Shown here in pieces: positions 1 to 64,000 of a stretch of DNA of 64,000 bases (the first letter of the stretch is position 1; the number at the start of each line of letters is the position of its first letter). This stretch comes from a virus. The position numbers were made by a program, and so were the translations under genes. Where the stretch lies: IMG/VR virus record IMGVR_UViG_3300049171_000092, positions 21,279 through 85,278 of that record. One strand, written 5' to 3'. The notes beneath the pieces were generated by a model that saw only the letters and a list, made by a program, of their open reading frames with translations, made no database searches and was not told where the DNA came from.

Positions 1-66
1 CAGATCGTGTGGAAGGTGCAGGGCCGCGGCACCTACGTGGGTCAGCCGCCAGCCGGCGACTCGTAG
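1..66 (+). CDS. 3' end of an ORF entering from upstream (..QIVWKVQGRGTYVGQPPAGDS*), unknown function
   Basis: Frame 1 is open from the window edge to TAG at 64-66; G/C-rich third codon positions. Confidence 0.3.
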   Translation, partial: QIVWKVQGRGTYVGQPPAGDS

Positions 67-99
67 CCGCTGTCAGACGGCGCGGCTACGCTGATCGCC

Positions 100-279
100 A
101 TGTCCTCTCCTCTCCCGCCTTCGGGCGTCGCGCGGCCTGCCGCGGTGGTGGATGCGGAGATCCGTGCGCTGCTGGTGGCGACGGGCGGCTGGCTGTGGGG
201 GCCGACCCGGGAGCGGTACGAGCGGCTGCGGGACGAGTGGGTGGAGGCCGTGCGCGGGGAGATGGCGACGGCGGCGTAG
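100..279 (+). CDS. hypothetical 59-aa protein (MSSPLPPSGV..GEMATAA)
   Basis: ATG-to-TAG ORF just below the 60-aa track cut-off; high GC3; followed by a strong hairpin. Confidence 0.4.
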   Translation: MSSPLPPSGVARPAAVVDAEIRALLVATGGWLWGPTRERYERLRDEWVEAVRGEMATAA

Positions 280-290
280 GCTGACGTGCG

Positions 291-325
291 AGCGCCCCCG
301 CCTGCTTACCTCAGGCGGGGGCGCT
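291..325. terminator. bidirectional hairpin between convergent genes
   Basis: AGCGCCCCCGCCTG / CAGGCGGGGGCGCT, a 14-bp stem with a 7-nt loop. Confidence 0.6.
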
Positions 326-347
326 TCTGCGTGCGGGGGTCAGGCCC

Positions 348-500
348 TCACTTCTCGCTGTCGCGGTCGGCGGCGGCCTCGTCGATGACCTGTTGCGCTT
401 CGCCCAGGGTCATGGCGTGCTGGTCGCCGGGCTGGGCGATGACGATCTGCGGGCTGGTCTCGTCGGTCCAGTCGACGTCGTAACGACGCTGCTCGGGCAT
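348..500 (-). CDS. hypothetical 50-aa protein ending ..DRDSEK
   Basis: C-terminal part of track ORF 348..800. The ATG at 500 directly follows the conserved junction cassette. High GC3. Confidence 0.5.
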   Translation of the reverse strand: MPEQRRYDVDWTDETSPQIVIAQPGDQHAMTLGEAQQVIDEAAADRDSEK

Positions 501-511
501 GGTTGGTGTCC

Positions 512-682
512 TCACTTCTCGGTGGTGCGGTCGGTGGCTTCGATCTGGTCGGCCTCGGCGCGGAGGGCAGCTGCCTTCTCCAGCCACATCCGCTCGTCGT
601 CGGTGCGCGGGCCGGCGGTGACCGGAGGCACGCGGCTTTCCAGCTCGGCGGCACGGGCGCGGAGATCGGTCGGATTGCTCAT
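512..682 (-). CDS. hypothetical 56-aa protein ending ..DRTTEK
   Basis: C-terminal part of track ORF 512..730; ATG at 682 preceded by the junction cassette. Confidence 0.5.
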   Translation of the reverse strand: MSNPTDLRARAAELESRVPPVTAGPRTDDERMWLEKAAALRAEADQIEATDRTTEK

Positions 683-693
683 GGTGGGTGCCC

Positions 694-873
694 TCACTTC
701 TCGGTGGCGGCCTGGTTGGGGGTGACCCATTCGAGCAGGCTGTGGAGCTTGTCGCTGGGCTGGCTGACCTTGCTGACCCAGATCTGCCCGAGGTCGTCAC
801 GGACGGCTGCCGCCTCCTGGGCAGACATCTTCACGGTCACGGTGCCGTCGCTCTCGATGCTCACGATCTCCAT
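694..873 (-). CDS. hypothetical 59-aa protein ending ..NQAATEK
   Basis: C-terminal part of track ORF 694..951; ATG at 873 preceded by a GAGGAGAG SD. Confidence 0.5.
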   Translation of the reverse strand: MEIVSIESDGTVTVKMSAQEAAAVRDDLGQIWVSKVSQPSDKLHSLLEWVTPNQAATEK

Positions 874-875
874 GC

Positions 876-1058
876 TTAGCTCTCCTCTTCCACGTTCCAC
901 CAGGCGTTGACGTTGTTGGAGACGTGGACGTCGAGCACCTCGTCCGCCCACTGCCTCTGCTCTTCGGGACTCATCCCGTCCCAGTCGTCGGGCAGCGCGA
1001 TGTCGGCCTCATCCTTGGAGCCGCCCATTTCGACGCCAACCTTCAGCACCTTCGCCAT
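876..1058 (-). CDS. hypothetical acidic 60-aa protein (MAKVLKVGVEMGG..)
   Basis: Internal ATG of track ORF 876..1103, preceded by GGGAGGAAAA. Confidence 0.5.
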   Translation of the reverse strand: MAKVLKVGVEMGGSKDEADIALPDDWDGMSPEEQRQWADEVLDVHVSNNVNAWWNVEEES

Positions 1059-1059
1059 T

Positions 1060-1143
1060 TTTCCTCCCTGATCAAAGGTGGTTAACCACCTACATGTTCG
1101 CACTCCGTAGACAGGTGGTCAACCACCCCGGCATGATTGCCCC
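1060..1143. promoter_or_regulatory. divergent promoter/operator region with two GGTGGT-N2-ACCACC palindromes
   Basis: AGGTGGTTAACCACCT (perfect 16-bp palindrome) and AGGTGGTCAACCACC about 35 bp apart, between divergent genes. Confidence 0.55.
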
Positions 1144-1347
1144 ATGGTGAATCAGCACCGGGAGAAGCTGCGCGGAGTACGCGGCGTCGACGACCAGCTC
1201 TGGGCCGACTTTGGAGACGCCTCTGCGCGCGCGGACAGCGACCGGTCAGCCGAGCTTCGTCGCTTCATGGAGTGGTACGTCCGCCGCCACGGAGCCGAAC
1301 ACCCACGTCGCCCAGCCCCGCCTGAGTCGACCGACAACCCGGCGTAG
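1144..1347 (+). CDS. putative ribbon-helix-helix (CopG/Arc-like) DNA-binding protein
   Basis: The N-terminal KLRGVRGVDDQLWADF..DRSAELRRFMEWY pattern is typical of RHH proteins. The gene is adjacent to the palindromic operators. Confidence 0.45.
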   Translation: MVNQHREKLRGVRGVDDQLWADFGDASARADSDRSAELRRFMEWYVRRHGAEHPRRPAPPESTDNPA

Positions 1348-1356
1348 GATCCGCCC

Positions 1357-1560
1357 GTGGCTGACTACGACTTCCCCGACGACCTGCTGGAGCTGGAACG
1401 ATCCGCCTGGGCTGCGATCCAGGATGGCACCCTCACCGTCGACCAAGCCGACGCCGTGCAGGCCGGGATCACCGCCTACGCCGAAGCCGCGCGCCTCGAC
1501 CGGTACAAGGTGGAGATGGCGTTGAAGCGGGCCGTTCGGCACGCGGAGGCGACGGGCTAG
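1357..1560 (+). CDS. hypothetical 67-aa protein
   Basis: Track ORF with high GC3, tightly following the previous gene. Confidence 0.5.
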   Translation: MADYDFPDDLLELERSAWAAIQDGTLTVDQADAVQAGITAYAEAARLDRYKVEMALKRAVRHAEATG

Positions 1561-1940
1561 AGGTCGCGCCAGCTCTCCGGATAGTGCGGGCGCTCACGTC
1601 GGATCTCCCGCCACGCCTCGTCCAGCTCGGCAGTCCGCCGCTCCTCGGCAGCCCGCACCTTCACCCGCTCGCGCGCCAGAACATCCCGCTCCTCGGCAGT
1701 CAGCGGCGCGGCACGATGCTTGTACAGGTAGGCGCCGTCGTCCGCGATCCGCGGTCGACCGTTCTCCCGCAACGGCTCGTACTCAGCTGCCCGCGTCGGC
1801 GTAGGCTCCAACGAGCTGGCGAACAGTTCACTGATTGGCGGCGCGAGCGGGATCAGGTAGAGCGGCGGGGGCACGGCATCGGGGATCGCGTAGGTGCGGC
1901 CATCGGCGGGACCGCCCAAGAACCTGATCTCAATACTCAC
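1557..1940 (-). CDS. hypothetical 127-aa protein
   Basis: Track ORF; 4-nt overlap with the upstream gene. Confidence 0.55.
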   Translation of the reverse strand: MSIEIRFLGGPADGRTYAIPDAVPPPLYLIPLAPPISELFASSLEPTPTRAAEYEPLRENGRPRIADDGAYLYKHRAAPLTAEERDVLARERVKVRAAEERRTAELDEAWREIRRERPHYPESWRDL

Positions 1941-2200
1941 GGCCGCCTCCCAAAGGCACGTTCGACCTCACCGCCGATGTCGATCAAGCCTCGACGCACC
2001 GCCTCCGCGACGGCGTCAGCATCCGTGCTGGCACCCAACGCCACACGCACATTGCCCATGATCTGCCCTACCCGACTACCGGTTACGCCAAGGACGGCGC
2101 CGATCTCGCGGTACGTCCAGCCGTAAGCGCGCCGCTGGAGGATCTCCTCCGATCGCAGCCCGAGACGCACCTCTGGCTCCTCTGCATGTGTCGCGTCCAT
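1937..2200 (-). CDS. LuxR / sigma-70 region-4-type HTH protein
   Basis: SEEILQRRAYGWTYREIGAVLGVTGSRVGQIMGNVRVAL helix-turn-helix. The ORF extends to 2251 but its first 17 codons look non-coding. Confidence 0.5.
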   Translation of the reverse strand: MDATHAEEPEVRLGLRSEEILQRRAYGWTYREIGAVLGVTGSRVGQIMGNVRVALGASTDADAVAEAVRRGLIDIGGEVERAFGRRP

Positions 2201-2398
2201 GAGCCTCCTCTCAGCGGCCCAAGACTGATGCGCGCTGGCCCGAGGGGGCAACCATCCCGCACTTCCGCGGCTCCCTTATAGCCCGACACCTGACAGCAGA
2301 GCGCCCCGCCTGCGTGACCAGACGGGGCGGCCTCAGCACTGCGCCAGCATGGGCTGATAGTGGAACCAGCCTACGACCCGCCGCCGACAACGCCGAGG

Positions 2399-2755
2399 TT
2401 AGACGTACCGGCCGGGACCCCACTCCTGCGACGACCCCGGGCACGGTCCGCCAGCCCACTGCGAGTGCGGATGACGGCAGCGGGTGCAGCGCTGCACTCC
2501 GTCGTCCCCGTACCGGAAGTCGTGCTCATCATCACGCGTCGACAGGCGGTACTCGCCGACGGGATACGGAGTGATCTCCCCGGTTACGCCGTCCATGTGA
2601 AAGTTCGGACGCCACCCCTTCGCGTTCTCCCGAAGCCTCGCGAACGCCTCGCCCATCGGGCGCAGGCACTCCAGCTCCACGACAGGCGGGTCCTGGTAGT
2701 GGCGGCCGGCTTGCCGCAGTGCGCGGTCGACATTCGGGTACGGGCGGTAGCTCAC
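2399..2755 (-). CDS. hypothetical 118-aa protein
   Basis: Track ORF; overlaps the upstream gene by 4 nt. Confidence 0.5.
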   Translation of the reverse strand: MSYRPYPNVDRALRQAGRHYQDPPVVELECLRPMGEAFARLRENAKGWRPNFHMDGVTGEITPYPVGEYRLSTRDDEHDFRYGDDGVQRCTRCRHPHSQWAGGPCPGSSQEWGPGRYV

Positions 2756-2943
2756 AACTGCCCCCCGTAGAGGATGTCCAGTTCGTCGTCGAGCGCCGTC
2801 AGCTCCGGATGGTCGCCGAACAGAATCACGTCCTGGATCTGGTGGACGGCTGCAACGAACTGCCCCTGGATCGCCTGGATACCCCTGAGTCGCTCCGTCA
2901 TCTCCGCCGCCAGCCTTCCCAGGTCCGACTGTTCAGCCGCCAT
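2752..2943 (-). CDS. hypothetical 63-aa protein
   Basis: Track ORF with a GGAGGAGG SD-like sequence upstream. Confidence 0.45.
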   Translation of the reverse strand: MAAEQSDLGRLAAEMTERLRGIQAIQGQFVAAVHQIQDVILFGDHPELTALDDELDILYGGQL

Positions 2944-2979
2944 ACCGCCTCCTCCGCTCCCCGCCAGGATGGCAGAGGC

Positions 2980-3174
2980 TCACGTCCGCTCGGGCCACTC
3001 CGTCAACGTCTCGCCCGTCTCCTCGTCGACGAGGGTGACCCGCGCGCCGGGCTTGCCCCACTCCCCCACCCAGGTCTTGAACTTCCCGCGGGCCACCGCT
3101 TCCGACGCCCACCAGCCTTGTGCGACCGGGCGGCCGGCGGAGGTGAGGGTGAGGTGGAAGCGGGCGGGGTGCAT
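2980..3174 (-). CDS. hypothetical 64-aa protein
   Basis: Track ORF with high GC3. Confidence 0.45.
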   Translation of the reverse strand: MHPARFHLTLTSAGRPVAQGWWASEAVARGKFKTWVGEWGKPGARVTLVDEETGETLTEWPERT

Positions 3175-3394
3175 ACGGTCACCCTACGGGCAGCCGCATG
3201 GCCTCCCGTGGGGAGGAGCCGGGAGGTGCGGCGGGCCCTGCCGCATCGGCGACGCACGGCAGGGCCCGAGAGGGGAGTCATCACCTGGGGGGAGGTGCGT
3301 GATCCCGTGCGCACCACCATGCACCATGATTCAGCCACGCAACAGGGGTCGGCTGGAAATCTTCGCTGTCAGTGCCACCAGGCATGATGCCCGC

Positions 3395-3568
3395 ATGCAG
3401 AACTTCGCCTTGCTCTGGACCGCCCCCGACGGCCGGCCGCGCGCATCCGCCGTCGCCTACGACAAACCCTCCGCTGACGAACGCCGCGCCGAGCTTGAGG
3501 ACGCCGGCTGTACCGACATAGAGGTCGTGCCCGTCAAGCCCGGCCAGCTCCCCGAACCGCGGGCCTGA
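3395..3568 (+). CDS. hypothetical 57-aa protein (MQNFALLWTAPDG..)
   Basis: Internal ATG of track ORF 2774..3568; followed by a hairpin. Confidence 0.4.
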   Translation: MQNFALLWTAPDGRPRASAVAYDKPSADERRAELEDAGCTDIEVVPVKPGQLPEPRA

Positions 3569-3576
3569 ACACGCGC

Positions 3577-3604
3577 GAGCGCCCGGCCGTCTGGCCGGGC
3601 GCTC
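3577..3604. terminator. hairpin terminator
   Basis: GAGCGCCCGGCC gtct GGCCGGGCGCTC, a 12-bp perfect stem. Confidence 0.55.
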
Positions 3605-3793
3605 GGGGTTCGGCGATCGCGTCCTCGAACCATCGCCACTGAGCACCGCGCACGGCGCATCAGGAGGGGCAGCGGCCGTCACCGCCAGGTGTCGCGACAG
3701 GATGCCGCGGAACATGCCGCCCACCCCAGAATGCCAGAGGCCCGCCTCGACGGGGGGCGAGACGGGCCGAAGCCAGTGTGGCACGGGGTACCG

Positions 3794-4123
3794 CTATCGG
3801 CGCCGCCATCCTGGCTTTCCACCCATAGGGATGCTGCCCGTCGTCCAGATGCGGGAGCCCTTGCTCAGCTCCCGCCGCTCGGCGAGGAACTCCTGGTACT
3901 CCTCTCGCGCGTACTCCTGCACCTCCTCCAGCGTGGCGGCGTAACCGGCCCACACCTTGCCGGTCCCCATCACGCTCCAGATGGTGAACTCCCAGGACGG
4001 CACCTCGCCGTCGGCAACCTCCCTTTCGCTGAGCTCTTCCGGATGGATCTCGCCGATCCGGTCGTCGCCGTCGAAGAGGTCGAAGCGCTCCGGATCGTCG
4101 GTGGAGCGGATCTCCAGGGTCAT
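3794..4123 (-). CDS. hypothetical acidic 109-aa protein
   Basis: Track ORF; ATGA overlap with the recombinase stop codon. Confidence 0.55.
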   Translation of the reverse strand: MTLEIRSTDDPERFDLFDGDDRIGEIHPEELSEREVADGEVPSWEFTIWSVMGTGKVWAGYAATLEEVQEYAREEYQEFLAERRELSKGSRIWTTGSIPMGGKPGWRRR

Positions 4124-4689
4124 GCACGCTCCAGGTACCGGTAGATGGTGGTGCGGGCGACGCCGAGCTCGTTGGCGATGTCCTGCACGGTGTGCTTGCG
4201 CTTGCCGTCCTCGCCGAGCTCGTCGTACATCTCCTGCGCGAGCTTCACCTGCCGCGGCTTGAGTGCCTGCTTCCTGCCGCCGACTCGGCCGCGCGCCCGG
4301 GCGGCGGCCAGGCCGTCGTGGGTACGTTCGACCATCATCGAGTGCTCAAACTCGGCGATGGCGCCGAGGATTGTGAAGAACATGACCCCGGCCGGCGTCG
4401 AGGTGTCGATGCCCTGATCCAGGACGACGAGCGTGATGCCGTTGCCGCGGAGGCGTTCGGACAGCTCGAGCAGGTTCTTCGTGGAGCGGCCGAGCCGGTC
4501 CAGCTTGGTGATGACGAACTCGTCGCCTTCGCGCGCGGCGATGAGCGCCTTGTCGAGTTCGGGCCGGGAGGCGAGCTTTCCGGATGCCTTGTCGACGTAG
4601 ATCTGGTCGCAGTTCGCCTTGCGGAGGGCATCCTCCTGGGCTTCGGGGTTCTGGTCTCGGGTCGAGACGCGTCCGTATCCAATCCTCAC
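4120..4689 (-). CDS. small serine recombinase (resolvase/invertase family) with C-terminal HTH
   Basis: (M)RIGYGRVSTRDQ catalytic-serine motif, ..ITKLDRLGRS.., and a C-terminal IANELGVARTTIYRYL HTH. The track ORF extends to a TTG at 4707; I preferred the GTG at 4689 because it gives the canonical N-terminus. Confidence 0.85.
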   Translation of the reverse strand: MRIGYGRVSTRDQNPEAQEDALRKANCDQIYVDKASGKLASRPELDKALIAAREGDEFVITKLDRLGRSTKNLLELSERLRGNGITLVVLDQGIDTSTPAGVMFFTILGAIAEFEHSMMVERTHDGLAAARARGRVGGRKQALKPRQVKLAQEMYDELGEDGKRKHTVQDIANELGVARTTIYRYLERA

Positions 4690-4698
4690 AGACGGAGC

Positions 4699-4774
4699 GT
4701 AGCGCAAACGGGGGTTAGCGCAACATAGTTAAGGACACGAGTTTGCGTCACTTCCGGCCTGCGGTAACGCAGTT
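4699..4774. repeat. four copies of T(A/G)(A/G)CGCA(A/G) at the recombinase 5' end; candidate res/crossover or operator site
   Basis: GTAGCGCAAAC, GTTAGCGCAAC, GTTTGCGTCAC (inverted) and GGTAACGCAGTT lie within 75 bp of locally low-GC DNA. Confidence 0.4.
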
Positions 4775-4838
4775 GAGGCGGAAGTGTCGCCATACGATCG
4801 TTTGTGGACACGACGCCAGCCCGTGCCACACTCCCGCC

Positions 4839-5012
4839 ATGAAGACATGCGCCACCTGCCGCCGGGCCTACGACGAGTCAGACAAGGACGCCGCCGAGGA
4901 GCACACCGAACCTCTCTACTGCTCACGGACGTCGAAACGCTGCAACCGCTGCGATGGCAAGCCGAGCTGCTACACCTGCGGCGACTCGTTCTGCCTTTGC
5001 CACGGCCACTGA
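4839..5012 (+). CDS. hypothetical Cys-rich 57-aa protein (MKTCATCRRAY.., 11 Cys)
   Basis: Internal ATG of track ORF 4743..5012; followed by a hairpin. Confidence 0.4.
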   Translation: MKTCATCRRAYDESDKDAAEEHTEPLYCSRTSKRCNRCDGKPSCYTCGDSFCLCHGH

Positions 5013-5027
5013 CTCCCAACATGGCAA

Positions 5028-5058
5028 GGGGCCCCACTCCTCGATGGGAGCGGGGCCC
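5028..5058. terminator. hairpin terminator
   Basis: GGGGCCCCACTCC tcgat GGGAGCGGGGCCC. Confidence 0.5.
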
Positions 5059-5117
5059 GCGATATGGCATGTTATCGAGAGGCAGACAGCCCAACTGGCC
5101 TATCTGCAAACGACGAA

Positions 5118-5155
5118 GCGCCCCACTCCCCTGCCGAAGCAGGAGAGCGGGGCGC
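5118..5155. terminator. hairpin ending the minus-strand late operon
   Basis: GCGCCCCACTCCCCTGC cgaa GCAGGAGAGCGGGGCGC, a 17-bp stem with 2 mismatches. On the minus strand it is followed by TTCGTCGTTTG. Confidence 0.6.
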
Positions 5156-5161
5156 TGTCGT

Positions 5162-5317
5162 TCACGCGGGTTCGTCGTCGGGCGGCCAGTCCGGCTCGAG
5201 GAACGGGTTCGTGGCCGGCGCGGGGACGGGCGGCGGTTCTTCCTGCCCGAGCTGCACCAGCGACCTGACGTCGGCGGCCGTGTCGTTCCTGCGTGGCCGG
5301 AGGGGGATCGGATCCAT
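5162..5317 (-). CDS. hypothetical 51-aa Pro-rich protein (MDPIPLRPRRND..), last gene of the late operon
   Basis: ATG-to-TGA ORF below the track cut-off, 3 nt after the upstream stop; high GC3. Confidence 0.4.
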   Translation of the reverse strand: MDPIPLRPRRNDTAADVRSLVQLGQEEPPPVPAPATNPFLEPDWPPDDEPA

Positions 5318-5320
5318 GGG

Positions 5321-5647
5321 TCACACTCCAGTTCGGTTGCGGCTTTCCCGCTGGGCCTGCAGCAGGATGCGGATGCGCTGCGCGATCAGCGCACTGATCA
5401 CCAGCGCCAGTGCCGTCCGAACCCCCCGCAGGATGAAGGCGATACAGCCGTCCGGCCACAGCGTGACGAGGACGGTGTACAGGAACAGCAGCCCGATCGC
5501 GGCCGGCAGCCCCATGAGGTTGCGGCCGGTCTGGGACCTCCACCACGTCGTCTTCACGTGGTAGATGACGACGAATGCGGCGCAGACCAGCGTGGCCAGT
5601 GCCGACGCGATCAGGTTGACCCACATGTCGACGCCCATCTCTTTCAC
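5321..5647 (-). CDS. membrane protein (3-4 TM), lysis-cassette associated
   Basis: Hydrophobic segments LIASALATLVCAAFVVIY, LMGLPAAIGLLFLYTVLVTLW and ALALVISALIA. Confidence 0.6.
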   Translation of the reverse strand: MKEMGVDMWVNLIASALATLVCAAFVVIYHVKTTWWRSQTGRNLMGLPAAIGLLFLYTVLVTLWPDGCIAFILRGVRTALALVISALIAQRIRILLQAQRESRNRTGV

Positions 5648-5856
5648 TACGGTGCTCCTCTGAACGCGGCCTCGATCCGCTCCCTGAAATGGTTCTCCTC
5701 GCGGGCGTGCCGGAGCTTCGCGGCCACAGCGGAGACCAAGGGCTGCCGAGCCTCGGCCTGCTGGCGTGCCTCCCGTGCCCGCTCCAGGGCGGCTTCGGCG
5801 TCGCTTGGCTCGGTGCGGTCACATCCGAGGACGAGGCGCCTGACCCATCCGATCAC
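5647..5856 (-). CDS. hypothetical 69-aa protein
   Basis: Track ORF; overlaps the upstream ORF by 38 nt, so the true start may be internal. Confidence 0.35.
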   Translation of the reverse strand: MIGWVRRLVLGCDRTEPSDAEAALERAREARQQAEARQPLVSAVAAKLRHAREENHFRERIEAAFRGAP

Positions 5857-6139
5857 CGGCGTTCACCTCCTCCTCGTCCGCGTGCCCCGGATGGGGCAGG
5901 GCGGTGAGGATGTGACCGCCGAGCTTGGCCATCTCCAGCAGCTCGCCGGTCTGTTCGTGCTCGACCTTGCGGGCCGCCTCGCTTTCGAGGAACGCCTGCC
6001 GCCAGTTGTCTCTGTCGGCGAGGGCGTCCTCGTGGGTCTTCCGGGGCACGAGGCGGCCGGTGAGGACCAGCAGGACGACGACTACGAGGAGCGTGACGGC
6101 TCCAGCGTCGCCTGGGTTGACGCCGAAGACCTCGCTCAC
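5819..6139 (-). CDS. 106-aa protein with one N-terminal TM helix, lysis-cassette associated
   Basis: AVTLLVVVVLLVLTG helix followed by a charged coiled region; located after the holin gene. Confidence 0.5.
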   Translation of the reverse strand: MSEVFGVNPGDAGAVTLLVVVVLLVLTGRLVPRKTHEDALADRDNWRQAFLESEAARKVEHEQTGELLEMAKLGGHILTALPHPGHADEEEVNAGDRMGQAPRPRM

Positions 6140-6181
6140 TGCGCCCTCCCCTTATGTAAGTGGTGCACCGTCGCGTGTCGC

Positions 6182-6553
6182 TCACGCCGCCTTGACAAGG
6201 CTGGACTGCTCGACGCGCAGGGCGGCGATGGGCGCAGTCACCTGTGGACGCACGATGAACAGAGCGACAAGGCTCTCGATGGCCAGCATCCAGTTGGCCT
6301 GCTGCTCGGCGCTCATGTTGAGGCCGAACGCCAGGTACAGGGCGATCGCGGCGTGCCCGAGGTTGACGAGGGCTGCGAACGCGGCACCGGTCTTCAGGAT
6401 GAACGCCTCGGCGACGGCGACGACGCAGGACAGGAACACCATGATGGCGGCCTGCAGTTCGGCGGACACGTCGAGCCCGTAGGCGGAGCTCAGCTTGAGG
6501 GCGACGGCGATGAACGCGAGGATCGTCACCGGCTCTCTGCCGAAGATCTTCAT
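6182..6553 (-). CDS. putative holin (multi-TM, 123 aa)
   Basis: Four hydrophobic helices; immediately downstream of the endolysin gene. Confidence 0.65.
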   Translation of the reverse strand: MKIFGREPVTILAFIAVALKLSSAYGLDVSAELQAAIMVFLSCVVAVAEAFILKTGAAFAALVNLGHAAIALYLAFGLNMSAEQQANWMLAIESLVALFIVRPQVTAPIAALRVEQSSLVKAA

Positions 6554-6556
6554 GGG

Positions 6557-7654
6557 TCAGGATTCCTTCCAGACGAGCGCCGACAGCACGGCGCTGTCGA
6601 CAGTGATCGGCGTCGCCGACTGGTTCAACAGCCGCACGCGCATCCCCCGGCCGGCGGCGAGCCGCTTCGTCAGGGGCACCACGGCGAAGGTGCCGCCCGC
6701 CGTGCCGACCACTTCGGCGATGGGGTGGTCGGCCTTGTGGTCGTCGCCCTGGTACTCCGACATGCGGACCTGGACGACGCCGCCGACGGGGAGGCCCTCG
6801 AGGCGCAGGCTGACGGTGCCGGTGAAGCGGGCCGGGCCACGGGCCCATACGCTGCCGCCGGTCGCGTGATCCCCCGCGGTGTCGTTCCACTCGGCCGTGA
6901 ACTCGACGCTGTCCCACGCGCCGGGCGCCAGGGTGTACGACTTCGCGATGCCCAGGTTCACGTAATCCGGCATGTCGCTGTCCTCCTGCTCGTCGTCGGT
7001 GGGGTTCCAGCTCGCCGGGTGGGCCAGGCGCTCGGCGACATCGGCGCGGAACTGGCGCATCGAGAACACGAACCGCCCGCGGCTGCCGTAGCGCTCGACC
7101 GGACCCTTCGGGTCGATCTTGCCCTCGACGCTCGTTTCGAGGTGACCGGCCACCGACCGCTGCGACCAGCCGTGGAAGCGGCAGATGGCGGCGTTGAACC
7201 GGACCCAGGTGTCGTACTGCTCGGCCGTGTACGGGTCGACGCCGTCGCCGCGGTTCTCCGTCTCGATGGCGTACAGGGCGTCGTTGCCGTCGACGGTGCC
7301 GGACGCCTTCGACGGCGCCGGAAGGTCCCGCTCGTCCACGAGCGCGTCATACACGTTCTTCGCGACCGGGCCCGCGTGGTTGGCGCGGCCGTCAGCAACG
7401 AGCGTCAGCACGCCCGACTTCGGCAGGTAGGCGTGCGCGAGCGGCGGCGGCAGGTTCGGAACGCCGTCGTAGGCGACCGCCCGCAGGGAGTCGACACCGG
7501 CCGTGTGGTGGTTGAGGACCGCGTTCACTGGCCCGAACGTCTTGCCCGTCGCCGCGTCCCGGCCGCGCGTCGTCCAGCCGGGCAGCTCGACGAACCGCAC
7601 TCCCTCGGCCCGGAGCGCCCCACGCCACTGGTCAGGCGTCATCGGTGCCGCCAT
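6557..7654 (-). CDS. endolysin: N-acetylmuramoyl-L-alanine amidase (amidase_2/PGRP type) with a C-terminal extra domain
   Basis: ..VLNHHTAG.., ..ADGRANHAGP.., ..YAIETENRGDG.. and ..GHLETS..KIDPKGP motifs typical of the zinc amidase_2 fold; position before the holin. Confidence 0.8.
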   Translation of the reverse strand: MAAPMTPDQWRGALRAEGVRFVELPGWTTRGRDAATGKTFGPVNAVLNHHTAGVDSLRAVAYDGVPNLPPPLAHAYLPKSGVLTLVADGRANHAGPVAKNVYDALVDERDLPAPSKASGTVDGNDALYAIETENRGDGVDPYTAEQYDTWVRFNAAICRFHGWSQRSVAGHLETSVEGKIDPKGPVERYGSRGRFVFSMRQFRADVAERLAHPASWNPTDDEQEDSDMPDYVNLGIAKSYTLAPGAWDSVEFTAEWNDTAGDHATGGSVWARGPARFTGTVSLRLEGLPVGGVVQVRMSEYQGDDHKADHPIAEVVGTAGGTFAVVPLTKRLAAGRGMRVRLLNQSATPITVDSAVLSALVWKES

Positions 7655-8022
7655 CAGCTGTCCCCTTCCGTGACCGGCGGCACGTCCGCCGGGAGTTCCT
7701 GCGCGGCGTCTGCCGCCGTGTCGGCGAGCACGCCGCCCGTGTAGCCGGACAGGCGCCGCGCGACCGCCTCCGGCAGCAGCACGGCGAGCGCGAGGTACGC
7801 GACCCGCGCTTCGGCGTCCTGCGCCGCCTGCCGCTCGGCCACGTCCTGGGCGTGCTGCTCCGTGATAGCGGCGAGTGCGGCTTCGTACTCCTCGGCGCTC
7901 ACGCCCACCGCGCCGTCCGGCACGGGCACGTCCACGCCCTCGGACACGGTGACTTCCCGCACGCCGCCGTCCGGGAGCTGGTAGTACGTCGTCGTCTGGT
8001 CCACAGCAACCGCCTTACGCAC
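7654..8022 (-). CDS. 122-aa protein, paralog of 20923..21222 (fibre-cassette partner)
   Basis: Shared pattern YY..G..V.V...VP.P.GAV...EY......SGY with the 99-aa protein. Confidence 0.55.
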   Translation of the reverse strand: MRKAVAVDQTTTYYQLPDGGVREVTVSEGVDVPVPDGAVGVSAEEYEAALAAITEQHAQDVAERQAAQDAEARVAYLALAVLLPEAVARRLSGYTGGVLADTAADAAQELPADVPPVTEGDS

Positions 8023-8857
8023 TAAGGGGGATCGAGAACAGCCAGGCCCGCAGCGCCGTCTGAATGCGGTTGTAGGTCGCGCCGCCCGCGCCGCGGCCGA
8101 CCGTCACATCGAGCGTGATCGTCAGCGAACCCCCGGCAGGGATCGTCGCGTTGTGCATGACGCTGTTCTGCGACTGCCACGACGTGATGTCGGAGCTACC
8201 GGTGTTCTTCATGTACGTGAGGTCGTCGCCGTTGATGCCCGCCGCCGCGGCACCGCCACCGGCCGGCAGGTCGAAACTGACGTCGGCCGCACGATGAATG
8301 ATCACGAACGCGGCGCGGCACGGATCCGGGTTCTGCATGGTGATGCTCGCCGTGCGGATGATCGTCTCCGTGGCCGGCACCGCCCGCGCCGTCACCGTGT
8401 CGTTCGCCGCCGCCTCGCGGAACCGGGCCCGGATCGGCGGGTCGGTCTTGAGCTGGCCCGTGGCCGGGTCGCAGTAGACGCCGCCGCCGTTCGCTCCGAT
8501 GGGGCAGGTGTACGGCCAGGCCGCCGTGTTCGCGCGTACCGGGCTCGCGCCCGAGCCGTCGCCGAGCAGACCACACCCCGCCGTCACCGTGGCCGCGCCA
8601 GTCGGCACGAACAGCCCGTTGGGCCGCATCACCGCGTTGTTGCCCGGGTCTTCGGACAGGTCGAGCGAGATCGCGCCCGTCGTCTGGTTGAAATTGATTC
8701 CGGCGCCGTTGGACAGGCAGCCGCGGACCTCCGCGCAGTTGGTGACCGCCGAGACGACGAACGGGTTCGGCGTGCTGCCCGCTCCGCTCACCTCGGCGTT
8801 CTCGCCGGCCACGATGACGCAGTTGCAGCCGGTCCCGCCGCATTGACACCTGGCCAA
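8015..8857 (-). CDS. fibre-like minor tail protein (280 aa), paralog of 21235..22092
   Basis: N-terminus MARCQCGGTGCNCVIVAG..GSTPNPFVVS and C-terminus ..GGATYNRIQTA.. align by eye with the 285-aa paralog. The G-x-G-S-x-x-NP-(Y/F)-V-(I/V)-S motif is common in actinophage tail fibres. TTG start. Confidence 0.65.
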   Translation of the reverse strand: MARCQCGGTGCNCVIVAGENAEVSGAGSTPNPFVVSAVTNCAEVRGCLSNGAGINFNQTTGAISLDLSEDPGNNAVMRPNGLFVPTGAATVTAGCGLLGDGSGASPVRANTAAWPYTCPIGANGGGVYCDPATGQLKTDPPIRARFREAAANDTVTARAVPATETIIRTASITMQNPDPCRAAFVIIHRAADVSFDLPAGGGAAAAGINGDDLTYMKNTGSSDITSWQSQNSVMHNATIPAGGSLTITLDVTVGRGAGGATYNRIQTALRAWLFSIPLSA

Positions 8858-8884
8858 GTCACACCGTCCCGAGGTGGATCCTTG

Positions 8885-8905
8885 GCCCGGCCCAGAACCA
8901 GCGGC
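8885..8905 (-). promoter_or_regulatory. late-gene box copy 1
   Basis: Coding strand GCCGCTGGTTCTGGGCCGGGC, ending 27 nt before the TTG at 8857. Confidence 0.6.
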
Positions 8906-8951
8906 TACCCGTCAGTCTAAGGCGCACAGGGGTACGCCACGTCGCCCCTGC

Positions 8952-9677
8952 TCAACCGTACAATTCGACGATTACTATGCCGTCCCCGCCTTCACCGCCG
9001 TCGACGTCGCCGCCGAAGGACAGGCCGCCGCCCGCGCCCGCGCCCCTGCCGCGCGGTCCGAGCCCGTTCCCCTCGGTGGTGCGGCCCAGTCCGCCCGTGC
9101 CCATGAACGAGTCGCCGCCGTGACCGGCCATGCCGTAATTGCCGTTGAGGCGGATCGCCGAGCCCGAAGCGCCGCCGCCCGCCCGGAAGTCGCCGCCCGT
9201 GCCCGCGTTGGGGCCGGCAATGCCCTGCGCCGTGCTCGGCGTGGCCCCGCTCGGCATGTTTGACGTGCCGCCCGCTCCGCCCGGCGCGAAGACGTGCCCG
9301 CCGAACTGGGACGAGCCGCCGTCGCCGCCGTCGGATCCGGCACCGCCGGCCGAGCCGCCTCGCCCGACGATGATCGTCTCGTTCGTGCCGAGCGCCGACA
9401 CCTGGATCAGGCCCTCGCCGTAGGCGCCGCCCGCTCCCCCAGGCCGCGCGATCGCCTCGTTCGTGTCGGCGTTCGCGCCCGCCGAACCGCCGCCCGCTCC
9501 CTGCACGCGGACCCTGACCCGCGCGAGCCACGGGTACGACGCCTTGCGGAACGTGAACGTGCCGGGGTCGGCGTACTCGAGGACCTGCCGCAGGCCCATC
9601 GTGCCCGGCTTCAGGCACAACTCCCCGTTGTCCGGGTCGACTACGAAAAAATCATCGCATACGCAAGCCCTTGCCAC
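8952..9677 (-). CDS. glycine-rich tail fibre-type protein (241 aa)
   Basis: Long GGxGG-type glycine-rich tracts; N-terminus MARACVCDD; GTG start. Confidence 0.6.
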   Translation of the reverse strand: MARACVCDDFFVVDPDNGELCLKPGTMGLRQVLEYADPGTFTFRKASYPWLARVRVRVQGAGGGSAGANADTNEAIARPGGAGGAYGEGLIQVSALGTNETIIVGRGGSAGGAGSDGGDGGSSQFGGHVFAPGGAGGTSNMPSGATPSTAQGIAGPNAGTGGDFRAGGGASGSAIRLNGNYGMAGHGGDSFMGTGGLGRTTEGNGLGPRGRGAGAGGGLSFGGDVDGGEGGDGIVIVELYG

Positions 9678-9703
9678 GGTTATCCCCAGATGTCCGAAAT
9701 GAC

Positions 9704-9724
9704 GCCCGGCCCAAAACCAGCGGC
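9704..9724 (-). promoter_or_regulatory. late-gene box copy 2
   Basis: GCCGCTGGTTTTGGGCCGGGC, ending 26 nt before the GTG at 9677. Confidence 0.6.
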
Positions 9725-9734
9725 TACGCAGAGG

Positions 9735-10259
9735 TTAGACCGCCGGGGCGCCGCTCGCCGTCATGTGCACCGGCACCCCGGCGCCGGACGGGACCAGCGG
9801 CAGCAGGCCCAGGCCGAGCAGCGCCTGAGTGCGCCACACCCGCACGACGGCCTGCGTCGTGGTGACCTGCTCCAGCGACACCGTCACCGTGCGGTCGTCG
9901 GCCGGCGTCGTGTCGACGGCGAGTGCTGTGATGACGGGCGGCGCGGTGAACGCCTTGGGGAACACCCACGTTGCGCGGCTGTCGGCGGCCGTAGTGACGA
10001 CCGCCGCGGCAGGCGGTGCGCCAGGCGGGCCGGGAGGGCCCGACTCGCCGGGCGCACCGGGCGCACCGGGCGCACCTGGCGATCCGGGCTCGCCGGGCGG
10101 CCCCGGGCGGCCGGGCTCGCCCTGCGGACCGCGCTCTCCTTGCTCGCCGCGCGGGCCGGGCCTGCGCGAGCCTGCACGCGCCGCCCGGCCGACCTCGCGC
10201 ATCACGCCACCCATCGGGTCACCCGGCAGCCGCCGGGCCGCTGATCCTCGTACCGCCAT
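9735..10259 (-). CDS. collagen-like repeat tail fibre protein (174 aa)
   Basis: About 16 uninterrupted G-X-Y triplets ([31 protein letters not shown]..) followed by a globular C-terminal domain. Confidence 0.75.
10014..10160 (-). repeat. G-X-Y collagen triplet repeat region within the CDS
   Basis: Residues about 34-82 of the 174-aa protein. Confidence 0.75.
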
Positions 10260-10263
10260 GCCG

Positions 10264-11289
10264 TCAGTCCTCCACGTCGCTCGTGACCGGCGCCAGTTGT
10301 ACCTTCACGCTCTCGCCGTCGCCGTCTTCTTCCACCTTCAGTCCCGCGATCTTGAGCCGCTGTGTCAGCGGCCGGCACGTCACTTGCGTGGCCACGTCGA
10401 CGCACCAGCCCGGCACGAGCGTCGCCACGTCGACCGCGGCTTCGGGCGACAAGGTCACCTCGTCCGACGACAGGAACACCGGCACCGGGTAGTTCGCCGC
10501 CCGGCGCGAGCGGGCCGCCGCCAGCGCCGACGCGTCCGTCTTGACCGACGTCTGCTCGACGCTGACCTCGAGCAGCCCGTAATAGCCATCAGCGCCGCCC
10601 GAGACGCCCTTCACGCCGCTGGCCTGGTCGCCGTGCACGATGACCCGCGTCGCGAGCTGCGAACCGTCCTCCGCCACGATTAGACCCTCAGGAAGATCCG
10701 CGTCGGTCAGCGTGCCCACCGACGCCGACCAGTCCTCGGGCATGAGCACGATCGTGTTGCCGACGGCCGTGTAGTCCAGCCCGGTGTCCGCGAGGTCGCG
10801 CAAGTGGTCGCCGGTCTGCCCGTCATCGCGCGTATAGGCGCGTCCGCCCTCGACGCCGGTCGGGCCGAGGATCCGCACCTCGTGCCCGGGGTCGTCGGGG
10901 GCGAAGCCGTCCTCGATGAGCCATGCCCCGATGTCCGCGAGGTCGGCGCCGGCGAACGTGACCGACTCGTGCGGCACGCGCCGGTCGAGCCAGACGAGAA
11001 TGTCGCTCGCCCACAGCTCGACCTTCCCCAAGGACCACTCGGCCTGGATGATGGGCCCCTCCCACACCGTCACCCCGTCGCGGGCAATGACGAGCTTGTG
11101 CCGCCAGGTGCGCACCCGGCCGAGCTGGGCGCAGCAGTCCCCGTCGGGGTTGATGATGACGTGAGCCGTCGACACGTCATCGAGGACGCGGGACCACTCC
11201 ACGGAAACGAGGACGTCGGCGTGGGAGACGACCGCGCCGTCCCGGTCGACGATCAGGGCCGAGTGAACCCCGCAGCCGGCTGACGACAT
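10264..11289 (-). CDS. minor tail protein (341 aa)
   Basis: Position after the tape measure gene and first minor tail gene. The ATG at 11289 ([10 protein letters not shown]..) lies 23 nt after a late-gene box. The track start at 11325 would translate the box. Confidence 0.6.
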
Positions 11290-11312
11290 GGGCACCCCTG
11301 TGTGAGGAGGTA

Positions 11313-11333
11313 GCCCGGCCCACAACCAGCGGC
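11313..11333 (-). promoter_or_regulatory. late-gene box copy 3
   Basis: GCCGCTGGTTGTGGGCCGGGC, preceded by CCTAACC. Confidence 0.6.
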
Positions 11334-11369
11334 ACCATCAGGTTAGGCGGGATGGATCCCCTGGGGTGG

Positions 11370-12713
11370 TCAGTAGCCGCGCCCGGACACGGCGACCGTC
11401 ACCGTGGCGTCCTCCGCAGGCGGCACCATCTCATCCGTCTCCAGGCACACGACGAGCGTGCCGCACTCGATCTCCGGCCAGGACGGTGGCGCCCCGTCGC
11501 GGCCCCACACATTCGTCGCCGTCTCGCAGGTGCCGCCGCACTCCACGGTCGCGCGCCCGATCTGCCCGTCGAGCGTCAGCGTGCCACTCGCGGGCACGAA
11601 CCCCACCTCGTACACGGCGAGCGGGTCGCAGCGTTTCTTGTCGGCCACCTGCGCCGCGGTCAGGCCCGCGTCGGCATCGCCCCGCTCGTAGAAGCTGATC
11701 GTGAGTCGGCGCAGGTCCTCGCTGCCCGCGTACACGGTGATGACCGGCACGTCCGACGACCAGGCGGGCCGCCCCGTCAGGTCGAGGTCGTAGCACTCCC
11801 GGTTGGTGGCGAGCGCTTGGCAGAAGCAGGAGGCGGGCGATGTCGGCTGCGGCGGCGACGGCGGAGCGCACGACGGGTCGGCGCACGCGGCGCCCGCGTC
11901 GGGGCAGCCGCGCAGCCGGCACCCGCCGGGCAGGCACTGCGGGAACCAGATCGGCCGGTCGTTGCGGTGCACACACCACTGGATGCAGTCGGTGTCGTCG
12001 TCGGTGGGGACGTTCACGCTCAGCACGGGCGTCTCGTCGGTCCATCCCCACGGCGTGGCGGCGATCAGCACGAACTCGACCGTGAGGATGTCCGCGCCGC
12101 GGCTGCACTGCCCTGCCGTACAGTTTCCGTCGCCGTTCCGCGCGGTCACGGTGGGCCCCTGCACGAGCGCCACACGCCGGTAGGTGCGCCGGTAGCGGGC
12201 GAGGAACTCGGCGGGCGTCTGCTCGTCGCCGGGGCAGCACTTGAGCATCTGCACGCAGTCACCGCCGCACGCGCTGCCCGTGCAGCCCTGCAACGCCTCG
12301 CCGAGCCAGTGAAGCCCGTACTCGACGGCGCAGCACGTCGCGCCGAGGAGAATGCCCGTCACGGTGATCGTGCGGGGCTGCACCCGAGCCGGGCCGAGCG
12401 CGCCGCCCCCGGCGACGGAGTTCGTCACCGTGCGGCGTACCGGGTAGTCGTCGATGCCGTCGAAGTCCAGCGGCAGGAACCCGACGAAGTCGGCGCTCTC
12501 GGGCACGTCGGGGTCGTACCAGGGCGCTGGGCTGTCGGGGTCGTCCGGGGTGGTGTAGGGGGCGTGGTCGAGCGTCTCGGCTGTGAGTGTCTCGCAGCCG
12601 CAGATGTCGTCGGCTCCCGACGTCAGCGGTGATCCGACCGTCGCCAGGTAGGCGCGCAGACGGGCCGTGTTGACCACTTCTATGCCGCCCACGGAAAGGA
12701 AGTCGGAGAGCAC
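11370..12713 (-). CDS. minor tail protein (about 447 aa, Cys-rich)
   Basis: First minus-strand gene after the tape measure gene. I preferred the GTG at 12713 (..LSDFLSVGGIEVVNTARLRAYL) with a GGGGG SD. The track start at 12776 would translate the box. Confidence 0.6.
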   Translation of the reverse strand: MLSDFLSVGGIEVVNTARLRAYLATVGSPLTSGADDICGCETLTAETLDHAPYTTPDDPDSPAPWYDPDVPESADFVGFLPLDFDGIDDYPVRRTVTNSVAGGGALGPARVQPRTITVTGILLGATCCAVEYGLHWLGEALQGCTGSACGGDCVQMLKCCPGDEQTPAEFLARYRRTYRRVALVQGPTVTARNGDGNCTAGQCSRGADILTVEFVLIAATPWGWTDETPVLSVNVPTDDDTDCIQWCVHRNDRPIWFPQCLPGGCRLRGCPDAGAACADPSCAPPSPPQPTSPASCFCQALATNRECYDLDLTGRPAWSSDVPVITVYAGSEDLRRLTISFYERGDADAGLTAAQVADKKRCDPLAVYEVGFVPASGTLTLDGQIGRATVECGGTCETATNVWGRDGAPPSWPEIECGTLVVCLETDEMVPPAEDATVTVAVSGRGY

Positions 12714-12737
12714 GAGCGAACCCCCAGAACGCAGAAC

Positions 12738-12758
12738 GCCCGGCCCACAACCAGCAGC
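12738..12758 (-). promoter_or_regulatory. late-gene box copy 4 (variant)
   Basis: GCTGCTGGTTGTGGGCCGGGC, ending 24 nt before the GTG at 12713. Confidence 0.5.
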
Positions 12759-12939
12759 GTGTGAAAAGTCTGTCACACCTCACGGAGCATGCTCTGAACT
12801 GGCACTTTGCCGGTAAGTACTGCAACTTTCAGGGTCGTTGGAACGTCGTTATACGTGAGCGGGCCGCCCCGGTGTTGCGACCACCGGAACGGCCCTGACC
12901 GACACCCCTTGTGGCTCTTGGACCTGAAGGAGTACGGCT

Positions 12940-14046
12940 GTGCCCGAAGATACGGCACCACGCGCGGGTAGACCCCGCTCGAAGCGTTCCATCCGCGCCG
13001 AGGCAGCGTTCCACGCCCGCCTCGACGATCTAGGCGCGACGCTCCTGGAACCCGTTTGGTTGGGGGCCCTCAAGCCGCACCGCGTGTTGTGTGCCGAGGG
13101 ACACGAGTGCGCCCCCTGGCCCTCTTCCGTCGTCCGTGGTCAAGGGATCTGCCCAACCTGCGCCCACACGAAGCGGAACGCGGACCGATCCCGCCGTGTT
13201 GAGGCCGCGTTCCGTGCTCGCCTTGAAGAGCTCGGCGCCACCCTGCTTGAGCCCTCTTGGCTCGGTACGGAGACGCCGCACCGCGTCCTGTGCGCCGCGG
13301 GCCATAAGTGTGCGCCCTGGCCACAGAGCGTGCTGAGAGGGCAGGGCATCTGCTTGACGTGCGTCGGCCACGACCCGAAGGCTGCCGAGGCCAAGTTTCG
13401 CGCCCGTCTCGCCGAGGTCGGCGCCGAACTGCTCGAAGTGGCGTGGCTCGGGGTCAACACGCCCCACCGCATCCGGTGCAACAGCGGACACGAGACGTCC
13501 CCGCGACCGGGTCACGTGGCGAAAGGGCGCGCGATCTGTTGGACGTGTTCCGGCCGGAATCCGGAAGTACCCGAGACAGCGTTCCGCGCTCGTCTCGCCG
13601 AAGTCGGCGCAGCTCTGCTAGAGGAGCGCTGGTTGGGCTCACTGAAACCGCATCGCATCCGATGCGTGGAAGGCCACGATGTCACGACGAGGCCCTCCCA
13701 CGTTCTCCAGGGACGCGGCGTGTGCCGCGTCTGCGCGGGCAAGACGTGGGATGCCCTGTACGTCGTCCATGACGCCCTCAACGGGATCGTGAAGCCGGGC
13801 ATTACGTCTGGCGACCCCCGCCCGCGTCTTGCCGACCACGAGCGCGACGGGTTCGACGAGGTGATTCGTGTTCACGCCAATCTGCCCGATGGCGTCGCGC
13901 TGGAGCTTGAGAGCACGGTCCTTGCCGCCCTTGAAGACGCAAAGATTCCGCCCATACGCGGGCGCGAGTACTTCCCAGAAGGAGCGCTTCCCGTGATCCT
14001 CGACCTCGTCGACAACCACCCGGCCATACGAGCCGCTGCCGACTGA
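12940..14046 (+). CDS. four zinc-ribbon-like repeats plus a C-terminal GIY-YIG-like (T5orf172-type) domain; candidate homing endonuclease or moron
   Basis: The only plus-strand gene inside the late operon, preceded by low-GC DNA. It has four 56-aa repeats with C-x2-GH..C-x2-C. The C-terminus reads ALYVVHDALNGIVKPGITSGDPRPRLADHE... Confidence 0.6.
   Translation: MPEDTAPRAGRPRSKRSIRAEAAFHARLDDLGATLLEPVWLGALKPHRVLCAEGHECAPWPSSVVRGQGICPTCAHTKRNADRSRRVEAAFRARLEELGATLLEPSWLGTETPHRVLCAAGHKCAPWPQSVLRGQGICLTCVGHDPKAAEAKFRARLAEVGAELLEVAWLGVNTPHRIRCNSGHETSPRPGHVAKGRAICWTCSGRNPEVPETAFRARLAEVGAALLEERWLGSLKPHRIRCVEGHDVTTRPSHVLQGRGVCRVCAGKTWDALYVVHDALNGIVKPGITSGDPRPRLADHERDGFDEVIRVHANLPDGVALELESTVLAALEDAKIPPIRGREYFPEGALPVILDLVDNHPAIRAAAD
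12997..13737 (+). repeat. four tandem intragenic repeats of about 56 aa (period 62-67 aa)
   Basis: AEAAFHARLDDLGATLLEPVWLGALKPHRVLCAEGHECAPWPSSVVRGQGICPTCA and three close variants. Confidence 0.8.
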
Positions 14047-14091
14047 CACGATGCGCAGGCCCTCGCTCCCCAGTGACAGGGGCCCGCGCGG

Positions 14092-17000
14092 TCACATGGT
14101 GTACGTCAACGCCATGCGGTGCATGACGCGCGCCGCGGTCGCCTCCCCGTCGCCCACCTCGGAGATGTTGAAGACGGGGGCGATGGTGACCGCGGAGTCG
14201 CTGCTGGAGGCGGCGCCGTCACCACCGAGCATCTCCGTCAGCCCGGACTGCGCGGCGAGCTGCTTCGCCCGCTTCGGCTTCGTCAGCGGGATGATGACCT
14301 CAGGACCAGCCTCGCCCACCAGGGCGTGCGTCGGCCCGAGGACTATGCCGCCTTCCGCAAAGGGCAAGTATTTCCGGACAGCACTAGGCAAACCGGATTT
14401 TATGGATGCCATTATTCGGCTTCCGATATTGCCGAGCGCGCCGACGATCCTGCCCGGCAGACCGGTGAACAGGGACACGATGCCGGAGATCAGCGACGAC
14501 ACCGCCGACCGGGCGCGGCCGGCGGCGCTGGAGAACACGCCCGCGATCCGGCCTCCCAGCCCGGACAGCGCGGAGGCGATCCGACCGGGCAGCGCCGAGA
14601 AGAACGACGCGACCGACGACCCGAACGACCGTGCCTGCGCCAGCGCGCTGGTGCCGGCCGACCGGAACATCGCCGACAGCCGGCCCGGCAGGGAGGCGAC
14701 CGCGGACGCCACCCGGCCGGGCAGCTGGGAGAAAAACGTTGCCGCAGACGACAGGAACGACGAGATCGCCGCGCGCGCCGAGTTGAACGCCGACGTGAAC
14801 ACCGCCAGCAGCCGTGACCCGAGCGAGGACAGGGCCGCGACGATCCGGCCGGGCAGTTCGGTGAAGACGAACACGATGCCGGCGATCGCCGTCAGGATGG
14901 CGATCGCGACACCCGAGACGGCCATGACGAACAAGTTGACGAGCAGGCCGGGCAGCGCGGCGAGCGCCGACATGATCATCCCTGGCAGGGAGACGAAGAA
15001 GTTCACGACGGCCTGGAAGCCCGTGGTGATCCAGATGACGAGGTTCGCTGCCAGAGTGGTGAAGAACCCGCCGATCGCCGAGCCGAGCGCGGACAACCCG
15101 GCAGTGATCATCGACGGCAGGTTCGTGATGAACGTGACGACCGACGTGATTCCCGTGATCAGGCCGGTCAGCGCGCCGACGACGCTCTGAATGATCGGGA
15201 CGACGAGGTTGATCGCCGCCCACGACGCGAACGCCGCGGCGACCTGGAGGACGGGCGCGAGCAGCTGGATCATCTGAACGACGAGCGGCGCGAGCGCGGC
15301 GACCAGACCGGCGATCGACGGCAGAAGCGGGATGAGCGCCTGCAAGATCGCGTTGATCGCCTGGACGACCGGCGGCAGCACTGGCAGGAGCGCGCTCGCG
15401 AAGGCCGTGTAGACGGGAACGAGCGCGGTCGCGACCTGGAGCAGGGCGCCCGCCAGGGTCGACAGGATCGGGGCGAGGCCGGCGAGGAGCTGCGCGACCG
15501 CCTGTCCGACGCCGGCTGCGAGCGGGGCCATCGCCCCGGCGAGTTGTGCGAACGCTTGCGCGATGGGCGGGAGGATCGGCAGCAGCGCCGCCGACAAGGC
15601 GGAGATGATCGGCGTGAACAGCGTTGCGAGGTTCTGCAGGACCGGCGCGAGCATCGTCGCCAAGGTCGCGACGAGTTGACCGGCGAGCGGCAGCAGTGGG
15701 GCCAGGGCGGAAACGATCTGCCCGACTGCGGCACCGACGGGGCCGAGACTGGGGCCGATGATCGCGAGCCCCTCGGCGAGGGCCGAGCCGATGGTCGCCA
15801 GGCTCGGGGCGATTGCGGCGAGCGCAGGCCCGAGCGAGCTGATCAGAGAGACGATCGCCGGGCCGAGTGCGGTGAACAGCGGCGCGAGGGCGGGGGCGAT
15901 CGCGCCGACCTGCTGCACCAGCGCGGCGAAGATCGGCCCCAACTGGGCGGCGATCGTGCCCAGGGTCGAGAAGATGTTCCCGAGCGCCTCCTGGCCGGCG
16001 ACGCTGTTGGCGAAGTCGGCGAGCGACTGGGTGATCCGCTGGATGTTCGCCAGGAATCCGGCCCCGGAGGCGTCGGCGGCGGCGAAAACGCCCGAAACGA
16101 TTTCGCCGAGGTTGCCGAGGATGTCTCCGAGTTGGGCGAAGACGTTCAGCGCGTTGTCGACCCAGGCGACGGCCTGTCCGCTGCTCGCCGCGCGCTGGAG
16201 GAACTCGCCGAGCCGCTGCCCCGCGTTCGATATGCCGCCGGCCAGCTCGGCGCCGAACGCGTCACTGATGGACGCCGCGAGCTGGAGGACGCCCGCGGTG
16301 AGCTTGTTCGTCGTCTGCGACAGGCCCTCGACCCCAAGGCCGGTCGCGTCAAGGATCGAGCGGACGTTCGCGACGCCCTCAGCGCCCTTGATGTACCCGA
16401 GCGCGCTGTTCAGGGCGTTACCCCACGCCGTGGAGATCCGGGTCAGCCCGGACATGAGGGGGCCGTCGAGCGCGTTCGCGACGGCGGTGATCTGCCCCTC
16501 GAATTGCGCGAAGAAGGCGTCCTGCACCGCTGTGCGCAGCTCGTCGAAAGCGGGCTTAAGGGCGCGAACTTCCTGAGCGGCGGCACGCGCGGCCGGCGAG
16601 AGGTTCTCGAGGCTCTCGGTAAACTCCTCCGAGGTGCCCGTCAGCGCGGCCGAGAAGGCGTCGCTGACGCCCATGAGGGCGAGCTTCAGTGTGCCGATCG
16701 CCGTCTGTACGCCGATCAGTAGCGCCGGATAGGCAGCCAGGATGCCGGCCGCTGGCGCGAGCGCTGCGACAAGCAGCCCGACCCCTTGCGCGGCGCCGGC
16801 CGCGGCGATTCCGATCGCGCCGAAGCGCAGCAGCGAGCCGAGCATGGAGCCGACGCGGCCCGCGATGCCGCCGAGACCAGCGAGTGCCTGCGACAGCCGA
16901 CCTGTGTCGGCGTCGGCGTTGACCGTGACGTCCGGCGGCGAATGGCCGCGGACCCGCGCGTCGAAGTCGTCGAAGTCCGGGACGACGCGGATGCTGACCT

Positions 17001-17334
17001 CTTCGCCGGCGAGCGCGGCGCGCAGCCGCGTCATGAACTCGTCGAGATCCGGCGCGACGGGGATGTTCAGCGAGCCGATCCCGCTCAGCCCGTCGAGGAG
17101 CTGCGCGTCGAAACGCGAAAGGTCCGGGTCGACACGAATACTCACCGACGCCGCAGTGAGTCCTCGCTGGATGTTGCGGCGGATCTGATTGCCGACGTCA
17201 CGGGTCGCGCGGACAAGCGCCCGCTGGATCCGAAGACCGAGATCGCGTGACTCCTGAACGACCCCGCTGTCATCGAGCGTGATCGTGATGCGGGCGGATC
17301 CGTAGTCCTCGCTGTCGCCGGCCGGAGTGGTCAC
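14092..17334 (-). CDS. tape measure protein (1080 aa)
   Basis: Size and position after the chaperones; long Ala/Leu-rich helical repeats. About five LPGRI(V/A)xAL repeats near the C-terminus, and the ..FAEGGIVLGPTHALVGEAGPEVIIPL.. motif common in actinophage tape measure proteins. Confidence 0.9.
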   Translation of the reverse strand: MTTPAGDSEDYGSARITITLDDSGVVQESRDLGLRIQRALVRATRDVGNQIRRNIQRGLTAASVSIRVDPDLSRFDAQLLDGLSGIGSLNIPVAPDLDEFMTRLRAALAGEEVSIRVVPDFDDFDARVRGHSPPDVTVNADADTGRLSQALAGLGGIAGRVGSMLGSLLRFGAIGIAAAGAAQGVGLLVAALAPAAGILAAYPALLIGVQTAIGTLKLALMGVSDAFSAALTGTSEEFTESLENLSPAARAAAQEVRALKPAFDELRTAVQDAFFAQFEGQITAVANALDGPLMSGLTRISTAWGNALNSALGYIKGAEGVANVRSILDATGLGVEGLSQTTNKLTAGVLQLAASISDAFGAELAGGISNAGQRLGEFLQRAASSGQAVAWVDNALNVFAQLGDILGNLGEIVSGVFAAADASGAGFLANIQRITQSLADFANSVAGQEALGNIFSTLGTIAAQLGPIFAALVQQVGAIAPALAPLFTALGPAIVSLISSLGPALAAIAPSLATIGSALAEGLAIIGPSLGPVGAAVGQIVSALAPLLPLAGQLVATLATMLAPVLQNLATLFTPIISALSAALLPILPPIAQAFAQLAGAMAPLAAGVGQAVAQLLAGLAPILSTLAGALLQVATALVPVYTAFASALLPVLPPVVQAINAILQALIPLLPSIAGLVAALAPLVVQMIQLLAPVLQVAAAFASWAAINLVVPIIQSVVGALTGLITGITSVVTFITNLPSMITAGLSALGSAIGGFFTTLAANLVIWITTGFQAVVNFFVSLPGMIMSALAALPGLLVNLFVMAVSGVAIAILTAIAGIVFVFTELPGRIVAALSSLGSRLLAVFTSAFNSARAAISSFLSSAATFFSQLPGRVASAVASLPGRLSAMFRSAGTSALAQARSFGSSVASFFSALPGRIASALSGLGGRIAGVFSSAAGRARSAVSSLISGIVSLFTGLPGRIVGALGNIGSRIMASIKSGLPSAVRKYLPFAEGGIVLGPTHALVGEAGPEVIIPLTKPKRAKQLAAQSGLTEMLGGDGAASSSDSAVTIAPVFNISEVGDGEATAARVMHRMALTYTM

Positions 17335-17362
17335 CGGGCACCCTCACGTGATCGTGAATGGT

Positions 17363-17384
17363 GCCCGGCCCAGAACCAGACGGC
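17363..17384 (-). promoter_or_regulatory. late-gene box copy 5 (1-nt insertion)
   Basis: GCCGTCTGGTTCTGGGCCGGGC, ending 28 nt before the GTG at 17334. Confidence 0.5.
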
Positions 17385-17420
17385 GTCGGCAGCACGCGCG
17401 GCGCTGCCTCGAATCTCAGG

Positions 17421-17783
17421 TTAGCCGCTGCGACGGCTTGCGAGCTGTGCGTCTTCCGCCGCGACCTGCGCCATCAGTGCCCGTGCCTGGCCCGCGTCGA
17501 CGCGTGCTGCGGCCGGCCGGCCGCGAGCTCCTCGAGCTCGTTCACCGCGAGGCGGCGCGTACAGCTTCGCCCGGATGCGCTGCCGCTCGGCGTCGTCTTC
17601 CGCCGCCATGTCCATCGCGGCCTCGGCAGCGGCGAGCATCGTTTTCAGCGGCCACGCGTGCGGGTCGGTCCCATTGAGGGCGAGTTGCCCGAGCCACGAG
17701 TCCCAGCTGGCTTCGATGCTTTCGCAGATCCGGAAGACGACATAGTAGGGCGCGAGCCGCCTCCGAAGAGCTCGACGACCCAC
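17421..17783 (-). CDS. tail assembly chaperone -1 frame extension (T part of the G-T fusion)
   Basis: The ORF is open in the -1 frame relative to the upstream chaperone, overlaps it by at least 139 nt, and has no SD of its own. The fusion product would span 17421..18184. Confidence 0.55.
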   Translation of the reverse strand: MGRRALRRRLAPYYVVFRICESIEASWDSWLGQLALNGTDPHAWPLKTMLAAAEAAMDMAAEDDAERQRIRAKLYAPPRGERARGARGRPAAARVDAGQARALMAQVAAEDAQLASRRSG

Positions 17784-18184
17784 TCGAGGAGCTCGACGAC
17801 GACGCGTGTCGGCAGCCGGAAGTGGTCGACGACGCGCGCTCCGTCGTACTGCTCGGCGTACTCCTCGGCCTCGTCGAAGTCGTGGAACGACTCGAGGACG
17901 TCGCCGGCACCGTTGACGACGTCGAGGCGGGTGAAGAGGGCGGCGCTCTCGGGGAGCATCTGCCGCGCGAGGAAGAGGCGCAGCGAGCGCATGGTGCGGC
18001 GGATGTCCTTCGGGTCTGCCTCGGCGAGGTTCTCGAGGTCGACGCCCTTCGCGTGCTGGGCTTCGCGGAGTTCGGCGTAGGCGTCCATGAACTCGTCGCC
18101 CATGACCTCGGGCTCGAACTTCAGCTCTGTGCCGCCGATGTCGGCGATGTGGGGTTCGGTGTTGAGGGCGAAGGATTTACGCAC
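17645..18184 (-). CDS. tail assembly chaperone (G-like)
   Basis: Position immediately before the tape measure gene. The ..IADIGGTELKFEPEVMGDEFMDAY.. pattern is typical of actinophage chaperones. The GTG at 18184 lies 26 nt after a box; the track start at 18223 would translate the box. Confidence 0.65.
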   Translation of the reverse strand: MRKSFALNTEPHIADIGGTELKFEPEVMGDEFMDAYAELREAQHAKGVDLENLAEADPKDIRRTMRSLRLFLARQMLPESAALFTRLDVVNGAGDVLESFHDFDEAEEYAEQYDGARVVDHFRLPTRVVVELLEWVVELFGGGSRPTMSSSGSAKASKPAGTRGSGNSPSMGPTRTRGR

Positions 18185-18210
18185 AGGTCTTTCCCTGTCT
18201 CCCGTTCCTC

Positions 18211-18232
18211 GCCCGGCCCACAACCAGTCGGC
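18211..18232 (-). promoter_or_regulatory. late-gene box copy 6 (1-nt insertion)
   Basis: GCCGACTGGTTGTGGGCCGGGC. Confidence 0.5.
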
Positions 18233-18259
18233 GCACTACGAAGGGTACTGGCCGTGCCG

Positions 18260-18637
18260 CTATCGCCCGAGTCGCAGCGCTCTCTGCAGCCACGGATTGG
18301 CACGGGTTCCCGGGTGCCTCACGAGCTTGGTGAACACCACGTCGCCACCTGCCTCGAACCGGAGTGCCTTCGCCCGGCGGGGGCGGATCAAGTGCGGCCT
18401 CGTACCGTCCAAGGAAAATCGAACAGCAGGGTGGTCGCAGGTGATGACGCCTTGCAGGCCGCGCGGTCCTTCAGTGATCTTCCAGTCGATGTACTGGCCC
18501 ATGCTGCCCGGCGCCTCAGCCTCCGCAATGCGAGCCACCCGCTCCGTGCGGGCACTCACCCGGCGGTGCGCAATGCTGCCGCGGGCGCGGATAAGACGCA
18601 GCAGCCGACCCGGCTCGATAGTCACTTCGACGCTCAC
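18260..18637 (-). CDS. head-tail joining protein (HK97 gp10-like, tentative)
   Basis: Last 125 codons of track ORF 18260..19441. GTG start with an AAGGAG SD and a GTGA overlap with the upstream stop. Confidence 0.5.
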   Translation of the reverse strand: MSVEVTIEPGRLLRLIRARGSIAHRRVSARTERVARIAEAEAPGSMGQYIDWKITEGPRGLQGVITCDHPAVRFSLDGTRPHLIRPRRAKALRFEAGGDVVFTKLVRHPGTRANPWLQRALRLGR

Positions 18638-19218
18638 GGCGTGACTCCTTCCGTGGGGCAGGCGCAACCGGGCAGCGCCACGATGACGCGCTGTTCGACG
18701 CCGACGCAGCCCCCTTCGGGGCCGAGGATGCGCGAGCCACCGAGGACGAACTTGCGGCCCCGCCGGCTGGTGCTCGTCGCCGGGAGGCAGCACAGAAGCG
18801 CGTTCGTGATGACCGCCGAGTCGATGTGGACGGTGCGGGCTACGGCGGCCTGCTCGTCGCACGACGGCGGGCAGCCACGATCGTTGGGCAGCGGCGCGCA
18901 CCGCAGCAGCGTCACCACGTACTCGACCGCGGTGATCGGCGGCGGGGTGCAGCCCCGCAGCCCTTGCACCTCCGCGTCCTGCGCCGGAAAGTTCGACGAG
19001 GGGTACATGCGGGCCACGGACACCGACAGCTGCCCGCCGGTCTCCCCCGTGCACGGGTCGGCGCACGAATCCCACGCCGGCTGGCCAGGCACGACACACG
19101 TTCGGCAAGGGCAGCCGGGGAAGTCGTCTACCTCGCTCGCGGTTTCGTCGAGGGCGGCGCACACGCAGCCGAGGATGGCCTGGGCAAGGTCGTGGACGGC
19201 GAGCGCCTGCAGCGCCAT
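18634..19218 (-). CDS. Cys-rich head-tail connector-type protein (194 aa, tentative)
   Basis: The ..GCPCRTCVVPGQPAWDSC..GQLSVSVARMYPSSNFP.. pattern recalls actinophage connector proteins; position. Confidence 0.5.
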   Translation of the reverse strand: MALQALAVHDLAQAILGCVCAALDETASEVDDFPGCPCRTCVVPGQPAWDSCADPCTGETGGQLSVSVARMYPSSNFPAQDAEVQGLRGCTPPPITAVEYVVTLLRCAPLPNDRGCPPSCDEQAAVARTVHIDSAVITNALLCCLPATSTSRRGRKFVLGGSRILGPEGGCVGVEQRVIVALPGCACPTEGVTP

Positions 19219-19227
19219 GAGGGCTCC

Positions 19228-20037
19228 TTACGGCCAGACCTGGGTGCGGGACCGCCGGTGGTCTGGGCTGTAGACGCGGCTGGGGGACGTGAGGCGGTGG
19301 GGGTTGACCGTGGTGAGCCAGAGGTCGACGAGGGGTAGACCGGTGCGCATCTCGGTGTAGAGCAGCGTCGGGTCGGCGAACTCCTGGTCGACGCCCTGCC
19401 GCGACAGACGGGTGACGTTCGCGGGCAGCTTGCAGCCGCACGCACCACCTCCGTTGCAGCCTTTGAGTAGGTGGCAGACGAGTTCGCTGTAGGCGGCGAT
19501 CGCGGCGTCGTCGAGAGGCAAGCCGATCCGGTAGTGCACAGCGAACGTGCCCGGTTCACCGGCGGGCGCGGCGAGGTCCTGGCAGTCGGGCCAGCAGCCG
19601 CCGTCGGTACGCACCAGCAGCCCGGGTGAGTCGACCCGGTACGCCGACGTCGGCAGCGTCACGCCGTCGACTTCAACGCCGAGGATGTCGTAGACGGGGC
19701 CTTCGAGGCGGACTTCGCACAGCTCGGTGCAGGAGCAATCCGTGGCGCAGCCGCACACGGAGGCGTTGCGCCACTGCCCGTCGCGGCCGATGTACGGGAT
19801 CCACGGGGAGCCGCCAGTCCAGGAAGAAGCGAGCGGCAGGGAGTCGAGGCAGCTGCGCCGGCAGGGCCGCACCGTGTACGGGCAGGACGGGCCCCAGCGT
19901 CGGCCGGACAGGTTGAACAGGATGGTGGTGGCGACCCGCTTCCAGCGTTCCAGGACCGCCTCGTCGGCGTCGTCGGCGGCGGGGCAGCACGACAAATCGA
20001 GTGGCCAGGGCTCACACAACGGCCGTTGCAGGGCCAC
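19228..20037 (-). CDS. head-to-tail adaptor-like protein (269 aa, Cys-rich)
   Basis: MALQRPLCEPWPLDLSCCP..ILFNLSGRRWGPSCPYTVRPC.. resembles N-termini of actinophage adaptor proteins; GAGGAG SD. Confidence 0.55.
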   Translation of the reverse strand: MALQRPLCEPWPLDLSCCPAADDADEAVLERWKRVATTILFNLSGRRWGPSCPYTVRPCRRSCLDSLPLASSWTGGSPWIPYIGRDGQWRNASVCGCATDCSCTELCEVRLEGPVYDILGVEVDGVTLPTSAYRVDSPGLLVRTDGGCWPDCQDLAAPAGEPGTFAVHYRIGLPLDDAAIAAYSELVCHLLKGCNGGGACGCKLPANVTRLSRQGVDQEFADPTLLYTEMRTGLPLVDLWLTTVNPHRLTSPSRVYSPDHRRSRTQVWP

Positions 20038-20064
20038 GACGTCTCCTCATGGGCAGATGGGGGT

Positions 20065-20108
20065 GTGCGGTGGCCGGACGGGGAACGGGGTCCGTGCGGC
20101 CACCGCAC
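20065..20108 (-). terminator. strong hairpin (attenuator/terminator) after the putative tail tube gene
   Basis: GTGCGGTGGCCG ... CGGCCACCGCAC, a 12-bp stem with an inner GGAC/GTCC pairing. Confidence 0.55.
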
Positions 20109-20135
20109 GATCAGGGGCGCCGACAGCCGGGGCTG

Positions 20136-20822
20136 TTACGGCACCGGGACGGGTACCGCCGCGTAGTCACACGACGGCACCGGAGGCGGCGTCGTCGTTA
20201 TGAACGTGCGGCGGTGGCAAGAGCTGTCGAGCGGGGTGAGCATCGGACCCGGCGTGCCCGCGGCGTCGATCGGCATGACGTCGTAGGGGCCGACGCCCCA
20301 CGAGCCGCCGGCCCGGGTAGAGCCGGTGATCTGGAGCGTGACGGCCTCCGAGCCGATCTCCAGGTCCCCGAGGAGCCCGTTCGTGACCCACGGCAGCAGG
20401 AAGTAAATCCACTGCCCCTCGGCGCCCTCAGCGCACTCCTCGCCCAAGACTTCGGCCCACAGTTCCAAGGCGAAGCCGGTGTCGCAGCGCACGCTGCAGG
20501 TGTCAAAGCCGATCGGGGCGCCGTCGTAGCCGAGGACGACCGGGTTGCCGGTGAGGATTTCGATCAGCTCCGGGCTGACGGAGAACACGTTCATCTCGAT
20601 GTCGAAACCGCGGAACGTGGGACAACCCCGTTTGAATCCGCAGATTCGGCCGTTCGATGCCTTGTATTCGATGTCTTCGCCGTCGTCGGAGTTGTTGTTC
20701 ATCGCCAGGCTGGCGAAGCAGTCGAAGACGAAGCCGTTGTCGGGGCCGGGGATCGGGTTCCCGCAGCGGTCCAACCTGGTGACGCGCATGACGTCAGCGT
20801 TTGCAATCAGAGGGCAGGACAA
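20136..20822 (-). CDS. putative major tail (tube) protein, 228 aa (tentative)
   Basis: It has its own box, an AGGAGG SD and a strong downstream hairpin, as expected for an abundant structural protein. ..VTNGLLGDLEIGSEAVTLQITGSTRAGGSWGVGPY.. is reminiscent of actinophage tail tube proteins. TTG start. Confidence 0.4.
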   Translation of the reverse strand: MSCPLIANADVMRVTRLDRCGNPIPGPDNGFVFDCFASLAMNNNSDDGEDIEYKASNGRICGFKRGCPTFRGFDIEMNVFSVSPELIEILTGNPVVLGYDGAPIGFDTCSVRCDTGFALELWAEVLGEECAEGAEGQWIYFLLPWVTNGLLGDLEIGSEAVTLQITGSTRAGGSWGVGPYDVMPIDAAGTPGPMLTPLDSSCHRRTFITTTPPPVPSCDYAAVPVPVP

Positions 20823-20846
20823 GCCGAAACCTCCTACTAGCAGGAG

Positions 20847-20867
20847 GCCCGGCCCAAAACCAGCGGC
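20847..20867 (-). promoter_or_regulatory. late-gene box copy 7, followed by an SD-sequestering hairpin
   Basis: GCCGCTGGTTTTGGGCCGGGC, then CCTCCT gctagt AGGAGG, then a TTG start 24 nt after the box. Confidence 0.6.
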
Positions 20868-20922
20868 TCAATATGCGAGTTTAGCTGCGGCGCTGTGCTG
20901 CACGGCTGCCGCTTTCGGCTGC

Positions 20923-21222
20923 TCAGGCGGCCGGTTCCTGGGGCGGCCGGTAGCCGGAGATCTGCTGCGCTGCGGCGTCGGGGATCCCTGCGGTGAGGAG
21001 CGCTTCGTAGGCGTCTTGTTTCGCTGCGGTCTCGGCGGCGCGCCGGTCGGTGACGAGCTGCGCGTTGTTCGCTTCGAGGGTGGCGCGCTCCTGCTGGTAC
21101 TCGGCTTCGGTGATCTCGACGGCGCCAGCCGGGGGCGGTACTTGCTCGTTCTCGTCGGTGACGGTCACTGTCACGGCGCGCAGGGCGCCGGTGTCGAACC
21201 GGTAGTACAGGGTTTTGTCCAC
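20923..21222 (-). CDS. 99-aa protein, paralog of 7654..8022
   Basis: Shared YY..G..V.V..VP.P.GAVE..EY....SGY pattern; follows the fibre-like paralog. Confidence 0.55.
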   Translation of the reverse strand: MDKTLYYRFDTGALRAVTVTVTDENEQVPPPAGAVEITEAEYQQERATLEANNAQLVTDRRAAETAAKQDAYEALLTAGIPDAAAQQISGYRPPQEPAA

Positions 21223-21234
21223 GATGGGCCCGCC

Positions 21235-22092
21235 TTACAGGACGAAGATGAAGCAGCGCTGGGCTGTCTGGATGCGGTCGAAGGTGGCGCCGCCGCTGCC
21301 GCGGCCCATGCGCACGGAGAACGGCAGAGAGAGGGTTCCGCCGGGCGGAATGGTGCGGTTGAAGACCTTGCAGCCCTGGGCGTGGACCTTGTTCATGGTC
21401 GTCGTGCCGGTGTTCTCGAAGTAGTACATGTCGTCGTCGCCGAGCGCGGCCATGGCGCCACCGCCCGGCGGGATGTCGAAGTCGACGTCGAGTTCCATCT
21501 CGTAGACCACGAAGGCGGGCCGGCAGGGGTCGGGGTTGGTGATGGTGAAGTCGCGGACTTCGATCTCTGCCTCGGCGGTGGTCGGTACGGGGGTCGCCGG
21601 GTAGGTGTCGTCGATGACTTGCTGCTGGAAGTCTGTTACCGGGCGGGGTTCGCTGCGGAGTTGTCCGGTGCTGTCGCAGTAGACGTTTCCGGCGTAGGTG
21701 TCGGGGGTGCAGCCGGTGTAGGGCCAGGTGCCGACGGCTGCGGCGAGGGGGGCGGTGGTGGTGCCGTCGCCGGTGAGGCCGCATGCGGTGTCGAGTTCGG
21801 CGTAGAGCCCTTCGGGTCCGGCTTGGATGAGGTTGGTGCCGCCGCCGGGCGGGGTGGCGTCGAGGCGGACGGTGGAGCTGACGACGACCGGATCGGCGGT
21901 CGTTCCGGTGCCGGTGATGGTGGTGTCGACGGTGGGGGTGTCGCCGGCCTGGATGACGGTCGGGGTACCGCTGCCGCCGCCGGGTGCGGAGATGACGTAG
22001 GGGTTGGTGGTCGAGCCGCCGCCGTCGATCTCGACGCCGGGGCCGGCGACGAGCGTGCAGGTGCAACGCTTCGCGCCGCAGCAGTCGGCCAT
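21235..22092 (-). CDS. fibre-like protein (285 aa), paralog of 8015..8857
   Basis: MADCCGAKRCTCTLVAGPGVEIDGGGSTTNPYVISA.. and ..GGATFDRIQTA... The ATG at 22092 lies 28 nt after a box; the track start at 22131 would translate the box. Confidence 0.65.
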   Translation of the reverse strand: MADCCGAKRCTCTLVAGPGVEIDGGGSTTNPYVISAPGGGSGTPTVIQAGDTPTVDTTITGTGTTADPVVVSSTVRLDATPPGGGTNLIQAGPEGLYAELDTACGLTGDGTTTAPLAAAVGTWPYTGCTPDTYAGNVYCDSTGQLRSEPRPVTDFQQQVIDDTYPATPVPTTAEAEIEVRDFTITNPDPCRPAFVVYEMELDVDFDIPPGGGAMAALGDDDMYYFENTGTTTMNKVHAQGCKVFNRTIPPGGTLSLPFSVRMGRGSGGATFDRIQTAQRCFIFVL

Positions 22093-22120
22093 GGGAGCAC
22101 TCCTCAGGAGGTGAGAGAGT

Positions 22121-22141
22121 GCCCGGCCCAAAACCAGCGGC
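22121..22141 (-). promoter_or_regulatory. late-gene box copy 8
   Basis: GCCGCTGGTTTTGGGCCGGGC; the spacer contains a CTCCTGAGGAG self-complementary SD region. Confidence 0.6.
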
Positions 22142-22224
22142 TCATTGGTGAGTTTATCGATCCGGGGTCGCCGTGAAGGTGGCCCCGGTGCCGCGCCCGG
22201 CGGACGACCGGGCGCGGCGTCGAG

Positions 22225-25200
22225 TCAGCCGTTCGCCGACGACGGCGGCAGGAAGCAGGGGGCGACGCGCCAGCCGTCCGGCGGGGCGTCCTGGCGCTGC
22301 CCGTCCTCGTCGAGGTAGTAGATCGAGTCGTCGCAGCACACCATCCGCGTCCACGACCGCGTCTCCGGGATCACCTGGTAGAAGACCTTCAGGTGCACCA
22401 TGAGGCCGGCGCCGCCGCCCACGGTCTCCTCGACGTCGAGGTAGAGCGCGTTACGGCCGGCCTTGGCGCCGGGGATGGCGTCCGGCCCGAAGGTGTAAGT
22501 CGTGCCGTTGTGCGTGGCCGACGCCGGGAGGGTTTGCCAGGCGCCGTCGTTGAGCCTGAAGGCCCTTCCGGCCTGGTCCGCGTTGAAAACCGTCGCCTGC
22601 ACCCGAATGCTGCTGGGATCAGCGTTGTCCGGCAGATCGAAGAACGCCCGCGGGTACCAGTGGACGTTGAGCAACGACGGGCCCTCGTTGGGCCGTGGCG
22701 GGCTCGACTGCGCCGACCGGCCATCCGGGTGCGGGCTCACCCACCACGCCGGCCGCGCCGTGTCGGAGTCCCGCACCGTCCAGTCAGCGGAGAACTGGAA
22801 CTGGTACATGTCGTACCAGACGGGGCTCGCGGCGTTGAGGTCCGTGGTCCACTTCCACACCGGGTCGACAGTGTTGTCGTTGCGATGCGCTTCGTTGGAG
22901 ATGAACTCGCGGGTCTGCGTCGGGATCTGCTGGATGCACACCTGCACGGGCTGGCAGCAGTTGTCGCCGCACGTGAGCGTCGCCCGAGCAGGGATCGCCG
23001 AGCCGGTGACCGCGTCGACGACCTTGATGCGGCCCTGGCAGTCGGCGAGCTTGACGGCCGGCCACGGCACGGTGTCGACGACGACGCCGCAGAACCGCTC
23101 GAAGTGCGGCGCGGGCGGGTCGCCGAAACCGGTGGTCGTCAGCGTCAGGCGCACCGGCTTGGAGAACTCGATCCGGTACCGGTCGCCGTTGTCGACGTTG
23201 AGCTTCGTCGGGTCGTCGTTGCGCGCGACGCCGTTACCGGCGAGCGCCCGCAGCGTCACCACCACGCCGTTGAACGTCGCCGTGCCGACGTAGCCGGCGG
23301 GCGACTGCGTCGGGTGGATCGGGATGGCCGGGTTGAACGCGGCCCAGTTGATGTCTCCGCCGAGGTCGCCGCTGGTGAACCCGAACGCCGAGATGGCGCC
23401 CGTGCTCGACTCGTAGGTGCCTTCCCAGGCGGTGACCCTGTCGCCGTAGCCGTAGCGGGGGTTCGTCGCCGTAGCGAGCATGCAGTCCGGGTAGGAGGCG
23501 CTGTTCAGGTCGAACCCGACCGCACCGTCTGGCATGGAGTAGGTGCACTCTTCCACTACCGACAGGTCGCACGGCGGCTCCTGCTGGCACTGGCCGACGT
23601 CGCCGACCGGCACGTATGGGGTGACGCCGTCCATCAGCGTGTCCGTGACGCTGGTGACCTGCCCGTCGCAGTCCCGGCAGATCCGGCGCAGGAACTGCCC
23701 GCCCGGAGCCACGCTGAAAGCGCCGACGTAGTACGTGAAGAACGTCGTGCACGCCGCGATCCTGCTGCCCTGGCCGGGCTGGGTCGTGAGGCTCGTGACC
23801 GGGCCCGGGGTGCGGAACCGGGCCATGTGCTCGGGCTGCGGGTCCGTCACGTAAGTGCAGCTGTCCGTGGTGCCGTCCCAGGTGCGGGTGAGCACACCCG
23901 TCGCCGGGTCGTAGGTGTAGTTCTCCGGCAGGCTCAGGACCTCCAGCCCGACGGGGAGCTGCGCCTGGTTGCTCGGCGGGTTCGTCGGGCTGCCGATCAG
24001 ATAGACGGAGAACTCCACGACGGACGGCAGCGAGAACGTCCACCGTGTCGGCGCATCAGCCAGGTTGGGGAACGAGTGCAGCCCCCAGAACGCGATGCCG
24101 TCGCTGTTGGCGATGCGCGCGGGCATCGCCGTTCCCGTGCTGAGCGGGCCGGGGTTGCGTGCAGTGTAGGCGACACCGTTCGCCAGGGTGCCTTGCGCGG
24201 CGGTGCCCGTGATGGTGGCAGGGCTGCCCGAGTCGCACAGGATCAGCGTCTCGCAGTCCGCGCAGGGCGAGGAGGTGGAGGGCGGCTCGGGGCAGGTGCC
24301 CGCCTCGCCCTGCACCTCGTACAGGGTGACGCCGTCGAGGGTGGTGTCCGCCGTCGTCACGCCGCCGGCGTCCCGGCACAGAGTGCGTAGGAACGGGACC
24401 GCGACGTCGGCCGCCACGGTGATCTGCCCGTACTGGCTGGTCTGCCCGGCCGTCTGCGCGCCGGTGAGAACGGGCGCGAACATGGTCTGCGCGGTCAGGG
24501 CGTCGGTCTTGAAGACGGACTCCCCGACCTGCGTGGCGGAAGCGGTCGGGGAGATCGTCCGCGTGGCCGCGTTCCAGGTGTGCTGCACGGTGTTGATGCT
24601 GTCGAGGTACCAGCCCGCGGGGATCCGCAGCGGCGTGGCGGTGGGCCCGGAGAACCTGACGGTGTAGCGGATGGACACCGGCCGGTCGAAGTCGAACCGC
24701 TCGGGCGCGTTGTCGGCGGCGAGGTACCAGCCGTCTCCGGAGGCCATGTCCAGGCCGCGCTTCATCCAGCGCACGCCGTTGGCGGCGAGGGTTTGCCACT
24801 GCTCGTCCGGTGTGCCGAACGACGGGAGGACGGCCGGCACCTGGTGCTGGACGTCGCAGAGCTGGACGATCTCGCAGTCCGTACCGGGCGGGGTTTCGCA
24901 GGCGCCCGTGGTGCCGAGCACCTGGTAGGCGGTGGTCCCGTCGAGGGTGGTGTCCGTGACGGTCGTCTCGCCGGTGGCACAGTCGCGGCACAGGGTCCGC
25001 AGGAACGGCACCGGGCCGGGGTTGAGGACGAACCCGCCGACACGGGTGGCACCGACCTGGCCGCAGATCGGCACTGCCTGCGGGGTGGTGATGACCATCG
25101 ACGAGACCGGTGCCGCGGTGAGGAACGTCGCGGACGTGGCGACCGCCGGCGTGCGCAGCGACGGGCAGTCGTCGCTGGTGCTGCTCAGGGTTCGGGTGGC

Positions 25201-25989
25201 CGCGTCGTAGCTGTACCCCTCCGGCAGGTGCAGCGGGATGACGTCGGTCGAGAACGTCACCGATCCGGGCCCGACCTGCACCACACTGAACTGGACGGTG
25301 GAGGGCTGCCCGAATTCCCACGTCTGCGGTCCGGCGCTGTCGCGCGGGTAGGTCTGGATGCCGTACCAGTAGCCGGTTCCGTCGGCCGAGGCGACGTTGG
25401 CCTCCAGCTCCATCGGGCCGTTGTTACCGTCCCCGGTCACGGACCAGGAGACCCCGCTGGATGCGGTCCCCGATCCCGCGTTCTCCGCCGGGGCGATGAC
25501 CCCCTGGGGGCCGGTAGTGGCGGACAGGACGTCGCAGAGTTGCAACGTCTCGCAGCCGGCGCACTGCGGCGGGGTGCAGACGCCGACGGTGCCCGTGACG
25601 GTGTACGGGGTGCCGTCGAGGGTGAGGTCGGTGTGCCCGTCCGGCTCGCCGGTCGCGCAGTCGTAGGAGTAGCGGCGCAGAAACCGGACGGGCTCGCCGC
25701 CACCGGCCGGGGCGTCGCACAGCAGCTCCGTGTGGCTGTCGCAGCCGCCCTCGGTGGGGCACTGCGTCAGCTCACCCTGCACCGTGTACGCCTCGCCCGT
25801 GACGGGGTCGACGGTGCGCGTCGCGACGCGCTGGCCCGTGGAGGCGTCGTAGACCGGCTCGACGGCCACCAGGGCGGCGACGGTGCCGTCTGGCAGCACG
25901 TCGCACATGACGAGCGTTTCGACGTCGAGCCGCTGCGAGGCGGCGGGGTTGTTGAAAACGACGGGCTGGCCGCAGCCGCATCCGCTCAC
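22225..25989 (-). CDS. giant Cys-rich modular repeat protein (1254 aa), unknown family
   Basis: GTG start with a GTGA overlap on the upstream stop. Five FLR..C.D..TG..TD.LDG.PY..G..G.C modules are separated by three paralogous domains of about 170 aa, plus a C-terminal domain of about 350 aa. The first 136 codons of the track ORF overlap the upstream gene and were rejected. Confidence 0.75.
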   Translation of the reverse strand: MSGCGCGQPVVFNNPAASQRLDVETLVMCDVLPDGTVAALVAVEPVYDASTGQRVATRTVDPVTGEAYTVQGELTQCPTEGGCDSHTELLCDAPAGGGEPVRFLRRYSYDCATGEPDGHTDLTLDGTPYTVTGTVGVCTPPQCAGCETLQLCDVLSATTGPQGVIAPAENAGSGTASSGVSWSVTGDGNNGPMELEANVASADGTGYWYGIQTYPRDSAGPQTWEFGQPSTVQFSVVQVGPGSVTFSTDVIPLHLPEGYSYDAATRTLSSTSDDCPSLRTPAVATSATFLTAAPVSSMVITTPQAVPICGQVGATRVGGFVLNPGPVPFLRTLCRDCATGETTVTDTTLDGTTAYQVLGTTGACETPPGTDCEIVQLCDVQHQVPAVLPSFGTPDEQWQTLAANGVRWMKRGLDMASGDGWYLAADNAPERFDFDRPVSIRYTVRFSGPTATPLRIPAGWYLDSINTVQHTWNAATRTISPTASATQVGESVFKTDALTAQTMFAPVLTGAQTAGQTSQYGQITVAADVAVPFLRTLCRDAGGVTTADTTLDGVTLYEVQGEAGTCPEPPSTSSPCADCETLILCDSGSPATITGTAAQGTLANGVAYTARNPGPLSTGTAMPARIANSDGIAFWGLHSFPNLADAPTRWTFSLPSVVEFSVYLIGSPTNPPSNQAQLPVGLEVLSLPENYTYDPATGVLTRTWDGTTDSCTYVTDPQPEHMARFRTPGPVTSLTTQPGQGSRIAACTTFFTYYVGAFSVAPGGQFLRRICRDCDGQVTSVTDTLMDGVTPYVPVGDVGQCQQEPPCDLSVVEECTYSMPDGAVGFDLNSASYPDCMLATATNPRYGYGDRVTAWEGTYESSTGAISAFGFTSGDLGGDINWAAFNPAIPIHPTQSPAGYVGTATFNGVVVTLRALAGNGVARNDDPTKLNVDNGDRYRIEFSKPVRLTLTTTGFGDPPAPHFERFCGVVVDTVPWPAVKLADCQGRIKVVDAVTGSAIPARATLTCGDNCCQPVQVCIQQIPTQTREFISNEAHRNDNTVDPVWKWTTDLNAASPVWYDMYQFQFSADWTVRDSDTARPAWWVSPHPDGRSAQSSPPRPNEGPSLLNVHWYPRAFFDLPDNADPSSIRVQATVFNADQAGRAFRLNDGAWQTLPASATHNGTTYTFGPDAIPGAKAGRNALYLDVEETVGGGAGLMVHLKVFYQVIPETRSWTRMVCCDDSIYYLDEDGQRQDAPPDGWRVAPCFLPPSSANG

Positions 25990-28535
25990 GTCGTGACTCC
26001 TGTCGTGAAGTTGATCGTTACCGTTCCGGTCTGGGCTGCGATCCGCAGCGGACCGACGAGCCTGGCGTCGATGTCTTTGCTGATCGCCCACCGGGCTGTC
26101 TCGCCGTCGTGCAGGGTCGAGGTGCCGTCGGCGGTGGTCACCTGGCCCGTGCCGGTGCGCGCGGTCGCCTCGACGGTGCGCAGCAGCGGCCAGGCGTCGG
26201 CGTCCCACGTCTCGCCGGGGTCGAGCTGCACGCGCCGCGCCTGCACCACGACGGCGGGTTCGGCGTCGCCGGTGTTCGTGTCGGCGTCGCACGGGATCGG
26301 TGCGATCGGCGTGTAGGGGGCGGAGAGGTCGGGCGTGTACGTGCCGAGCGGTGTGAGCGTGCCGGAGGTGTCGGCGAGGAGCAGCTCGGCGTAGCACGTA
26401 TCGGCGGTGCCGTCGCCGTCGGTGTCGTCGCAGCGTTCGGCGCGGATGATGCTCGAGCCGGCCGGCGTGCTGCTCGCCGGACAGAGGCCGACGGTGCCGG
26501 CGGGCGTGTACGGGGTGACGCCGTCGAGAGCGAGATCCGTGACGTCGAGGACGGCGCCGGTGCAGGTGAACGCGACGCGGCGTAGGAACGGCGTCACCGT
26601 GCCGTCTATGGCCGTGTCGCAGAGCGTCATGACGGCCGTGTCGCAGGGCTCGGCCGGTGGTGCGTCACCGTCGGCGTCGCAGTCGACGGGCGAGACTGGC
26701 GCGTAGGCCGCGGACAGGTCGGGCAGGTAGTCGCCGAGTGGGCTGATCAAGCCGTCGCAGTCGACGGCGAGGAGCGCGACGTAGTCCGTATCGGCGACGC
26801 CGTCGCCGTCGGTGTCGTCGCAGCGGCAGACGCGGAGCACGTTCGTCGTCGTGCACGGCTGGGGCGGGACGGGTGGGGATCCGGTGCCGCTGCCGGGTAC
26901 GCACTGCCGGACGTCGCCGCCGACGGTGTACGGGGCGCCGTCGAGCGTCGTGTCCGTGATCTCGGTGACCTGGCCGGTCTCGCAGTCGGTGACGATCGTC
27001 CGTAGGAACTGGACGGCGCAGCCGTCGAGGGTGGCGCCGATGTCGACTTGATCGACGGTCCATGCCTTCGGCCCGAGGTGGTGCGTCTCGAGGATGAGGA
27101 TGACGTACAGGTCGCCGGAGGTGAGATCGGCGGCCGTGATCGGGGCGATCGCGTTCAGTGTCTGCTGGTAGCCGACGGGCGGATTCGAGAGGACGCCTTC
27201 GCCGAGGAGTCCGGTCGTGCCCCGGTAGATGCCCATGCGGCCGACGTAGGCGATGCCGTCCGTCGGCCCGTTCAGGGTGACCCGCATGGAGACGGAGAGG
27301 CTGCCTTCGCCGCCCTCGCAGGGCTGGCCGGTGATCCGGCCGACAGCGACGCGGTAGACCTGCGAGCCGTCGCCGGCGGAGGCGTCGGCGTCTGCGGGGA
27401 ACGTGAACGGTCCGCCTGCCCACAGGTCGGCGAACGAGCCGGGCAGCGTCGCGAACGGGGTGGTGAGGCCGACGTCTTGGATCGTCGCGTCGCTGATCGT
27501 CAGCGGTATAGGAGTCGCCGTGAGCGTGGTGTCGCACAGGACAACGGCTGTCGTGTCGCGGCACGGCTGCGCGTCGCATGAGGTGATCGTGCCGGTCGGC
27601 ACGTAGGCGGCGCCGTCGAGCGTGTAGTCCGAGTGCCCGACGATCGCACCCGTTTCGTTGCGCCGGTAGTCGCGCAGGAACGGCGTCACGGTGCCGTCGG
27701 CGGCGACTTCACACAAGACCGCGAGGTCCTGCTCGGGCTGGTCTATGCCGGTGGGGCAGGTCGTGATCTCGCCCTGCGGCGTGTACGGCTGGCCGGTGGT
27801 GGCGTCGACGAGCTGAACGCCGCCGACGCTGCCGTCGGGGTTGTAGGTGTACTGCACGAGGACAAGGCCGAGGACGTCGCCGGTCGCCGGGTCCGTGTCG
27901 CAGAACGTGCCGGTGGTCGAGATGTTCCGCGGCGTACCGCAGGCGGTGACTCCGGTGGGGGGCTGCCCGGCGGAGTAGGCGCCCGTCGCAAGGTTGAGCC
28001 AGCCTTCCTGCCGGATCACGCCGTCGCAGTCGCGGGTGACGAGGACGGCGATGGGTGTGCCGTCGGCGAGGCACAGGCCGAGCGTCGCCAGGGGTGCGCG
28101 CTGCTCGAGGCAGTCGGAGCCGCCGTCGCAGGATCGTACTTGGCCGATGACGACGTGCGGGGTCTCGCCGTCGATCTCGACGTCGACGTAGGCGGCGGTG
28201 CCGTTGGAGAGGAAGGTGAACTTCCGCAGGAACGGGCGGCCGGAGTCGTCGCAGAGCATCTCGGTGTGGCACTGCATGGTGCCGTGCTCGCAGTCGACCG
28301 GCGAGATGGGCGTGTACGGCTCCGAGGGGTCGCCCTGGTAGGTGAGGACGAGCTGGCTGGTGCCGTCCTGCTCGATGCACCAGAGTTCGCTGTAGGTGGT
28401 GTCGGGCAGGCCGTCACCGGTCGTGTCGTCGCAGCGCAGGACGCAGGTGGTGGTGACGCACGTGGGGGGGCATTCGCATTCGCCTCCGCCGCCTCCCCCG
28501 GCGCCGCAGGTGCAGCCGCTGTAGGAGATGGCCAT
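25986..28535 (-). CDS. giant Cys-rich modular repeat protein (849 aa), unknown family
   Basis: N-terminus MAISYSGCTCGAGGGGGGECECPPTC. Four FLR..LDG.PY modules and three RCDDTDGDGxADTxY..PDLSxxYxP..CDAD modules. Coupled to both neighbouring genes. Confidence 0.75.
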   Translation of the reverse strand: MAISYSGCTCGAGGGGGGECECPPTCVTTTCVLRCDDTTGDGLPDTTYSELWCIEQDGTSQLVLTYQGDPSEPYTPISPVDCEHGTMQCHTEMLCDDSGRPFLRKFTFLSNGTAAYVDVEIDGETPHVVIGQVRSCDGGSDCLEQRAPLATLGLCLADGTPIAVLVTRDCDGVIRQEGWLNLATGAYSAGQPPTGVTACGTPRNISTTGTFCDTDPATGDVLGLVLVQYTYNPDGSVGGVQLVDATTGQPYTPQGEITTCPTGIDQPEQDLAVLCEVAADGTVTPFLRDYRRNETGAIVGHSDYTLDGAAYVPTGTITSCDAQPCRDTTAVVLCDTTLTATPIPLTISDATIQDVGLTTPFATLPGSFADLWAGGPFTFPADADASAGDGSQVYRVAVGRITGQPCEGGEGSLSVSMRVTLNGPTDGIAYVGRMGIYRGTTGLLGEGVLSNPPVGYQQTLNAIAPITAADLTSGDLYVILILETHHLGPKAWTVDQVDIGATLDGCAVQFLRTIVTDCETGQVTEITDTTLDGAPYTVGGDVRQCVPGSGTGSPPVPPQPCTTTNVLRVCRCDDTDGDGVADTDYVALLAVDCDGLISPLGDYLPDLSAAYAPVSPVDCDADGDAPPAEPCDTAVMTLCDTAIDGTVTPFLRRVAFTCTGAVLDVTDLALDGVTPYTPAGTVGLCPASSTPAGSSIIRAERCDDTDGDGTADTCYAELLLADTSGTLTPLGTYTPDLSAPYTPIAPIPCDADTNTGDAEPAVVVQARRVQLDPGETWDADAWPLLRTVEATARTGTGQVTTADGTSTLHDGETARWAISKDIDARLVGPLRIAAQTGTVTINFTTGVTT

Positions 28536-28939
28536 CAGCTATCCCCCTCGGGGTGGGCCTGGCGGCGGTGGGTGTTCCGGCCGCGTTCGGTCGCGAAGGT
28601 GCGCGGGCACCGATCGCAGGCGTAGGCGTCGTCGGCGTCGTCGCTGGGGGCGTCCTCCAGCGGCGCGAAGTCCGAACCCGGCCCGGTCTCGCTGAAGGCC
28701 TCGGGGGTGGCGACACCCAGGAGTTCCTGGTCAGCGTCCTCTTCGGGTGAGCGGTAGCGGTGGCCGTCGACGAGGGAGCCGATCAGCAGCTCTTCCGGCA
28801 TGTGCGTGAACAGGTCCGGGGGGACGGCGAACTCGCTGTGGGAGCAGGTTTCTACCTGCGGGGTCTGGGCGGTCGCCCACCGGGCGAACGCTGCACGCCG
28901 CTCGGGCGCGGGCCGCACTTTGATCATCGTCAGCAGCAC
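28535..28939 (-). CDS. 134-aa acidic protein with a C-terminal classical C2H2 zinc finger
   Basis: YACDRCPRTFATERGRNTHRRQAH fits C-x2-C-x12-H-x4-H; overlaps both neighbouring genes. Confidence 0.6.
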   Translation of the reverse strand: MLLTMIKVRPAPERRAAFARWATAQTPQVETCSHSEFAVPPDLFTHMPEELLIGSLVDGHRYRSPEEDADQELLGVATPEAFSETGPGSDFAPLEDAPSDDADDAYACDRCPRTFATERGRNTHRRQAHPEGDS

Positions 28940-29766
28940 GTCGAGATCCTCACTGCCGCCGCCTCACAGCACGCCACCTCGATCACGGAAGTGCGCTCGG
29001 CGAGGACGTACCGGTCATTCAGGCGGGTGTCGATGCTCCCGGCCTCGGTGGGCGGGATGATGTCGAGCGGTCCGCGCCGCACCCGCACGGGCCCGGTGAT
29101 GTAGAGCCACGCTTCGCCGTCGGGTGCCTGCGTGCAGGTCGGCCCGCCGACGTTCGTGGCGTAGCCGGCGCCCATCACCACGCCGTTACCCATGAGCGTT
29201 TCGGGGCATTGGGTGTCGCGGGTGCGGGTGACGACGTTGCAGCAGCCCAGCAGCGCTGCCGCGCCGGCAGGGATGTGCAGGATGCCTTCGCCGCCGTAGT
29301 GCTCGGCCAGCCAGCCCTCCAGCGCGGCGATGCCCTGCGCGGCCGGCAACGCCCCCGACGCGGGGGTGAGGTCGTTGTCGGCGGCCATCGTGCACAGGGC
29401 GTTCATCATGAACCAGGATTCGAGGGCGCGCTGCTCGCCCATGCGGAGAGTTTCCGCAGCGTGCTCGACGGCCTCGTCGTAGGTCATGCCGAACGTGCTG
29501 CACGTGGACCCTGCGTATGTAGTCACCGGGTCGAACTCGCACACCCCGGGCCGGTCGAAGATCTTCGATGCCGGGTTGGGCACGGTGGGGGGCGGGCAGT
29601 CCCGCTCCCACGTGTGGGTCTCCGCGCACGACAGCGGCACGAACTGGGTGCCGTTCATCTCGTGCAGATCGGTGACGTCTACGACCTCTACGCACCCGCC
29701 GAGGAGGCCGTAGGGGCTCGGGTTGCCGCGGATGGGGGCTACGGTCTTGCGCATCCCTCCCGCCAT
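28930..29766 (-). CDS. Cys-rich 278-aa structural protein; possible second HK97-fold (capsid-like) protein
   Basis: I preferred the ATG at 29766 (MAGGMRKTVAPIRGN..). The patterns ..EAVEHAAETLRMGEQRALESWFMMNAL.. and ..LNDRYVLAERTSVIEV recall the spine helix and C-terminus of HK97-like capsid proteins. This is only a weak visual argument. Confidence 0.5.
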   Translation of the reverse strand: MAGGMRKTVAPIRGNPSPYGLLGGCVEVVDVTDLHEMNGTQFVPLSCAETHTWERDCPPPTVPNPASKIFDRPGVCEFDPVTTYAGSTCSTFGMTYDEAVEHAAETLRMGEQRALESWFMMNALCTMAADNDLTPASGALPAAQGIAALEGWLAEHYGGEGILHIPAGAAALLGCCNVVTRTRDTQCPETLMGNGVVMGAGYATNVGGPTCTQAPDGEAWLYITGPVRVRRGPLDIIPPTEAGSIDTRLNDRYVLAERTSVIEVACCEAAAVRISTCC

Positions 29767-29842
29767 CTGCCTCACGCCCTCTCGTGGTTCGGGCGCAGCC
29801 CCGGCCGGGCAGATGGCCGAGGCTGCGCGCAAAGGGGGTGGG

Positions 29843-31489
29843 TTAGGCGGTCGGGCAGGCGACGGCGGCGCGCGGGCCGACGGAGCCGTCGGCGCAGACC
29901 GGGATGGTGATGGCGCGGGCCTGCGGGCCGCGGTAGATGAGGGCGTTGCAGGACTCGAAGAACAGGGCGGTCATGTCGTTGGTGCGCAGCAGGGTGCTGT
30001 CGTGGACGACGCCGAGGTTGATCTCGGGGCCGCGGCCCATCTGGAAGGCGCCGGCCGGGTAGAGCAGGGCCTGCACGGTGGCGGGCCAGGCGGTGGCGGG
30101 GGTGGTGTTGCCGATCTGGGTGGGGACGGCCGGGGGCAGGCCCTTGACCCACTGGACGCGGACGCCGAGGTCGGCGAAGGCCTGCTCGACGCAGTTCTGG
30201 TTGAGGTCGCAGACGTTGACGCCGTCACGGCGGGCGATGTCGGCGAGGAACATGTTGCGCGCCCAGTACGGCAGGACCAGCTCGAGGCCGATCCGCTCGC
30301 AGAGGTTGAACCGTTCGGTCATGTCGGCGATCTGCAGGGCGAGCGCCCCGTACACCGCCGAGAAGGACGCGAAGCTGGTGGCGGTGGTGACGGGCGTGGC
30401 CCGGGTGAGGGCCTGCTGGTACATGGCGGCCTTGAGACGCATCTCGTAGGCAACCATGGCGCGGCGGATGTAGAAGGTGGTCAGTTCCGGGAAGAACCGC
30501 TGGGAGAGGATGCCGGCCTGGATGCAGGCGCCGTAGGCGGTGCAGCGGACCTCGACCGGGTCCACACAGGGGATCTTGAAGCAGGGCTTGGTGGGGTCGC
30601 CGTCGACCGCGCTGATGTCGTCGGCTTCGGTCCAGACCCACGACATGGCGGTGACGTCCAGCTCGGGTGTCATGTAGTAGCGCAGCCCGCCCCGGGACAG
30701 GTTGAGCTCGGGCAGGTCCCACAGGTTGTCCGGGCAGGAGATCTCGGTGAAGTCGTACACCGTCTCTGAGGGGGCGCACCAGCCGCCCGAGGCGACGAGG
30801 TCACCGCCCTTCAGGCGCCGCTGGTCGGCGGCCTTCAGGACCTTGGTGGTGCCCTCCTCTGGGGAGCCGGCGTCGTTGATGACGAGGTCCTGCGGGAAGG
30901 GCAGCTGGTACGAGGCGGCGATGGCCTTGCCGCCGTTGGTGACGAGCTGCGCGACCTTGGTGACGGACTCGGTCAGCCCGTCCATGTCCAGCGGTGCGCC
31001 GAGGCTGGCGCCGGGGACCTCGGCGGAGGCGACGATCGTGACGGCCGGGGTGCCGGACTGCGGCATCGGCTGCCGCGGCTGCCGCTCCCGCACGGTGGCG
31101 AGGCTGATGATCGGGCGCCGCACGACGGCGGACGACGCGGCGACCTCCTCGACGACCGGCTCCTCCTCGGCGGCGGGCTCGGCCGGCTCGTCCGTCTCGG
31201 CGGCCGGGTGGTCGTCGGTGTCGGTGGCGGCTTCCTCGCCGAGGACCTGGGCGGCGAGTTCGTCGAGTTCAGCGACGGCAGCCTGCGCGGCTTCGACGCG
31301 CTGGGTCTGCTCGGCGCGCAGCGCCTCGATTCCGGTGGCCAGCTCCCGCAGGACGGGCAGGTCTTCGGTGGTGAGGTTGGGGTCCTGACGCCGGGCGTTG
31401 AACGCCTCGACGGCGGCGGCGAGGGTGGCGTCGAGGTCCTCGCTGCTGAGGCTGGTGACGTCGTCGGGAAGCTGGAAGGGCTCGGACAT
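29843..31489 (-). CDS. major capsid protein with an N-terminal acidic/coiled scaffold-like region (548 aa)
   Basis: Position after the MuF/protease gene. The first 150 or so residues are acidic coiled coil. ..LVASGGWCAPSETVYD.. is a motif seen in actinophage capsid proteins. The gene has its own box. Confidence 0.75.
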   Translation of the reverse strand: MSEPFQLPDDVTSLSSEDLDATLAAAVEAFNARRQDPNLTTEDLPVLRELATGIEALRAEQTQRVEAAQAAVAELDELAAQVLGEEAATDTDDHPAAETDEPAEPAAEEEPVVEEVAASSAVVRRPIISLATVRERQPRQPMPQSGTPAVTIVASAEVPGASLGAPLDMDGLTESVTKVAQLVTNGGKAIAASYQLPFPQDLVINDAGSPEEGTTKVLKAADQRRLKGGDLVASGGWCAPSETVYDFTEISCPDNLWDLPELNLSRGGLRYYMTPELDVTAMSWVWTEADDISAVDGDPTKPCFKIPCVDPVEVRCTAYGACIQAGILSQRFFPELTTFYIRRAMVAYEMRLKAAMYQQALTRATPVTTATSFASFSAVYGALALQIADMTERFNLCERIGLELVLPYWARNMFLADIARRDGVNVCDLNQNCVEQAFADLGVRVQWVKGLPPAVPTQIGNTTPATAWPATVQALLYPAGAFQMGRGPEINLGVVHDSTLLRTNDMTALFFESCNALIYRGPQARAITIPVCADGSVGPRAAVACPTA

Positions 31490-31518
31490 TGCCGTTGACT
31501 CCTGGTGTGATCACAGGA

Positions 31519-31539
31519 GCCCGGCCCAAAACCAGCGGC
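31519..31539 (-). promoter_or_regulatory. late-gene box copy 9, followed by an SD-sequestering hairpin
   Basis: GCCGCTGGTTTTGGGCCGGGC, then CTCCTGTGATCACACCAGGAG, then an ATG 29 nt after the box. Confidence 0.6.
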
Positions 31540-31617
31540 GTATTCGATTGTGATGAAAGGAATCTTAGCTGCATGGGCGGGCGGTGAGCTGTGTCAAGCC
31601 GCCCGCCCTTGCAGCGG

Positions 31618-31881
31618 TTAGGACGTGGTGGTCGGTTCGGTGTCGGTGGTATCGGCTTGCTCGACGGTGGTGGGGTCCGGCGTTGCGGCCGGCTTTGTTG
31701 AGGCGTCGGGATCAGGGTCGATGCGGCTGCCGGAGTAGTTACGGGCGACGGTCTTCGCCAGGGCGGGGTCGTGGGTCTGGAAGGCGACCCGTTCCGGGTT
31801 GCTGTTGACCATGACCTTGTACAGGGTCTGCTGTGTGCCGCTGCGTGCCCGGACGCGGCTGGAGCAGGCGCCGCACGCCAT
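31618..31881 (-). CDS. 87-aa protein (MACGACSS..), paralog of the upstream 50-aa protein
   Basis: Track ORF; TGATG overlap with the upstream gene; Thr/Pro/Asp-rich tail. Confidence 0.55.
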   Translation of the reverse strand: MACGACSSRVRARSGTQQTLYKVMVNSNPERVAFQTHDPALAKTVARNYSGSRIDPDPDASTKPAATPDPTTVEQADTTDTEPTTTS

Positions 31882-32033
31882 CAGGCGCCGTCCTTCGGGA
31901 CTTCGCGGACCTCGCCCTGGTGCCGAGTGGCCATGGCGTCAGCGGTCGTCTTGTAGGGGGTGGGCCCGAACACGCGGGTGCCGTCCTTGACGACCTCGTA
32001 CTGCGTCCGGTTTTTCCCGCAGTTGCATCCCAT
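31881..32033 (-). CDS. 50-aa protein (MGCNCGKNRTQYEVVKDGTRVF..)
   Basis: ATG-to-TGA ORF below the track cut-off; GGAAGGAG SD inside the end of the upstream gene; high GC3. Confidence 0.5.
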   Translation of the reverse strand: MGCNCGKNRTQYEVVKDGTRVFGPTPYKTTADAMATRHQGEVREVPKDGA

Positions 32034-32036
32034 GGT

Positions 32037-35000
32037 TCAGGCTCCTTCCTGCTGCGGTGCAGCACTGGCGGTCAGGGCGAGGTCGGTCGGTTCGACCAGC
32101 GCGGAGAGGGCTTCGAGTTCGGCGCGCATTCGGGCGCGTTCGGTCTGCCGCTGCTCGAACGCGTCGACGAACCGGTCGAGGAAGGCGGGGCTGGTCAACA
32201 GGTCGGCCGCGGCCTGCACAACGTCGGTGGCGGGAGCGGTGTCGGCTGCCCGCCTATGCGACGGCTCGGGCTCGACCTCCGGCTCGGCGGTGGTCTCGTG
32301 CTCGGCGTCCAGGGTCGCTGCGGCAGCCGTGAGCGCGAGGTTCGCCCGCTCGACCACGGCGGTCGCGGCCAAGTGCGCGGCAGCGGCCAGCCGGTATCCC
32401 GGCTTGAGCGGCGATGAATGCCCCGGCACTGGGACAGTGAGGACCGCGCGTAGTTCATACTGGCCGCTGCTGCTCTGCGTGAGGTGGTAGCTGGGTTGGC
32501 AGCTTCTGAATACCCGAAGATCCCACTCGCTGATCCAAGGGGCCGCCGCCCCTGAAAACCACAGGCCGCCCTTGTTCTGTCCGACCGTGACGATGGCCGC
32601 CACGGTGCCAGAATCGTCGAATTGGCAAGCTGCGGTCTCGCACTGCCACCCGTCGCGATGGTGGCCAACGTTCATCGTGAACGCGCCGACCGCGATCATC
32701 GTGCCGTCGTCGAGCTCGAACTCCGCGCGCAGGAAGTGCGAGAAGTCCAGCGGCCCTAGTTTGTCGATCATCACCTTGCGGCCGTAGACAGCGTGCGGCA
32801 CGCCCGCCTGTGCAACCCAGCCGTATACGCGGCCGTCCTTGTAGTGGACACCCCCGCTACCGGGCGGCAGTTCCTCCTCGGTCGGCTCACGGAACCACTC
32901 GGCAGGCATCGGCGGCTGCTCTTGCATCACCCGCCAGGCGGAGGCTTCCAGCTCGCTCATGTCGCCGTCGTCGTCGCTGGTGTCGTCGTCCCACGGTGGC
33001 CGGATGCTCGGGTCGTCGAATGCGGTGGCCAGGCTTTCGTACAGGTCGTCGACGTGTTCGCGGATCTGTTCCTGTTCGTTCTCGGGGATGTCGACGCCGC
33101 CGCGCGCACCGGACAGGGCACCGGCGACGGCGTACACGCCGCTCGCGACGATCTCCAGCCGCGGGCCGTCACCGGTGTCGAAGACGTCGGCGAAGCCCAG
33201 CTTGTAGGCGGTGAGGGTCGCCGGGTCGGCGTCCGGATCGCGGTAGAGGAAGGCCCGGCCGAGGGCGTCGGCGTCGACGGTGCCGTCGTCGCCGGTGGCC
33301 CAGTCGAGGACGCGGGAGGCTGCGGCGTCGCCGTCCCACTCGGCGTCACGCTTCGCGTGTACGGGCAGGCCGAGGTCGCCGGAGGCCGCCGCGATCATCT
33401 CCCCTTCAGGGATCGACGAGGGGGCGGTGTACAGGCCGCGGCCGATCCGCAGAACCCGGCCGTCGCGGACGGCAGTGCGCAGGTGCCGCTTGGTCGTCGA
33501 CACGGTCAGGCCGAGCGCGTCGGCGACCTCACGGGCGCCGACCGGTACCGGTGACGTGCAGACGTGCCCGATGACCCGCTCGAGGTCGTCGCCCGCCGCC
33601 GCGGCCACTTCCGTGACCGGCTCTTCCTCGTCGACCGGCTGCTCGGCAGTGGGGTCGAGGACGATGCGGGCCTTGTCGTAGGCCGGCATGGCGACCAGGG
33701 TGGCGCCCCTGACCCGGGCGCGGGTGATCCGCACGAGAAGGTCGCCCGAGTTCTCAGTGTGGACGACGGTCCCGGACTGAGGGTTGTCGGGGTCACCGGC
33801 TGCTGCGGTGAGCGCGCCGGGGAACAGGGCGCGGGCGGCGTCGGCGGGGATGCGTCCGCCGGGCCCGGAGATGACCGACGCTGTCCGGGTGCTGCTCTGC
33901 ATCGCGGCGCCGGACGCGGTCCACTCGGGGGTGCTGCTCGCGGTGATCATCCATCCGCCGTCGTGCAGGGGCAGGACGGATGCGCGGGCGTAGGAGGCGG
34001 CGGCGAGGACAAGGTCGTTGTCCTCGCCCTCGTTCTCTCCGCTGCTCGTGTTGTCGACCAGTTCGATGTCGACGTCGTCGAGGTCGACGGACACGCCGAG
34101 CGGGGCGCCCTGCCGCAGCAGCATCGCGGCCTCGGCGCCTGCGCGCTGCATCAGGTACAGGACGCCCGTGCCGGTGAGGCGCGGGCCGTCGATGTCCATC
34201 TCCTGGATGGCGCCGGCGAGTTCCGCGCCGTCGTGGCCGGCTCCCATCTCGTCGGCGTACTGCAGGGGCCACGGCCCGCCCTCCCAGTAGAGGGAGCCCT
34301 CGGCGAAGACTCGGCCGTCGCCGGTCTGCTGGCCGATGAACGCGAGGGCGGCGTCCCCGGGGGTGGACCAGGTGAGGATCGGTGGCGGGTCGTCCGCCGC
34401 GGCGGCTGTGGTGTGGGATTCACGCACGAGGTTTCCCTCTCCTGCTGGGCTGGTGGCGGCGCTCTGCTCGGTGTCGGCCCGCGCGAGGGCGAGGACGCAG
34501 CGGCAGTTGACGGTTAGGGCTGCTGAGGCGGTGGGGTCGCCGGGGTAGGCCATGTCGACGCCGCCCACTCGGAAGGGCTCGTCGAGGAGTTGCAGTTGGG
34601 CGTCGGCGTCGGCGTGGGTTTCGCGGACGCGCTGGTCGTGGCGGGTGATCCACTGTTTGACGAGGGGCCGGTCCGGGCCGGTGAGCGCCTGCGCGGCTGC
34701 CAGGGTCGCGGCGTTCCAGACGCGCGTGGACTCGGTGCGGGCGATGCGTTCCTCGCGGGTCTCCCCCAGCTGGGCGCCGTCGGCGGAGAACAGGGCACGC
34801 AGCCGGGTGCGCAGGGCCTCGGTGTCTTCGCCGGCGTCGAGGCCTTCGGCGAGCGCGGTGATGGCGGCTTCGGTGAGCCGGTCGCCGACGGCGCGCAGCA
34901 GGTGCTCGGTGGCCTCGGCGTAGTCGCCGAGAGACGGGGGGAGGGTGTCGTCGTCGTACCGGCCGGGCAGGTCGGTCCAGTCGTCGGGCAGTTCACCGTC

Positions 35001-35243
35001 TACATCGGCCGCGGCCTGCTGGCCTGCGGTTTGGGCGACGCGGAAGAGGCGCCGCATGATGCGCGGCACTCGCTGCGCCCACATGCTGGTGATGCGGCTG
35101 AGGGAGAACCGGGCGGCGACGATCTCCGTCGCGTCCTCCAGTTCCGCGGCGATCTCGTCGGCGAGTTCGTCGAGGACGACCCGGACTTCGTCGGTTACCT
35201 GCTGCTCGGCGGTCTGGAGGAGCTGCTCCAGGTCGTCATCCAC
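32037..35243 (-). CDS. MuF-like head morphogenesis / capsid maturation protease fusion polyprotein with an embedded wHTH and a scaffold-like C-terminus (1068 aa)
   Basis: MuF motif ..RTESTRVWNAA..WITRHDQRVRETHADADAQ..TVNCRC... Protease-like segments ..GATLVAMPAYDKARI.. and ..GAFTMNVGHHRDGW... wHTH REVADALGLTVSTTKRHLRTAVRDGRVLRIGRGLYT. GTG at 35243 with a GGAGG SD. Confidence 0.75.
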   Translation of the reverse strand: MDDDLEQLLQTAEQQVTDEVRVVLDELADEIAAELEDATEIVAARFSLSRITSMWAQRVPRIMRRLFRVAQTAGQQAAADVDGELPDDWTDLPGRYDDDTLPPSLGDYAEATEHLLRAVGDRLTEAAITALAEGLDAGEDTEALRTRLRALFSADGAQLGETREERIARTESTRVWNAATLAAAQALTGPDRPLVKQWITRHDQRVRETHADADAQLQLLDEPFRVGGVDMAYPGDPTASAALTVNCRCVLALARADTEQSAATSPAGEGNLVRESHTTAAAADDPPPILTWSTPGDAALAFIGQQTGDGRVFAEGSLYWEGGPWPLQYADEMGAGHDGAELAGAIQEMDIDGPRLTGTGVLYLMQRAGAEAAMLLRQGAPLGVSVDLDDVDIELVDNTSSGENEGEDNDLVLAAASYARASVLPLHDGGWMITASSTPEWTASGAAMQSSTRTASVISGPGGRIPADAARALFPGALTAAAGDPDNPQSGTVVHTENSGDLLVRITRARVRGATLVAMPAYDKARIVLDPTAEQPVDEEEPVTEVAAAAGDDLERVIGHVCTSPVPVGAREVADALGLTVSTTKRHLRTAVRDGRVLRIGRGLYTAPSSIPEGEMIAAASGDLGLPVHAKRDAEWDGDAAASRVLDWATGDDGTVDADALGRAFLYRDPDADPATLTAYKLGFADVFDTGDGPRLEIVASGVYAVAGALSGARGGVDIPENEQEQIREHVDDLYESLATAFDDPSIRPPWDDDTSDDDGDMSELEASAWRVMQEQPPMPAEWFREPTEEELPPGSGGVHYKDGRVYGWVAQAGVPHAVYGRKVMIDKLGPLDFSHFLRAEFELDDGTMIAVGAFTMNVGHHRDGWQCETAACQFDDSGTVAAIVTVGQNKGGLWFSGAAAPWISEWDLRVFRSCQPSYHLTQSSSGQYELRAVLTVPVPGHSSPLKPGYRLAAAAHLAATAVVERANLALTAAAATLDAEHETTAEPEVEPEPSHRRAADTAPATDVVQAAADLLTSPAFLDRFVDAFEQRQTERARMRAELEALSALVEPTDLALTASAAPQQEGA

Positions 35244-35436
35244 GGCGGGCCTCCGGGTCGTCGGGGTCGTCGCAGATGATGCAGCCGGTGACGGTGCCGA
35301 CGACCGTGACACCGTCCGTCCCGATGGTCACCAGGTCGGCGGTGAAGGCGGTGTACGCCTTGCAGACGGCGCACCACAGGTCGCCGTGGACGTTGGCTAC
35401 GTCCAGGCGGAGTGTCGCGGTCTGTCGCCTGTTCAT
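35236..35436 (-). CDS. 66-aa Cys-containing protein (MNRRQTATLRLDV..)
   Basis: ATGA overlap with the portal stop codon; overlaps the MuF gene start. Confidence 0.5.
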   Translation of the reverse strand: MNRRQTATLRLDVANVHGDLWCAVCKAYTAFTADLVTIGTDGVTVVGTVTGCIICDDPDDPEARRG

Positions 35437-37145
35437 GCCGCGTTCGCCTGGCAGGGGTGTCGCATGATGCGGGCGGTGTCCTCGAAGCTGTGGGGCATGC
35501 GGGCGGCGATCAGGGCGCGGGCGTAGTCGTCGAGCTGCCGTGTCAGACAGTCCGGGTCGAGCCCATAGCGCTTCGCAATCTCCGGGACCCGCGTCCACGC
35601 CCCGTCGAACAGACGCCACTCGTCGACAAGCTCGGGGTCGACGGGGTAGGCGGTGTGGAGTTCGGCGGGCGCGATCTCGCGGGCGCGGGCACGCTCCGGG
35701 CGCGGGCACACCGGCCGGTTCCGCAGGCGCGTGCCGGCGGCGTAGAGGGCGTTGTAGATGATGCCGTCGACGGCGGCGAGAACCTCGGCCGGAAGGTTCA
35801 GCGAGGTGGGGGCCGCGGCGGCGGGCAGGGTGTCGGGCAGGTCCTGGGTTTCGCTCACGGGCAGAGTGGTCACGGTGTTGTCGCCTTCGTTGTCGGTCGC
35901 CTCGTCGTCGGCGTCGCTGGCTGGTGCGGTGGGGGCGTCGGACTCGTCGAAACCGGTCTCGCGGCGGGCCGCGGCAGCCGAGATCAGACCGGCCTGGAAC
36001 GCCTCAAGGGCGGTGGCGGCGCGGTTGGCCTGGACACGGAGCTGACTGGTGTCGTGCCAGACGAGCCACTCGGCGGCGTCGGTGGCGCCTTGGGCCTCAA
36101 GGAGGGGGCGCAGCCACTGAGTGGTGAGCGCATTCGAGACGAGGGTGAGGCGCGGCTCGACGCCGAGACGGACGCCCTCGGCGGACGCGAGCCAGGCGCC
36201 CCAATGGTTGAGGCCGCCCATACCAAGAAGCACTTCGGGCGGGGTCTCCAGGCCCGTGGCGAAGCGGCGGATGCACTCGTCCCGCAGCTTGATGGCGATC
36301 TCGTCGAAGTCGCTCTCGAACTTCAGGTGCTGGATCTGCCCGATCATCTCCCCGGGGACTTGCAGGATGATCGGCACCGTGCCCGCTGCGGACTCGGGTT
36401 CGCGGTAGGCCGTGGAGGCGACTTCCATGAACACGTCGACGAGGTCGTCTTGCGCTTCTTGGCCGGGCGCGGTGGGGAAGGTGACGCCGGTCGGGAAGAG
36501 GAGGACGCCGCGGCCGACGAGCCGGGAGCGGGCAGCGGCAGCTACGGCGGCGTTGAGGAGGCGGAGTTCCTCGAGGACGACCAGCGACGATCGCACGGGG
36601 CTGTCGGCTTCGATGTGCCGGCGGGGGTGGGGGTCCCATACGCGGATCGCGACTGGAGTGTCGGGGTCGGCTGTCGCGTCGGGGTCGTAGGGCGGGATCT
36701 CGACTTCGTCTCCGTCGATCTCCGCGGTCATGGTGCCCTGCTGCTGCTTGACCTCGGCGACGGACAGCACCCGCCAGTCCGCGTCGCCGGTCTCGGTCGG
36801 GCGGATGATGATCCATGCTTCGCCCGCGACGACGAGGTGCGGGCCGAACTCGGCGAGGAACTGGGACTGCCCTCCGGGGCCGCCCGCGATCTGGGAGACG
36901 ATCTCTGCGGCCGGGTGCCCGTCGGGGGCTTTCTCGATGGTGCCGTCTTCGAGGCGCCGGCCGGCGTAGAGGCGGGCGCCTCCCATGGCGTTGCCGATCC
37001 AGGTGGCGGCGAATCGGACTTCGGGGATGACGCTGAAGAGGTCCCAGGCTTCGTCCTGCCAGCCGCCGCCGTTGTTGGTCGTCTTCTGTCTGCCGAGTTT
37101 GCGGGTGGTGAACCGTGAGGCGGCGGCGGTGAGTTGGCGGATCAC
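35433..37145 (-). CDS. portal protein (570 aa)
   Basis: Size and position after the large terminase gene. GTG at 37145 abuts the upstream stop. The track ORF extends to 37253 but overlaps the membrane-protein gene. Confidence 0.8.
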   Translation of the reverse strand: MIRQLTAAASRFTTRKLGRQKTTNNGGGWQDEAWDLFSVIPEVRFAATWIGNAMGGARLYAGRRLEDGTIEKAPDGHPAAEIVSQIAGGPGGQSQFLAEFGPHLVVAGEAWIIIRPTETGDADWRVLSVAEVKQQQGTMTAEIDGDEVEIPPYDPDATADPDTPVAIRVWDPHPRRHIEADSPVRSSLVVLEELRLLNAAVAAAARSRLVGRGVLLFPTGVTFPTAPGQEAQDDLVDVFMEVASTAYREPESAAGTVPIILQVPGEMIGQIQHLKFESDFDEIAIKLRDECIRRFATGLETPPEVLLGMGGLNHWGAWLASAEGVRLGVEPRLTLVSNALTTQWLRPLLEAQGATDAAEWLVWHDTSQLRVQANRAATALEAFQAGLISAAAARRETGFDESDAPTAPASDADDEATDNEGDNTVTTLPVSETQDLPDTLPAAAAPTSLNLPAEVLAAVDGIIYNALYAAGTRLRNRPVCPRPERARAREIAPAELHTAYPVDPELVDEWRLFDGAWTRVPEIAKRYGLDPDCLTRQLDDYARALIAARMPHSFEDTARIMRHPCQANAA

Positions 37146-37465
37146 TACGCGGTCCAGGTGTCGTCGCGTCGGTTGAGTAGCGCCTGGATGCCGGAGATCG
37201 CGAACCAGAGGAGACCGAACTGGACGAGCAGGTTGTCGCGCCAGAACCACCACGCGGTGAGGACGGCGCCGGACAGCCAGAAGCCGAGGCAGTAGATGCA
37301 GGAGATCAGCTGCATGAGGAACTTACGGGGTCGGCTGTCGAGTTTGTTGGCGTGCCAGGTGGCGAGGCGTTCGCGTGCGGGGTCGAGGATCGTGTCGTGG
37401 ACGCCGAGTTGGGTGGCGCGGTAGGCCGCGGCGCCGAGGAGCGCGAGTTCCGGGAGTGATATCAA
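37145..37465 (-). CDS. small membrane protein resembling the DUF1360 family
   Basis: ..LISCIYCLGFWLSGAVL.. (the C-x2-C-x-x-F-W signature of that family) plus 3 hydrophobic helices. Confidence 0.55.
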   Translation of the reverse strand: MISLPELALLGAAAYRATQLGVHDTILDPARERLATWHANKLDSRPRKFLMQLISCIYCLGFWLSGAVLTAWWFWRDNLLVQFGLLWFAISGIQALLNRRDDTWTA

Positions 37466-37583
37466 GGCCGCCCCCTGCTGAAGATCCTGCGGTATCGGCG
37501 ACCACTATAAGCCTATGGCCGGAAAATCTTCCGTTGGAGACTCTTCGGGCCGGAGTATCTACAGATCGAGGGTGGAGGGACGG

Positions 37584-38960
37584 TTACTTCCCGAAGATGG
37601 GCCGCGCGTACCGGGACCCGCCCGCCGTCTGCCGGGACGGGCCTCGCCGCGTAGGCGACTGCACCTGGGCCGCCCCCACCAGATCCACCGCGGCGACCAT
37701 GTACCGCATCGCGTCCATGCCGTGGTCGTCCTGCTTCAGCGGCTGCTCCTTCAGCCCTCCAGCCGCGCCCGGCTTGACCGCCCACACATAGCTGTTGATC
37801 TCCTCGGCGGTGGACGTCGGCTTGCCCGCGTCGGCGAGGTCCTGGTCCCGGTCGACCACGGAGTCCCGCAGGATGAACAGGCGCGGCTTGCCGTCGCCGG
37901 CCGGGCGGATCCGGGTCTGCACGGCTTGAATGCCTGGGGAGACCGTCTTCTTTGCGGCAGTCGTAACGAGGCCGGAGTGCCTTTCGAAGGTGGCCCGGTC
38001 TTCGGCGTCGTGGTCGCAGACCACCGCGGCTGGGTGCGGTTCGCCGGTCTCGCCGATGATCCGCTTTGCCTGCTTGGCGTGATCCTCGGCGAGCACCCGT
38101 GTCCTGTAGATCTCCCGGTACAGGTACAGGCGCCCGTCCCCGTCCTGTGCCCACCACTGGATCACCATGGGGTTCGTGAAGCCGAAGTCGATCGACATGT
38201 ACCGCTGCCAGGCATCTGGGACGTCGAACCGGTCGACCACGTGGACGGCGTCCTGCCACTCGTCGTAGATGATCCCCTCGGCGCTGACCCACTTGCCCCA
38301 CCGCAGACGCTGGTAGCGCGGCCCGGTGAGGCTGTCCAGGCGCGCCAGGTAGGCCTTGCCGTAGTCGGTCCATTCGCCGTTTTGGTAGAGGCGGGGGTTG
38401 TCTTCGTGGCGGCTGTAGAGGATGCGGCACCGGCCGGCGTCCGCCCGCAGTTTCAGGTGGTGGGAGGGTGGGCCGGGGTTGGTGCACATGATCAGCCGCT
38501 GGAGTGGGAGCACTCCGTTGCGGAGGCGGGACACGATCGTGTCGAGGTCTTCGGCTGTCACTTCGATCGCTTCGTCGACCAGGACGAGGTCGAATTCGGT
38601 GGACAGCAGCTTGGTGGGTCGGTCGAGGCCGCCGACGACGATGACGCTGCCGTTGGCGTACCGGTAGCTGGCGGGCTCCTGCGCCGACCCACCGAAGAAG
38701 TGCAGCAGGCCCGCAGCGATGGCTTCCTTCGCGACTTTCTCCCGGAAGCTGACCAGGGTCGACGACGTGAGTGAAGCATGGGTTTTACGGACGATCAGCG
38801 CGCGGGTGTGCGGGTTGTCGAGGCACTGGAGGTGCACGTACATGAGCGCGCCCACGCTCTTGCCCGTGCCTGCCGCACCGGAGAGGAGGATTTCGGTGTC
38901 CGTGGACCGGAAGAGTTCGCGGACGGCGCCGCGGGCTTCGAACGTGACGGTGTCAGGCAT
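37584..38960 (-). CDS. terminase large subunit
   Basis: Walker A GAAGTGKS, Walker B LVLVDEA, nuclease motifs ..SIDFGFTNP.. and ..DHGMDAMRY.. Confidence 0.92.
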   Translation of the reverse strand: MPDTVTFEARGAVRELFRSTDTEILLSGAAGTGKSVGALMYVHLQCLDNPHTRALIVRKTHASLTSSTLVSFREKVAKEAIAAGLLHFFGGSAQEPASYRYANGSVIVVGGLDRPTKLLSTEFDLVLVDEAIEVTAEDLDTIVSRLRNGVLPLQRLIMCTNPGPPSHHLKLRADAGRCRILYSRHEDNPRLYQNGEWTDYGKAYLARLDSLTGPRYQRLRWGKWVSAEGIIYDEWQDAVHVVDRFDVPDAWQRYMSIDFGFTNPMVIQWWAQDGDGRLYLYREIYRTRVLAEDHAKQAKRIIGETGEPHPAAVVCDHDAEDRATFERHSGLVTTAAKKTVSPGIQAVQTRIRPAGDGKPRLFILRDSVVDRDQDLADAGKPTSTAEEINSYVWAVKPGAAGGLKEQPLKQDDHGMDAMRYMVAAVDLVGAAQVQSPTRRGPSRQTAGGSRYARPIFGK

Positions 38961-39447
38961 CGGGTGCGTCGTTTGCGAGGCCGATGATTTCGTATCGGAC
39001 GCCGCCGGCTACGTCGATTTTCTGGCGTGCGTCGAGGCCGAAGAGGCGCCGGTAGCTTTCGCGGACCTTGACGAGCCGGTCGATCGCGGCGAGCTTCGGC
39101 CCGTCGTCCGGGAGCGGGTTGCCGTCGTCGTCTGTGACGATCCGGCCGTGGGACACCATGACGTGGTCGCGGTGGAGGACGTCCAGGGCTTCCTCGTAGA
39201 GGCTGTCGAGGCGTGCGGCTTCCTGCCGGATCAGGGCTTCGGCGGGGCCTTGGACGATTTCGCGGAGGGCGCGTTGGATGGCTTGGCGGGCGTTGGATTT
39301 GTCGGTGTAGCCGAGTTCGTCGGCGATCTGCTGGAGTGTCCAGCCTTCGGCGCGGAGTTGGGCGGCGCGGGCGTCACGTTCCGCGGTTTCGGGGGTGCGT
39401 ATGTAGCGACCTTTGCCGTCTCGGGCGTTGTCGGGCGGTGAACTCAC
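38953..39447 (-). CDS. terminase small subunit
   Basis: HTH ..GWTLQQIADELGYTDKSNARQAIQRAL.. followed by an oligomerisation-type helical region; overlaps the large terminase start. Confidence 0.8.
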   Translation of the reverse strand: MSSPPDNARDGKGRYIRTPETAERDARAAQLRAEGWTLQQIADELGYTDKSNARQAIQRALREIVQGPAEALIRQEAARLDSLYEEALDVLHRDHVMVSHGRIVTDDDGNPLPDDGPKLAAIDRLVKVRESYRRLFGLDARQKIDVAGGVRYEIIGLANDAPDA

Positions 39448-39530
39448 GGGTGCCGCCTCCGCTCACGGGGTTACTGACTGATCACATCAGATGGTAACGA
39501 TCCGCGGCGTGGCTGGTGGGCGGGCATGTG
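39448..39530. other. candidate packaging (cos/pac) or late-promoter region upstream of the small terminase gene
   Basis: Locally low GC. Imperfect palindrome GTTACTGACTGAT C ATCAGATGGTAAC. Lies between a hairpin and the small terminase gene. Confidence 0.3.
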
Positions 39531-39562
39531 TGTGGGCCCGCACCAGACGGCGCGGGCCCACA
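39531..39562 (-). terminator. hairpin separating the early genes from the late operon
   Basis: GTGGGCCCGC ... GCGGGCCCAC, a 10-11 bp perfect stem; no clear U-tract. Confidence 0.5.
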
Positions 39563-39582
39563 GGGGGTGGTCAGGCTGCTTC

Positions 39583-39732
39583 TCATTTCTCAGTAGCGCA
39601 GTCGGGGGTCTGCGGCGGCTTGATGCAGGGGTGGGGTTCGGTGGCCTCGTACACGCCGGGCCGAACCTGGACGGCGGGGGCAAGGTGGCAGTGGCAGGGG
39701 ATCACGGTGCGGCAGTCTCGGCAGAGGGCCAT
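39583..39732 (-). CDS. 49-aa Cys-rich protein (MALCRDCRTVIPCHCH..CATEK)
   Basis: ORF below the track cut-off; the ATG follows a junction cassette copy; high GC3. Confidence 0.45.
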   Translation of the reverse strand: MALCRDCRTVIPCHCHLAPAVQVRPGVYEATEPHPCIKPPQTPDCATEK

Positions 39733-39739
39733 GACGTGC

Positions 39740-40012
39740 TCACTTCTCGGTGGCGCGGCCGGCGTCGATGTCCCGCTCGGTCTCGTACAGTTCGACGGCT
39801 TCCCGTGTCGCGGTCAGGCGCACTGCGCTGTCGGCGATCTGCCGGACTTGCTCGACGATCTGGCGCAGGCCGGGCGCGTCGACGCGCCCAGCTGATACGT
39901 CCTGTGCGAAGCGGGTGAGGGCGTCGCCGGTGTCCTGTGCTTGGAGGGCGAGGCGGGCCTGCTCGTCGCTCATCCTCTTGGTGAGCATGCGGTACGCCAT
40001 GGACTCGGTCAT
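39740..40012 (-). CDS. hypothetical 90-aa protein ending ..GRATEK
   Basis: Internal ATG of track ORF 39740..40135; ATGA overlap with the upstream stop. Confidence 0.55.
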   Translation of the reverse strand: MTESMAYRMLTKRMSDEQARLALQAQDTGDALTRFAQDVSAGRVDAPGLRQIVEQVRQIADSAVRLTATREAVELYETERDIDAGRATEK

Positions 40013-40311
40013 CGGTTCTCCTTCGCAGTGGCCCATCGTTGCCATGCGGCAAGTCCGCGGGCGGCGGCCTGCTCGATGGTGGTCTCGCGCCGGCTGCTGC
40101 CGGATGGGCCGAGAGCGGCGAGCCACCACGTCCACCCGTTGCGGCCCGTGCGGGAGGTGCCGCTGTAGGACGGGGCGATCACGACGAGCACCTCCCCGTC
40201 GCCGGTGACGACGTGCCAGTGCCGGGTGTCCCGCCAGTCCGGAGCCTTCACCAGGTCGGCGGCTTCGATCACCTCGCGGGCCCGGCGGGCAGACATCGGG
40301 CGGCGGGTCAC
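40009..40311 (-). CDS. hypothetical 100-aa protein
   Basis: Track ORF; 4-nt overlaps on both sides. Confidence 0.55.
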   Translation of the reverse strand: MTRRPMSARRAREVIEAADLVKAPDWRDTRHWHVVTGDGEVLVVIAPSYSGTSRTGRNGWTWWLAALGPSGSSRRETTIEQAAARGLAAWQRWATAKENR

Positions 40312-40577
40312 GGCGCGGGGAACTCGTCGTTGGCCTTGGCGTTGGCGAGGGCCATGATCCCGGTGAGGATGTGGCCGACCATGGGTGGCGTGTCGTCTCG
40401 GTTGATGTAGTCGACGAGGCTGGTCTCCAGCAGTTGCAGGCGGCGCAGTTCCCGCTGCTGGTCGATGCTCCCGGCGGCCCGGGCTTCGTTCTCGACGCGG
40501 TCGAGGAGTCCGTCGAGGTAGTCGCCTCCGAGGTGGGCGTCGTCGGCGTAGTTGTACAGCTCGTCGCGGGCGTTCAT
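40308..40577 (-). CDS. hypothetical 89-aa protein
   Basis: Internal ATG (MNARDELYNY..) of track ORF 40308..40643. Confidence 0.5.
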   Translation of the reverse strand: MNARDELYNYADDAHLGGDYLDGLLDRVENEARAAGSIDQQRELRRLQLLETSLVDYINRDDTPPMVGHILTGIMALANAKANDEFPAP

Positions 40578-40714
40578 GAGTCCTCGTCTCTCGTCCAGTA
40601 GAGGCGGTCGTAGCGGGCGGCTTCGGCGGGAGTTTCCTCCCACCAGCCGGGTGCGGGGCCGGGCTCGATGAGCGGCGCTTCGTCCGTGGCCGGGGCCGGG
40701 ATCGGGGTTACCAC
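40574..40714 (-). CDS. 46-aa protein (..GWWEETPAEAARYDRLYWTRDEDS)
   Basis: GTG start overlapping the upstream stop; intact paralog of the disrupted ORF at 41352..41468. Confidence 0.4.
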   Translation of the reverse strand: MVTPIPAPATDEAPLIEPGPAPGWWEETPAEAARYDRLYWTRDEDS

Positions 40715-41112
40715 GGCTCGTCTCCTCCCCACCCGCCGGCCGTCGGGCGTGGGTTGCGGGGGATGCCCCACCGCTGCTCGTCGAGCCGGGCCTGGATCCG
40801 CATCCATGGGCGGCATGCGTCGGTTTTGCAGTCGGCGCAGTACGGTTCGCCGCTCTCGCCGGTGTGGTCGGCCGCCCATCCGGTGACGGCGTGGTACTTG
40901 GCCGGCTCGGCGGTCAGTCGGGCGGCCCGACGGCGTCGCATCCGTTCCAGAATTATCGCCTGGCTGGGCTTCACCCACTGGTGCAGGCCGATGATCGGTG
41001 TCCACTGGGTGCCGTGGTGGTGCTGTTCGTCGCCGCACCAGCGGCATCCGAACGGCGGCTCGGAGGCGATGCCCCGAGCGGCCATCTGGGCGCGGATCGT
41101 AGCGGTGCTCAT
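40708..41112 (-). CDS. 134-aa Cys/His-rich protein (..FGCRWCGDEQHHHG..YCADCKTDAC..)
   Basis: Internal ATG of track ORF 40708..41190; ATGA overlap with the upstream stop. Confidence 0.55.
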   Translation of the reverse strand: MSTATIRAQMAARGIASEPPFGCRWCGDEQHHHGTQWTPIIGLHQWVKPSQAIILERMRRRRAARLTAEPAKYHAVTGWAADHTGESGEPYCADCKTDACRPWMRIQARLDEQRWGIPRNPRPTAGGWGGDEPW

Positions 41113-41348
41113 GCGGTCTCCTTGGTGATGTCGGTCCAGGCGCCACCGCTCCAGTCGTCGAGCGTTCGACTGTTCTGCACCCACGTCCACTCGTCCGCGC
41201 GTCGCCTGCCGTGCCAGCCTTTCGCTCGGGGCGTTCCCGTCTCCGAATCGGCGGTGACGGACTCGCAGTAGAAGCGGAAGCGCTCACGGCCGCCGGGCCA
41301 ACCGGCACGGGCCGCGTAGGTGTGTCCGGGCTGGAAGAAGGTGCTCAT
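41109..41348 (-). CDS. hypothetical 79-aa protein
   Basis: Track ORF. Confidence 0.5.
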   Translation of the reverse strand: MSTFFQPGHTYAARAGWPGGRERFRFYCESVTADSETGTPRAKGWHGRRRADEWTWVQNSRTLDDWSGGAWTDITKETA

Positions 41349-41351
41349 GCG

Positions 41352-41468
41352 TTAGTCCTCGTCTCGGTCGTTGTCGTAGTCGCGGTCGCCCCACCAGCGG
41401 TCCCAGGTGGCGACTTCGGCGGGAGTTTCCTCTCACCACGGGGCCGGCGGCAGGGGCGGGGCGGTCAC
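41352..41468 (-). pseudogene. paralog of 40574..40714 interrupted by an in-frame TGA (TGG to TGA)
   Basis: VTAPPLPPAPW*EETPAEVATWDRWWGDRDYDNDRDED. The DNA GAGGAAACTCCCGCCGAAG is shared with the intact copy. Confidence 0.4.
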
Positions 41469-41668
41469 CGGGAGTCGTCCGGCGCAGGCTCCCCGATGGG
41501 GGCGAGTTCGTCTCCGCCGTAGGTGCCCTTCGCTCCTTCCGGGGTGTCCATGAGGACGTGGTAGTCGTCGTATGCCGGGTCGTATCCGATGACGGTTCCG
41601 GTCGTGCCAGCCGGGATGCCAGCCCGGACGACGGTGGCACGGACGGGCTGTTCGACATGGAATTTCAT
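41465..41668 (-). CDS. hypothetical 67-aa protein (MKFHVEQPVRATVV..)
   Basis: C-terminal part of the spurious 487-aa track ORF; clear ATG. Confidence 0.5.
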   Translation of the reverse strand: MKFHVEQPVRATVVRAGIPAGTTGTVIGYDPAYDDYHVLMDTPEGAKGTYGGDELAPIGEPAPDDSR

Positions 41669-41721
41669 GAAGGTTCCTATCGGTTCAAGCCGGGCAGGAC
41701 AGCCCGGCAGACGGGGCGGGT

Positions 41722-42126
41722 TCAGGCGAGTTCGCGAGGTACGACGAGGAGGAGGCTGTCGGGCCGGTAGGTGGTACAGCCGTCGACGGTCCAGTGCCCG
41801 GGACCGGCGACACGGATTTCCGCGTTGTGGGCGCACAGCCAGCAGTGCGCGGGGTTGAACGGGCGAGCGTCCGCCAGCTGCGGCTGGCTGGCGTGGGAGA
41901 AGTACGACACCCACTGCGCCTGGTCGAGCGGTTCGAGGAGGGCCCCGTAGTGGGGCTGGATGGTGCCGATGATCGTGTCGCCGGCCCGTACCTCGGCGAC
42001 GGGGGCGACGCGGACCGCGGCCGGGTCGAAGGCGTCGTCGGGCGGGGTGACCATGCGGGCGCCCGACGCGGTACGGGAAGACGGGGCGCGGACGATCACG
42101 CGGTGGAAGGCGACGGGGACGGGCAC
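41722..42126 (-). CDS. hypothetical 134-aa protein
   Basis: Track ORF. Confidence 0.5.
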   Translation of the reverse strand: MPVPVAFHRVIVRAPSSRTASGARMVTPPDDAFDPAAVRVAPVAEVRAGDTIIGTIQPHYGALLEPLDQAQWVSYFSHASQPQLADARPFNPAHCWLCAHNAEIRVAGPGHWTVDGCTTYRPDSLLLVVPRELA

Positions 42127-42177
42127 AGCGGGCTCCTTGCAGGCGGTCTGGGTCGTCTGCTGCGTCGTGGAGTTGGT

Positions 42178-42600
42178 CTAGGCGACCTCCGTGAAGTCGG
42201 CCTGGGCGAGGTGGCGGGTGGCCTTGTACGTGGTGAGCGCGACGTAGAGGGCGGGGTCGGTGGGCTTGTAGACGTGGACGTGGATCCACTTGCCGGTCGT
42301 GCGGTGCTGCGCCCAGACCTTGATGGCGTCGGTGCCGAGGTTCATGGCGCGGTAGGCCTTGGCGGTGTGCCGGCCGTACCAGGAGCGCTGTCCGTCCTTC
42401 AGTTCGTCGGCGCCGAGGCGGTCGAGGAGGTCGCCGGTGCGGATGAGCCGGCCCTGGTCGACGGCGACGGCGATGTCGCCGGACAGGCAGCGGTAGTAGA
42501 GGGCCTTCGGCATGGTCATCGCGGTGTGGTGGGTGCGGCGGATGACGGTGAGGGCGCGGGCCTTCAGGTTGCTGCGACGGGTGCGGCTGGTGCGGATCAT
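42178..42600 (-). CDS. hypothetical 140-aa basic protein, first gene of the leftward early operon
   Basis: Internal ATG (MIRTSRTRRS..) of track ORF 42178..42783, next to the operator region. Confidence 0.5.
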   Translation of the reverse strand: MIRTSRTRRSNLKARALTVIRRTHHTAMTMPKALYYRCLSGDIAVAVDQGRLIRTGDLLDRLGADELKDGQRSWYGRHTAKAYRAMNLGTDAIKVWAQHRTTGKWIHVHVYKPTDPALYVALTTYKATRHLAQADFTEVA

Positions 42601-42627
42601 GTGCGGGTCCCCCTCGATGCAACTTAC

Positions 42628-42749
42628 TGCCAACTTTCTTGGCACTTCGATAGTGACATGACCACCCGCCAGAGTGCAACATAGTTGGCATGACAAATCC
42701 GCGAACCGATGCCCATTCAGTTGGCAGCGAGGTGCATACCGACTTGGCA
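42628..42749. promoter_or_regulatory. divergent switch region with four TGCCAA-N5-TTGGCA-type operators
   Basis: O1 42628-42644 is perfect (TGCCAACTTTCTTGGCA). O2 42674-42690, O3 42710-42726 and O4 42733-42749 keep the TTGGCA half-site. Locally low GC. Confidence 0.6.
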
Positions 42750-42773
42750 CCCGCCCGTGAGACCATCTGGGAC

Positions 42774-43022
42774 ATGACGCCACGCCCCGACCCGCAGACC
42801 GAAGCCGCTTGGCTGCGCAAGCTCGACCGAGCCACCACCGCCCACGAGAAGGCCAGGACCACCCTCGACGAGCTGATCGCCGACGCTCGCGCCGCTGGCG
42901 TCCCCCTCATGACCATCGCCAAGCACACGCCCTACAGCCGCGAGTGGGCACGGAAGATCGCCGACCGCATCGACAAGGAACGCACCACAGAAGCAGCAGC
43001 CAAGGAGGCGCAGGATGGATGA
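42774..43022 (+). CDS. putative HTH regulator (82 aa)
   Basis: ..AGVPLMTIAKHTPYSREWARKIADRI.. helix-turn-helix. I preferred the ATG at 42774 because codons 1-28 of the track ORF have low GC3 and contain operators O3 and O4. Confidence 0.5.
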   Translation: MTPRPDPQTEAAWLRKLDRATTAHEKARTTLDELIADARAAGVPLMTIAKHTPYSREWARKIADRIDKERTTEAAAKEAQDG

Positions 43023-43434
43023 GCTGGTGCGGTGGCTGGAGGTGCAGCTCAACTGGGATGCGGCTGTGGCGCGCTGCGCCTGCCACCTGGACGAGGGCCA
43101 GTGGCGGCAGGACGATCCACAGCGTTACCAGGGCCGGATCGTGGATGATCGCGGCGAGATGGTGGTGAAGGACGAGGGGATGTTGTCGGAGCAGCGTGCC
43201 CGCCACATCGCCGAGCATGATCCGGCGCGGGTGCTGCGCGAGATCGACGCCAAGCGGCAGCTGGTGGAGCTGCACCACCCCGAGCTGATCGAAGTTACCA
43301 ACGCGGACCGCGATGAGCGGTCCGGGTACTGGTGCTTTGAGTGCGACAGCGAGCCGTTCCCCTGCCGCACGCTGCGCCTGCTCGCCCTGCCCTACGCGGG
43401 CCGGCCCGGCTACCGCGAGGCGTGGCGGCCGTAG
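43015..43434 (+). CDS. 139-aa conserved actinobacterial protein of unknown function
   Basis: Track ORF; ..ARHIAEHDPARVLREIDAKRQLVELH.. pattern. Confidence 0.55.
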   Translation: MDELVRWLEVQLNWDAAVARCACHLDEGQWRQDDPQRYQGRIVDDRGEMVVKDEGMLSEQRARHIAEHDPARVLREIDAKRQLVELHHPELIEVTNADRDERSGYWCFECDSEPFPCRTLRLLALPYAGRPGYREAWRP

Positions 43435-43527
43435 CCCGCCCCCTCGAAGCGTCCTGCTGGATGGCTCCGGTGGGGCGCTTCGTCGATTCCGCCCCTTCTC
43501 CCCCGCGGCCGGCGTCAGACTGCTGTC

Positions 43528-43728
43528 ATGGCGATTCGGGCGAGCATTCAGGCGGACACCGAAGACGAGTGCGTCGAGGGCTTGGCGAAGCTGGTGGATG
43601 CCGGCTTCCGGCCGACTCTGCCGCCGCGGTACATGACGGATGGCCGGTGGCTGGCCCGCGCCGTACCCGCACCCAACGCGAAGGCCCCGACCGCGGGTGA
43701 CGGCCGGGGCCCTGTCGTAGCTGGCTGA
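43528..43728 (+). CDS. hypothetical 66-aa protein
   Basis: Track ORF. Confidence 0.45.
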   Translation: MAIRASIQADTEDECVEGLAKLVDAGFRPTLPPRYMTDGRWLARAVPAPNAKAPTAGDGRGPVVAG

Positions 43729-44124
43729 TCAGGCCGCGGCCATTCCGAGGGCTGCTACGGCCAGGACGATGACGTGTGCTGTCTGGTCGACGTGGGCCGC
43801 TCCCCCGTGCTGGGCGAATCCGGCCTGCCGGGTGTGTTCCATCCACCAGCGGACCGGCCACCTGCGGTCGATGACGGCATGGGTGCCACCGATCCAGACC
43901 AGGGCCGCCACGCTCGCCCAGATGCCGGCGCTCTGGTCAAGGACGACGGACGCGACCGTGAGCGCGACCGCGCAGGTAGCGACGTGGATTCCGGCGTGGA
44001 CCAAGTTGGCCCGCCATCCCTTCGCGGAGCAATCCGCCTTGTGTGCGGCCTGGTGGTCGGTCTGCAGCGGGTAGTCCGCGGCGAGGTGCGCGACGTACAG
44101 CAGGGCGAACAACTCTGCGAACAT
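43729..44124 (-). CDS. membrane protein resembling the DUF3307 family
   Basis: ..YVAHLAADYPLQTDHQA.. (H-x3-D-x-x-x-Q signature) plus 4 hydrophobic helices. Confidence 0.6.
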   Translation of the reverse strand: MFAELFALLYVAHLAADYPLQTDHQAAHKADCSAKGWRANLVHAGIHVATCAVALTVASVVLDQSAGIWASVAALVWIGGTHAVIDRRWPVRWWMEHTRQAGFAQHGGAAHVDQTAHVIVLAVAALGMAAA

Positions 44125-44159
44125 GATGGGTCTCCGGGTCTCGTGACGGGGTTCGGGGT

Positions 44160-44195
44160 GGGGCGGCCGTGCGCCTGGTAGTGGACGGCCGCCCC
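44160..44195 (-). terminator. hairpin terminator
   Basis: GGGGCGGCCGT ... ACGGCCGCCCC, an 11-bp stem. Confidence 0.5.
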
Positions 44196-44202
44196 GGCAG
44201 GG

Positions 44203-44415
44203 TTAGCGGCTGCTCTGGTCGCCGTAGACGTCGCCGTTGATGACGCGTCCGGCGACGTAGTCCCCGGCGTGAGACTCTCCGCGAACGGTGATGTTCGTGG
44301 TGGTCTGGCTGCCGTAGTGGGTGCCGGTGTTGACGTTCTGCCTGGTGGCGGCGAGTGCGTCGTTGACGACCTCGTTGGCGACCTGCTGCGCGAGTTCCTT
44401 GGGGCTGCGTGCCAT
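44203..44415 (-). CDS. hypothetical 70-aa protein (MARSPKELAQQ..)
   Basis: C-terminal part of track ORF 44203..44682; AGGAGGACACC SD region. Confidence 0.5.
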   Translation of the reverse strand: MARSPKELAQQVANEVVNDALAATRQNVNTGTHYGSQTTTNITVRGESHAGDYVAGRVINGDVYGDQSSR

Positions 44416-44509
44416 GGTGTCCTCCTGGTGGGTTCGGGTTAGTGGTTCTACTGTCTCGGTGCTGCGGTTGGCTGTCGGCACTGAGAGTGCAGACGGGGCG
44501 TGACGGGCG

Positions 44510-44941
44510 TCACTTCCGGTTGATGGTCTTGGCCCACACGCCGCGGGTCTCGGTGTTGCGCTGGTCCTGGTAGACGTTGCCGTGGAAGTGCTGGTGTACC
44601 TCCGGCTCGGGCCGGGCCCGCTTGACGAGCCGGCCGAGGGCGAGGACGAGGGCGGTCGGCGCACCGAACACGCAGGCGACAACCGCCGGGTTGGCGTATC
44701 CGGACGCCCACAGGACCGCGGTGGTCGCTCCGCCGGAGGTGGCGATGAGGACGCTGGCGCCGAGCATGCGCGCGGTGTCGTCGACGGCCTTGGGGCTCAT
44801 CGGCGGCCGGCCGGGCTGCGGTACGGGCGGGGTCGGCCCGACGGCGGGCACGGGGGTGTGGTCGCGGAAGGCGGTGGCGATGATGCGGTCGGCTTCCTCC
44901 TTGGCGGCCTCCTCGCTCATCGGGGTGATCTGCTCGGTCAT
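44510..44941 (-). CDS. membrane protein (143 aa, 2 TM)
   Basis: Track ORF; hydrophobic segments GASVLIATSGGATTAVLWA and AVVACVFGAPTALVLAL. Confidence 0.55.
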   Translation of the reverse strand: MTEQITPMSEEAAKEEADRIIATAFRDHTPVPAVGPTPPVPQPGRPPMSPKAVDDTARMLGASVLIATSGGATTAVLWASGYANPAVVACVFGAPTALVLALGRLVKRARPEPEVHQHFHGNVYQDQRNTETRGVWAKTINRK

Positions 44942-44950
44942 GTGGGTCTC

Positions 44951-45133
44951 CTAGCTGAGGGTGATGTGGGTGGCGGTCCAGGTGCGGTTCTTGCGGGCGC
45001 TGTTCTCGCGGATCCAGTCGGCGACGAGTCGGCGGGCTTCGGTTTCGCTGGCGGCTTGGACGGTTCCGTCGGCGCGGCCGTCGTGGTGCTTGCCGTCGCT
45101 CACCTGGGCGGTCCAGCGGTAGGTGCGGGTCAT
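44951..45133 (-). CDS. hypothetical 60-aa protein
   Basis: Internal ATG; ATGA-type overlap with the upstream gene. Confidence 0.45.
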   Translation of the reverse strand: MTRTYRWTAQVSDGKHHDGRADGTVQAASETEARRLVADWIRENSARKNRTWTATHITLS

Positions 45134-45318
45134 TCGGCGTCCTCCACGCAGTGGCCGAGGATCCGCATGGCGGTCTCCTGGCGGTGGTCGCCGGAGTGGG
45201 CGGTGAGGTCGTAGGCGGCGTGGTGGCTGCCAGCGTTGAGCTGGGCGGCGGCCTCCTGCACTTCGGTCTCGGTGGGCCGGTAGCCCTTGGGTTCGTGGGT
45301 GCGTCGGATGCGGGGCAT
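45130..45318 (-). CDS. hypothetical 62-aa protein
   Basis: Track ORF. Confidence 0.45.
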   Translation of the reverse strand: MPRIRRTHEPKGYRPTETEVQEAAAQLNAGSHHAAYDLTAHSGDHRQETAMRILGHCVEDAE

Positions 45319-45327
45319 GTGGGTCTC

Positions 45328-45945
45328 CTAGTCGATGTCGCCGGTGCCGTGGCACACGGAGCAGCGGATGCTGGTGGTGTCGTGCAGGCGGGTTTCGATG
45401 GCGTGGCGGCCTTTGCCGCGGCAGGCGGGGCACGGGTTGATCGGCTGGGGCTGGTGGTCGGGGTCGGGCTGGTAGCCGCCGGCCTGGACGGTCCAGGCGG
45501 CCTCGAGCGCCCCGGCTTTCGCGGCGGCGACGCCGTTGCGGGCGGCCTGCTTGATCGGGCGGGTGACGGCGCGGACCGCCTTCCGCTTCTGCTTCCGTAG
45601 GGCGGGTTTGATGAGGCGCCGCCAGTAGATGCGGACCGCGGCCTTCACGTCCTCCGGCGTCACCTCCGGGTACAGCACCCCGGCCAGGACGGCACCGCCA
45701 ATGGTGACCTCAAACGTGTCCTCATCCTCCGGGCGCTGCCGGCCGGTGGACGCGGCCTTGATCTGCTTCAGACCGCCGACGGTGATGAGCGGGTCTTCCC
45801 AGCTGTGGGACTGCCAGCAGTTGCCGTGGACCGGCATCGCGTCGATGAAGCTGCCGCCGTCGAGGGTGAATGCCTCGCTGAGGCATTCAGGGCACGTGTA
45901 GGGGGCGCCGTCGATCGTCATCTGCTGGATCTTCAGGGTGAGCAT
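45328..45945 (-). CDS. 205-aa protein with a C-terminal DnaJ-type zinc finger (CPACRGKGRH..CSVCHGTGD)
   Basis: ATG at 45945 with a GGAGGAG SD; two CxxCxGxG motifs. Confidence 0.55.
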   Translation of the reverse strand: MLTLKIQQMTIDGAPYTCPECLSEAFTLDGGSFIDAMPVHGNCWQSHSWEDPLITVGGLKQIKAASTGRQRPEDEDTFEVTIGGAVLAGVLYPEVTPEDVKAAVRIYWRRLIKPALRKQKRKAVRAVTRPIKQAARNGVAAAKAGALEAAWTVQAGGYQPDPDHQPQPINPCPACRGKGRHAIETRLHDTTSIRCSVCHGTGDID

Positions 45946-45985
45946 GGACTCCTCCGGGGGTGGCGTTTTGTGGTGGTATGCCACC

Positions 45986-46130
45986 CGTGATGAGCGGCAT
46001 CGGTGCAGGTCAGGAGGCGTGATGGGGGCGTGATGCGGCGACCTGCCCCCGCGATGGGTTGCGGGGGTATCACGCCCCCATCACGGGAGGCGTCACGGGC
46101 CTGACCTGCGACGTCATGGGCGCGTCACGG
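45986..46130. repeat. array of nine CGTGAYG-type 8-bp repeats (4 direct, 5 inverted) including a 17-bp perfect inverted repeat; clt-, ori- or operator-like
   Basis: Direct copies: CGTGATGA 45986, CGTGATGG 46018, CGTGATGC 46029, CGCGATGG 46050. Inverted copies at 46068, 46078, 46091, 46112 and 46123. CGTGATGGGGGCGTGAT (46018-46034) is inverted against ATCACGCCCCCATCACG (46069-46085). Confidence 0.6.
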
Positions 46131-48266
46131 GCGCTCCCCTGTCAGAGACAAGATCGTTGCCAGGTAGTAGCCTCGGCCTCCCGACCACTGTTTGACGCGC
46201 ATGTCCACGCCCGGCGCAACCTCATTGGCTACCTCCCGGAGAGCCTTCAGGAACCGGTCGCGTGCCTGGTCGAAGTCCCCGTCCTCCTCGGGGGCCCAGT
46301 CGCTGGACGCTGCAGCGACGAGCTTGTACAACTCGGTGCTGGTCATCCGGTCCGGGTCACCGACGGAAGCGAACGCGGCACGGGCGAGGGCGATCGGCTC
46401 GGGGACCTTCGGCGCCGGGGCGCCAATGCGCCCCTTGCCGCCCTCACCGCCGGCCGCCGACGACACACCGGTCTCGGCGACGAGCTGCTCCTCGATCAGG
46501 TCCCGCCACTGTCCCGGCAAGCGCCCGGCGGCCTTGCGGATCTCGTAGGCCTCGGCGGCGACCCGCTTCTTGTCCTCGGGCTTCACCAGGTAGGAGCGGA
46601 CCTCGATCACGCCGGTCTCCGGGGTCGACAGCCAGGCGCGACCCGGCTGGTCGATCGGGATCTTCGACGCGTCGTAGCCCTGCCCGGTCATGCCGTCGCC
46701 GAGGATCGTGTTCGACGCGGTGCCGGACTCGGTCTTCATCGCCGCCCGGGCGACGTGGTTCTGCCGGAGCCGGCCGCGGATGACGTCGACCTCGGGCACC
46801 TGGGTGAGGCTGATGAGGGTGACACCGAGCGCGGCACCGACGGCGGCAATCTGTGACAGGTTCTCGGTGATCTCGTCCGCGTGGGGGCTGGTTCCCTTCG
46901 GGGTGTAGGTGGCGAGTTCGTCGACGATGAAGACCTCACGGCCGCCGAGGAGGCGCATGCACTCCTCGTAGTTGTCGTCGTCAATCTTTTCGTAGCCGTA
47001 CTCGTCGAGGAGGTCGGAGCGCCGGTCGATCTCCTCCTTGATCAGGCGGGTGATGACGGCGAGACGCTCCGGGCTGCGCTTCACGAACGTGGCCATGATC
47101 GGCGCGTAGGGGTTGTGCTCGGCGGTGCCCTTGCCGTCGAAGACGCGGACGTTCACCCACGGGTCCTTGGCAATGCCGAGCAGGATGTTCGCCAGCAGCA
47201 TGCCTTTACCGCGGCGGGTGGCGCCGCCGACGATGATGCTGCTGTCGCGGATCCACAGAGTGATCGGCTCACCGTGCTTACCGAACGCGACAGTGACGCC
47301 GTCGCGGAAGGTGTTCACGGGCCCGTCGTGGTCGATCAGCGGGGACCGGCGGACGATAGCGAACGGGTCGCTGCTGGACACCCACACCTTCAGCCGGGAT
47401 TCGCTGCTGCCGGGGCTGCGGTCGACGTCGAGGTCGATCCAGTCGCGGTGCACGGCGAGCGCGGACGCGATCTTCTGCTGCTGTTCCTTGCCGAGGGCGG
47501 CGGAGGCGGGGATGCCGGAGGGCAGGTCGACGGCGTAGGCGATGCCGGGGCCGTCGCTGTGGGGGATGCCGACGCCGCGGATCTCGGCCGCCCGCCGCTC
47601 GGGGACGACGCCGGCTTCGACGAGGACGCGCCGCATGGTGTCCTCGCCCAGGTGGCTGGTCCGGGTTGGCGCCTGCGCCGGGGCGGCGACGGGCTCTTCG
47701 GGCCGGCCGAACCAGGCGCCGGTGAGGATGACGGCGATGGCCATGAGGATCTGCACCCACAGCCCGCCAGCCACGGCGGCGATCGTGCCGCCGCCGACGA
47801 GGACCAGGCCGCTGATGCCGGTGCGAATCCAGTGCCGCGTCTTGTGGGCCTTGAACTCGGCGCGGCGCACGTTCAGCACGGCGCGGGCGCTCGACTCGGC
47901 GGCGGCCCGGTCCTTGCCCCGCGGCAGGTCCTTCGCTTCGCGGATCATCTGCTTGGCGGTGGCGATCTGCTGCCGGTAGTCGTCGTGCCGTGCCTCCCAC
48001 CACCTAAGGCACAGGCGCCGGTAGCCGCGCACCGACCAACCCAGGTAGTACGGCGAGTGGGTGGCGTGGAAGCGGACCGCATCGATCGCGTTGTCCCGGG
48101 CGTACACGGCCCACTGGCGGAGCTGCTCGCCGGACATCATCCATGCCGGGCGGGGGCGCTTCTCGAACTCGTAGACGGGGGCCGGCTCGGGGTCCTTGGT
48201 GAGCGTGGCGGTGATCTGCTCCCACTCCGGATCCGGGGTGCTGCTGGGGGTCGTCTCGATGCTCAC
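46125..48266 (-). CDS. FtsK/SpoIIIE-family DNA translocase (TraB-like), 713 aa
   Basis: Two N-terminal TM helices, Walker A GGATRRGKG, Walker B VFIVDE, ..LISLTQ.., and a C-terminal HTH-like ..RMTSTELYKLVAA.. Confidence 0.85.
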   Translation of the reverse strand: MSIETTPSSTPDPEWEQITATLTKDPEPAPVYEFEKRPRPAWMMSGEQLRQWAVYARDNAIDAVRFHATHSPYYLGWSVRGYRRLCLRWWEARHDDYRQQIATAKQMIREAKDLPRGKDRAAAESSARAVLNVRRAEFKAHKTRHWIRTGISGLVLVGGGTIAAVAGGLWVQILMAIAVILTGAWFGRPEEPVAAPAQAPTRTSHLGEDTMRRVLVEAGVVPERRAAEIRGVGIPHSDGPGIAYAVDLPSGIPASAALGKEQQQKIASALAVHRDWIDLDVDRSPGSSESRLKVWVSSSDPFAIVRRSPLIDHDGPVNTFRDGVTVAFGKHGEPITLWIRDSSIIVGGATRRGKGMLLANILLGIAKDPWVNVRVFDGKGTAEHNPYAPIMATFVKRSPERLAVITRLIKEEIDRRSDLLDEYGYEKIDDDNYEECMRLLGGREVFIVDELATYTPKGTSPHADEITENLSQIAAVGAALGVTLISLTQVPEVDVIRGRLRQNHVARAAMKTESGTASNTILGDGMTGQGYDASKIPIDQPGRAWLSTPETGVIEVRSYLVKPEDKKRVAAEAYEIRKAAGRLPGQWRDLIEEQLVAETGVSSAAGGEGGKGRIGAPAPKVPEPIALARAAFASVGDPDRMTSTELYKLVAAASSDWAPEEDGDFDQARDRFLKALREVANEVAPGVDMRVKQWSGGRGYYLATILSLTGERP

Positions 48267-48733
48267 TTCGCGTCCTTTTCAACGGTGCGCTCGAGGCGCG
48301 CTTGGGTGCGGGCGATGGGGTGATAGGGCGCGGTCTGGCCCGGACGGCGGATGGGTGGGGTGCCGCCATTGCGGCGCCGCCGGTCGGCGACTCGGCCGAT
48401 CGTTGGGCTCAGGACGAGGGCGGCAGCCTGTTCGCAGACCACGTCCCAAACCTCACGGGCAGTAATCAGGCCCAGGCTTGAGGTCTCGCTCCAGCCGCTG
48501 TACCGCATCTCGGTTCCGGTGAGGTAGTGCGGCACGTAGAGGTGGAACCTGATCTCGAAGAGAGTTGCCTGTTCGATCTGCCGGGCGAGGCTCCGGGTGG
48601 CAACGGTGAGGCTTCGATAGGGCTCCCACCCGCGCCGGCCGAAGTACTCCAGCCGGCGCGAGTTGGAGGTGGTGCAACCGACCTTTACCGCCCGGAATTC
48701 AGGGTGCGTCAGCACGTAGGCGAGGCCCGTCAT
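48263..48733 (-). CDS. GIY-YIG-like (T5orf172-type) domain protein with an Arg-rich C-terminal tail
   Basis: ..AYVLTHPEFRAVKVGCTTSNSRRLEYF..; tail RRRRNGGTPPIRRPGQTAPY shared with the upstream protein; 4-nt overlaps. Confidence 0.55.
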   Translation of the reverse strand: MTGLAYVLTHPEFRAVKVGCTTSNSRRLEYFGRRGWEPYRSLTVATRSLARQIEQATLFEIRFHLYVPHYLTGTEMRYSGWSETSSLGLITAREVWDVVCEQAAALVLSPTIGRVADRRRRNGGTPPIRRPGQTAPYHPIARTQARLERTVEKDAK

Positions 48734-50034
48734 TCGGGCTTCTCCCCTACCTTCCGAGCGGCCGTCTCGCGGCCGATCTGACGCCTAGCCCCTTCGCTAT
48801 ACGGCCGGGTGTCTCCTGCGCGACGGACGGGAGGCGTGCCGCCGTTGTTGCGGCGCCCGTCGGGCGCTTCGGGATCCCTCTTCTGGCGACGCTTGATTTG
48901 GGATTCGATCAGCGACAACGGTCCCTCTATGGGCAGCTCGGTGACCGTCTGCATGCGGGCCTGCGCGGCACGCGACTTGGCCTCGATTTCGGGGGTGATG
49001 CCGACCGTCTTGCAGCCCGTCACCCGGTACCAGGCTTCGGCCCAAATCTGCTCGGTCACGTACTGCGAGCCGCGCGCCGCGCGCATCGCGTCGGCGACCT
49101 CCCACACCTCGAAGTGGCTCGCCTTGCGGTCCTCGTCGCGGCGCCGCTGCTCCTCCTCCGCCCGGGCCTGCGCAGCGGCCTTCTCTCGGGCGGCCTTTTC
49201 CTCGGCAGCCTTCCGCTCCTCGCGTGCCTTGCGCTTCGCCGCCTCCTCCTCGCGGCGCTCCCGCTCGGCGGCGCGCCGCTCCCGGAAGGAGGGGATGCCG
49301 TCGGCTTTCTGAGCGATGCCGTGCTCGTAGGCCATGAGGACGATCGGCCCGCCGAGGGAGGCGATGGCGCCGATGAGGCCGGCGTTCAAGCCGATGGCGG
49401 GATCGGTGAGTCCGTGCCACAGGTTGATCCCGGCGGCGATAAGCGCGCCGGCCATGATGCCGATCCGGTACGGGAGAACGTCCCGCCGGTGGGCGACCGC
49501 CCAGGCGGCACCGCAGGCGAGGACCAGGGCGAGGCCTTCGAGGAGCGCCGGGGCGGCGATCATGAACGGGCGCTTCTCGTCCCAGAACGCGAGGAACTGC
49601 ACCGGCGCGGCGATGATCAGACCGACGAGGTAGATGCCGCGGGCGCCCCACTTCCACAGGTTCTCGCTGCGCTTCTGCTCGGCGGCCCGCTCGTCTTCGG
49701 CGGCCTTCTCCTCTGCGGCGGCCTGCTGAGCCTTCTCTTCCTCGGCCTTCGCCTTGGCGGTCTCCGCGCGCTTCTTCGCGAGGTGCGCCTGGTGATCGGC
49801 GCGCTCCTTCTCCAGCCGCATCGCCGCACGCTCGTTGGCGATGCGCAGCTTCTCAGCCTCCTCGGCGGCCTTGAGCTTCTCGGCTTCGGCCTCGGTCTCG
49901 GCCTTGATGCGGGCGGCGTCGGCCTTGGCGGCGGCTTCGGTCCGGATCGCCTCCGCCTTGGCCAGCGCGACAGCGTCGAAGCCGGGCTCGGCCATGGCGC
50001 GGCCGTTGACCTTCTCAATCGACGTGGCGGTCAC
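48730..50034 (-). CDS. coiled-coil plus multi-TM membrane protein (434 aa), DUF2637-like / Spd-like
   Basis: Ala/Glu/Lys-rich coiled regions flank 4-5 TM helices; tail GRRNNGGTPPVRRAGDTRPY. Confidence 0.6.
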   Translation of the reverse strand: MTATSIEKVNGRAMAEPGFDAVALAKAEAIRTEAAAKADAARIKAETEAEAEKLKAAEEAEKLRIANERAAMRLEKERADHQAHLAKKRAETAKAKAEEEKAQQAAAEEKAAEDERAAEQKRSENLWKWGARGIYLVGLIIAAPVQFLAFWDEKRPFMIAAPALLEGLALVLACGAAWAVAHRRDVLPYRIGIMAGALIAAGINLWHGLTDPAIGLNAGLIGAIASLGGPIVLMAYEHGIAQKADGIPSFRERRAAERERREEEAAKRKAREERKAAEEKAAREKAAAQARAEEEQRRRDEDRKASHFEVWEVADAMRAARGSQYVTEQIWAEAWYRVTGCKTVGITPEIEAKSRAAQARMQTVTELPIEGPLSLIESQIKRRQKRDPEAPDGRRNNGGTPPVRRAGDTRPYSEGARRQIGRETAARKVGEKPE

Positions 50035-50056
50035 GGTGGATCAGTCCCTTCGGTCT

Positions 50057-50245
50057 CTAGCTGGCGGTGACGCGGGCGCGTCGGTACAGGCGGGTGGATT
50101 CGCCCTGGCGGGCGGACGGTTGGGGGGTGAGGCCGTTGAAGTGGTTCTCGCCGGGGCTGGTCGGCTGCCAGGCGCGGGCGGGCTTGGGTCCGCGGCTGTC
50201 GTCGGTGCGGGCGGCCCCGCCTTCGGTCTCGTTGCGCCAGGCCAT
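50057..50245 (-). CDS. hypothetical 62-aa protein
   Basis: Internal ATG; TGATG overlap with the upstream stop. Confidence 0.4.
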   Translation of the reverse strand: MAWRNETEGGAARTDDSRGPKPARAWQPTSPGENHFNGLTPQPSARQGESTRLYRRARVTAS

Positions 50246-50445
50246 CAGGCGACCGCCTTCGCGGGTGCGGGCTTGTGCTTCAGCCAGCCGACGGCGGCGG
50301 CCAGCAGCAGGACGGGGCCGGGGATCGCGGCGAGGATCACGGCGGCGCCGGTCGCGGCGAGGGTGATCGGGGCGGCGGCGGCCGGCCACAGGCCGACGAG
50401 GACGAGGAACAGGGCCAGCAGCAGCCAGCGGACGGAACGGAGCAT
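50245..50445 (-). CDS. small membrane protein (66 aa, 2 TM)
   Basis: MLRSVRWLLLALFLVLVGLWPAAAAP.. hydrophobic. Confidence 0.5.
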   Translation of the reverse strand: MLRSVRWLLLALFLVLVGLWPAAAAPITLAATGAAVILAAIPGPVLLLAAAVGWLKHKPAPAKAVA

Positions 50446-50545
50446 GGCGACCTCTTCGGGGATCGGGACGGATGGGGGTGGTCTGGTTGGCGCCCCGGGC
50501 CGGATCCGATCCGGCAGCGTCACGCCGGGTCCGGGGCTGGGTGGG

Positions 50546-50719
50546 TCAGCTGAGGCGCTCGACCTTGACGTCGAGGTCCCGCGGGTCGTTCTTCGCTGCC
50601 TCCAGCCGCCGGTCGAGGTCGGCCTGGCTGTAGACGTTCACGCTGTCGGTCGAGGCGCCGGTGACCGTGTTGACCTTCTGGCCGGTGCGGCTGGTGGCAG
50701 TGAGGGCCCACTTCGGCAT
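50546..50719 (-). CDS. hypothetical 57-aa protein
   Basis: Internal ATG (MPKWALTATS..) of track ORF 50546..50884. Confidence 0.45.
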   Translation of the reverse strand: MPKWALTATSRTGQKVNTVTGASTDSVNVYSQADLDRRLEAAKNDPRDLDVKVERLS

Positions 50720-50802
50720 TGCGTTGTTCCTCTCGGTTGGGTTGGAAGCGCTGGCGCGGTTCCCCTCACCGCCGGTACTGGACCGGCGGATCGGGGAGCC
50801 GG

Positions 50803-50976
50803 TCAGCGGGCTTCGCGGACCTCGACCTGGTCGACGTCGTAGCCGTCCCTGCTGAGCGTTTCCTTCGTGCCGAGGCGCGCCCACGCCTCCGAGTCGGCGC
50901 TGATGGTGCCCTCGACCTGCTGCTTCTCGAAGGTCCAGCGGTTGGTGGCCTCGGCCTTGATGTGGAACTTCTTCAT
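50803..50976 (-). CDS. hypothetical 57-aa protein
   Basis: Internal ATG (MKKFHIKAEA..) with an AAGAAAGG SD region. Confidence 0.45.
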   Translation of the reverse strand: MKKFHIKAEATNRWTFEKQQVEGTISADSEAWARLGTKETLSRDGYDVDQVEVREAR

Positions 50977-51113
50977 GGGACTGCCTTTCTTCTGGGTGGT
51001 CGGTTGGTGGTGGTGCGTGCCCCGGGCCCGAGTCGATCCGGCGCCCTCACGGCTGGATGCCGGGGCTGGTGCCGGGCGGCGGCGGGGGTGTCCGCCGCCC
51101 GGCGGTCGGTGGG

Positions 51114-51338
51114 TTAGGCGGCGGCCGGGTAGTGGAGGTGCAGCTCGGTGCAGCTGGTCACCCAGTCCAGGTGGATCGGGCACGTGGTCCGCTGGTCGAG
51201 CGGCACCGCGTACACGGCCTCCCGGTGCAGCGCCCGGTCGAGGGCGTCACCGAACAGGTCGGCGATCGTCGTCGTGGAGCGGACGCGCTGGCCCCGGTCG
51301 GTGCGGGCGAGGTCGGCGTTGGAGATGTACGGAGACAT
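51114..51338 (-). CDS. hypothetical 74-aa protein
   Basis: Track ORF. Confidence 0.45.
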   Translation of the reverse strand: MSPYISNADLARTDRGQRVRSTTTIADLFGDALDRALHREAVYAVPLDQRTTCPIHLDWVTSCTELHLHYPAAA

Positions 51339-51385
51339 GGGTGGTCAGCCCTTTCAGGTCAGTGGGATGGGGCGGGGTGGGGTGG

Positions 51386-51691
51386 TCAGGCGGTGGGGCG
51401 GAGCAAGGCGCGGCACTTCTCCGCGTGGGACTGGGCCCAGTAGCGGGCGTCGTCGCAGAGGCTGCTGGTGAAGAAGTCGTCGCCGAGCGTGTTGGCGTCC
51501 ATCCCGAGGTGCGTGTAGACGTCCTTCTGCCTGCATCCCTGGCAGTAGGCGGTGATCGTGATGTCGGTGATCGTGCCGACGCTGGTCTGGCGGTCGATGC
51601 CGATGGCCTTGATGTCGGCGGTGGCGCCCACGATGGTCAGGTAGCGGGCGATGACACCCTCGGGCCAGACGGCCTGGGTGGAAGAAGGCAT
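51386..51691 (-). CDS. hypothetical 101-aa protein
   Basis: Internal ATG (MPSSTQAVWPEG..) of track ORF 51386..51739. Confidence 0.5.
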   Translation of the reverse strand: MPSSTQAVWPEGVIARYLTIVGATADIKAIGIDRQTSVGTITDITITAYCQGCRQKDVYTHLGMDANTLGDDFFTSSLCDDARYWAQSHAEKCRALLRPTA

Positions 51692-51800
51692 GGCTGATCT
51701 CCTCGGTTGGTCATGCCGGGATGGGATGGGGTGGCGCAATGGTGGGAAGCCGCGGGTGGCGGGACGGGGGCGGACACGCCACCCGCGGCGGTCAGGTGGT

Positions 51801-51941
51801 TTAGCGGGACTGCTGGGCGGCGGCCAGTCGGGCGGCCTCGGCAGCGGCAGCGGCTTCGGCGGCCTGCTTCGCCGCCTCCATGTGCTGGCGGGCCTGCTCG
51901 GCGAGCGCCTTCGCGGCGGCGCCCTGCTCGGCGGGACTCAT
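51801..51941 (-). CDS. 46-aa Ala-rich helical protein
   Basis: ATGA overlap with the upstream stop. Confidence 0.35.
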   Translation of the reverse strand: MSPAEQGAAAKALAEQARQHMEAAKQAAEAAAAAEAARLAAAQQSR

Positions 51942-52150
51942 GACGCCTCCCCGACGAGGTGCAGGTGCGGGGTGGCCGGCTCGGGTCGGCCGGTGGTGAC
52001 GGGCACGAACCGGTGTCCGAGCCGGGTGCGGGTGACGGGGTCGATCGCCACCAGCTCCACGTAGGGCGACTCGCCATCCCAGCCGGGCCACCCGGCGAGA
52101 ACCTCGTCGGCCAGCGTCTGCAGCGGCTCCAGCCGCTCCCGCTCGGTCAC
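51938..52150 (-). CDS. hypothetical 70-aa protein
   Basis: Track ORF; GTGA overlap upstream. Confidence 0.45.
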   Translation of the reverse strand: MTERERLEPLQTLADEVLAGWPGWDGESPYVELVAIDPVTRTRLGHRFVPVTTGRPEPATPHLHLVGEAS

Positions 52151-52323
52151 GACTCACGCTCCGGCAGGTAGGCGCCGTTGTCACGGTGGGCGTAGGCAGC
52201 GATGGCGCCCGGTTCGTAGGGCTGGCGGACGATGGCCATCAGGTCGTCCGGCCACCAGCCGAGGAAAACCTCGTCGACCGCGGCTTCCAGTTCCGGGCTG
52301 GGCTCGGGAACCTGCACGGTCAC
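52147..52323 (-). CDS. hypothetical 58-aa protein, weak paralog of 51938..52150
   Basis: GTGA overlaps at both ends; ..AVDEVFLGWWPDD.. compares with ..LADEVLAGWPGWDG.. Confidence 0.35.
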   Translation of the reverse strand: MTVQVPEPSPELEAAVDEVFLGWWPDDLMAIVRQPYEPGAIAAYAHRDNGAYLPERES

Positions 52324-52442
52324 CACCCCCGGACCTTCAGCGCGCGGCGGCGGGCGGTGGTCTCGCGGGGCAGCGGCGGCAGGTCCGGCGTCGGCTCCGG
52401 CCGGCGAACGTCCCGCGTCGGCATCTCGTCGGCGGCGCTCAC
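52320..52442 (-). CDS. hypothetical 40-aa protein
   Basis: GTGA overlaps at both ends. Confidence 0.3.
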   Translation of the reverse strand: MSAADEMPTRDVRRPEPTPDLPPLPRETTARRRALKVRGW

Positions 52443-52678
52443 CAGTCCTCCCCCGGGATGCGGCCCTCGCGGAACGCCTGGGCTTCCTCGCGGTACTCCG
52501 CCGCGTGGCGCAGAGCGATCGGCACGGTGGCCGCGGCCTGCTTGCGGGTGGTGTCGGAGAGGGTGGGGTCGTTGGCGGCAGCCTTGGCGGATTCGGCGTT
52601 CCGCTCGGAGCGGGCGGCGCACTTCTCGCGGTCGACGGCGAGCTCGTTCATCTCGCGGCGTGACATGCGGGCCATCAC
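52439..52678 (-). CDS. hypothetical 79-aa protein
   Basis: Track ORF; 4-nt overlap upstream. Confidence 0.45.
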   Translation of the reverse strand: MMARMSRREMNELAVDREKCAARSERNAESAKAAANDPTLSDTTRKQAAATVPIALRHAAEYREEAQAFREGRIPGEDW

Positions 52679-52947
52679 GCACCGCCGATCAGGTCGAGGC
52701 GGCCGGCGTCGGCGAGCTGGGCGCGGGCGGCGTCCTTCATGGCCTCGGCGGCGGCCAGGCTGTCGGCGTCGAGGTCCGTGAGCCGGCCAGCCTCGGCGAG
52801 CGCCGCCAGCTGCACCGCGTGCTCGGCCGCCGTCTCGTACTGGGCGACCGCACGAATCAGCGGGAACTCGGACTGCAGACGAGCCAGCATCTCGGCCGCG
52901 GCCGGCGGCAGCGGGGCGGTCAGGACGGGGGTGGGGGTGGACATCAC
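52675..52947 (-). CDS. hypothetical 90-aa protein
   Basis: Track ORF; 4-nt overlaps. Confidence 0.45.
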   Translation of the reverse strand: MMSTPTPVLTAPLPPAAAEMLARLQSEFPLIRAVAQYETAAEHAVQLAALAEAGRLTDLDADSLAAAEAMKDAARAQLADAGRLDLIGGA

Positions 52948-53195
52948 GCGGCCTCCTCGGCAGCGGTGGGGGTAATCAGCGAACCGTTCAGGTAGGCCTC
53001 GACGGCCGACTCCGGGATACGGACACCGCGCGGACGGACCTTGCCGCCTCCGTTGCGGTGGGCGGTGAGTCGGCCAGAGGAGATGAGGTTGTAGACGGTG
53101 GAACGGGAGACGCGGAGGCGGCGGGCGACCTCCATTGCGTTCAGGAACTTCGGGACGTCGGCCACGTTGTCCGCGGCCGGGGCTTCGTGGCTCAA
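52944..53195 (-). CDS. excisionase-type (MerR-like HTH_17) DNA-binding protein, first gene of the leftward operon
   Basis: ..MEVARRLRVSRSTVYNLISSGRLTAHR..VRIPESAVEAYL... I preferred the TTG at 53195 with a GGGAG SD. The track ORF extends to 53240 and would overlap the operator. ATG 53135 is also possible. Confidence 0.6.
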   Translation of the reverse strand: MSHEAPAADNVADVPKFLNAMEVARRLRVSRSTVYNLISSGRLTAHRNGGGKVRPRGVRIPESAVEAYLNGSLITPTAAEEAA

Positions 53196-53237
53196 GGCTG
53201 CTCCCGGGTCGTTTGGGCAGGTGTGGGAAACCACCTC

Positions 53238-53292
53238 CACTTAGACGTGTAGGTGGCGTGTTCCAAGAGTGCTCCCACTTAGACGTCTAAGT
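53238..53292. promoter_or_regulatory. operators: half-palindromic CACTTAGACGTGTAGG and a perfect 16-bp palindrome ACTTAGACGTCTAAGT
   Basis: Same core as the 18-bp palindrome at 54172-54189; located just upstream of the Xis-type gene. Confidence 0.65.
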
Positions 53293-53321
53293 CAAGCGCT
53301 GCGAGTTACACACTGCCCAGG

Positions 53322-53356
53322 GACACAAAAAGGCCCCCACCGAAGGGCGGGGGCCT
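53322..53356 (-). terminator. rho-independent terminator of the GntR gene
   Basis: AGGCCCCCACC gaag GGCGGGGGCCT hairpin, followed on the minus strand by TTTTTGTGT. Confidence 0.7.
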
Positions 53357-53372
53357 AAGAGGAGCGTTGCCG

Positions 53373-54119
53373 TTATGCGTCGATCACGTAGTCCAGGATG
53401 TAGCTGCCGCCGTCCAAGCTCATCTCATTGACCTCCACGGCACGCCCGCTCTCTTCGAAAGCCGTGCGAACCACGCAGGCGACGGGCGTACCAGGACCCA
53501 GCTTCATGACGGCCAGCTCTCTCGAGTTGGGCATGCGCACGCGGACCTCCTCCTTGAAGCGAACCGGCCCATGCCCGGCCTCTTCCAAGCGCCTGTAGAT
53601 GCCCCCCTCGCCCGTGTCCTGCTCCATGATCTGCGTACCCTCGGCCAGGTCGAGAGGGATGTACGAGTCCGACATCAGCACCGGTCGACCATCCAGCACG
53701 TAGTGCCGACGGCGGCGAAGCACGGCCTGACCTCGCGGAATACCCAGCGCTTCCGCTACCCGTGCAGACGCCTCGAAGGTGTCGATCTCAAGCCCCTCCA
53801 CCTTCGGCTTAGCGTTGCGCACATCGATCGACCACATCGAAGTGCCAGCCCCCCAGACCTCACGCGACAGTCGATCATTGGCCAAACGCCGAATGGGCTT
53901 GAAGTCGCGGACTATGGCCTGCTTGCCCTGCCCTCCAACTGTGAGCCCTTGGTCTCGGAGGAGGCGCAGCGCCTTCGTGACAGTCTCACGGCCGGCCTTG
54001 AACTCCGCCATCACCTCGGACTCGCTGGGGATCGGGTCACCCGGTCGGTACTGGCCTCGCTCGATGCGAGCACGTAGCTCCTCAGCGATCTCCTTGTAGC
54101 CCATCTTGATCCCAGCCAA
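53373..54119 (-). CDS. GntR-family (HutC/UTRA-type) transcriptional repressor, Kor-like
   Basis: N-terminal wHTH ..YKEIAEELRARIERGQYRPGDPIPSESEVMAEFKAGRETVTKALRLLRDQGL.. and a C-terminal UTRA-like domain of about 160 aa; TTG start. Confidence 0.8.
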   Translation of the reverse strand: MAGIKMGYKEIAEELRARIERGQYRPGDPIPSESEVMAEFKAGRETVTKALRLLRDQGLTVGGQGKQAIVRDFKPIRRLANDRLSREVWGAGTSMWSIDVRNAKPKVEGLEIDTFEASARVAEALGIPRGQAVLRRRRHYVLDGRPVLMSDSYIPLDLAEGTQIMEQDTGEGGIYRRLEEAGHGPVRFKEEVRVRMPNSRELAVMKLGPGTPVACVVRTAFEESGRAVEVNEMSLDGGSYILDYVIDA

Positions 54120-54171
54120 GTCCGTCCCTCCACGAGTTCGGCTCCGGCGAACGACTTCTGTCGACCCGCTT

Positions 54172-54189
54172 GACTTAGACGTCTAAGTC
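54172..54189. promoter_or_regulatory. perfect 18-bp palindromic operator GACTTAGACGTCTAAGTC
   Basis: Lies 53 nt upstream of the GntR start, in the divergent intergenic region. Confidence 0.7.
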
Positions 54190-54304
54190 GCCGAATGTTG
54201 TCCAGTAGTTCCACGAGTACGCAACGCCACGGCCTGCGGCTACACAAGCCTCTCCTTGCCGCCAGGCCATGCCAACGTGCCCACGCGTCAACTGTACGCA
54301 TCGC

Positions 54305-54316
54305 TTCCACGTGGAA
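54305..54316. promoter_or_regulatory. perfect 12-bp palindrome TTCCACGTGGAA upstream of the GIY-YIG-GntR gene
   Basis: Lies 24 nt before the ATG at 54340; a GTTCCACG half-site is also at about 54209. Confidence 0.4.
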
Positions 54317-54339
54317 CGCCAGCAAGGCGAAGGGACATC

Positions 54340-54933
54340 ATGCCTGACCTCATCCAGCGAACAGCTCTATACCGCTTCTTCGACGCGAAGGGGAACTTGC
54401 TCTACGTCGGGATCGCCAAGGACCCGAAGCGGCGCTGGCGCCAGCACGCCATAGACAGCTCTGACACCTGGTGGCCGGACGTCCACCGGAAGGAAGTCGA
54501 GTGGCACGAGAATCGCGCGGAGGCCGAGGAGGCGGAAAAGCGGGCGATTCGCACTGAAGGACCCTCGTACAACACCGCGCACACGGCGACCGGCATCGAG
54601 AGACGGCCGGGATGGGTGAAGCCAGCACCAGCGCCTTCAGCTCGGGCTGAAGCCGCGCGCCACTCTCAGCAACAGCGCGGAATTTCGTTCAGCATGCAGA
54701 GTCGGAGCGCCAAGATGTCGATGCCTGATCTGGTGGCGCAGACGCTCCGCGACGAGATCAGTGCGGGCCAGTACACGCCCGACGTCCGTCTCCCTAGGGT
54801 CGCCGATCTCGCCAAAAGGTTCGGGATCAGTCGACCGACTGCGTCACTCGGCCTCCAGATCCTCAAGGATGAAGGAATCCTCGAGAGCCGCCCCGGTGTC
54901 GGGACCTTCGTCATCCGCGCTCCAGCTCGGTGA
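54340..54933 (+). CDS. GIY-YIG nuclease-like domain fused to a GntR-type winged HTH (197 aa)
   Basis: N-terminus ..LYRFFDAKGNLLYVGIAKDPKRRWRQH..EAEKRAIRTEGPSYN. C-terminus ..LRDEISAGQYTPDVRLPRVADLAKRFGISRPTASLGLQILKDEGILESRPGVGTFV. Confidence 0.7.
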   Translation: MPDLIQRTALYRFFDAKGNLLYVGIAKDPKRRWRQHAIDSSDTWWPDVHRKEVEWHENRAEAEEAEKRAIRTEGPSYNTAHTATGIERRPGWVKPAPAPSARAEAARHSQQQRGISFSMQSRSAKMSMPDLVAQTLRDEISAGQYTPDVRLPRVADLAKRFGISRPTASLGLQILKDEGILESRPGVGTFVIRAPAR

Positions 54934-55251
54934 CGCGGCCGGCGCATGCCGGTTGGCCTGTCTGTTTCGTGTTTGATTTGCGGCCTATTGTTCGCTTGCA
55001 TGGGTGATCGACCGAGCGAGCGGGGGGGCGCGGTCAACGCTCGGCCAGTGGGTCGGCGTGTTCCGGCCATTCCAAAATCGTCGTTCTCGGTTTCGTTGAA
55101 TCGGGGTGAAGTGCGCATTGTTGAAAATCCGCGCAGGTCGCCTCGGCTGGCATGCTCACGAAAGTGAGAATATGTCACTCCGCCGCAGGTCAGGGGCCTA
55201 CTGGATCCGTCCGGGCCCCGCGTGAGTGGCAGTAGGTTCGTCACGTCGCGC

Positions 55252-55341
55252 CCAGGACGGTCATCACCCGTCCTGGAACGCGAACGGCCGGGCGGTCATC
55301 ACCCGCCCGGCCAGCGCGACCAGCGAGTCATCACCTCGCTG
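55252..55341. other. three tandem stem-loops with an identical 7-nt loop TCATCAC and unrelated stems
   Basis: H1 55252-55276 (9-bp stem), H2 55286-55312 (10-bp stem), H3 55321-55341 (7-bp stem). They lie at the end of a 450-bp low-GC non-coding region. Confidence 0.7.
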
Positions 55342-55380
55342 ATCAGTCAACCCATCACTCGCTAGAGAGAAGGTCTCGCC

Positions 55381-55845
55381 GTGAGCGTAACGCACTCCGC
55401 CGTTGCAACGTCAGGTTGCTATGGCAGTGGGTCGTCGCCCGCTATTCCGTTGGGGCATCGTCTGGTGCCGGCGTCGATCGGTCGTCCGGGTCGTGTGCAG
55501 ACGGTCTACGTGCCGTGCCCCAGCTGGTGCCACGTCGACCATGTCGAGAACCGTGAGGTCGCCGTGGAAGACATCACGCACTACGGGCCGGGCGGTGGTG
55601 TGCAGGTGCCGGACATGAGTGATGACTCGACGGCTGTCCTGGAGTGGTACGTGAACATCATTGCGGATCCGGCGGCGTCGGACCCGCGGTTGCGGGTCGC
55701 TCATCTGGTCGTCGCGGACGGTGCCGGCGCGAATGACGCGCACCTATCGGAGGTGCAGGCGGAGGAGTTGGCGGGCGACCTGGAGCGTCTGGCGTCGGAC
55801 ATCCGGCGGGCGCTGGTGGTCTGCCGGGCAACCAACGCCGCGTAG
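55381..55845 (+). CDS. 154-aa protein with a CPSWC..H motif, of a type common on actinobacterial mobile elements
   Basis: Track ORF; GTG start. Confidence 0.55.
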   Translation: MSVTHSAVATSGCYGSGSSPAIPLGHRLVPASIGRPGRVQTVYVPCPSWCHVDHVENREVAVEDITHYGPGGGVQVPDMSDDSTAVLEWYVNIIADPAASDPRLRVAHLVVADGAGANDAHLSEVQAEELAGDLERLASDIRRALVVCRATNAA

Positions 55846-55931
55846 TCCCGCCGGTGTCGACGCGCTTGAGGTGGCGCGGGCCCGAGTGCGCCTGAAGGCC
55901 CCGCCCGGAAACCGGGCGGGGCCTTCACTGT

Positions 55932-56186
55932 TCAGCCGAGGTAGTCGATGTGTCTGATGTAGACCCGGCGGACGGGTGGCCCCTCGATGATCAGTAAGGC
56001 TGTGGAGGTGAGCCGCAGGAGCAGGAGCCGGCGGACGTCTCGGGGGTCGTCTTCGTCGCGGGGCTTGGTTCGCGCCCAGGGGTCTTCACAGACGGCAACG
56101 AGGGCACGCTCGAATTCGTCGCGTGCCTGTTCCGGGAGGGAGTCCCAGACAGCTTCGGCTGCCTCTGTGTAGCGCAGTTTGTACAC
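55932..56186 (-). CDS. RelE/ParE-like type II toxin (tentative)
   Basis: 84 aa. The pattern MYKLRYTEAAEAVWDSLPEQARDEF..RRVYIRHIDYLG and the small upstream partner gene fit a toxin-antitoxin pair. Confidence 0.5.
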   Translation of the reverse strand: MYKLRYTEAAEAVWDSLPEQARDEFERALVAVCEDPWARTKPRDEDDPRDVRRLLLLRLTSTALLIIEGPPVRRVYIRHIDYLG

Positions 56187-56204
56187 AGGGTAGAGACTGC
56201 CAGG

Positions 56205-56483
56205 TCAGGCTGCTCCGTGTGAGTGGAATCGTTCAGTTGCTCGCTGTAGTCGTTCGCTGCCGTCGATCCACTGGCCGGGGGGTTCCTCGCCGCGCCGCAC
56301 TGCCGCGACCGTGTCGTCGTCGAACGCCGTGTCCAGGTTGCTGGCGATGCGCTGCCATCGTGCGAAGACCGCGAGTAGCTGGTGGGCGGGTGCTCGATTG
56401 ATTTCGGCAAGGAAGCGCTGGGCGAGGTCAGGGCTCCCTAGGGCGTCGCGGATGGACTCGATCGTCCAGGGCTGCTCGCTCAT
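56205..56483 (-). CDS. putative antitoxin (92 aa)
   Basis: Internal ATG (MSEQPWTIES..); lies 18 nt upstream of the toxin gene; palindromic operators upstream. Confidence 0.45.
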   Translation of the reverse strand: MSEQPWTIESIRDALGSPDLAQRFLAEINRAPAHQLLAVFARWQRIASNLDTAFDDDTVAAVRRGEEPPGQWIDGSERLQRATERFHSHGAA

Positions 56484-56552
56484 GGTCGCCTCCGGCCGCG
56501 CCACTTTCACATCTCTCCCGCGCCCACGGTAGCGCACGGCCTAGGCCGCAGT

Positions 56553-56602
56553 GGTGGTACCACCTAGGAACGCTCCTAGGTGGCATCACCTGGCATATGC
56601 CA
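56553..56602. promoter_or_regulatory. operator cluster upstream of the toxin-antitoxin pair
   Basis: GGTGGTACCACC (12-bp palindrome), CCACCTAGG-N6-CCTAGGTGG inverted repeat, and TGGCATATGCCA (12-bp palindrome). Confidence 0.5.
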
Positions 56603-56674
56603 GAGGTCCGCTATCGGTCGAGGGCCCGACGACGATACCCCCGGCCCTCAAATGAGGGGCGGGGCATCGCGTTG

Positions 56675-57463
56675 TCAGCTGTCGCCGTCTGCTTCGACTG
56701 CAGCTCGGTCGTCGATGACGATGCGGACGGGTGTTCCGTCGCCGTGGCCGCGGTGAGGCCGGTCGATGATCTCTTGTACGGCGGTGGTGATCTTCTGGTG
56801 GATGTGGTCGGCGATGGCGCGGGTGACGGGGCTGTCGGCGTTGTGGGCGACGTGGTCGAGGCTGGTGATGGCGGCGACGAGGCTGGGCCCGGAGAAGCGG
56901 ACCTGGACGAACCCGTCGTCGTCGTGGACTTTGCCGGGGATGTGGAAGTGTTGTTCTCGTCCGGCGGTTTGGATGAGGAAGGCCCAGGTGTCGCGGTGGG
57001 CTTCGACGGTGGCGTGGGCGATGCCGGCGGCGGCGCGGAGGATGTCCGGATCGGGTCCGGATGCGGGTTCGGGCGTGGGTTCGGGTGTCGGCTGCTTGAC
57101 GGGCTGCGGCTCGGGTTCGGCGGGCTCCTCTCTGGCGGCCTGCACTTCCGGTGTCGGGGCCGGCGTCTCGCGTAGCCGGGTGTCCAGCTGGCCGAGGGCG
57201 CCGCGGATGGCGAGGAGTTCGCTGCCGATGTTGGCGAGGTGCCCGGTGGCGACGTCGCTGGTGCGATCCAGTGCCCTGCGGGCGACCTCCCGGACCTCGG
57301 CGAGGCCGCTGCTGATGGCCCTCGTGGCGTCCTGGCAGGCCTGGTCGATCATGTGTTGCTGGTCGTTGACCTGCTGCTTTAGAGCGGCGAGGTCTTTACT
57401 GATCTCGCCCAGCTGCTCCGCGATCCGCCCGAGCGTTTCCCGGTCTCCACTACCAAAAGGCAC
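56675..57463 (-). CDS. hypothetical 262-aa protein (N-terminal coiled coil, Pro/Glu-rich linker, C-terminal globular domain)
   Basis: Track ORF. Confidence 0.55.
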   Translation of the reverse strand: MPFGSGDRETLGRIAEQLGEISKDLAALKQQVNDQQHMIDQACQDATRAISSGLAEVREVARRALDRTSDVATGHLANIGSELLAIRGALGQLDTRLRETPAPTPEVQAAREEPAEPEPQPVKQPTPEPTPEPASGPDPDILRAAAGIAHATVEAHRDTWAFLIQTAGREQHFHIPGKVHDDDGFVQVRFSGPSLVAAITSLDHVAHNADSPVTRAIADHIHQKITTAVQEIIDRPHRGHGDGTPVRIVIDDRAAVEADGDS

Positions 57464-57753
57464 GCTTTCCCCCTCATGGTCACGAGTGACCTGGACAGGG
57501 TGATGCGGGGGGAATCCGTCGACAAGAACGCGATCCGGTCAGCGGGTGTGTCGGCCTCCTGGGTTGCCCGCTGATGGTGTCAGGGCTTGGGGTCGGCATG
57601 CTGTCTCCGGTCCGGCCGAGGGGCCGGTGTTGGGGTATTGCGCCCGTATCACGGTGGTGACGGTTCGTGTCGTGCTGGTGACGTGTGCGTGATAGTTGTA
57701 CTCGTGCGGGTGATCACCGCTTCTTTCCATCTGTGGTCCTTACGGGGGTTCTT

Positions 57754-58347
57754 ATGCGTAGGTTCGTTGTGTCTGCTGTCGTTGTCGCTGCGGTCGGTCT
57801 GCTCGCCGGGTGCGGTGGTGAGGAAAGTTCCGACGCGAAGGGTGGCGGCTCGGCCGGGAAGTCGGACATCGATGCCTGCGAGAAGGCGGTGGTCGAGCAG
57901 GTGAAGAAGTCGATGGGCGGGGACAAGGCGGCAAGGGACGCGGAGGAGTTGCCGGCGTCGTGTGCGGGGTTGGATGAGGCGACGAAGGAGAAGATCGCGG
58001 AGAGGGCTGCGAGTGCGGCCATCGCGGACGCCCTGGGCGGGGATGAGAAGGAGTCGTCTCAGGAGCCGGACGCGAAAGCCGACGTGAAGATCACCGGCTG
58101 CAGCAAGGACGAGTTCGGCTATCCGGTGGCGAAGCTCGAGGTCGTCAACTCCACCGATAAGAAGCAGGACATGAACGTGCAGGTGTCCTTCAACGGTGCG
58201 GACGGTACGCGTCTCGCGGAGGGCGGCACGGTCGTGTCCGCGCTGGAGCCGGGGCAGAAGGCGAAGGAGGACGCGATGGGGTTGAAGGAGATCTCGGGCA
58301 AGTTCACGTGCAAGGTCAGCAACGTGGACCGCTGGGAATCCCGGTAA
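57754..58347 (+). CDS. lipoprotein (197 aa)
   Basis: MRRFVVSAVVVAAVGLLAGC signal peptide with an LAGC lipobox; internal ATG of track ORF 57685..58347. Confidence 0.7.
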   Translation: MRRFVVSAVVVAAVGLLAGCGGEESSDAKGGGSAGKSDIDACEKAVVEQVKKSMGGDKAARDAEELPASCAGLDEATKEKIAERAASAAIADALGGDEKESSQEPDAKADVKITGCSKDEFGYPVAKLEVVNSTDKKQDMNVQVSFNGADGTRLAEGGTVVSALEPGQKAKEDAMGLKEISGKFTCKVSNVDRWESR

Positions 58348-58521
58348 CCGGACTGCGGTCCGCATGACTGCTTCGGTGCCGGCGCGCTCGAGGCCGCGTC
58401 ACCCCGCCTCTCGCCCCCGCGCCTGCCGTTCGGCGCGGGGGTTTCGCGTGCGCCTGGTTCGCGCCCTTGTAGCACTGTCGCCCGCCGTCGACCGTGATTG
58501 CGCCGGACGGAGCTGCACTGA

Positions 58522-58779
58522 TTGGGGGCGTGGGTGCGACGCAGGTTGGACGACATGGCGGGGCGATTGCTGCTGCAGCTGGCGGTGGTAGTGCACCGCG
58601 GTATCGCGAATAGGACCGCGGTGAGGGCGTGGAAGCTCCGCCGGAATGAGGTGTTGCGGGCAGCGCACCGGCGGGGCGTGCCGGTCGATGTCCTCGCGGC
58701 CCGGGTGGGGTCGAAGCAGTCGTGGGTGCGGTACGTGATCAAGAATCCGCGGAGGGCTGCGGTTGAGGAGGCCGCGTAG
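58522..58779 (+). CDS. hypothetical basic 85-aa protein (possible HTH)
   Basis: Track ORF. Confidence 0.4.
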   Translation: MGAWVRRRLDDMAGRLLLQLAVVVHRGIANRTAVRAWKLRRNEVLRAAHRRGVPVDVLAARVGSKQSWVRYVIKNPRRAAVEEAA

Positions 58780-58841
58780 ATAGGTGAGCTGGAAGCGTGG
58801 TGCCCCGGCCGTGGGAGTCGGCCGGGGCACTGTGCGTTGTG

Positions 58842-59075
58842 TTATCGGCGGATATTGATGGCGATGCGGATGCCGATGCCGCTGAGGCCTGCGCCGGCGA
58901 GGGTGCTTCCTAGTTCGGTGGAGTGGGTGAGGCCGATGATGGTGCCTGCGATGACGCTTGTGGTGCAGACGGCGAGTTGGGTCCAGGTGAGGGCTTGGGA
59001 TGGTTGGGGCGGGGGTGCGGGCTGTGGTGTTGGTGGGGTGGGTAATTGTGGTGGGGTAGTTTCGGAGGTGGTCAT
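58842..59075 (-). CDS. small Pro-rich membrane protein (77 aa)
   Basis: Internal ATG (MTTSETTPPQL..) with AGAAGGA upstream; C-terminal TM segment. Confidence 0.4.
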   Translation of the reverse strand: MTTSETTPPQLPTPPTPQPAPPPQPSQALTWTQLAVCTTSVIAGTIIGLTHSTELGSTLAGAGLSGIGIRIAINIRR

Positions 59076-59270
59076 GGGTTTCGCTGTCCTTCTGGTTGTT
59101 GTAATTGGTTGGGCGCGTGGCCGTGGCACGGCAGGGGAGTTCTCGACATATGGCTCGTGAGGGTGCCGTCGAGAGCTTCCCTTTGTCGTGTCCGCATTGG
59201 TGGTCACGTTTCGAGACTAGGCCAGTTTTGGGAGCTCTTGGGGAGGGCTGGGCGCTGCATTGATGCTGGT

Positions 59271-59400
59271 CGTGATGGGGTCGCGGGTATCGGTGACGGC
59301 GTCGCGGGGATCTGCGATTTAATCGCAGGGTATTTTTCGTTTCTACAGGTCAGGGCTTTTCGATTTTTCTGATAACGGATTGGTAAAGCTTTTACGTTCT
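59271..59400. other. iteron-like repeats plus an AT-rich tract (ori-like, or a junction of acquired DNA)
   Basis: CGTGATGG; GTCGCGGGTATC and GTCGCGGGGATC 21 bp apart; palindrome CTGCGATTTAATCGCAG; then about 80 bp of unusually AT-rich DNA. Confidence 0.35.
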
Positions 59401-59545
59401 TGCTCGGCGTAGCGGCTGGGCGACAGGGATCGGTGCAGTCGGGGGGCTTCTGCGCGTCCGGGTGGTCTTGGTGTCTTCCGGTTCGGGTGGGGCTGCAGGG
59501 TCAGTAGGGTGCGGTCGTTGTGTCGTCAACCCTGGGGGATCGTTG

Positions 59546-60508
59546 ATGTCTTGGGCTACGCCTGTTACGCCGAGACCTGTACGCCGTTGGTGGCAGCATC
59601 CGGCTCTGGTGATCACGTTGCTGGTGGTGTTACCGCCGGCGGGAATCTTGCTGGTGTGGTTCACGAAGTGGTCGGCGCGGGCGAAGGTGATCGCGTCGGT
59701 GCTGTCGTTGCTGTGGTTCATTCTGATCTTGACGGCGGATCCGGAGGAGCAGGAGCCGGCCGGGGATGCGCGGCCCGCCGCGTCGGCGCCGGTGAGCGCG
59801 TCACCTTCGGCGCCGTCGCCGAGCGGGGCGGGTGTGCCGGATTACACGGGCCGGACGCTGAGGGTGGCGAAGTCCGCGGCCTACGAGGACGGTTACAACG
59901 CGGTGTCGCACGACGCGTCCGATGGGGACGCCGGGCAGTGGGACGACGACAACTGGACCGTGTGTTTCCAGGCGGTGACCGGCGCGTCGAAGACGATCGA
60001 CTTCGGTGTGGTGCGCACGGGCCAGCCGTGCCCGAAGCGGGACGGAGATCCGATCCCGTGGCCAGAGATGCCGGACGTGGTCGGCCTGACGTTCGACAAG
60101 GCGTCGGCGAAGGTCGAGGAACTCGACGTGAAGGAGATCACCGCTGAGGGCGCGTACACGGACGTGACGCCGCCGACCGACCCCGGCTCGTGGAAGGTGT
60201 GCTTCCAGGACCCGGAGGCGGGTGAGCGGGTGGAGTACCCGAAGAACGCGACCGTGACGTTGAAGGTGACGGAGCCGGGGACGGCGTGCCCGAGCGAGGA
60301 GTTCACCGAGTTGCACCCGGACCCGGTAGTGACGGAGGACAGCGATCCGGACTCGGACGGATCGGGTTCTGTCTCGGGTGGCGGGTCGGCGTTCTACCCG
60401 AACTGTGCTGCGGCCAAGGCTGCGAATGCTGCTCCGCTGTATCGGGGGCAGCCGGGTTACCGGTCGGCGCTGGACCGGGATGGTGACGGGATCGCCTGCG
60501 ACCGCTAA
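59546..60508 (+). CDS. membrane-anchored secreted protein with a C-terminal Excalibur Ca-binding domain (320 aa)
   Basis: Two N-terminal TM helices and two repeated ..W.VCFQ.. domains. C-terminus ..NCAAAKAANAAPLYRGQPGYRSALDRDGDGIACDR. Confidence 0.7.
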   Translation: MSWATPVTPRPVRRWWQHPALVITLLVVLPPAGILLVWFTKWSARAKVIASVLSLLWFILILTADPEEQEPAGDARPAASAPVSASPSAPSPSGAGVPDYTGRTLRVAKSAAYEDGYNAVSHDASDGDAGQWDDDNWTVCFQAVTGASKTIDFGVVRTGQPCPKRDGDPIPWPEMPDVVGLTFDKASAKVEELDVKEITAEGAYTDVTPPTDPGSWKVCFQDPEAGERVEYPKNATVTLKVTEPGTACPSEEFTELHPDPVVTEDSDPDSDGSGSVSGGGSAFYPNCAAAKAANAAPLYRGQPGYRSALDRDGDGIACDR

Positions 60509-60530
60509 CCGGACCAAGGTCCGCATAGTC

Positions 60531-60565
60531 GCGCCCCCGCACCTCAATCCGAGGTGCGGGGGCGC
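60531..60565 (+). terminator. strong hairpin terminator
   Basis: GCGCCCCCGCACCTC aatcc GAGGTGCGGGGGCGC, a 15-bp perfect stem. Confidence 0.7.
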
Positions 60566-60695
60566 TGTCGTGTCGGTGGCGTCCGGGTTGTTGAGCCGCT
60601 ATGTTGGCTTCGCCGCCCGCGCCGCAGCGCCGGGCAGGCGCTTCTACGCCGCTGGTCATGGGCCGGGCGAGAGACAACTTCCCTTTGGAGCTGTC

Positions 60696-61154
60696 ATGCC
60701 CGTTGAGACGACCCTGCAGGAATCCCACCGCGCCTACATTCGCGCCGTTGCCGCCGCGCTCACGCAGGCCGGTATCACCGTCACAGACGTCGACTTCTTT
60801 GACGACCTGTGGAACGACACCGATCCTCACCGACGCTGCGGCGTTCACATCGACGTCGTCTCCACGGCCGCCGCATACTCGGGCCGCGAGCTGTGGGTGG
60901 CCTGGAGCGATGAATGCGGCTGGACCCTCTACGTCTTCGCCCCGGCCGCAGACCGTATCGAGTCCGCGCACCCGCTGTGCGCTGAGGTTCTGCCGGCTCC
61001 TGCTGACCTGGTGGCCGCTGTCGTGCCCGCGCTTAGCCAGCGCCCTGCCCCGGTTGGACGCCAGCACCCTGTCCGTCGCTCTAGCGCCGGATTCGACGAG
61101 GCCCTTGAGGATGGGCTCGACACCTACACTCGCAAGTCGGGGCCCACGACTTGA
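60696..61154 (+). CDS. hypothetical 152-aa protein
   Basis: Internal ATG (MPVETTLQES..) of track ORF 60378..61154. Confidence 0.5.
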   Translation: MPVETTLQESHRAYIRAVAAALTQAGITVTDVDFFDDLWNDTDPHRRCGVHIDVVSTAAAYSGRELWVAWSDECGWTLYVFAPAADRIESAHPLCAEVLPAPADLVAAVVPALSQRPAPVGRQHPVRRSSAGFDEALEDGLDTYTRKSGPTT

Positions 61155-61298
61155 CGGCGTGCCTGCAGTAGACGGCGAGCCCCCACCTGCCGGGGCGGCT
61201 CGCCACCCTGGCCGCCGAGAACTGCACCCCGGACGCCTGGGGTGCCTGATGCCCGCCGTCTGGACTGGTCCAGGCGGCGGGCGCTTTGTCGTGCGCGG

Positions 61299-61646
61299 TT
61301 ACAGGTAGGCGCGGCCGGGAAGCGCCGCAGCTTCCTTGCCGGGCCGCATCTCAATCCAGGTGAGGATCGCGGCGACGACGGCGAGGACGGTGATGTACAC
61401 GCCGCCGAAAAAGTCGGGGATGCCTTCGATGGTGTCGTTGCCGACGAGGGCCAGCATCACGACTTCGACGACGACGGCGGCGATGCTGCCGGCGAGGAGA
61501 CCGGTGTCTTTGCGGGTACGGCGGGTGAGCCTCAGGTAGAGGAAGGGGGCGAAGGCGAGGAGGCCGGCGCTGGCGAGGGGGACGAGGGTCCAGGCGATGC
61601 GTTTGATCACGACGTGTTTCCTGTTGATCGGTGGCTGTGAGGGCAT
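61299..61646 (-). CDS. membrane protein (115 aa, 3 TM)
   Basis: Track ORF; hydrophobic helices. Confidence 0.55.
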   Translation of the reverse strand: MPSQPPINRKHVVIKRIAWTLVPLASAGLLAFAPFLYLRLTRRTRKDTGLLAGSIAAVVVEVVMLALVGNDTIEGIPDFFGGVYITVLAVVAAILTWIEMRPGKEAAALPGRAYL

Positions 61647-61718
61647 CTTGTCGTGTGGGCCGCCACCGCGAACGCACGGTGATCATTCTGTTACAGGGGT
61701 GGGCAACTCCCCCACTCG

Positions 61719-61880
61719 TCAGGGCTGTCGGCCTGACCGTCGGCGGTGGCCGGCGCGTGCGGCGGTGAGGTACCGGTACATCTCAGTCTGCCGCTGCATC
61801 CTGCGGGTCACGTGCCCGCTCCACAGGACGTAGATCAGGGCAATGACGCTGACGGCGAGGGCGATGAAGGACAGGATCAC
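61719..61880 (-). CDS. 53-aa single-TM protein
   Basis: GTG with an AAGGAG SD; GTGA overlap with the upstream stop. Confidence 0.45.
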   Translation of the reverse strand: MILSFIALAVSVIALIYVLWSGHVTRRMQRQTEMYRYLTAARAGHRRRSGRQP

Positions 61881-62071
61881 GACGGCTTCTCCTTGGTGCG
61901 GGGCAGGTGGTCGGTGAGGTGCTGGCTGTAGGCGGCGAGGCCGCGGGCGAAGAGGACGCCCCAGCCGTCGGGGTCGGCGGCGTCCCATTCCTCGCCGAGG
62001 TCTTGCAGGACTGACCAGTAGGCACGGCAGGAGTCGCACCGGCTGGTGGACTCCTTCCGCTGCCATGTCAC
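61877..62071 (-). CDS. hypothetical 64-aa protein
   Basis: GTGA overlaps at both ends. Confidence 0.45.
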   Translation of the reverse strand: MTWQRKESTSRCDSCRAYWSVLQDLGEEWDAADPDGWGVLFARGLAAYSQHLTDHLPRTKEKPS

Positions 62072-62349
62072 GGCTGCTCCTTGCTGCGGGGCTTCTTGGT
62101 GCGGAGGAGCCGGACGGGCCGCACGTCCCGGCTGCCGTCCGCCCTCTCGACGAGGACGTTCCGCGGCGCGTCCCGGCCGAGGGTGAGATGCGGGAAGGGA
62201 ACGTCCGGCGGCGGGCCGGGGACCGCGTACCGGGTGCGGACGACGACCGGCTCCCAGATGCCAGGGCCGCGGTTCTCCCAGTAGGTGCGCGGCTCCGGTT
62301 CCGGTTCGGCGGCGGGAATGTCGAGGAGGGCGAGCTGCTCGGCGGTCAT
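62068..62349 (-). CDS. hypothetical 93-aa protein
   Basis: ATGA overlap with the upstream stop. Confidence 0.5.
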   Translation of the reverse strand: MTAEQLALLDIPAAEPEPEPRTYWENRGPGIWEPVVVRTRYAVPGPPPDVPFPHLTLGRDAPRNVLVERADGSRDVRPVRLLRTKKPRSKEQP

Positions 62350-62771
62350 GCGGTCCACCTCCGGACCGGGATGCCGGCCTGCTCGGCGAGGTGGGCGCAG
62401 TGGCTTGCCCCGTGGCTGGGGTGCGGGTCGGGGCGGTGGCAACGCGGCCTGGTGCAGGAGCCGATGAAGGCGAAGCACGCGTCCGCCCCGAGGCTGACCA
62501 TGTGTTTGTTCCGGAACGGCCCGCAGGCTGGCCAGGGTCCGAAGTCCCGTGCTGGATGACGTTCGATGGTGACGCCGGTGGTGAACTGTCCGGTGATCGC
62601 GGCCCAGTCGGCTGCCTGAGCGTCGGCCCCGGTCGGGCAGGCACCATGCACGACGACCAGCGGCCGACCGGAGGGGAGGAGCTCGGCGCGGACGTCGTTG
62701 AGCGCCGCCCACACCACGCCCGAGGTCGGCCAATCCCGGCTGCCGGTGACGAGAACCCGGTAGGGCGTCAC
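62346..62771 (-). CDS. SLOG-fold (DUF2493/YspA-like) protein
   Basis: MTPYRVLVTGSRDW..VVVHGACPTGADAQAADWA.. signature. Confidence 0.6.
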   Translation of the reverse strand: MTPYRVLVTGSRDWPTSGVVWAALNDVRAELLPSGRPLVVVHGACPTGADAQAADWAAITGQFTTGVTIERHPARDFGPWPACGPFRNKHMVSLGADACFAFIGSCTRPRCHRPDPHPSHGASHCAHLAEQAGIPVRRWTA

Positions 62772-63361
62772 GCTGCCTCCTCAAGGTGGATGGCGAGCTT
62801 CTGCCCAACAAGGGCGAGGAGTTGTTCGGCTCGCTGCAGGCTGAGGGTGGATCCGCCGGACAGCATCATGTGCAGGTGTTTGGTGCTGAGACCGAGGCGT
62901 CGGGCGGCTTCGGCTTGGGTGAGGCCGGCGGTGGTGAGGGCGTGGCGGGTGAGGTGGCGTAGCTGGTCCTCGAGACCACTCGCTGGTTCCGGCAGAGGGC
63001 TGCCGTGCGGGGTCGCGGGCTGGTGGCGTCCGCGTTCGGTGAGCTGGTAGAAGCGGCGTGGCGGCCGGCCGGGGTGGGGGCTGTCCTCGAGCCAGGCTTC
63101 GACCCAGCCGTGCCCGTGGAGCCGGTTCAGGATCGGGTAGATCGTGCCGGACTTCAGGCCGGTAATGCGGCAAATCTCGAACCCCCAGACAGGCTGGCCT
63201 GCGTCGCGGAGAGCGGCGAGGACCAGCCGGGTCGGAGTCGTGAGACGGAACGGGGCGGGCTCGGTCGCTTCGGGCGCTGCCGGGGTCGCCGTCTGCCGGG
63301 CCTCCCGCTCGGTCTGCTGCCGGCGGGCCCAGTCGATGGGCCCGCGGGGCTGGTCGTTCAT
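62768..63361 (-). CDS. PadR-type wHTH fused to an XRE-type HTH regulator (197 aa)
   Basis: ..GFEICRITGLKSGTIYPILNRLHGHGWVEAW..RRFYQLTERG.. then ..LTQAEAARRLGLSTKHLHMMLSG... ATGA overlap upstream. Confidence 0.65.
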   Translation of the reverse strand: MNDQPRGPIDWARRQQTEREARQTATPAAPEATEPAPFRLTTPTRLVLAALRDAGQPVWGFEICRITGLKSGTIYPILNRLHGHGWVEAWLEDSPHPGRPPRRFYQLTERGRHQPATPHGSPLPEPASGLEDQLRHLTRHALTTAGLTQAEAARRLGLSTKHLHMMLSGGSTLSLQRAEQLLALVGQKLAIHLEEAA

Positions 63362-63684
63362 GCGGCTTCCTTCCGGGAGTTGCGGCGTTCGTTGCGGTAG
63401 GCGCGCTCCCCCGCCTTGCACAGGTCGCAGGGGCCCTCGCCGCGGTACAGGTGGGCGGCGTAGCCGGCGTGATCGCCGTGGCGTTCCCGGCGGAGGATCC
63501 CGGCCTGCCAGGCGAGGTGCACGGCGTTGGTGATGTTGACGGCGTCTAGGCGGTGGCAAATGACCCGCTCGTGGTAGTCGACGGTGCTGACCGCGATGTT
63601 CAGCTTCGCGGCGATCTGTGGGCCGCTGTGGCCGTCGGCGCGCAGACGCAGAATCGCGAGCTGCCGGTCAGAAAACGTGGTCAC
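63358..63684 (-). CDS. LuxR/GerE-type HTH protein (108 aa)
   Basis: ..LSDRQLAILRLRADGHSGPQIAAKLNIAVSTVDYHERVICHRL.. Confidence 0.65.
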   Translation of the reverse strand: MTTFSDRQLAILRLRADGHSGPQIAAKLNIAVSTVDYHERVICHRLDAVNITNAVHLAWQAGILRRERHGDHAGYAAHLYRGEGPCDLCKAGERAYRNERRNSRKEAA

Positions 63685-63881
63685 AACGTCCTCCCGGGCT
63701 GCTTGCGGGGGGCGGCGAGTCGCCCTTCACGGATGGCTTTCTGCCTCAGGGCTTCCTCGATGACCCGGGCAGGGACCAGGCCGGGGAAGCAGTCACGCAG
63801 GAGGCGTTCGGTGGTCGGGCTCAGGTAGCGGCGGCGGCCCGGCTTCTTCGGCAGATTCGCGGCCGGCTTCGCAGGGTTCAC
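63681..63881 (-). CDS. hypothetical basic 66-aa protein
   Basis: Track ORF; 4-nt overlap with the downstream gene. Confidence 0.4.
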   Translation of the reverse strand: MNPAKPAANLPKKPGRRRYLSPTTERLLRDCFPGLVPARVIEEALRQKAIREGRLAAPRKQPGRTL

Positions 63882-64000
63882 GGCTGGTGCCTTTCGGGTG
63901 GGCCGCCGCCCCGACAGCAGGGCGGCGGCGAGCGGTTCAGGGGCGGGTAATGCCGGGAGAGAAGCGCTGTACGCCCCTGTGAGGCTTCAAAGCGGGCCCA

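Follow-up and report, generated by a model that had tools for sequence, protein, structure and literature searches.

The minus strand of the 64-kb stretch of DNA analysed here (the window) carries, at 44.5–54.2 kb and inside a Streptomyces tailed-phage genome, a plasmid-type DNA-transfer module whose parts are ordered as GntR/UTRA repressor, Xis-like helix-turn-helix (HTH) gene, tiny ORFs, SpdB2-like gene, FtsK/TraB-like gene and repeats. The first-pass annotation had recognized a Kor/Spd/TraB-type module in this region, an identity borne out by homology and collinearity with the TraR-Spd-TraB-clt region of the Streptomyces conjugative plasmids pSG5 and pZL1, and most of the parts it had listed were recovered where it had placed them. 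Judged from the sequence, the probable reading is that a complete Streptomyces-plasmid-type transfer-and-spread module resides in a temperate siphovirus-like early operon, where it would provide a virion-independent spread route for the phage genome.

The predicted TraB-like double-stranded DNA (dsDNA) translocase (positions 46125–48266, minus strand; 713 aa) had been described as a membrane-anchored FtsK/SpoIIIE ATPase. Consistent with this description, it matches phrog_1358 (E value of 1.6e-39) and its AlphaFold model, searched with Foldseek, displays the FtsK motor fold (E value of 2e-13); against Pfam FtsK_SpoIIIE (PF01580) it scores 21.9 bits, below the cut-off of 24. The protein consists of an N-terminal region, two transmembrane (TM) segments (residues 147–187), the FtsK motor, which contains the Walker A (GATRRGKG, residues 348–355) and Walker B (DE, residues 449–450) motifs, and a C-terminal winged-helix-like domain (residues 623–709) predicted as a helix-helix-helix-β-hairpin with pLDDT values of 80–90. 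The hydrophobic stretch that precedes the motor offers room for two TM helices and lines up with the corresponding part of pSG5 TraB. Residues of both Walker motifs show no variation across 34 homologues, which indicates that the ATPase is under purifying selection. The translocase shares 29% identity with pSG5 TraB (over 518 aa, E value of 7e-34), 39% with the FtsK-domain protein of pZL1 (E value of 2e-81) and 39–41% with plasmid TraB-type proteins, with a best E value of 1e-85. Its best phage match, in contrast, comes from Bacillus phages (E value of 4e-11), and none of the Streptomyces phages in the collection matches it at E≤1e-5. Clustering with FtsK homologues of non-conjugative phages, which had been named beforehand as evidence that would speak against the proposal, is therefore not observed, and in sequence no phage FtsK-like protein is as near to the translocase as the TraB-type proteins of plasmids are. 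The motor with its Walker motifs, the N-terminal membrane association, the C-terminal winged helix, the adjacent clt-like array and the homology to TraB are all features of TraB proteins.

The array of 8-bp repeats noticed earlier at the 3′ end of the translocase gene is confirmed as eight copies in the ~150 bp that run from the stop codon (clt-like array, 45984–46138). Five CCCGTGAY-type 8-mers in the orientation of the gene, the first of which overlaps the traB-like stop codon, are followed by three inverted copies; seven copies conform to SCGTGAY and one is a CCCATGAC variant. Interspersed with these copies is a GCAGGTCAGG/CCTGACCTGC inverted repeat, and a 17-nt perfect inverted repeat also lies within the array. 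Its density is ~30-fold over background (0.24 per 200 nt), with a maximum of three copies elsewhere in the window. An array is present in all of ~20 related loci, and arrays of like build with other 8-mers are found in all relatives examined and in pSG5, pZL1 and CP075612. The 8-mer varies among elements and co-varies with the C-terminal winged-helix domain of the translocase, independently of the motor domain, the grouping of the C-terminal 85 aa following repeat class rather than motor phylogeny. Loci L014 and L015, with motors of 94% identity, have C-terminal 85-aa segments of 35% identity and different 8-mers; L018 and L008, with motors of 78% identity, have C termini of 87% identity and the same 8-mer. 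The 8-mer CCCGTGAY is likewise common to the window and L020, whose C termini share 75% identity. TraB binds the 8-bp repeats of clt via its C terminus, and the co-variation observed here points to specific protein–DNA recognition of the same kind, implying that the array would act like the cognate recognition site of the C-terminal domain.

The repressor that had been placed ahead of the operon (53373–54119, minus strand) is of the GntR/HutC type, with a GntR winged-helix-turn-helix (wHTH) domain (Pfam, 8.9e-16) and a UTRA domain (1.2e-26), and shares 31% identity with the GntR protein of pZL1 (E value of 1e-23). TraR is a GntR repressor, and this protein is the TraR/Kor counterpart. A GntR/UTRA gene is kept at the equivalent position in relatives, co-directional with the operon in the window and divergent in some relatives (L009 and L022). 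The palindromic operators proposed with it are also recovered, the 16-bp palindrome ACTTAGACGTCTAAGT occurring three times where 0.02 copies are expected by chance. The early-operon control region (53239–53292) contains a perfect copy (53277–53292), which overlaps a TTGACT hexamer, and an imperfect one with two mismatches (53239–53254). We infer a promoter in this region; a strict sigma-70 scan found none. The third copy, again perfect (54173–54188), lies upstream of the repressor gene and suggests autoregulation. Such an arrangement, with one presumed operator at the repressor's own promoter and two at that of the early operon, is that of a TraR/Kor repressor. An intrinsic terminator (53331–53356, minus strand), with an 11-bp stem of which nine pairs are GC and a T-run, separates the repressor gene from the early operon. 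On the other side, the repressor gene shares its intergenic operator with a divergent ORF (54256–54933, plus strand) that combines a GIY-YIG domain (Pfam, 6.5e-10) with a C-terminal GntR-type wHTH (5e-15), and divergent homologues of this ORF are present in three relatives (L011, L015 and L016). Its coding signal is weaker than that of its neighbours.

The early operon starts, as had been reported, with an Xis-type HTH gene (52944–53240, minus strand), which encodes an HTH_17 (Xis/MerR-like) DNA-binding protein (Pfam HTH_17, 1.1e-12) and is conserved in four relatives (L005, L008, L011 and L022). The chain of tiny overlapping ORFs described downstream of it is present, with several 4-nt start/stop overlaps, but comprises ~11 ORFs of 50–120 aa between the Xis-like and 434-aa genes (50057–52947, minus strand) instead of the ~15 first counted. 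No family could be assigned to these ~11 ORFs; at their position, relatives encode KilB (PF27072) and DUF4236 proteins. The 434-aa protein (48730–50034, minus strand) had been annotated as a coiled-coil multi-TM protein of Spd/DUF2637 type, and the present data agree. Its charged, coiled-coil-like N terminus (residues 1–120, 77% E/K/R/D/A/Q) is followed by four hydrophobic TM segments (residues 130–236), another charged stretch and the C-terminal domain, an architecture similar to the N-terminal coiled coil, four TM helices and C-terminal domain of SpdB2 (PMC4447253). Although Pfam gives no direct DUF2637 match, BLASTP detects the 404-aa protein of pSG5 (E value of 4e-5), hhalign relates the family profile to the DUF2637-position proteins of pSG5 and pZL1 (probability 98%, E value of 2e-13), and UniRef homologues at 75–77% identity are labelled DUF2637. 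Both the SpdB2/DUF2637 architecture and the location just upstream of traB, which agrees with the gene position in pSG5 and pZL1, identify the protein as SpdB2-like. Between this gene and that of the translocase lies an inserted 156-aa ORF (48263–48733, minus strand), absent from relatives, whose C-terminal ~30 aa repeat the end of the SpdB2-like protein. The GIY-YIG-like label given to it earlier corresponds to a sub-threshold T5orf172 match in its N terminus (E value of 0.0099). The insertion could disturb coupling between the spdB2-like and traB-like genes.

The presence of a dedicated repressor controlling the operon, and of a KilB-family protein in the relatives' operon, might also be accounted for by a use against the host or competitors, either as Kil-type hyphal growth arrest or septum remodelling during the lytic cycle or as plasmid or phage exclusion. 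In plasmids, unregulated TraB/Spd expression is toxic and growth-retarding. The genes traB and traR form a kil-kor pair, and pocks reflect retarded growth (PMC4447253). However, neither a purely toxic role nor exclusion needs a cis-acting repeat array on the element, or one that co-evolves with a DNA-recognition domain, and we regard such a use as very unlikely.

On the far side of the array, the first gene is always that of a conserved protein of 205–218 aa (45328–45984, minus strand) with a C-terminal CXXCXGXG zinc-finger-like motif (Pfam DnaJ_CXXCXGXG, below threshold), which every relative has at 55–73% identity and plasmid CP075612 at 29%. In plasmids as well as in phages, the translocase gene is linked to that of a conserved 143-aa protein with two TM segments (44510–44941, minus strand; phrog_19266, 3.7e-45), whose homologues adjoin the FtsK-like gene in pZL12 (pZL12.70c, 40% identity, E value of 7e-16) and CP075612. 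The full packaging, head, tail and lysis set that had been claimed for the element is found in a co-directional late region (4120–39447, minus strand), in which PHROGs and Pfam identify TerS-like (38953–39447), TerL (37584–38960), portal (35433–37253), MuF-like head morphogenesis (32037–35312), major capsid (29843–31489), major tail (20136–20822), adaptor (19228–20037), tape measure (14092–17334) and minor tail (10264–12776) proteins, and an amidase (6557–7654). The major capsid protein shares ~49% identity with those of Streptomyces phages TP1604 and YDN12. The small resolvase mentioned earlier is a small serine recombinase (4120–4707) and the only recombinase of the window.

Two points of the first-pass annotation are not upheld. 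The element runs past both ends of the window, where the end genes have homologues in the same element family, so that neither a complete siphovirus genome nor the argument drawn from absent replication and integrase genes is supported. The source contig is probably 85 kb long, and in one relative DnaB-type helicase and methylase genes lie beyond the LuxR gene found at the window's edge, the helicase gene just past the counterpart of the window's right end. Within the 64-kb window, there are no recognizable replication, partition or classical integrase genes; searches for tyrosine integrase, large-serine integrase, RepSA/RepAM/Prim-Pol, flanking direct repeats and tRNA genes found none in it. 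An AICE, taken as an Int, Rep and Tra triad on one element of 9–24 kb with att-repeat borders, was considered and rejected, since Tra is present but Int, Rep and flanking repeats were not found in the window and the module forms part of a phage element that exceeds 64 kb.

Full-length homologues (57–93% identity) are conserved across >100 clusters of proteins from public genomes and metagenomes. The >50,000 deposited phage genomes, among them those of all isolated Streptomyces phages, yielded no homologue of the module. Packaging genes lie ≤10 kb downstream of the module in the window and in six relatives (L009, L014, L015, L017, L018 and L022), with large terminases that belong to at least three unrelated PHROG families; no packaging genes were seen within the 10 kb covered in L005, L006, L011/L016, L020 and L021. 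That the terminases downstream of the module are of three or more unrelated types argues for a conserved phage module and not for a chance insertion. A passenger, acquired when a piece of an AICE or plasmid recombined with a prophage ancestor, with no part in phage transmission and maybe decaying, would be compatible with the lack of homologues among deposited phages, with best homologues that are plasmid genes and with the mobile gene that, in the window's copy, has inserted between the spdB2-like gene and the traB-like one. It is difficult to reconcile, however, with the invariant catalytic motifs of so many full-length homologues, with a position and orientation in the early operon that stay constant across elements with differing structural modules, and with an array that varies in step with the C-terminal domain, as it would only under selection on their interaction. 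Moreover, no AICE integrase and no rep gene or att border is found on either side of the module, and we consider this origin very unlikely.

In several assemblies the module is found on separate contigs of ~55–59 kb, and related capsid genes are also carried by circular Streptomyces plasmids of ~100 kb. Together with the FtsK-family motor fold, a small resolvase as the window's only recombinase and the description of pZL12 as a plasmid-prophage (PMC4487206), these observations could suggest a role in inheritance. The element would then be an extrachromosomal plasmid-prophage. Docked on the array, the TraB-like pump would clear or pump copies of the element through septa that close during sporulation or vegetative growth, much as FtsK/SffA acts on chromosomes, such that every spore or compartment keeps the prophage, while the small serine resolvase would resolve multimers. 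The closest homologues of the pump are nevertheless TraB proteins of conjugative plasmids rather than FtsK/SffA, and the SpdB2-like spread protein, like KilB in relatives, fits intercompartment transfer. Furthermore, par and rep genes are not seen in the window, and many relatives lie in Mb-size contigs and appear to be integrated. An inheritance role is thus considered improbable.

According to the preferred reading of a transfer-and-spread module, release of the repressor would lead to expression of the operon, and TraB-like hexamers would load, via their C-terminal domains, on the array of the element's own dsDNA. The hexamers would then pump the dsDNA through the membrane, the channel being provided by the SpdB2-like and other small membrane proteins, so that DNA might cross hyphal cross-walls into neighbouring compartments and possibly contacting mycelia. 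The phage genome or excised prophage could in this way spread independently of the virion beside normal packaging and lysis. By analogy with the plasmid-phage pZL12, dual mobility or plasmid-prophage maintenance is plausible. A broader proposal, which we advance tentatively and rate somewhat short of an even chance, is that a large group of temperate siphophages of Streptomyces, so far not described as a family, has a complete TraR-SpdB2-TraB-clt set as a regular feature and moves its own dsDNA genomes virion-free between compartments and mycelia, thereby having two transmission routes, and that exchangeable 'specificity cassettes', made of a C-terminal winged helix and the matching 8-bp array, divide these phages into five or more transfer groups that exclude one another.

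In current reviews, mobile elements are described as moving either by conjugation or inside phage particles (PMC12282955), a division that an element family with both types of transfer would blur. If the function is real, it would help to account for prophage spread in a mycelium that is multicellular and septated, phage genomes could reach hosts devoid of the phage receptor, and mobilization of chromosomal DNA would be possible, since TraB-type systems perform it in Streptomyces. The at least five natural domain/repeat specificity pairs, borne by nearly identical motors, are usable to test how winged helices read 8-bp motifs. Prophage predictors and AICE predictors give conflicting results on account of these modules, so that many such elements are probably mis-annotated.

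Among known systems, pSG5 shows the same order of a GntR gene, small ORFs, a 404-aa protein, a 73-aa ORF, TraB and a repeat-rich intergenic region, in which 8-bp repeats and a TGACCTGC-type inverted repeat lie downstream of the translocase gene. The rolling-circle conjugative plasmids pSG5 and pSVH1, the latter characterised in PMC4447253, have in common with the window an SpdB2-type protein of ~400 aa with four TM segments and a TraB of ~710–770 aa made of a membrane anchor, an FtsK motor and a C-terminal winged helix. Yet pSG5 is a 12-kb plasmid with a Rep gene, whereas here the module sits in a phage early operon, ahead of genes for packaging, head, tail and lysis; the repressor is divergent in pSG5/pSVH1-type plasmids and here co-directional with its own terminator; the pSG5 repeat is CCCGGAC instead of CCCGTGAY; and TraB identity is only 29%. 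The closest annotated translocase homologues are those of the large conjugative plasmid pZL1 (NC_023316) and the Streptomyces plasmid CP075612 (39–41% identity, E values of 1e-69 to 1e-85), which share synteny and array type with the window. In pZL1 the order is GntR, small ORFs, DUF2637 protein, small ORF and FtsK-domain protein, and CP075612 keeps homologues of the 45328–45984 and 44510–44941 genes. The two differ from the window in having other 8-mers and no phage structural genes in the plasmid parts examined, and PLSDB typing assigns to pZL1 a relaxase (MOBF) and T4SS-type mating-pair genes as well.

FtsK/SpoIIIE-like proteins are annotated in virulent Streptomyces phages such as Jaresh and AndoPrime (PMC13587820). 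Like those of Bacillus siphophages, they have the FtsK-family ATPase domain in common with the window; in the Bacillus phage proteins, only the motor core matches, with 25–30% identity over about one-third of the protein. To our knowledge, no SpdB2, GntR or repeat array has been described with those phage proteins. SpdB2 homologues have been noted in the temperate actinophages φC31 and VWB, with a suggested role in spreading phage DNA (PMC4447253). These two phages are reported with an Spd homologue only, whereas the window has a repressor, an SpdB2-like protein, a TraB-like protein and an array, and tblastn gave no match in them to the window's TraB-like and SpdB2-like proteins.

The nearest precedent in organization is the plasmid-phage pZL12 (phage ZL12; GQ919031) of Zhong et al. 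(2010, J Bacteriol), which is cited in PMC4487206, where it is a plasmid-prophage, and in PMC3583192. As in the window, a full siphovirus module and a conjugal transfer locus are present in one element, with GntR, small ORFs, a membrane protein, an FtsK-like protein, the 143-aa homologue, terminase, portal, tail and lysis genes. It has reportedly been found experimentally to be both a plasmid and a lytic phage, the tra locus being needed for conjugation. Its FtsK-like and membrane proteins, however, have no detectable similarity to those of the window (E values of 0.16 and 0.019), its structural genes are mostly unrelated, and no counterpart of its parAB, its repA locus or its integrase-like gene was found in the window. 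In terms of sequence, pZL12 is an analogous rather than an orthologous precedent. While this published precedent and the SpdB2 homologues of φC31 and VWB were already known, the array in ~20 related loci, the co-variation of the 8-mer with the C-terminal domain and the presence of the module upstream of at least three terminase types are new here.

The 713-aa product of the module's last large gene is an FtsK-family protein with two transmembrane (TM) segments, a Walker A motif (GATRRGKG) and a Walker B DE pair. On sequence comparison it is much closer to Streptomyces plasmid proteins than to phage FtsK-like proteins. It is 39–41% identical to proteins of the Streptomyces plasmids CP075612 and pZL1 (E down to 1e-85) and shares 29% identity over 518 aa with TraB, the dsDNA translocase of the conjugative plasmid pSG5 (E 7e-34). 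From these pairwise values its motor domain would be expected to fall within the clade of plasmid TraB proteins. Among 50,697 phage genomes, no Streptomyces phage has a homologue, the only matches being FtsK-like proteins of Bacillus, Geobacillus and Listeria phages with 25–30% identity over a third of the protein. Abundant homologues with 57–93% identity occur in Streptomyces genomes and in soil metagenomes, and the Walker motifs do not vary among 34 homologues, indicating that the ATPase has been kept by selection. The AlphaFold model (pLDDT 72) matches FtsK motor structures (E 2e-13) and ends in a confident helix-helix-helix-β-hairpin domain, the C-terminal domain at about aa 620–713.

Of five CCCGTGAY-type 8-mers, the first contains the stop codon of the translocase gene, and three inverted copies come after the five; the array (45984–46138) forms a large imperfect palindrome interleaved with GCAGGTCAGG/CCTGACCTGC. 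It holds seven copies of SCGTGAY, against a background of 0.24 per 200 nt and a maximum of three elsewhere in the window. A short-repeat array directly follows the translocase stop codon in all of 16 loci related to this one (numbered with the prefix L; taken from genomes, from IMG/VR and from metagenomes) and in three plasmids. The direct-then-inverted layout and a GCAGGTCA...TGACCTGC bracket are common to all arrays, while the repeated 8-mer varies: CCCGTGAY in the window and L020 (class A), CCCTGAC in L005, L011/L016, L015 and L021 (class B), GACCCTGCC in L009 and L014 (class C), GGTCTGMC in L006, L017, L019 and L022 (class D), GGTCGGACA in L008, L018 and L007 (class E), and CCCGGAC in pSG5 and CP075612 (plasmid class). 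The last 85 residues of the translocase group by repeat class and not by relatedness of the motor domain. Thus L014 and L015 agree at 94% in the motor and 35% in the C-terminal domain and have different 8-mers, as do L018 and L006/L017 (motor 93–94%, C-terminal 66–71%), whereas L018 and L008 (motor 78%, C-terminal 87%) have the same 8-mer. Classes A and B include proteins whose motors are 80% identical. Such modular co-variation is what a specific protein–DNA recognition pair would predict. It agrees with published TraB–clt recognition, in which clt regions carry 8-bp repeats recognised by the corresponding TraB (PMC4447253), and the array behaves as the putative cognate site of the translocase. 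The co-variation also speaks against the module being a passenger remnant and against a kil or exclusion function, for each of which we see only a slim chance.

The 434-aa protein encoded in the same operon has an N-terminal region (residues 1–120) that is 77% charged, Ala or Gln, followed by four hydrophobic segments at 130–236. This predicted architecture matches the published description of the spread protein SpdB2, with its N-terminal coiled coil, four TM helices and C-terminal domain (PMC4447253). The protein matches the 404-aa protein of pSG5 (E 4e-5), and its family profile matches the pSG5 and pZL1 proteins over the TM block and the following domain (98% probability, E 2e-13). Streptomyces genomes and soil metagenomes also abound in SpdB2-like homologues, with 70–100% identity. 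The spdB2-like and traB-like genes are separated by a 156-aa ORF (48263–48733, minus strand) that none of the relatives has. This ORF weakly resembles T5orf172/GIY-YIG at its N-terminus, and its final ~30 residues are a second copy of the tail that ends the SpdB2-like protein (64% identity over 28 aa), a pattern that would be expected for a homing-endonuclease-type gene inserted near the spdB2 3′ end with duplication of its target.

At the head of the module, the gene at 53373–54119 (minus strand) encodes a GntR+UTRA (HutC-type) regulator, as assigned by Pfam, and is followed by an intrinsic terminator. A 16-bp palindrome, ACTTAGACGTCTAAGT, lies upstream of this gene at 54173 and recurs twice where the downstream operon starts, at 53277 (perfect) and 53239 (two mismatches), giving three sites where 0.02 are expected. 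The exact operator core is found in none of the relatives, and their repressors and operators have therefore diverged. A strict sigma-70 promoter scan found no promoter. The first operon gene encodes an HTH_17 (Xis/MerR-like) protein and is followed by ~11 small ORFs, ten of which gave zero matches in a Pfam search. In the S. spectabilis relatives L011/L012, the small ORFs that precede the spdB2-like gene encode, among others, a KilB-family protein (PF27072, the spread/kil gene family of pIJ101) and a DUF4236 protein, at 6508–6960 and 8488–8688; neither is detectable among the small ORFs of the window. A putative ORF of weak coding signal (54256–54933, plus strand), divergent from the repressor gene, combines in an unusual order a GIY-YIG nuclease domain (aa 38–106) with a C-terminal GntR-type winged helix (aa 160–219); in relatives this position is taken by a GntR/UTRA-like gene.

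The repressor, operators, Xis-like gene, 434-aa protein, 713-aa FtsK-family protein and repeat array described in the first-pass annotation are all present, and its proposal of a plasmid-type transfer and spread region is strongly upheld by the TraB and SpdB2 homologies and by a gene order shared with pSG5 and pZL1. In place on the same DNA are a repressor with putative operators at its own and the operon promoters, an operon with genes for the SpdB2-like and TraB-like proteins, and the repeat array. On derepression, TraB-like hexamers would load on the array via their winged helices and would pump the dsDNA of the element through a channel in the membrane or septum, of which the SpdB2-like protein would be a part. 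The phage genome would then spread from one hyphal compartment to another, and possibly into other mycelia, besides virion-mediated infection. We consider it fairly probable that a derepressed TraB-like pump acting on the array spreads phage dsDNA between compartments in this manner, alongside virions. The same module could instead serve septal clearance or the inheritance of an extrachromosomal prophage, which we regard as unlikely. Dual mobility, by virion and by TraB-type transfer, is a plausible hypothesis.

All loci are collinear, with the SpdB2-like gene, the TraB-like gene and the array followed by genes for a 205–218-aa zinc-finger-like protein and a 143-aa two-TM protein. Six loci have packaging genes within the 10 kb available downstream: a phrog_38 terminase and portal in L009, L015 and L022, a phrog_9 terminase, portal and protease in L018, a terminase in L017 and a portal in L014. 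Because the terminases belong to phrog_38, phrog_9 and, in the window, phrog_2, the module is tied to three or more packaging modules that are unrelated to one another, which fits an early-region module that is mosaic yet functional; it is thus a conserved phage module and not a chance insertion. No integrase, Rep or att-type repeat brackets the module, and a nested actinomycete integrative and conjugative element was ruled out on this ground together with the conserved collinear linkage to different phage structural modules. The 143-aa two-TM protein (44510–44941, minus strand; phrog_19266) adjoins the FtsK-like gene in the window's relatives, in the plasmid-phage pZL12 (pZL12.70c; L025 7958–8461) and in CP075612 (L001 2144–2524), and could be a conserved partner of TraB-type translocases that has gone unrecognised. 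The array-downstream proteins have no similarity to the 193-aa and 141-aa proteins at the same position in pSG5, and they are therefore not assignable as homologues of Spd198 or Orf140. Megablast of the region against phage genomes gave no match, and of window 40–64 kb against plasmids only two short patches; there is thus no close sequenced relative in these collections. Searches for proteins identical to the translocase, the PASTA protein and the resolvase gave no hit, probably owing to differing start codons, and the capsid was matched only on a contig of 6.4 kb.

The window has a G+C content of ~70%, and a gene call based on third-position G+C places nearly all genes from ~4.1 to 53.2 kb on the minus strand. 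PHROGs and Pfam assignments identify the late half as a standard siphovirus set, all on that strand: a TerS-like protein (38953–39447), large terminase (phrog_2; 37584–38960), portal (35433–37253), MuF-like head morphogenesis protein (32037–35312), major capsid (29843–31489), major tail protein (20136–20822), head-tail adaptor (19228–20037), tape measure (14092–17334), minor tail proteins (10264–12776), amidase (6557–7654) and a 195-aa serine resolvase (4120–4707). The capsid shares ~49% identity with its counterparts in the Streptomyces phages TP1604, YDN12 and BabyGotBac and ~50% with capsid genes of ~100-kb circular Streptomyces plasmids. A 17-nt motif, CTGGTTKTGGGCCGGGC, occurs in nine minus-strand copies within 8884–31540 (first base, in plus-strand coordinates, at 31535, 22137, 20863, 18227, 17379, 12754, 11329, 9720 and 8901), with a single near-match on the plus strand. 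A -10-like hexamer (for example TAAACT, TAACCT or TAGACT) and GCCG lie ~10 nt upstream of most copies, a short hairpin follows several, and each copy sits 25–35 nt ahead of the start codon of a late gene, including those for the capsid, major tail, tape measure and minor tails; the motif resembles a late promoter or leader present in many copies, or a signal for processing. The stretch from the capsid to the tail genes (22225–28535, minus strand) has two very large ORFs, of 849 aa and up to 1390 aa, which both belong to phrog_18824, a family with no assigned function, and contain several internal repeats of 59–176 nt. Four copies of a ~50-nt repeat (344–739 and 39736–39785) form the 3′ ends of small minus-strand ORFs, three in tandem at the window's left edge and one terminating a 131-aa gene upstream of the small terminase. 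The two that were translated both end in the peptide ...TEK, and these ORFs are a putative small paralogous gene family common to both ends of the element.

The proposal that the window holds a complete siphovirus genome did not stand, since the element family reaches past both window ends. Homologues of the LuxR gene (63358–63684) and of the gene beside it lie upstream of the module in L018, L019 and L022, sequence downstream of the resolvase (59–3566) is conserved in other viral contigs, and a protein identical to the 434-aa product is found on an 85,278-bp metagenome contig (JGI metagenome 3300053172). Because the element extends beyond the window, missing replication, partition and integrase genes mean little, and the earlier argument from their absence fails with a window that is incomplete. 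In L026 (IMGVR_UViG_2912715099_000002; 121–4397), which lies upstream of L018, a C5 DNA methylase and a DnaB-type helicase (PF03796, 7e-83) are encoded upstream of the LuxR-like gene; the equivalent position is just past coordinate 64000 of the window. Neither att-type long-range direct repeats nor tRNA genes were found in the window, which places the integration borders outside it. Some relatives lie in 7–10-Mb contigs, where they are presumably integrated, and others on ~55–59-kb contigs. Examples are the S. mirabilis contig JBEXXZ010000049 (57.6 kb) and NGFN01000008 of S. swartbergensis (58.9 kb), while S. spectabilis, S. violaceus and S. cyaneogriseus have chromosomal copies. The serine recombinase (4120–4707, minus strand) has relatives with 80–94% identity in 15 IMG/VR viral contigs, one of which (75.5 kb) has genes for TraB-like and SpdB2-like homologues as well. 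In prophage predictions derived from isolates, the recombinase gene lies 1–5 kb from a predicted end, with conserved small genes beyond, and its product might act as the integrase rather than as a plasmid resolvase.

Comparison with reference plasmids shows the same gene order in pSG5 (GntR, 151 aa, 80 aa, 404 aa, 73 aa, TraB and a repeat-rich spacer) and in pZL1 (GntR, three small ORFs, a DUF2637 protein, a small ORF and an FtsK-domain protein). The layout of pZL12 also resembles that of the window, with GntR, small ORFs, a membrane protein, an FtsK-like gene, the 143-aa homologue, and terminase, portal, tail and lysis genes. Its FtsK-like and membrane proteins have no detectable similarity to those of the window, which speaks against orthology of the tra proteins. 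SpdB2 homologues were noted in φC31 and VWB, where they were suggested possibly to help in the spread of phage DNA (Thoma et al., PMC4447253). In a 2025 review of plasmid mobility, conjugation and transfer in phage particles are presented as alternatives (PMC12282955). No description of a pSG5/pSVH1-type TraB and clt set in phages or prophages was found in the open-access literature. A phage with a Streptomyces-type conjugation locus is an already known kind of element, with pZL12 as precedent; what distinguishes the present family is that its TraB–clt–SpdB2–TraR set is complete, that it is widely distributed and that its specificity cassettes are exchangeable.

Follow-up and report, generated by a model that had tools for sequence, protein, structure and literature searches.

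An array of short repeats occupies the 179 bp that separate a TraB/FtsK-like translocase gene on the minus strand (46125-48266) from the next gene of the window, by which we mean the whole 64,000-nucleotide stretch of viral DNA analysed here. Comparison with homologous loci suggests that this array is probably the cognate cis-acting recognition locus, of the clt/TRS type, of the adjacent TraB-family translocase. It is most likely a docking site for the translocase because the repeat sequence and the C-terminal tail of the protein are swapped jointly, as a single cassette, among related elements. A preliminary description of this DNA had proposed clt/TRS-like sites for the winged-helix end of the adjacent translocase, and comparative evidence (homology to TraB, co-variation of tail and motif, and the layout of the pSVH1 locus) supports that proposal. 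The same description had drawn its parallel from Streptomyces plasmids; the host element here is a tailed Streptomyces prophage rather than a plasmid, with a terminase gene 7 kb from the array.

The repeats are real. Direct reading of the sequence recovered all copies listed in the preliminary description, namely, four direct copies on the plus strand (CGTGATGA at 45986, CGTGATGG at 46018, CGTGATGC at 46029, and CGCGATGG at 46050) and five in the opposite orientation (TATCACGC at 46068, CCATCACGG at 46078, CGTCACGG at 46091, CGTCATGG at 46112, and CGTCACGG at 46123), the last of which contains the translocase stop codon (minus-strand TGA, 46125-46127). An inverted-repeat search returned the 17-nt inverted repeat already described (CGTGATGGGGGCGTGAT, 46018-46034, and ATCACGCCCCCATCACG, 46069-46085; 100% complementary), which encloses the inner CCCCCGC/GCGGGGG hairpin. 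The motif itself needed revision: it had been described as an 8-bp periodic motif and is better described as 9-mers, CCCGTGAYG, phased at 11 bp. Eight or nine such sites lie within 160 bp, the first at the translocase stop codon, so that the 3' end of the translocase gene carries a cluster of short 7- to 9-bp repeats like those of clt/TRS loci (Table 1). Two features were absent from the earlier account: the 11-bp spacing within motif pairs and an outer perfect 10-nt inverted repeat (GCAGGTCAGG/CCTGACCTGC), whose halves we call anchors.

Table 1. Features of the translocase gene, the repeat array, and the next gene (positions in the window)
Feature	Position	Strand	Remarks
TraB/FtsK-like dsDNA translocase gene, 713 aa	46125-48266	-	Pfam, PHROG, PDB profile, BLASTP
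Hypervariable C-terminal domain, codons 621-713	46128-46406	-	Predicted winged helix; proposed specificity domain
Exchangeable, putative specificity cassette	45946-46424		Winged-helix coding segment plus whole intergenic array; DNA identity profile
Site 1, CCCGTGACG	46123-46131	-	Holds translocase stop codon
Site 2, CCCATGACG	46112-46120	-	11 bp past site 1
Gene-proximal conserved anchor, GCAGGTCAGG	46100-46109	-	Perfect inverted repeat with 46005-46014
Site 3, CCCGTGACG	46091-46099	-	Extra site; gene-proximal arm longer by one 11-bp turn
Site 4, CCCGTGATG	46079-46087	-	Sequence and inverted-repeat search
Site 5, GGCGTGATA	46068-46076	-	Sequence and inverted-repeat search
Central spacer	46036-46067		CCCCCGC/GCGGGGG hairpin, 46046-46052/46061-46067
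Degenerate copy, CGCGATGG	46050-46057		In central spacer
Partial anchor copy, GACCTGC	46040-46046		In central spacer
Site 6, GGCGTGATG	46027-46035	+	Dyad partner of site 5
Site 7, GGCGTGATG	46016-46024	+	Dyad partner of site 4
Gene-distal conserved anchor	46005-46014	+	CCTGACCTGC in gene orientation; counterpart of CTGACCTGC after traB (pSVH1, pSG5, pFP11, pZL1)
Site 8, CCCGTGATG	45984-45992	+	Sequence and inverted-repeat search
Degenerate ninth copy, GGTGGTATG	45972-45980		Beside site 8
Next gene, 205 aa	45328-45945	-	MLTLKIQQMTIDG..CPEC..; C-terminal CxxCxGxG zinc-finger-like motif

Statistics within the window are good, not overwhelming. CGYGAYG is not enriched over the window as a whole (117 found versus 148 expected); the 145-bp array holds 7 copies, against about 0.27 expected at the window-wide density. 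CGTGAYG peaks in the array, with 6 copies per 200 bp, compared with at most 2 per 200 bp and 0.7 per kb elsewhere. When 1277 segments of 200 bp were scanned without regard to motif and with GC-only 8-mers removed, the array tied for first place with 7 copies, a count reached by five segments; without the GC-only filter, low-complexity coding repeats outscored it. Such a scan is a poor test alone, dominated as it is by GC-only coding repeats. Our reason for treating the array as real is instead that its layout is kept in about 45 other loci.

These loci were found when the arrangement was sought beside homologous genes, as the preliminary description had suggested. Approximately 45 of them, mostly chromosomal prophages, have 11-bp motif pairs arranged with two-fold symmetry around a conserved GCAGGTC...GACCTGC pair. 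In approximately 30, the sites lie 12, 23, 56, and 67 bp past the stop codon on one side of the dyad and 111, 122, 155, and 166 bp past it on the other, offsets that are all congruent modulo 11 and mirror-symmetric (p+q = 191). The CAGGT core of the anchor is invariant in 17 canonical loci. The anchor-to-anchor distance of canonical loci is 86 bp, compared with 97 bp in the window and in locus L029. Each element has one motif cluster; in the 22-kb L026, for example, all eight copies are inside the array. The 9-bp motif itself falls into at least 10 classes: CCCGTGAYG (class A, that of the window), CCCCTGACA, GGTCTGMCA, GGTCGGACA, GGTMCGACA, GACCCTGCC, CAYCGGACA, CCYCGGACA, GCGTGGACA, and CTGGACA. 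The stop codon also lies within a CCCGTGA repeat in three other class A loci (L029, L036, and L037). Arm-to-arm complementarity reaches 0.74 at the sites and 1.0 in the anchor core but no more than 0.36 in the spacers, and this low value for the spacers indicates an array of sites rather than a continuous stem. Phage records contained no near-identical DNA, and plasmid records contained no DNA match above 71% identity. A tblastn search of 50,697 phage genomes returned only FtsK-like genes of Bacillus, Geobacillus, and Listeria phages at less than 31% identity, and no isolated phage with a close relative was found in INPHARED.

By sequence, the translocase is a distant homolog of TraB. BLASTP aligned it with pSVH1 TraB at 26% identity over residues 33 to 584, which include the N-terminal region (E = 1e-22), and it is approximately 29% identical to pSG5 TraB over the motor. 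The predicted FtsK/SpoIIIE-type motor domain has a Walker A motif (GATRRGKG, residues 348 to 355) and a Walker B motif (VFIVDE, residues 445 to 450). The Pfam FtsK_SpoIIIE match is weak (21.9 bits, with a cutoff of 24), the match to phrog_1358 is at 1.6e-39, and a profile of the family matched FtsK in the PDB (E = 1.3e-7); a search of NCBIfam yielded nothing useful. By Kyte-Doolittle hydropathy alone, the N-terminal region has one long hydrophobic stretch (residues 147 to 187), enough for two helices.

Hypervariability in the protein is limited to its C-terminal 93 residues. Column identity against 120 homologs is 0.6 to 0.9 and drops to 0.13 to 0.31 at residue 621. This domain is predicted to fold as a winged helix: its AlphaFold2 model (pLDDT 85) has the topology α1-β1-α2-α3-β2-β3-α4, and the top Foldseek matches were mostly winged-helix domains, none of them significant (E ≥ 0.33). 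The FtsK gamma domain was not among the 50 best structural matches. A profile of the domain matched the C terminus of pSVH1 TraB weakly (hhalign probability 41%, E = 2.8e-4), and no sequence relative was found in the PDB. A search of 1.84 billion proteins placed the domain in 37 clusters, for the most part as the C terminus of TraB-like proteins or as short fragments. Of the full-length family members found, nearly all carry the tail on a complete FtsK-type motor.

Comparison across loci supports the conclusion that the motif class tracks these C-terminal residues rather than the motor or the flanking genes. The first 620 residues of the window's translocase are 59 to 86% identical to those of most loci, with matches across all motif classes, whereas the last 93 matched a single locus, L029, which is of class A (81%). 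Two further class A tails, P0001 and P0004, also have CCCGTGAYG arrays. In Mantel tests against motif distance, C-terminal identity gave a rho of -0.62 (0/2000 permutations as extreme) and the motor gave -0.35 (0/2000) and -0.21 (15/2000); values for the downstream protein (+0.13 and +0.10), the upstream 434-aa protein (-0.09), and g44941 (+0.10) were not significant. A GntR regulator is discordant with motif class and was rejected as the reader of the repeats on that ground. Part of the co-variation is due to linkage, since tail and array are physically adjacent; linkage alone is disfavored because the equally close downstream gene does not co-vary.

The profile of DNA identity shows tail and array exchanged as one unit. 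Between the window and either L032 or L005, identity is 0.8 to 0.95 upstream, falls to approximately 0.45 from -300 to +180 relative to the stop codon, and, beginning with the next gene's start codon, returns to 0.88 to 0.97. One edge of this segment thus coincides with the domain boundary and the opposite edge with that start codon, and the segment contains the translocase tail and the array only. Between the window and L029, which share a motif class, identity is 0.63 to 0.83 throughout. Motif predictions made from the tail sequence alone, and fixed in advance, could be checked against DNA for three proteins. The predicted GGTCTG[AC]CA was observed for P0091 and the predicted CA[TC]CGGACA for P0050; for P0040 the predicted TGAC core was observed with different flanks, a partial success. 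The repeat thus appears to be specific to, and matched with, its cognate translocase.

The next gene starts at an ATG at 45945, preceded by a ribosome-binding site (GGAGGAG, 45949-45955), and has a weak Pfam match to DnaJ_CXXCXGXG. Its product is 60 to 85% identical in most loci that have it, regardless of motif class; because it is conserved across classes, it does not qualify as the class-specific reader of the repeats. A 10-bp palindrome inside this gene was set aside, as it is dictated by the ECLSEAF codons and is not a palindrome in other loci.

The closest parallel to the array is the clt locus of pSVH1. Five exact copies of GACCCGGA, the published repeat of that plasmid, lie within approximately 100 bp after traB, direct copies first and inverted ones later; they are followed by CTGACCTGC and then by two more inverted copies 11 bp apart. 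As in the window, the repeats begin at the translocase stop codon, 8- to 9-bp motifs are placed at multiples of approximately 11 bp, direct and then inverted, and CTGACCTGC and two inverted copies 11 bp apart precede the next gene. The region after traB in pSG5, pFP11, and pZL1 resembles that of pSVH1, including CTGACCTGC. The wing motif of pSVH1 TraB (..TGYPL) aligns with the ..xGYxL of the prophage translocase family, although the two tails differ by an insertion between helix α3 and the wing. The pSVH1 locus also differs in its motif (GACCCGGA rather than CCCGTGAYG), in having one anchor only and no strict dyad, in its unrelated downstream genes, and in residing on a 12.6-kb rolling-circle plasmid rather than a phage. 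A full-text literature search for GACCCGGA returned unrelated primer matches only.

A similar logic operates in FtsK, whose gamma domain, a winged-helix tail on a hexameric motor, reads an oriented 8-bp motif (KOPS) that sets the place and direction of loading. The motor domains of FtsK and the prophage translocase are related, as the PDB profile match indicates. In contrast to KOPS, which are dispersed and skewed along the chromosome and are recognized in a conserved manner, the prophage sites form one tight cluster per element and their motif is hypervariable. Published accounts of clt loci feature mostly direct repeats, and their models do not account for the strict two-fold symmetry of the prophage array, a point against the clt reading. 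What is new here relative to known clt loci, as judged by sequence comparison, is a symmetric, swappable cassette in a prophage.

The clt of pWTY27 consists of 16 bp within the traA 3' end and 159 bp of downstream noncoding DNA, with TraA footprints on two blocks (PMC3583192, cited alongside PMC4447253 and PMC4170104), and contains 7-bp direct repeats and inverted repeats (PMC3583192). The window's array is likewise approximately 160 bp long and its first site overlaps the stop codon; compared by description, the pWTY27 motifs (TGACACC and CCCGCCC) differ from those of the window, and an 11-bp phased dyad is not described. A combination of phage and conjugative properties is also found, again by description, in plasmid-phages of the pZL12/pSLE1 type. 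Transfer of pZL12 is cited as requiring a major tra gene together with two genes next to it (PMC3583192), and the pZL12-like pSLE1 carries phage particle genes (PMC4487206). Unlike those elements, loci of the window's family are mostly chromosomal prophages, and no ParA or ParB genes were seen near the module.

We infer physical binding of the array, loading and direction of the motor, translocation, and a biological role in the phage, along the following lines. Each 9-bp site (here CCCGTGAYG) would engage a single C-terminal winged helix of the translocase. Pairs are 11 bp apart, and the gaps from pair to pair are multiples of approximately 11 bp, which would put the sites on one face of the helix; sharing a face, they could be bound together by several domains, from one ring or two. 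The halves of the array are oppositely oriented about the dyad and are framed by the class-independent GCAGGTC...GACCTGC pair, and these opposed halves and symmetric frame suggest that the motor could be loaded in either orientation. The loaded motor, putatively anchored in the membrane, would then pump excised or replicating phage DNA through the septum or into a neighboring hypha, as TraB does for Streptomyces plasmids. Occupancy might also throttle downstream expression, since the array lies just upstream of the next gene's ribosome-binding site.

This last point raises the alternative that the array is an autoregulatory operator and nothing else, through which the tail or the whole protein represses or insulates the downstream genes with no role in translocation. 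Approximately 20 bp separate the end of the array from the ribosome-binding site of the next gene downstream, on the same strand, and co-variation with the tail would suit regulation as well as loading. Yet nearly every full-length member found has the tail joined to an entire FtsK-type motor, putatively membrane-anchored; a scan with poor coverage of Streptomyces promoters picked up no sigma-70-type promoter in this region; and in plasmid relatives the homologous region is needed in cis for transfer (PMC3583192); we therefore consider a purely regulatory array unlikely. The operator for the downstream gene put forward in the preliminary description, if read by a different protein, fits worse, as no co-varying regulator is present. 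Less probable again is a long RNA or single-stranded-DNA hairpin, serving as a terminator without a U tract, an attenuator, or a processing site, in which changes in the arms would be compensatory. The predicted fold of the minus-strand RNA is stable (-91.9 kcal/mol, z = -4.3, no shuffle as stable), and both arms change jointly between classes, which mimics covariation. However, pairing between the arms extends no further than motif positions and the anchor core, the spacers being, at 0.36, similar to unrelated G+C-rich sequence; a hairpin has no need for a 9-mer recurring two to three times per arm at an 11-bp phase, and it leaves the co-variation with the protein tail unexplained. No U tract follows the stem, no terminator-like minus-strand site was found in the array, and no Rfam match overlaps it.

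Phased short repeats with dyad symmetry also resemble iterons and parC-type centromeres, and RepAM of pMEA300 binds 8-bp repeats at a putative origin (PMC2440964), so an iteron-type replication origin or a centromere bound by another element-encoded protein (an initiator or a ParB-like protein) was considered. We judge this highly unlikely: no neighbor co-varies with the motif (upstream 434-aa protein, -0.09; downstream, +0.10; GntR discordant), the region lacks an A+T-rich unwinding stretch, no ParA or ParB gene adjoins the array, and the swapped cassette holds the translocase tail and the array only. The iteron origin offered in the preliminary description thus fits worse than a clt-type locus, a co-varying initiator being absent. 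Most improbable of all are sites of the SpdA/sps type and a phage attP or pac site. The zinc-finger protein SpdA2 binds the 12-bp sps palindrome CGTCACGTGACG (PMC4170104), one half of which is the class A GTGACG, and the next gene encodes a zinc-finger-like protein. The full palindrome CGTCAC(T)GTGACG is nevertheless absent from the window; near the array there is none even at two mismatches, and the matches with up to two mismatches elsewhere in the window are fewer than expected by chance. In addition, the pSVH1 sps is far from the repeats downstream of traB, and the zinc-finger protein is conserved even though the other motif classes bear no relation to sps. Absence of the palindrome near the array and the distance in pSVH1 led us to reject the sps reading. 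Arm-type attP sites are likewise short repeats in both orientations, but the array is intact in the middle of prophages on megabase contigs (e.g., L042), not split as attP would be, and the 7 kb to the terminase gene speak against pac; both readings were discarded.

If the array is a clt-type locus of the translocase, it is possible, although we hold this only tentatively, that widespread tailed Streptomyces prophages carry their own TraB-clt module and move phage genomes as naked double-stranded DNA without virions. Prophage DNA would then pass between hyphal compartments or into neighboring mycelium, an arrangement that could be called a "conjugative prophage" or likened, in bacteria, to the movement proteins of viruses. 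Genes flow in Streptomyces mainly by TraB-type conjugation, and complete tailed prophages with a TraB-clt-type module would blur the distinction of transduction from conjugation among filamentous bacteria; the module could also explain how lysogeny spreads through the mycelium. Swapping of the cassette of winged helix and array among phages would keep co-resident elements from hijacking one another's pumps. On this view CTGACCTGC, which is independent of class and shared with pSVH1, pSG5, pFP11, and pZL1, would be a universal core of clt loci that has escaped notice, perhaps a loading point or a host-factor site, and the 11-bp-phased, two-fold symmetric design with anchors would inform models of the loading and orientation of a hexameric pump. 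To our knowledge, DNA recognition by TraB has been worked out on few plasmids only. With at least 10 matched pairs of tail and motif on a conserved scaffold, a recognition code for the TraB winged helix would become directly testable. Within this set, the residue before the Gly-Tyr of the wing seems to follow motif position 7, being P or Q where that position is T, L or N where it is G, and T where it is C.

The repeats lie in the gap between the gene for a TraB/FtsK-like translocase and the next gene. Nine copies had been listed there in the preliminary description, and reading the sequence together with a repeat search recovered 9/9 in place. Also confirmed were the perfect inverted repeat of 17 nt, the CCCCCGC/GCGGGGG pair inside it and the presence of the translocase stop codon in the last copy. 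Absent from that description were an outer perfect 10-nt inverted repeat (GCAGGTCAGG/CCTGACCTGC) and the 11-bp spacing within motif pairs, and the 9-mer CCCGTGAYG describes each site better than the motif first proposed. The degenerate motif CGYGAYG is not enriched across the whole window (117 found versus 148 expected). Locally, 145 bp hold 7 copies against an expectation of about 0.27, and CGTGAYG reaches 6 per 200 bp in the array versus at most 2 per 200 bp elsewhere in the window. Because the 200-bp segment with the array ties for first of 1277 in a motif-blind 8-mer scan only once GC-only 8-mers are excluded, the statistics inside the window, taken alone, are good but not decisive.

Positions of the features discussed, in window coordinates
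Feature	Position	Strand	Remark
FtsK-like translocase gene, 713 aa	46125-48266	minus	upstream of array
Class-A end of the translocase gene	46125-46131	minus
Intergenic gap with array	45946-46124		179 bp, between two minus-strand genes
205-aa gene	ATG 45945	minus	downstream of array
17-nt perfect inverted repeat	46018-46034 / 46069-46085
Outer 10-nt inverted repeat	46005-46014 / 46100-46109
CTGACCTGC	46005-46013 and 46101-46109
Exchanged unit	45946-46424
Palindrome TGAATGCCTC-AGC-GAGGCATTCA	45867-45889
GntR-family regulators	53373-54119; 54256-54933	minus; plus	upstream of module
Small serine recombinase	4120-4728	minus	Resolvase + HTH_7, 6e-43
Very long ORFs	22225-26664; 25986-28538	minus; minus	different frames, overlap ~680 nt
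Densest short-repeat region	~9950-10250		between called genes 8952-9734 and 10264-11337

About 45 homologous loci were fetched, and the architecture sought beside the homologous genes is kept in nearly all of them. After the stop codon come two copies 11 bp apart, a conserved (GGATAACC)GCAGGTC and 2-3 more copies; these are followed by a 30-40 bp spacer, two inverted copies and a conserved GACCTGCA(..TATCC), and then by two further inverted copies and the ribosome-binding site of the next gene. A motif-blind search returned offsets that were repeated across loci (12, 23, 56, 67 / 111, 122, 155, 166), all congruent modulo 11 and mirror-symmetric. The distance between the two conserved anchors is 86 bp or 96-97 bp, the longer form being one helical turn more. 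This strict 11-bp-phased dyad with twin anchors is new here. The motif sequence varies from locus to locus while the layout stays, and within each element the motif is essentially limited to one cluster; in locus L026, 8/8 copies in 22 kb lie inside the array.

Repeat motifs and the fetched loci (L numbers) that carry them; examples only, apart from CCCGTGAYG (class A)
Motif	Loci
CCCGTGAYG	window, L029, L036, L037
CCCCTGACA	L010, L012, L019, L031
GGTCTGMCA	L021, L025, L027, L028
GGTCGGACA	L004, L022, L023, L026
GGTMCGACA	L003, L030
GACCCTGCC	L005, L008, L015, L032
CAYCGGACA	L024, L043
CCYCGGACA	L016, L041
GCGTGGACA	L038
CTGGACA	L039

At the class-A loci the translocase ends in ...Pro-stop (CCG TGA) in 4/4 cases; the stop codon thus comes from the first array repeat, which physically fuses the end of the protein with the DNA site. 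The perfect 17-nt repeat of the window is due to the chance mirroring of two neighbouring class-A sites together with their GGGGG spacer. The perfect 10-bp palindrome in the 5' part of the coding sequence that follows the array is probably a coding by-product, since it follows from codons for E-C-L-S-E-A-F and is imperfect or missing at other loci. L041 (CP075612.1) is a 23-kb linear "plasmid" record that starts inside the TraB-like gene; its array has the same layout, with CCCGGACA/CCTGGACA repeats, and, rather than a plasmid, the record may represent a phage or plasmid-phage whose assembly is incomplete.

Conservation along the translocase is 0.6-0.9 to residue 620 and then 0.13-0.31 over the tail, residues 621-713. 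The window's tail (the last 93 residues) matches only that of L029, whose motif is the same. The first 620 residues match loci of every motif class (59-86% in most), as does the downstream protein (60-85% in most loci carrying it). In a co-variation test across loci (Spearman rho versus motif distance, 2000 permutations), the C-terminal domain gave rho -0.62, reached by 0/2000 permutations, and the motor gave -0.35 (0/2000) and -0.21 (15/2000) in two tests. Correlation with motif distance was not significant for the downstream protein (+0.13 and +0.10 in two tests), the upstream 434-aa protein (-0.09) or g44941 (+0.10). The GntR/UTRA regulators were discordant with motif class: those of L025 and L039 are 73% identical and belong to different classes, and those of L025 and L042 are 39% identical and share one. 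Compared with L032 or L005, the window shows a DNA identity of 0.8-0.95 as far as 300 nt ahead of the stop, about 0.45 from -300 to +180 relative to the stop, and 0.88-0.97 starting at the next start codon. The limits of this drop mark out the exchanged unit, which comprises the tail and the array and nothing else. That the array moves as an exchangeable specificity cassette is also new.

Motifs were predicted from the tail sequence for four loci and set down before the DNA was fetched; DNA was available for three of them, P0090 being the exception, and the predictions for the homologous translocases P0091 and P0050 were exact (2/3), while that for P0040 was right in the core only (1/3). The tail was modeled with a pLDDT of 85 as a1-b1-a2-a3-b2-b3-a4, a predicted winged-helix topology. 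Its top Foldseek matches, none statistically significant, were mostly winged helices (Cdt1, FoxP3/FOXO, histone H1/H5, ORC/Cdc6). A tail profile searched against 1.84 billion proteins found only 37 clusters, mostly at the very C-terminal end of 680-790-aa TraB-like proteins or on short fragments, and aligned weakly with the tail of pSVH1 TraB, including the ..TGYPL wing (probability 41%, E 2.8e-4). Tail residues follow an apparent recognition code when the tails of P0001-P0120 are compared with arrays over about ten classes, kinship ignored. The residue before the wing Gly-Tyr varies with motif position 7 (P/Q with T, L/N with G, T with C), and the start of helix a3 with the 5' triplet (RAW(S/T)S or RGWTT with GGT; HGW(S/T)I with CA(T/C)).

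The comparative evidence supports the clt-like function suggested in the preliminary description. Known clt repeats differ between plasmids (PMC4447253; PMC3583192; PMC4170104), and clt of pWTY27, on which TraA footprints, comprises 16 bp inside traA and 159 bp downstream (PMC3583192). In the Streptomyces plasmid pSVH1, five exact copies of GACCCGGA, direct then inverted, lie in the roughly 100 bp that immediately follow the traB stop; next come CTGACCTGCGCAAAC, two further inverted copies at an 11-bp spacing and the downstream gene. CTGACCTGC lies at +147 nt after the traB stop in pSVH1, pSG5 and pFP11 (L045, L047, L048) and at +133 in pZL1 (L049), where the left copy is present too. It is invariant in an alignment with the prophage loci and unchanged across repeat motifs, although the plasmid TraB proteins are only 25-40% identical to the window's translocase, and it is always followed by two inverted motif copies 11 bp apart. 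Given this shared post-traB layout and the invariant CTGACCTGC, the array is homologous in position and design to the repeat region 3' of traB in pSVH1, in which the TraB recognition motif is clustered. In the papers searched for the conserved element there was no mention of it and no link to clt.

A palindromic array might act as a hairpin rather than as a set of binding sites, and the minus-strand RNA does have a strong predicted fold (-91.9 kcal/mol, z -4.3). However, in 17 loci in exact register, arm complementarity was 0.74 at the sites, 1.0 at the anchor core and 0.36 in the spacers. The array lacks a U tract, a minus-strand terminator-like site and an Rfam match, and a hairpin leaves unexplained both the repetition of one 9-mer inside each arm and the co-varying protein tail. 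A replication origin or centromere was rejected for want of a co-varying initiator, an A+T-rich stretch and nearby ParAB genes. The sps site of SpdA (CGTCACGTGACG) is absent here and, in pSVH1, lies far from the repeats downstream of traB. Neither attP nor pac fits an array that remains unbroken in prophages integrated within megabase contigs and that lies 7 kb from the terminase gene.

The translocase has TraB-like features (hydrophobic stretch at aa 147-187, Walker A GATRRGKG, Walker B VFIVDE) and matches phrog_1358 (FtsK/SpoIIIE-like, 1.6e-39). It is 26% identical to pSVH1 TraB over residues 33-584 (E 1e-22) and about 29% identical to pSG5 TraB over the motor. More than 200 homologues occur in Streptomyces genomes and metagenomes (57-93% identity among 120 listed); many of their contigs are classed as viral by IMG/VR, and others adjoin HNH, terminase and portal genes. 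No close relative was found among isolated phages in INPHARED. The window itself (69.5% G+C, with nearly every gene from 1 kb to 57.5 kb on the minus strand) is a tailed (pro)phage: Pfam matched a large terminase (Terminase_3, 2.3e-14), a Mu-F-like head protein (Phage_Mu_F, 2.5e-11) and an amidase lysin (Amidase_2, 5e-14), and PHROG a portal (1e-169), major head protein (7e-150), head-tail adaptor (5.5e-90), tape measure (1e-106) and minor tail protein (1.1e-80). The location of a clt-type array in tailed prophages is new here; the plasmid-phage pZL12, known by description, is a precedent for the phage setting.

From these comparisons we consider it most likely, and quite probable, that the winged-helix tails of a TraB-like pump dock on the phased 9-mers, that docking loads the motor and that the loaded motor moves the element's double-stranded DNA. 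We infer binding, loading direction, translocation and the role in the phage life cycle alike. Tail binding may also dampen downstream expression.

The FtsK-like gene belongs to the early region, where it lies downstream of genes for a GntR/UTRA regulator and an HTH_17 protein. Of the two GntR-family regulators, one is GntR+UTRA, a family that includes TraR/KorA, the plasmid repressors of traB; in the other, unusually, a GntR domain is fused to a GIY-YIG nuclease domain. pSVH1 likewise carries a GntR gene. The small serine recombinase is encoded close to the prophage's lysis end; the window ORFs scanned included no tyrosine integrase, and the window has no tRNA gene. The two very long ORFs both match phrog_18824, a PHROG without assigned function, and may represent paralogues, one gene split by a frameshift or a programmed frameshift. 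The densest short-repeat region, with up to 12 GCCGGGCG-type 8-mers per 200 bp, probably encodes a low-complexity, Gly/Pro/Ala-rich part of a tail protein.
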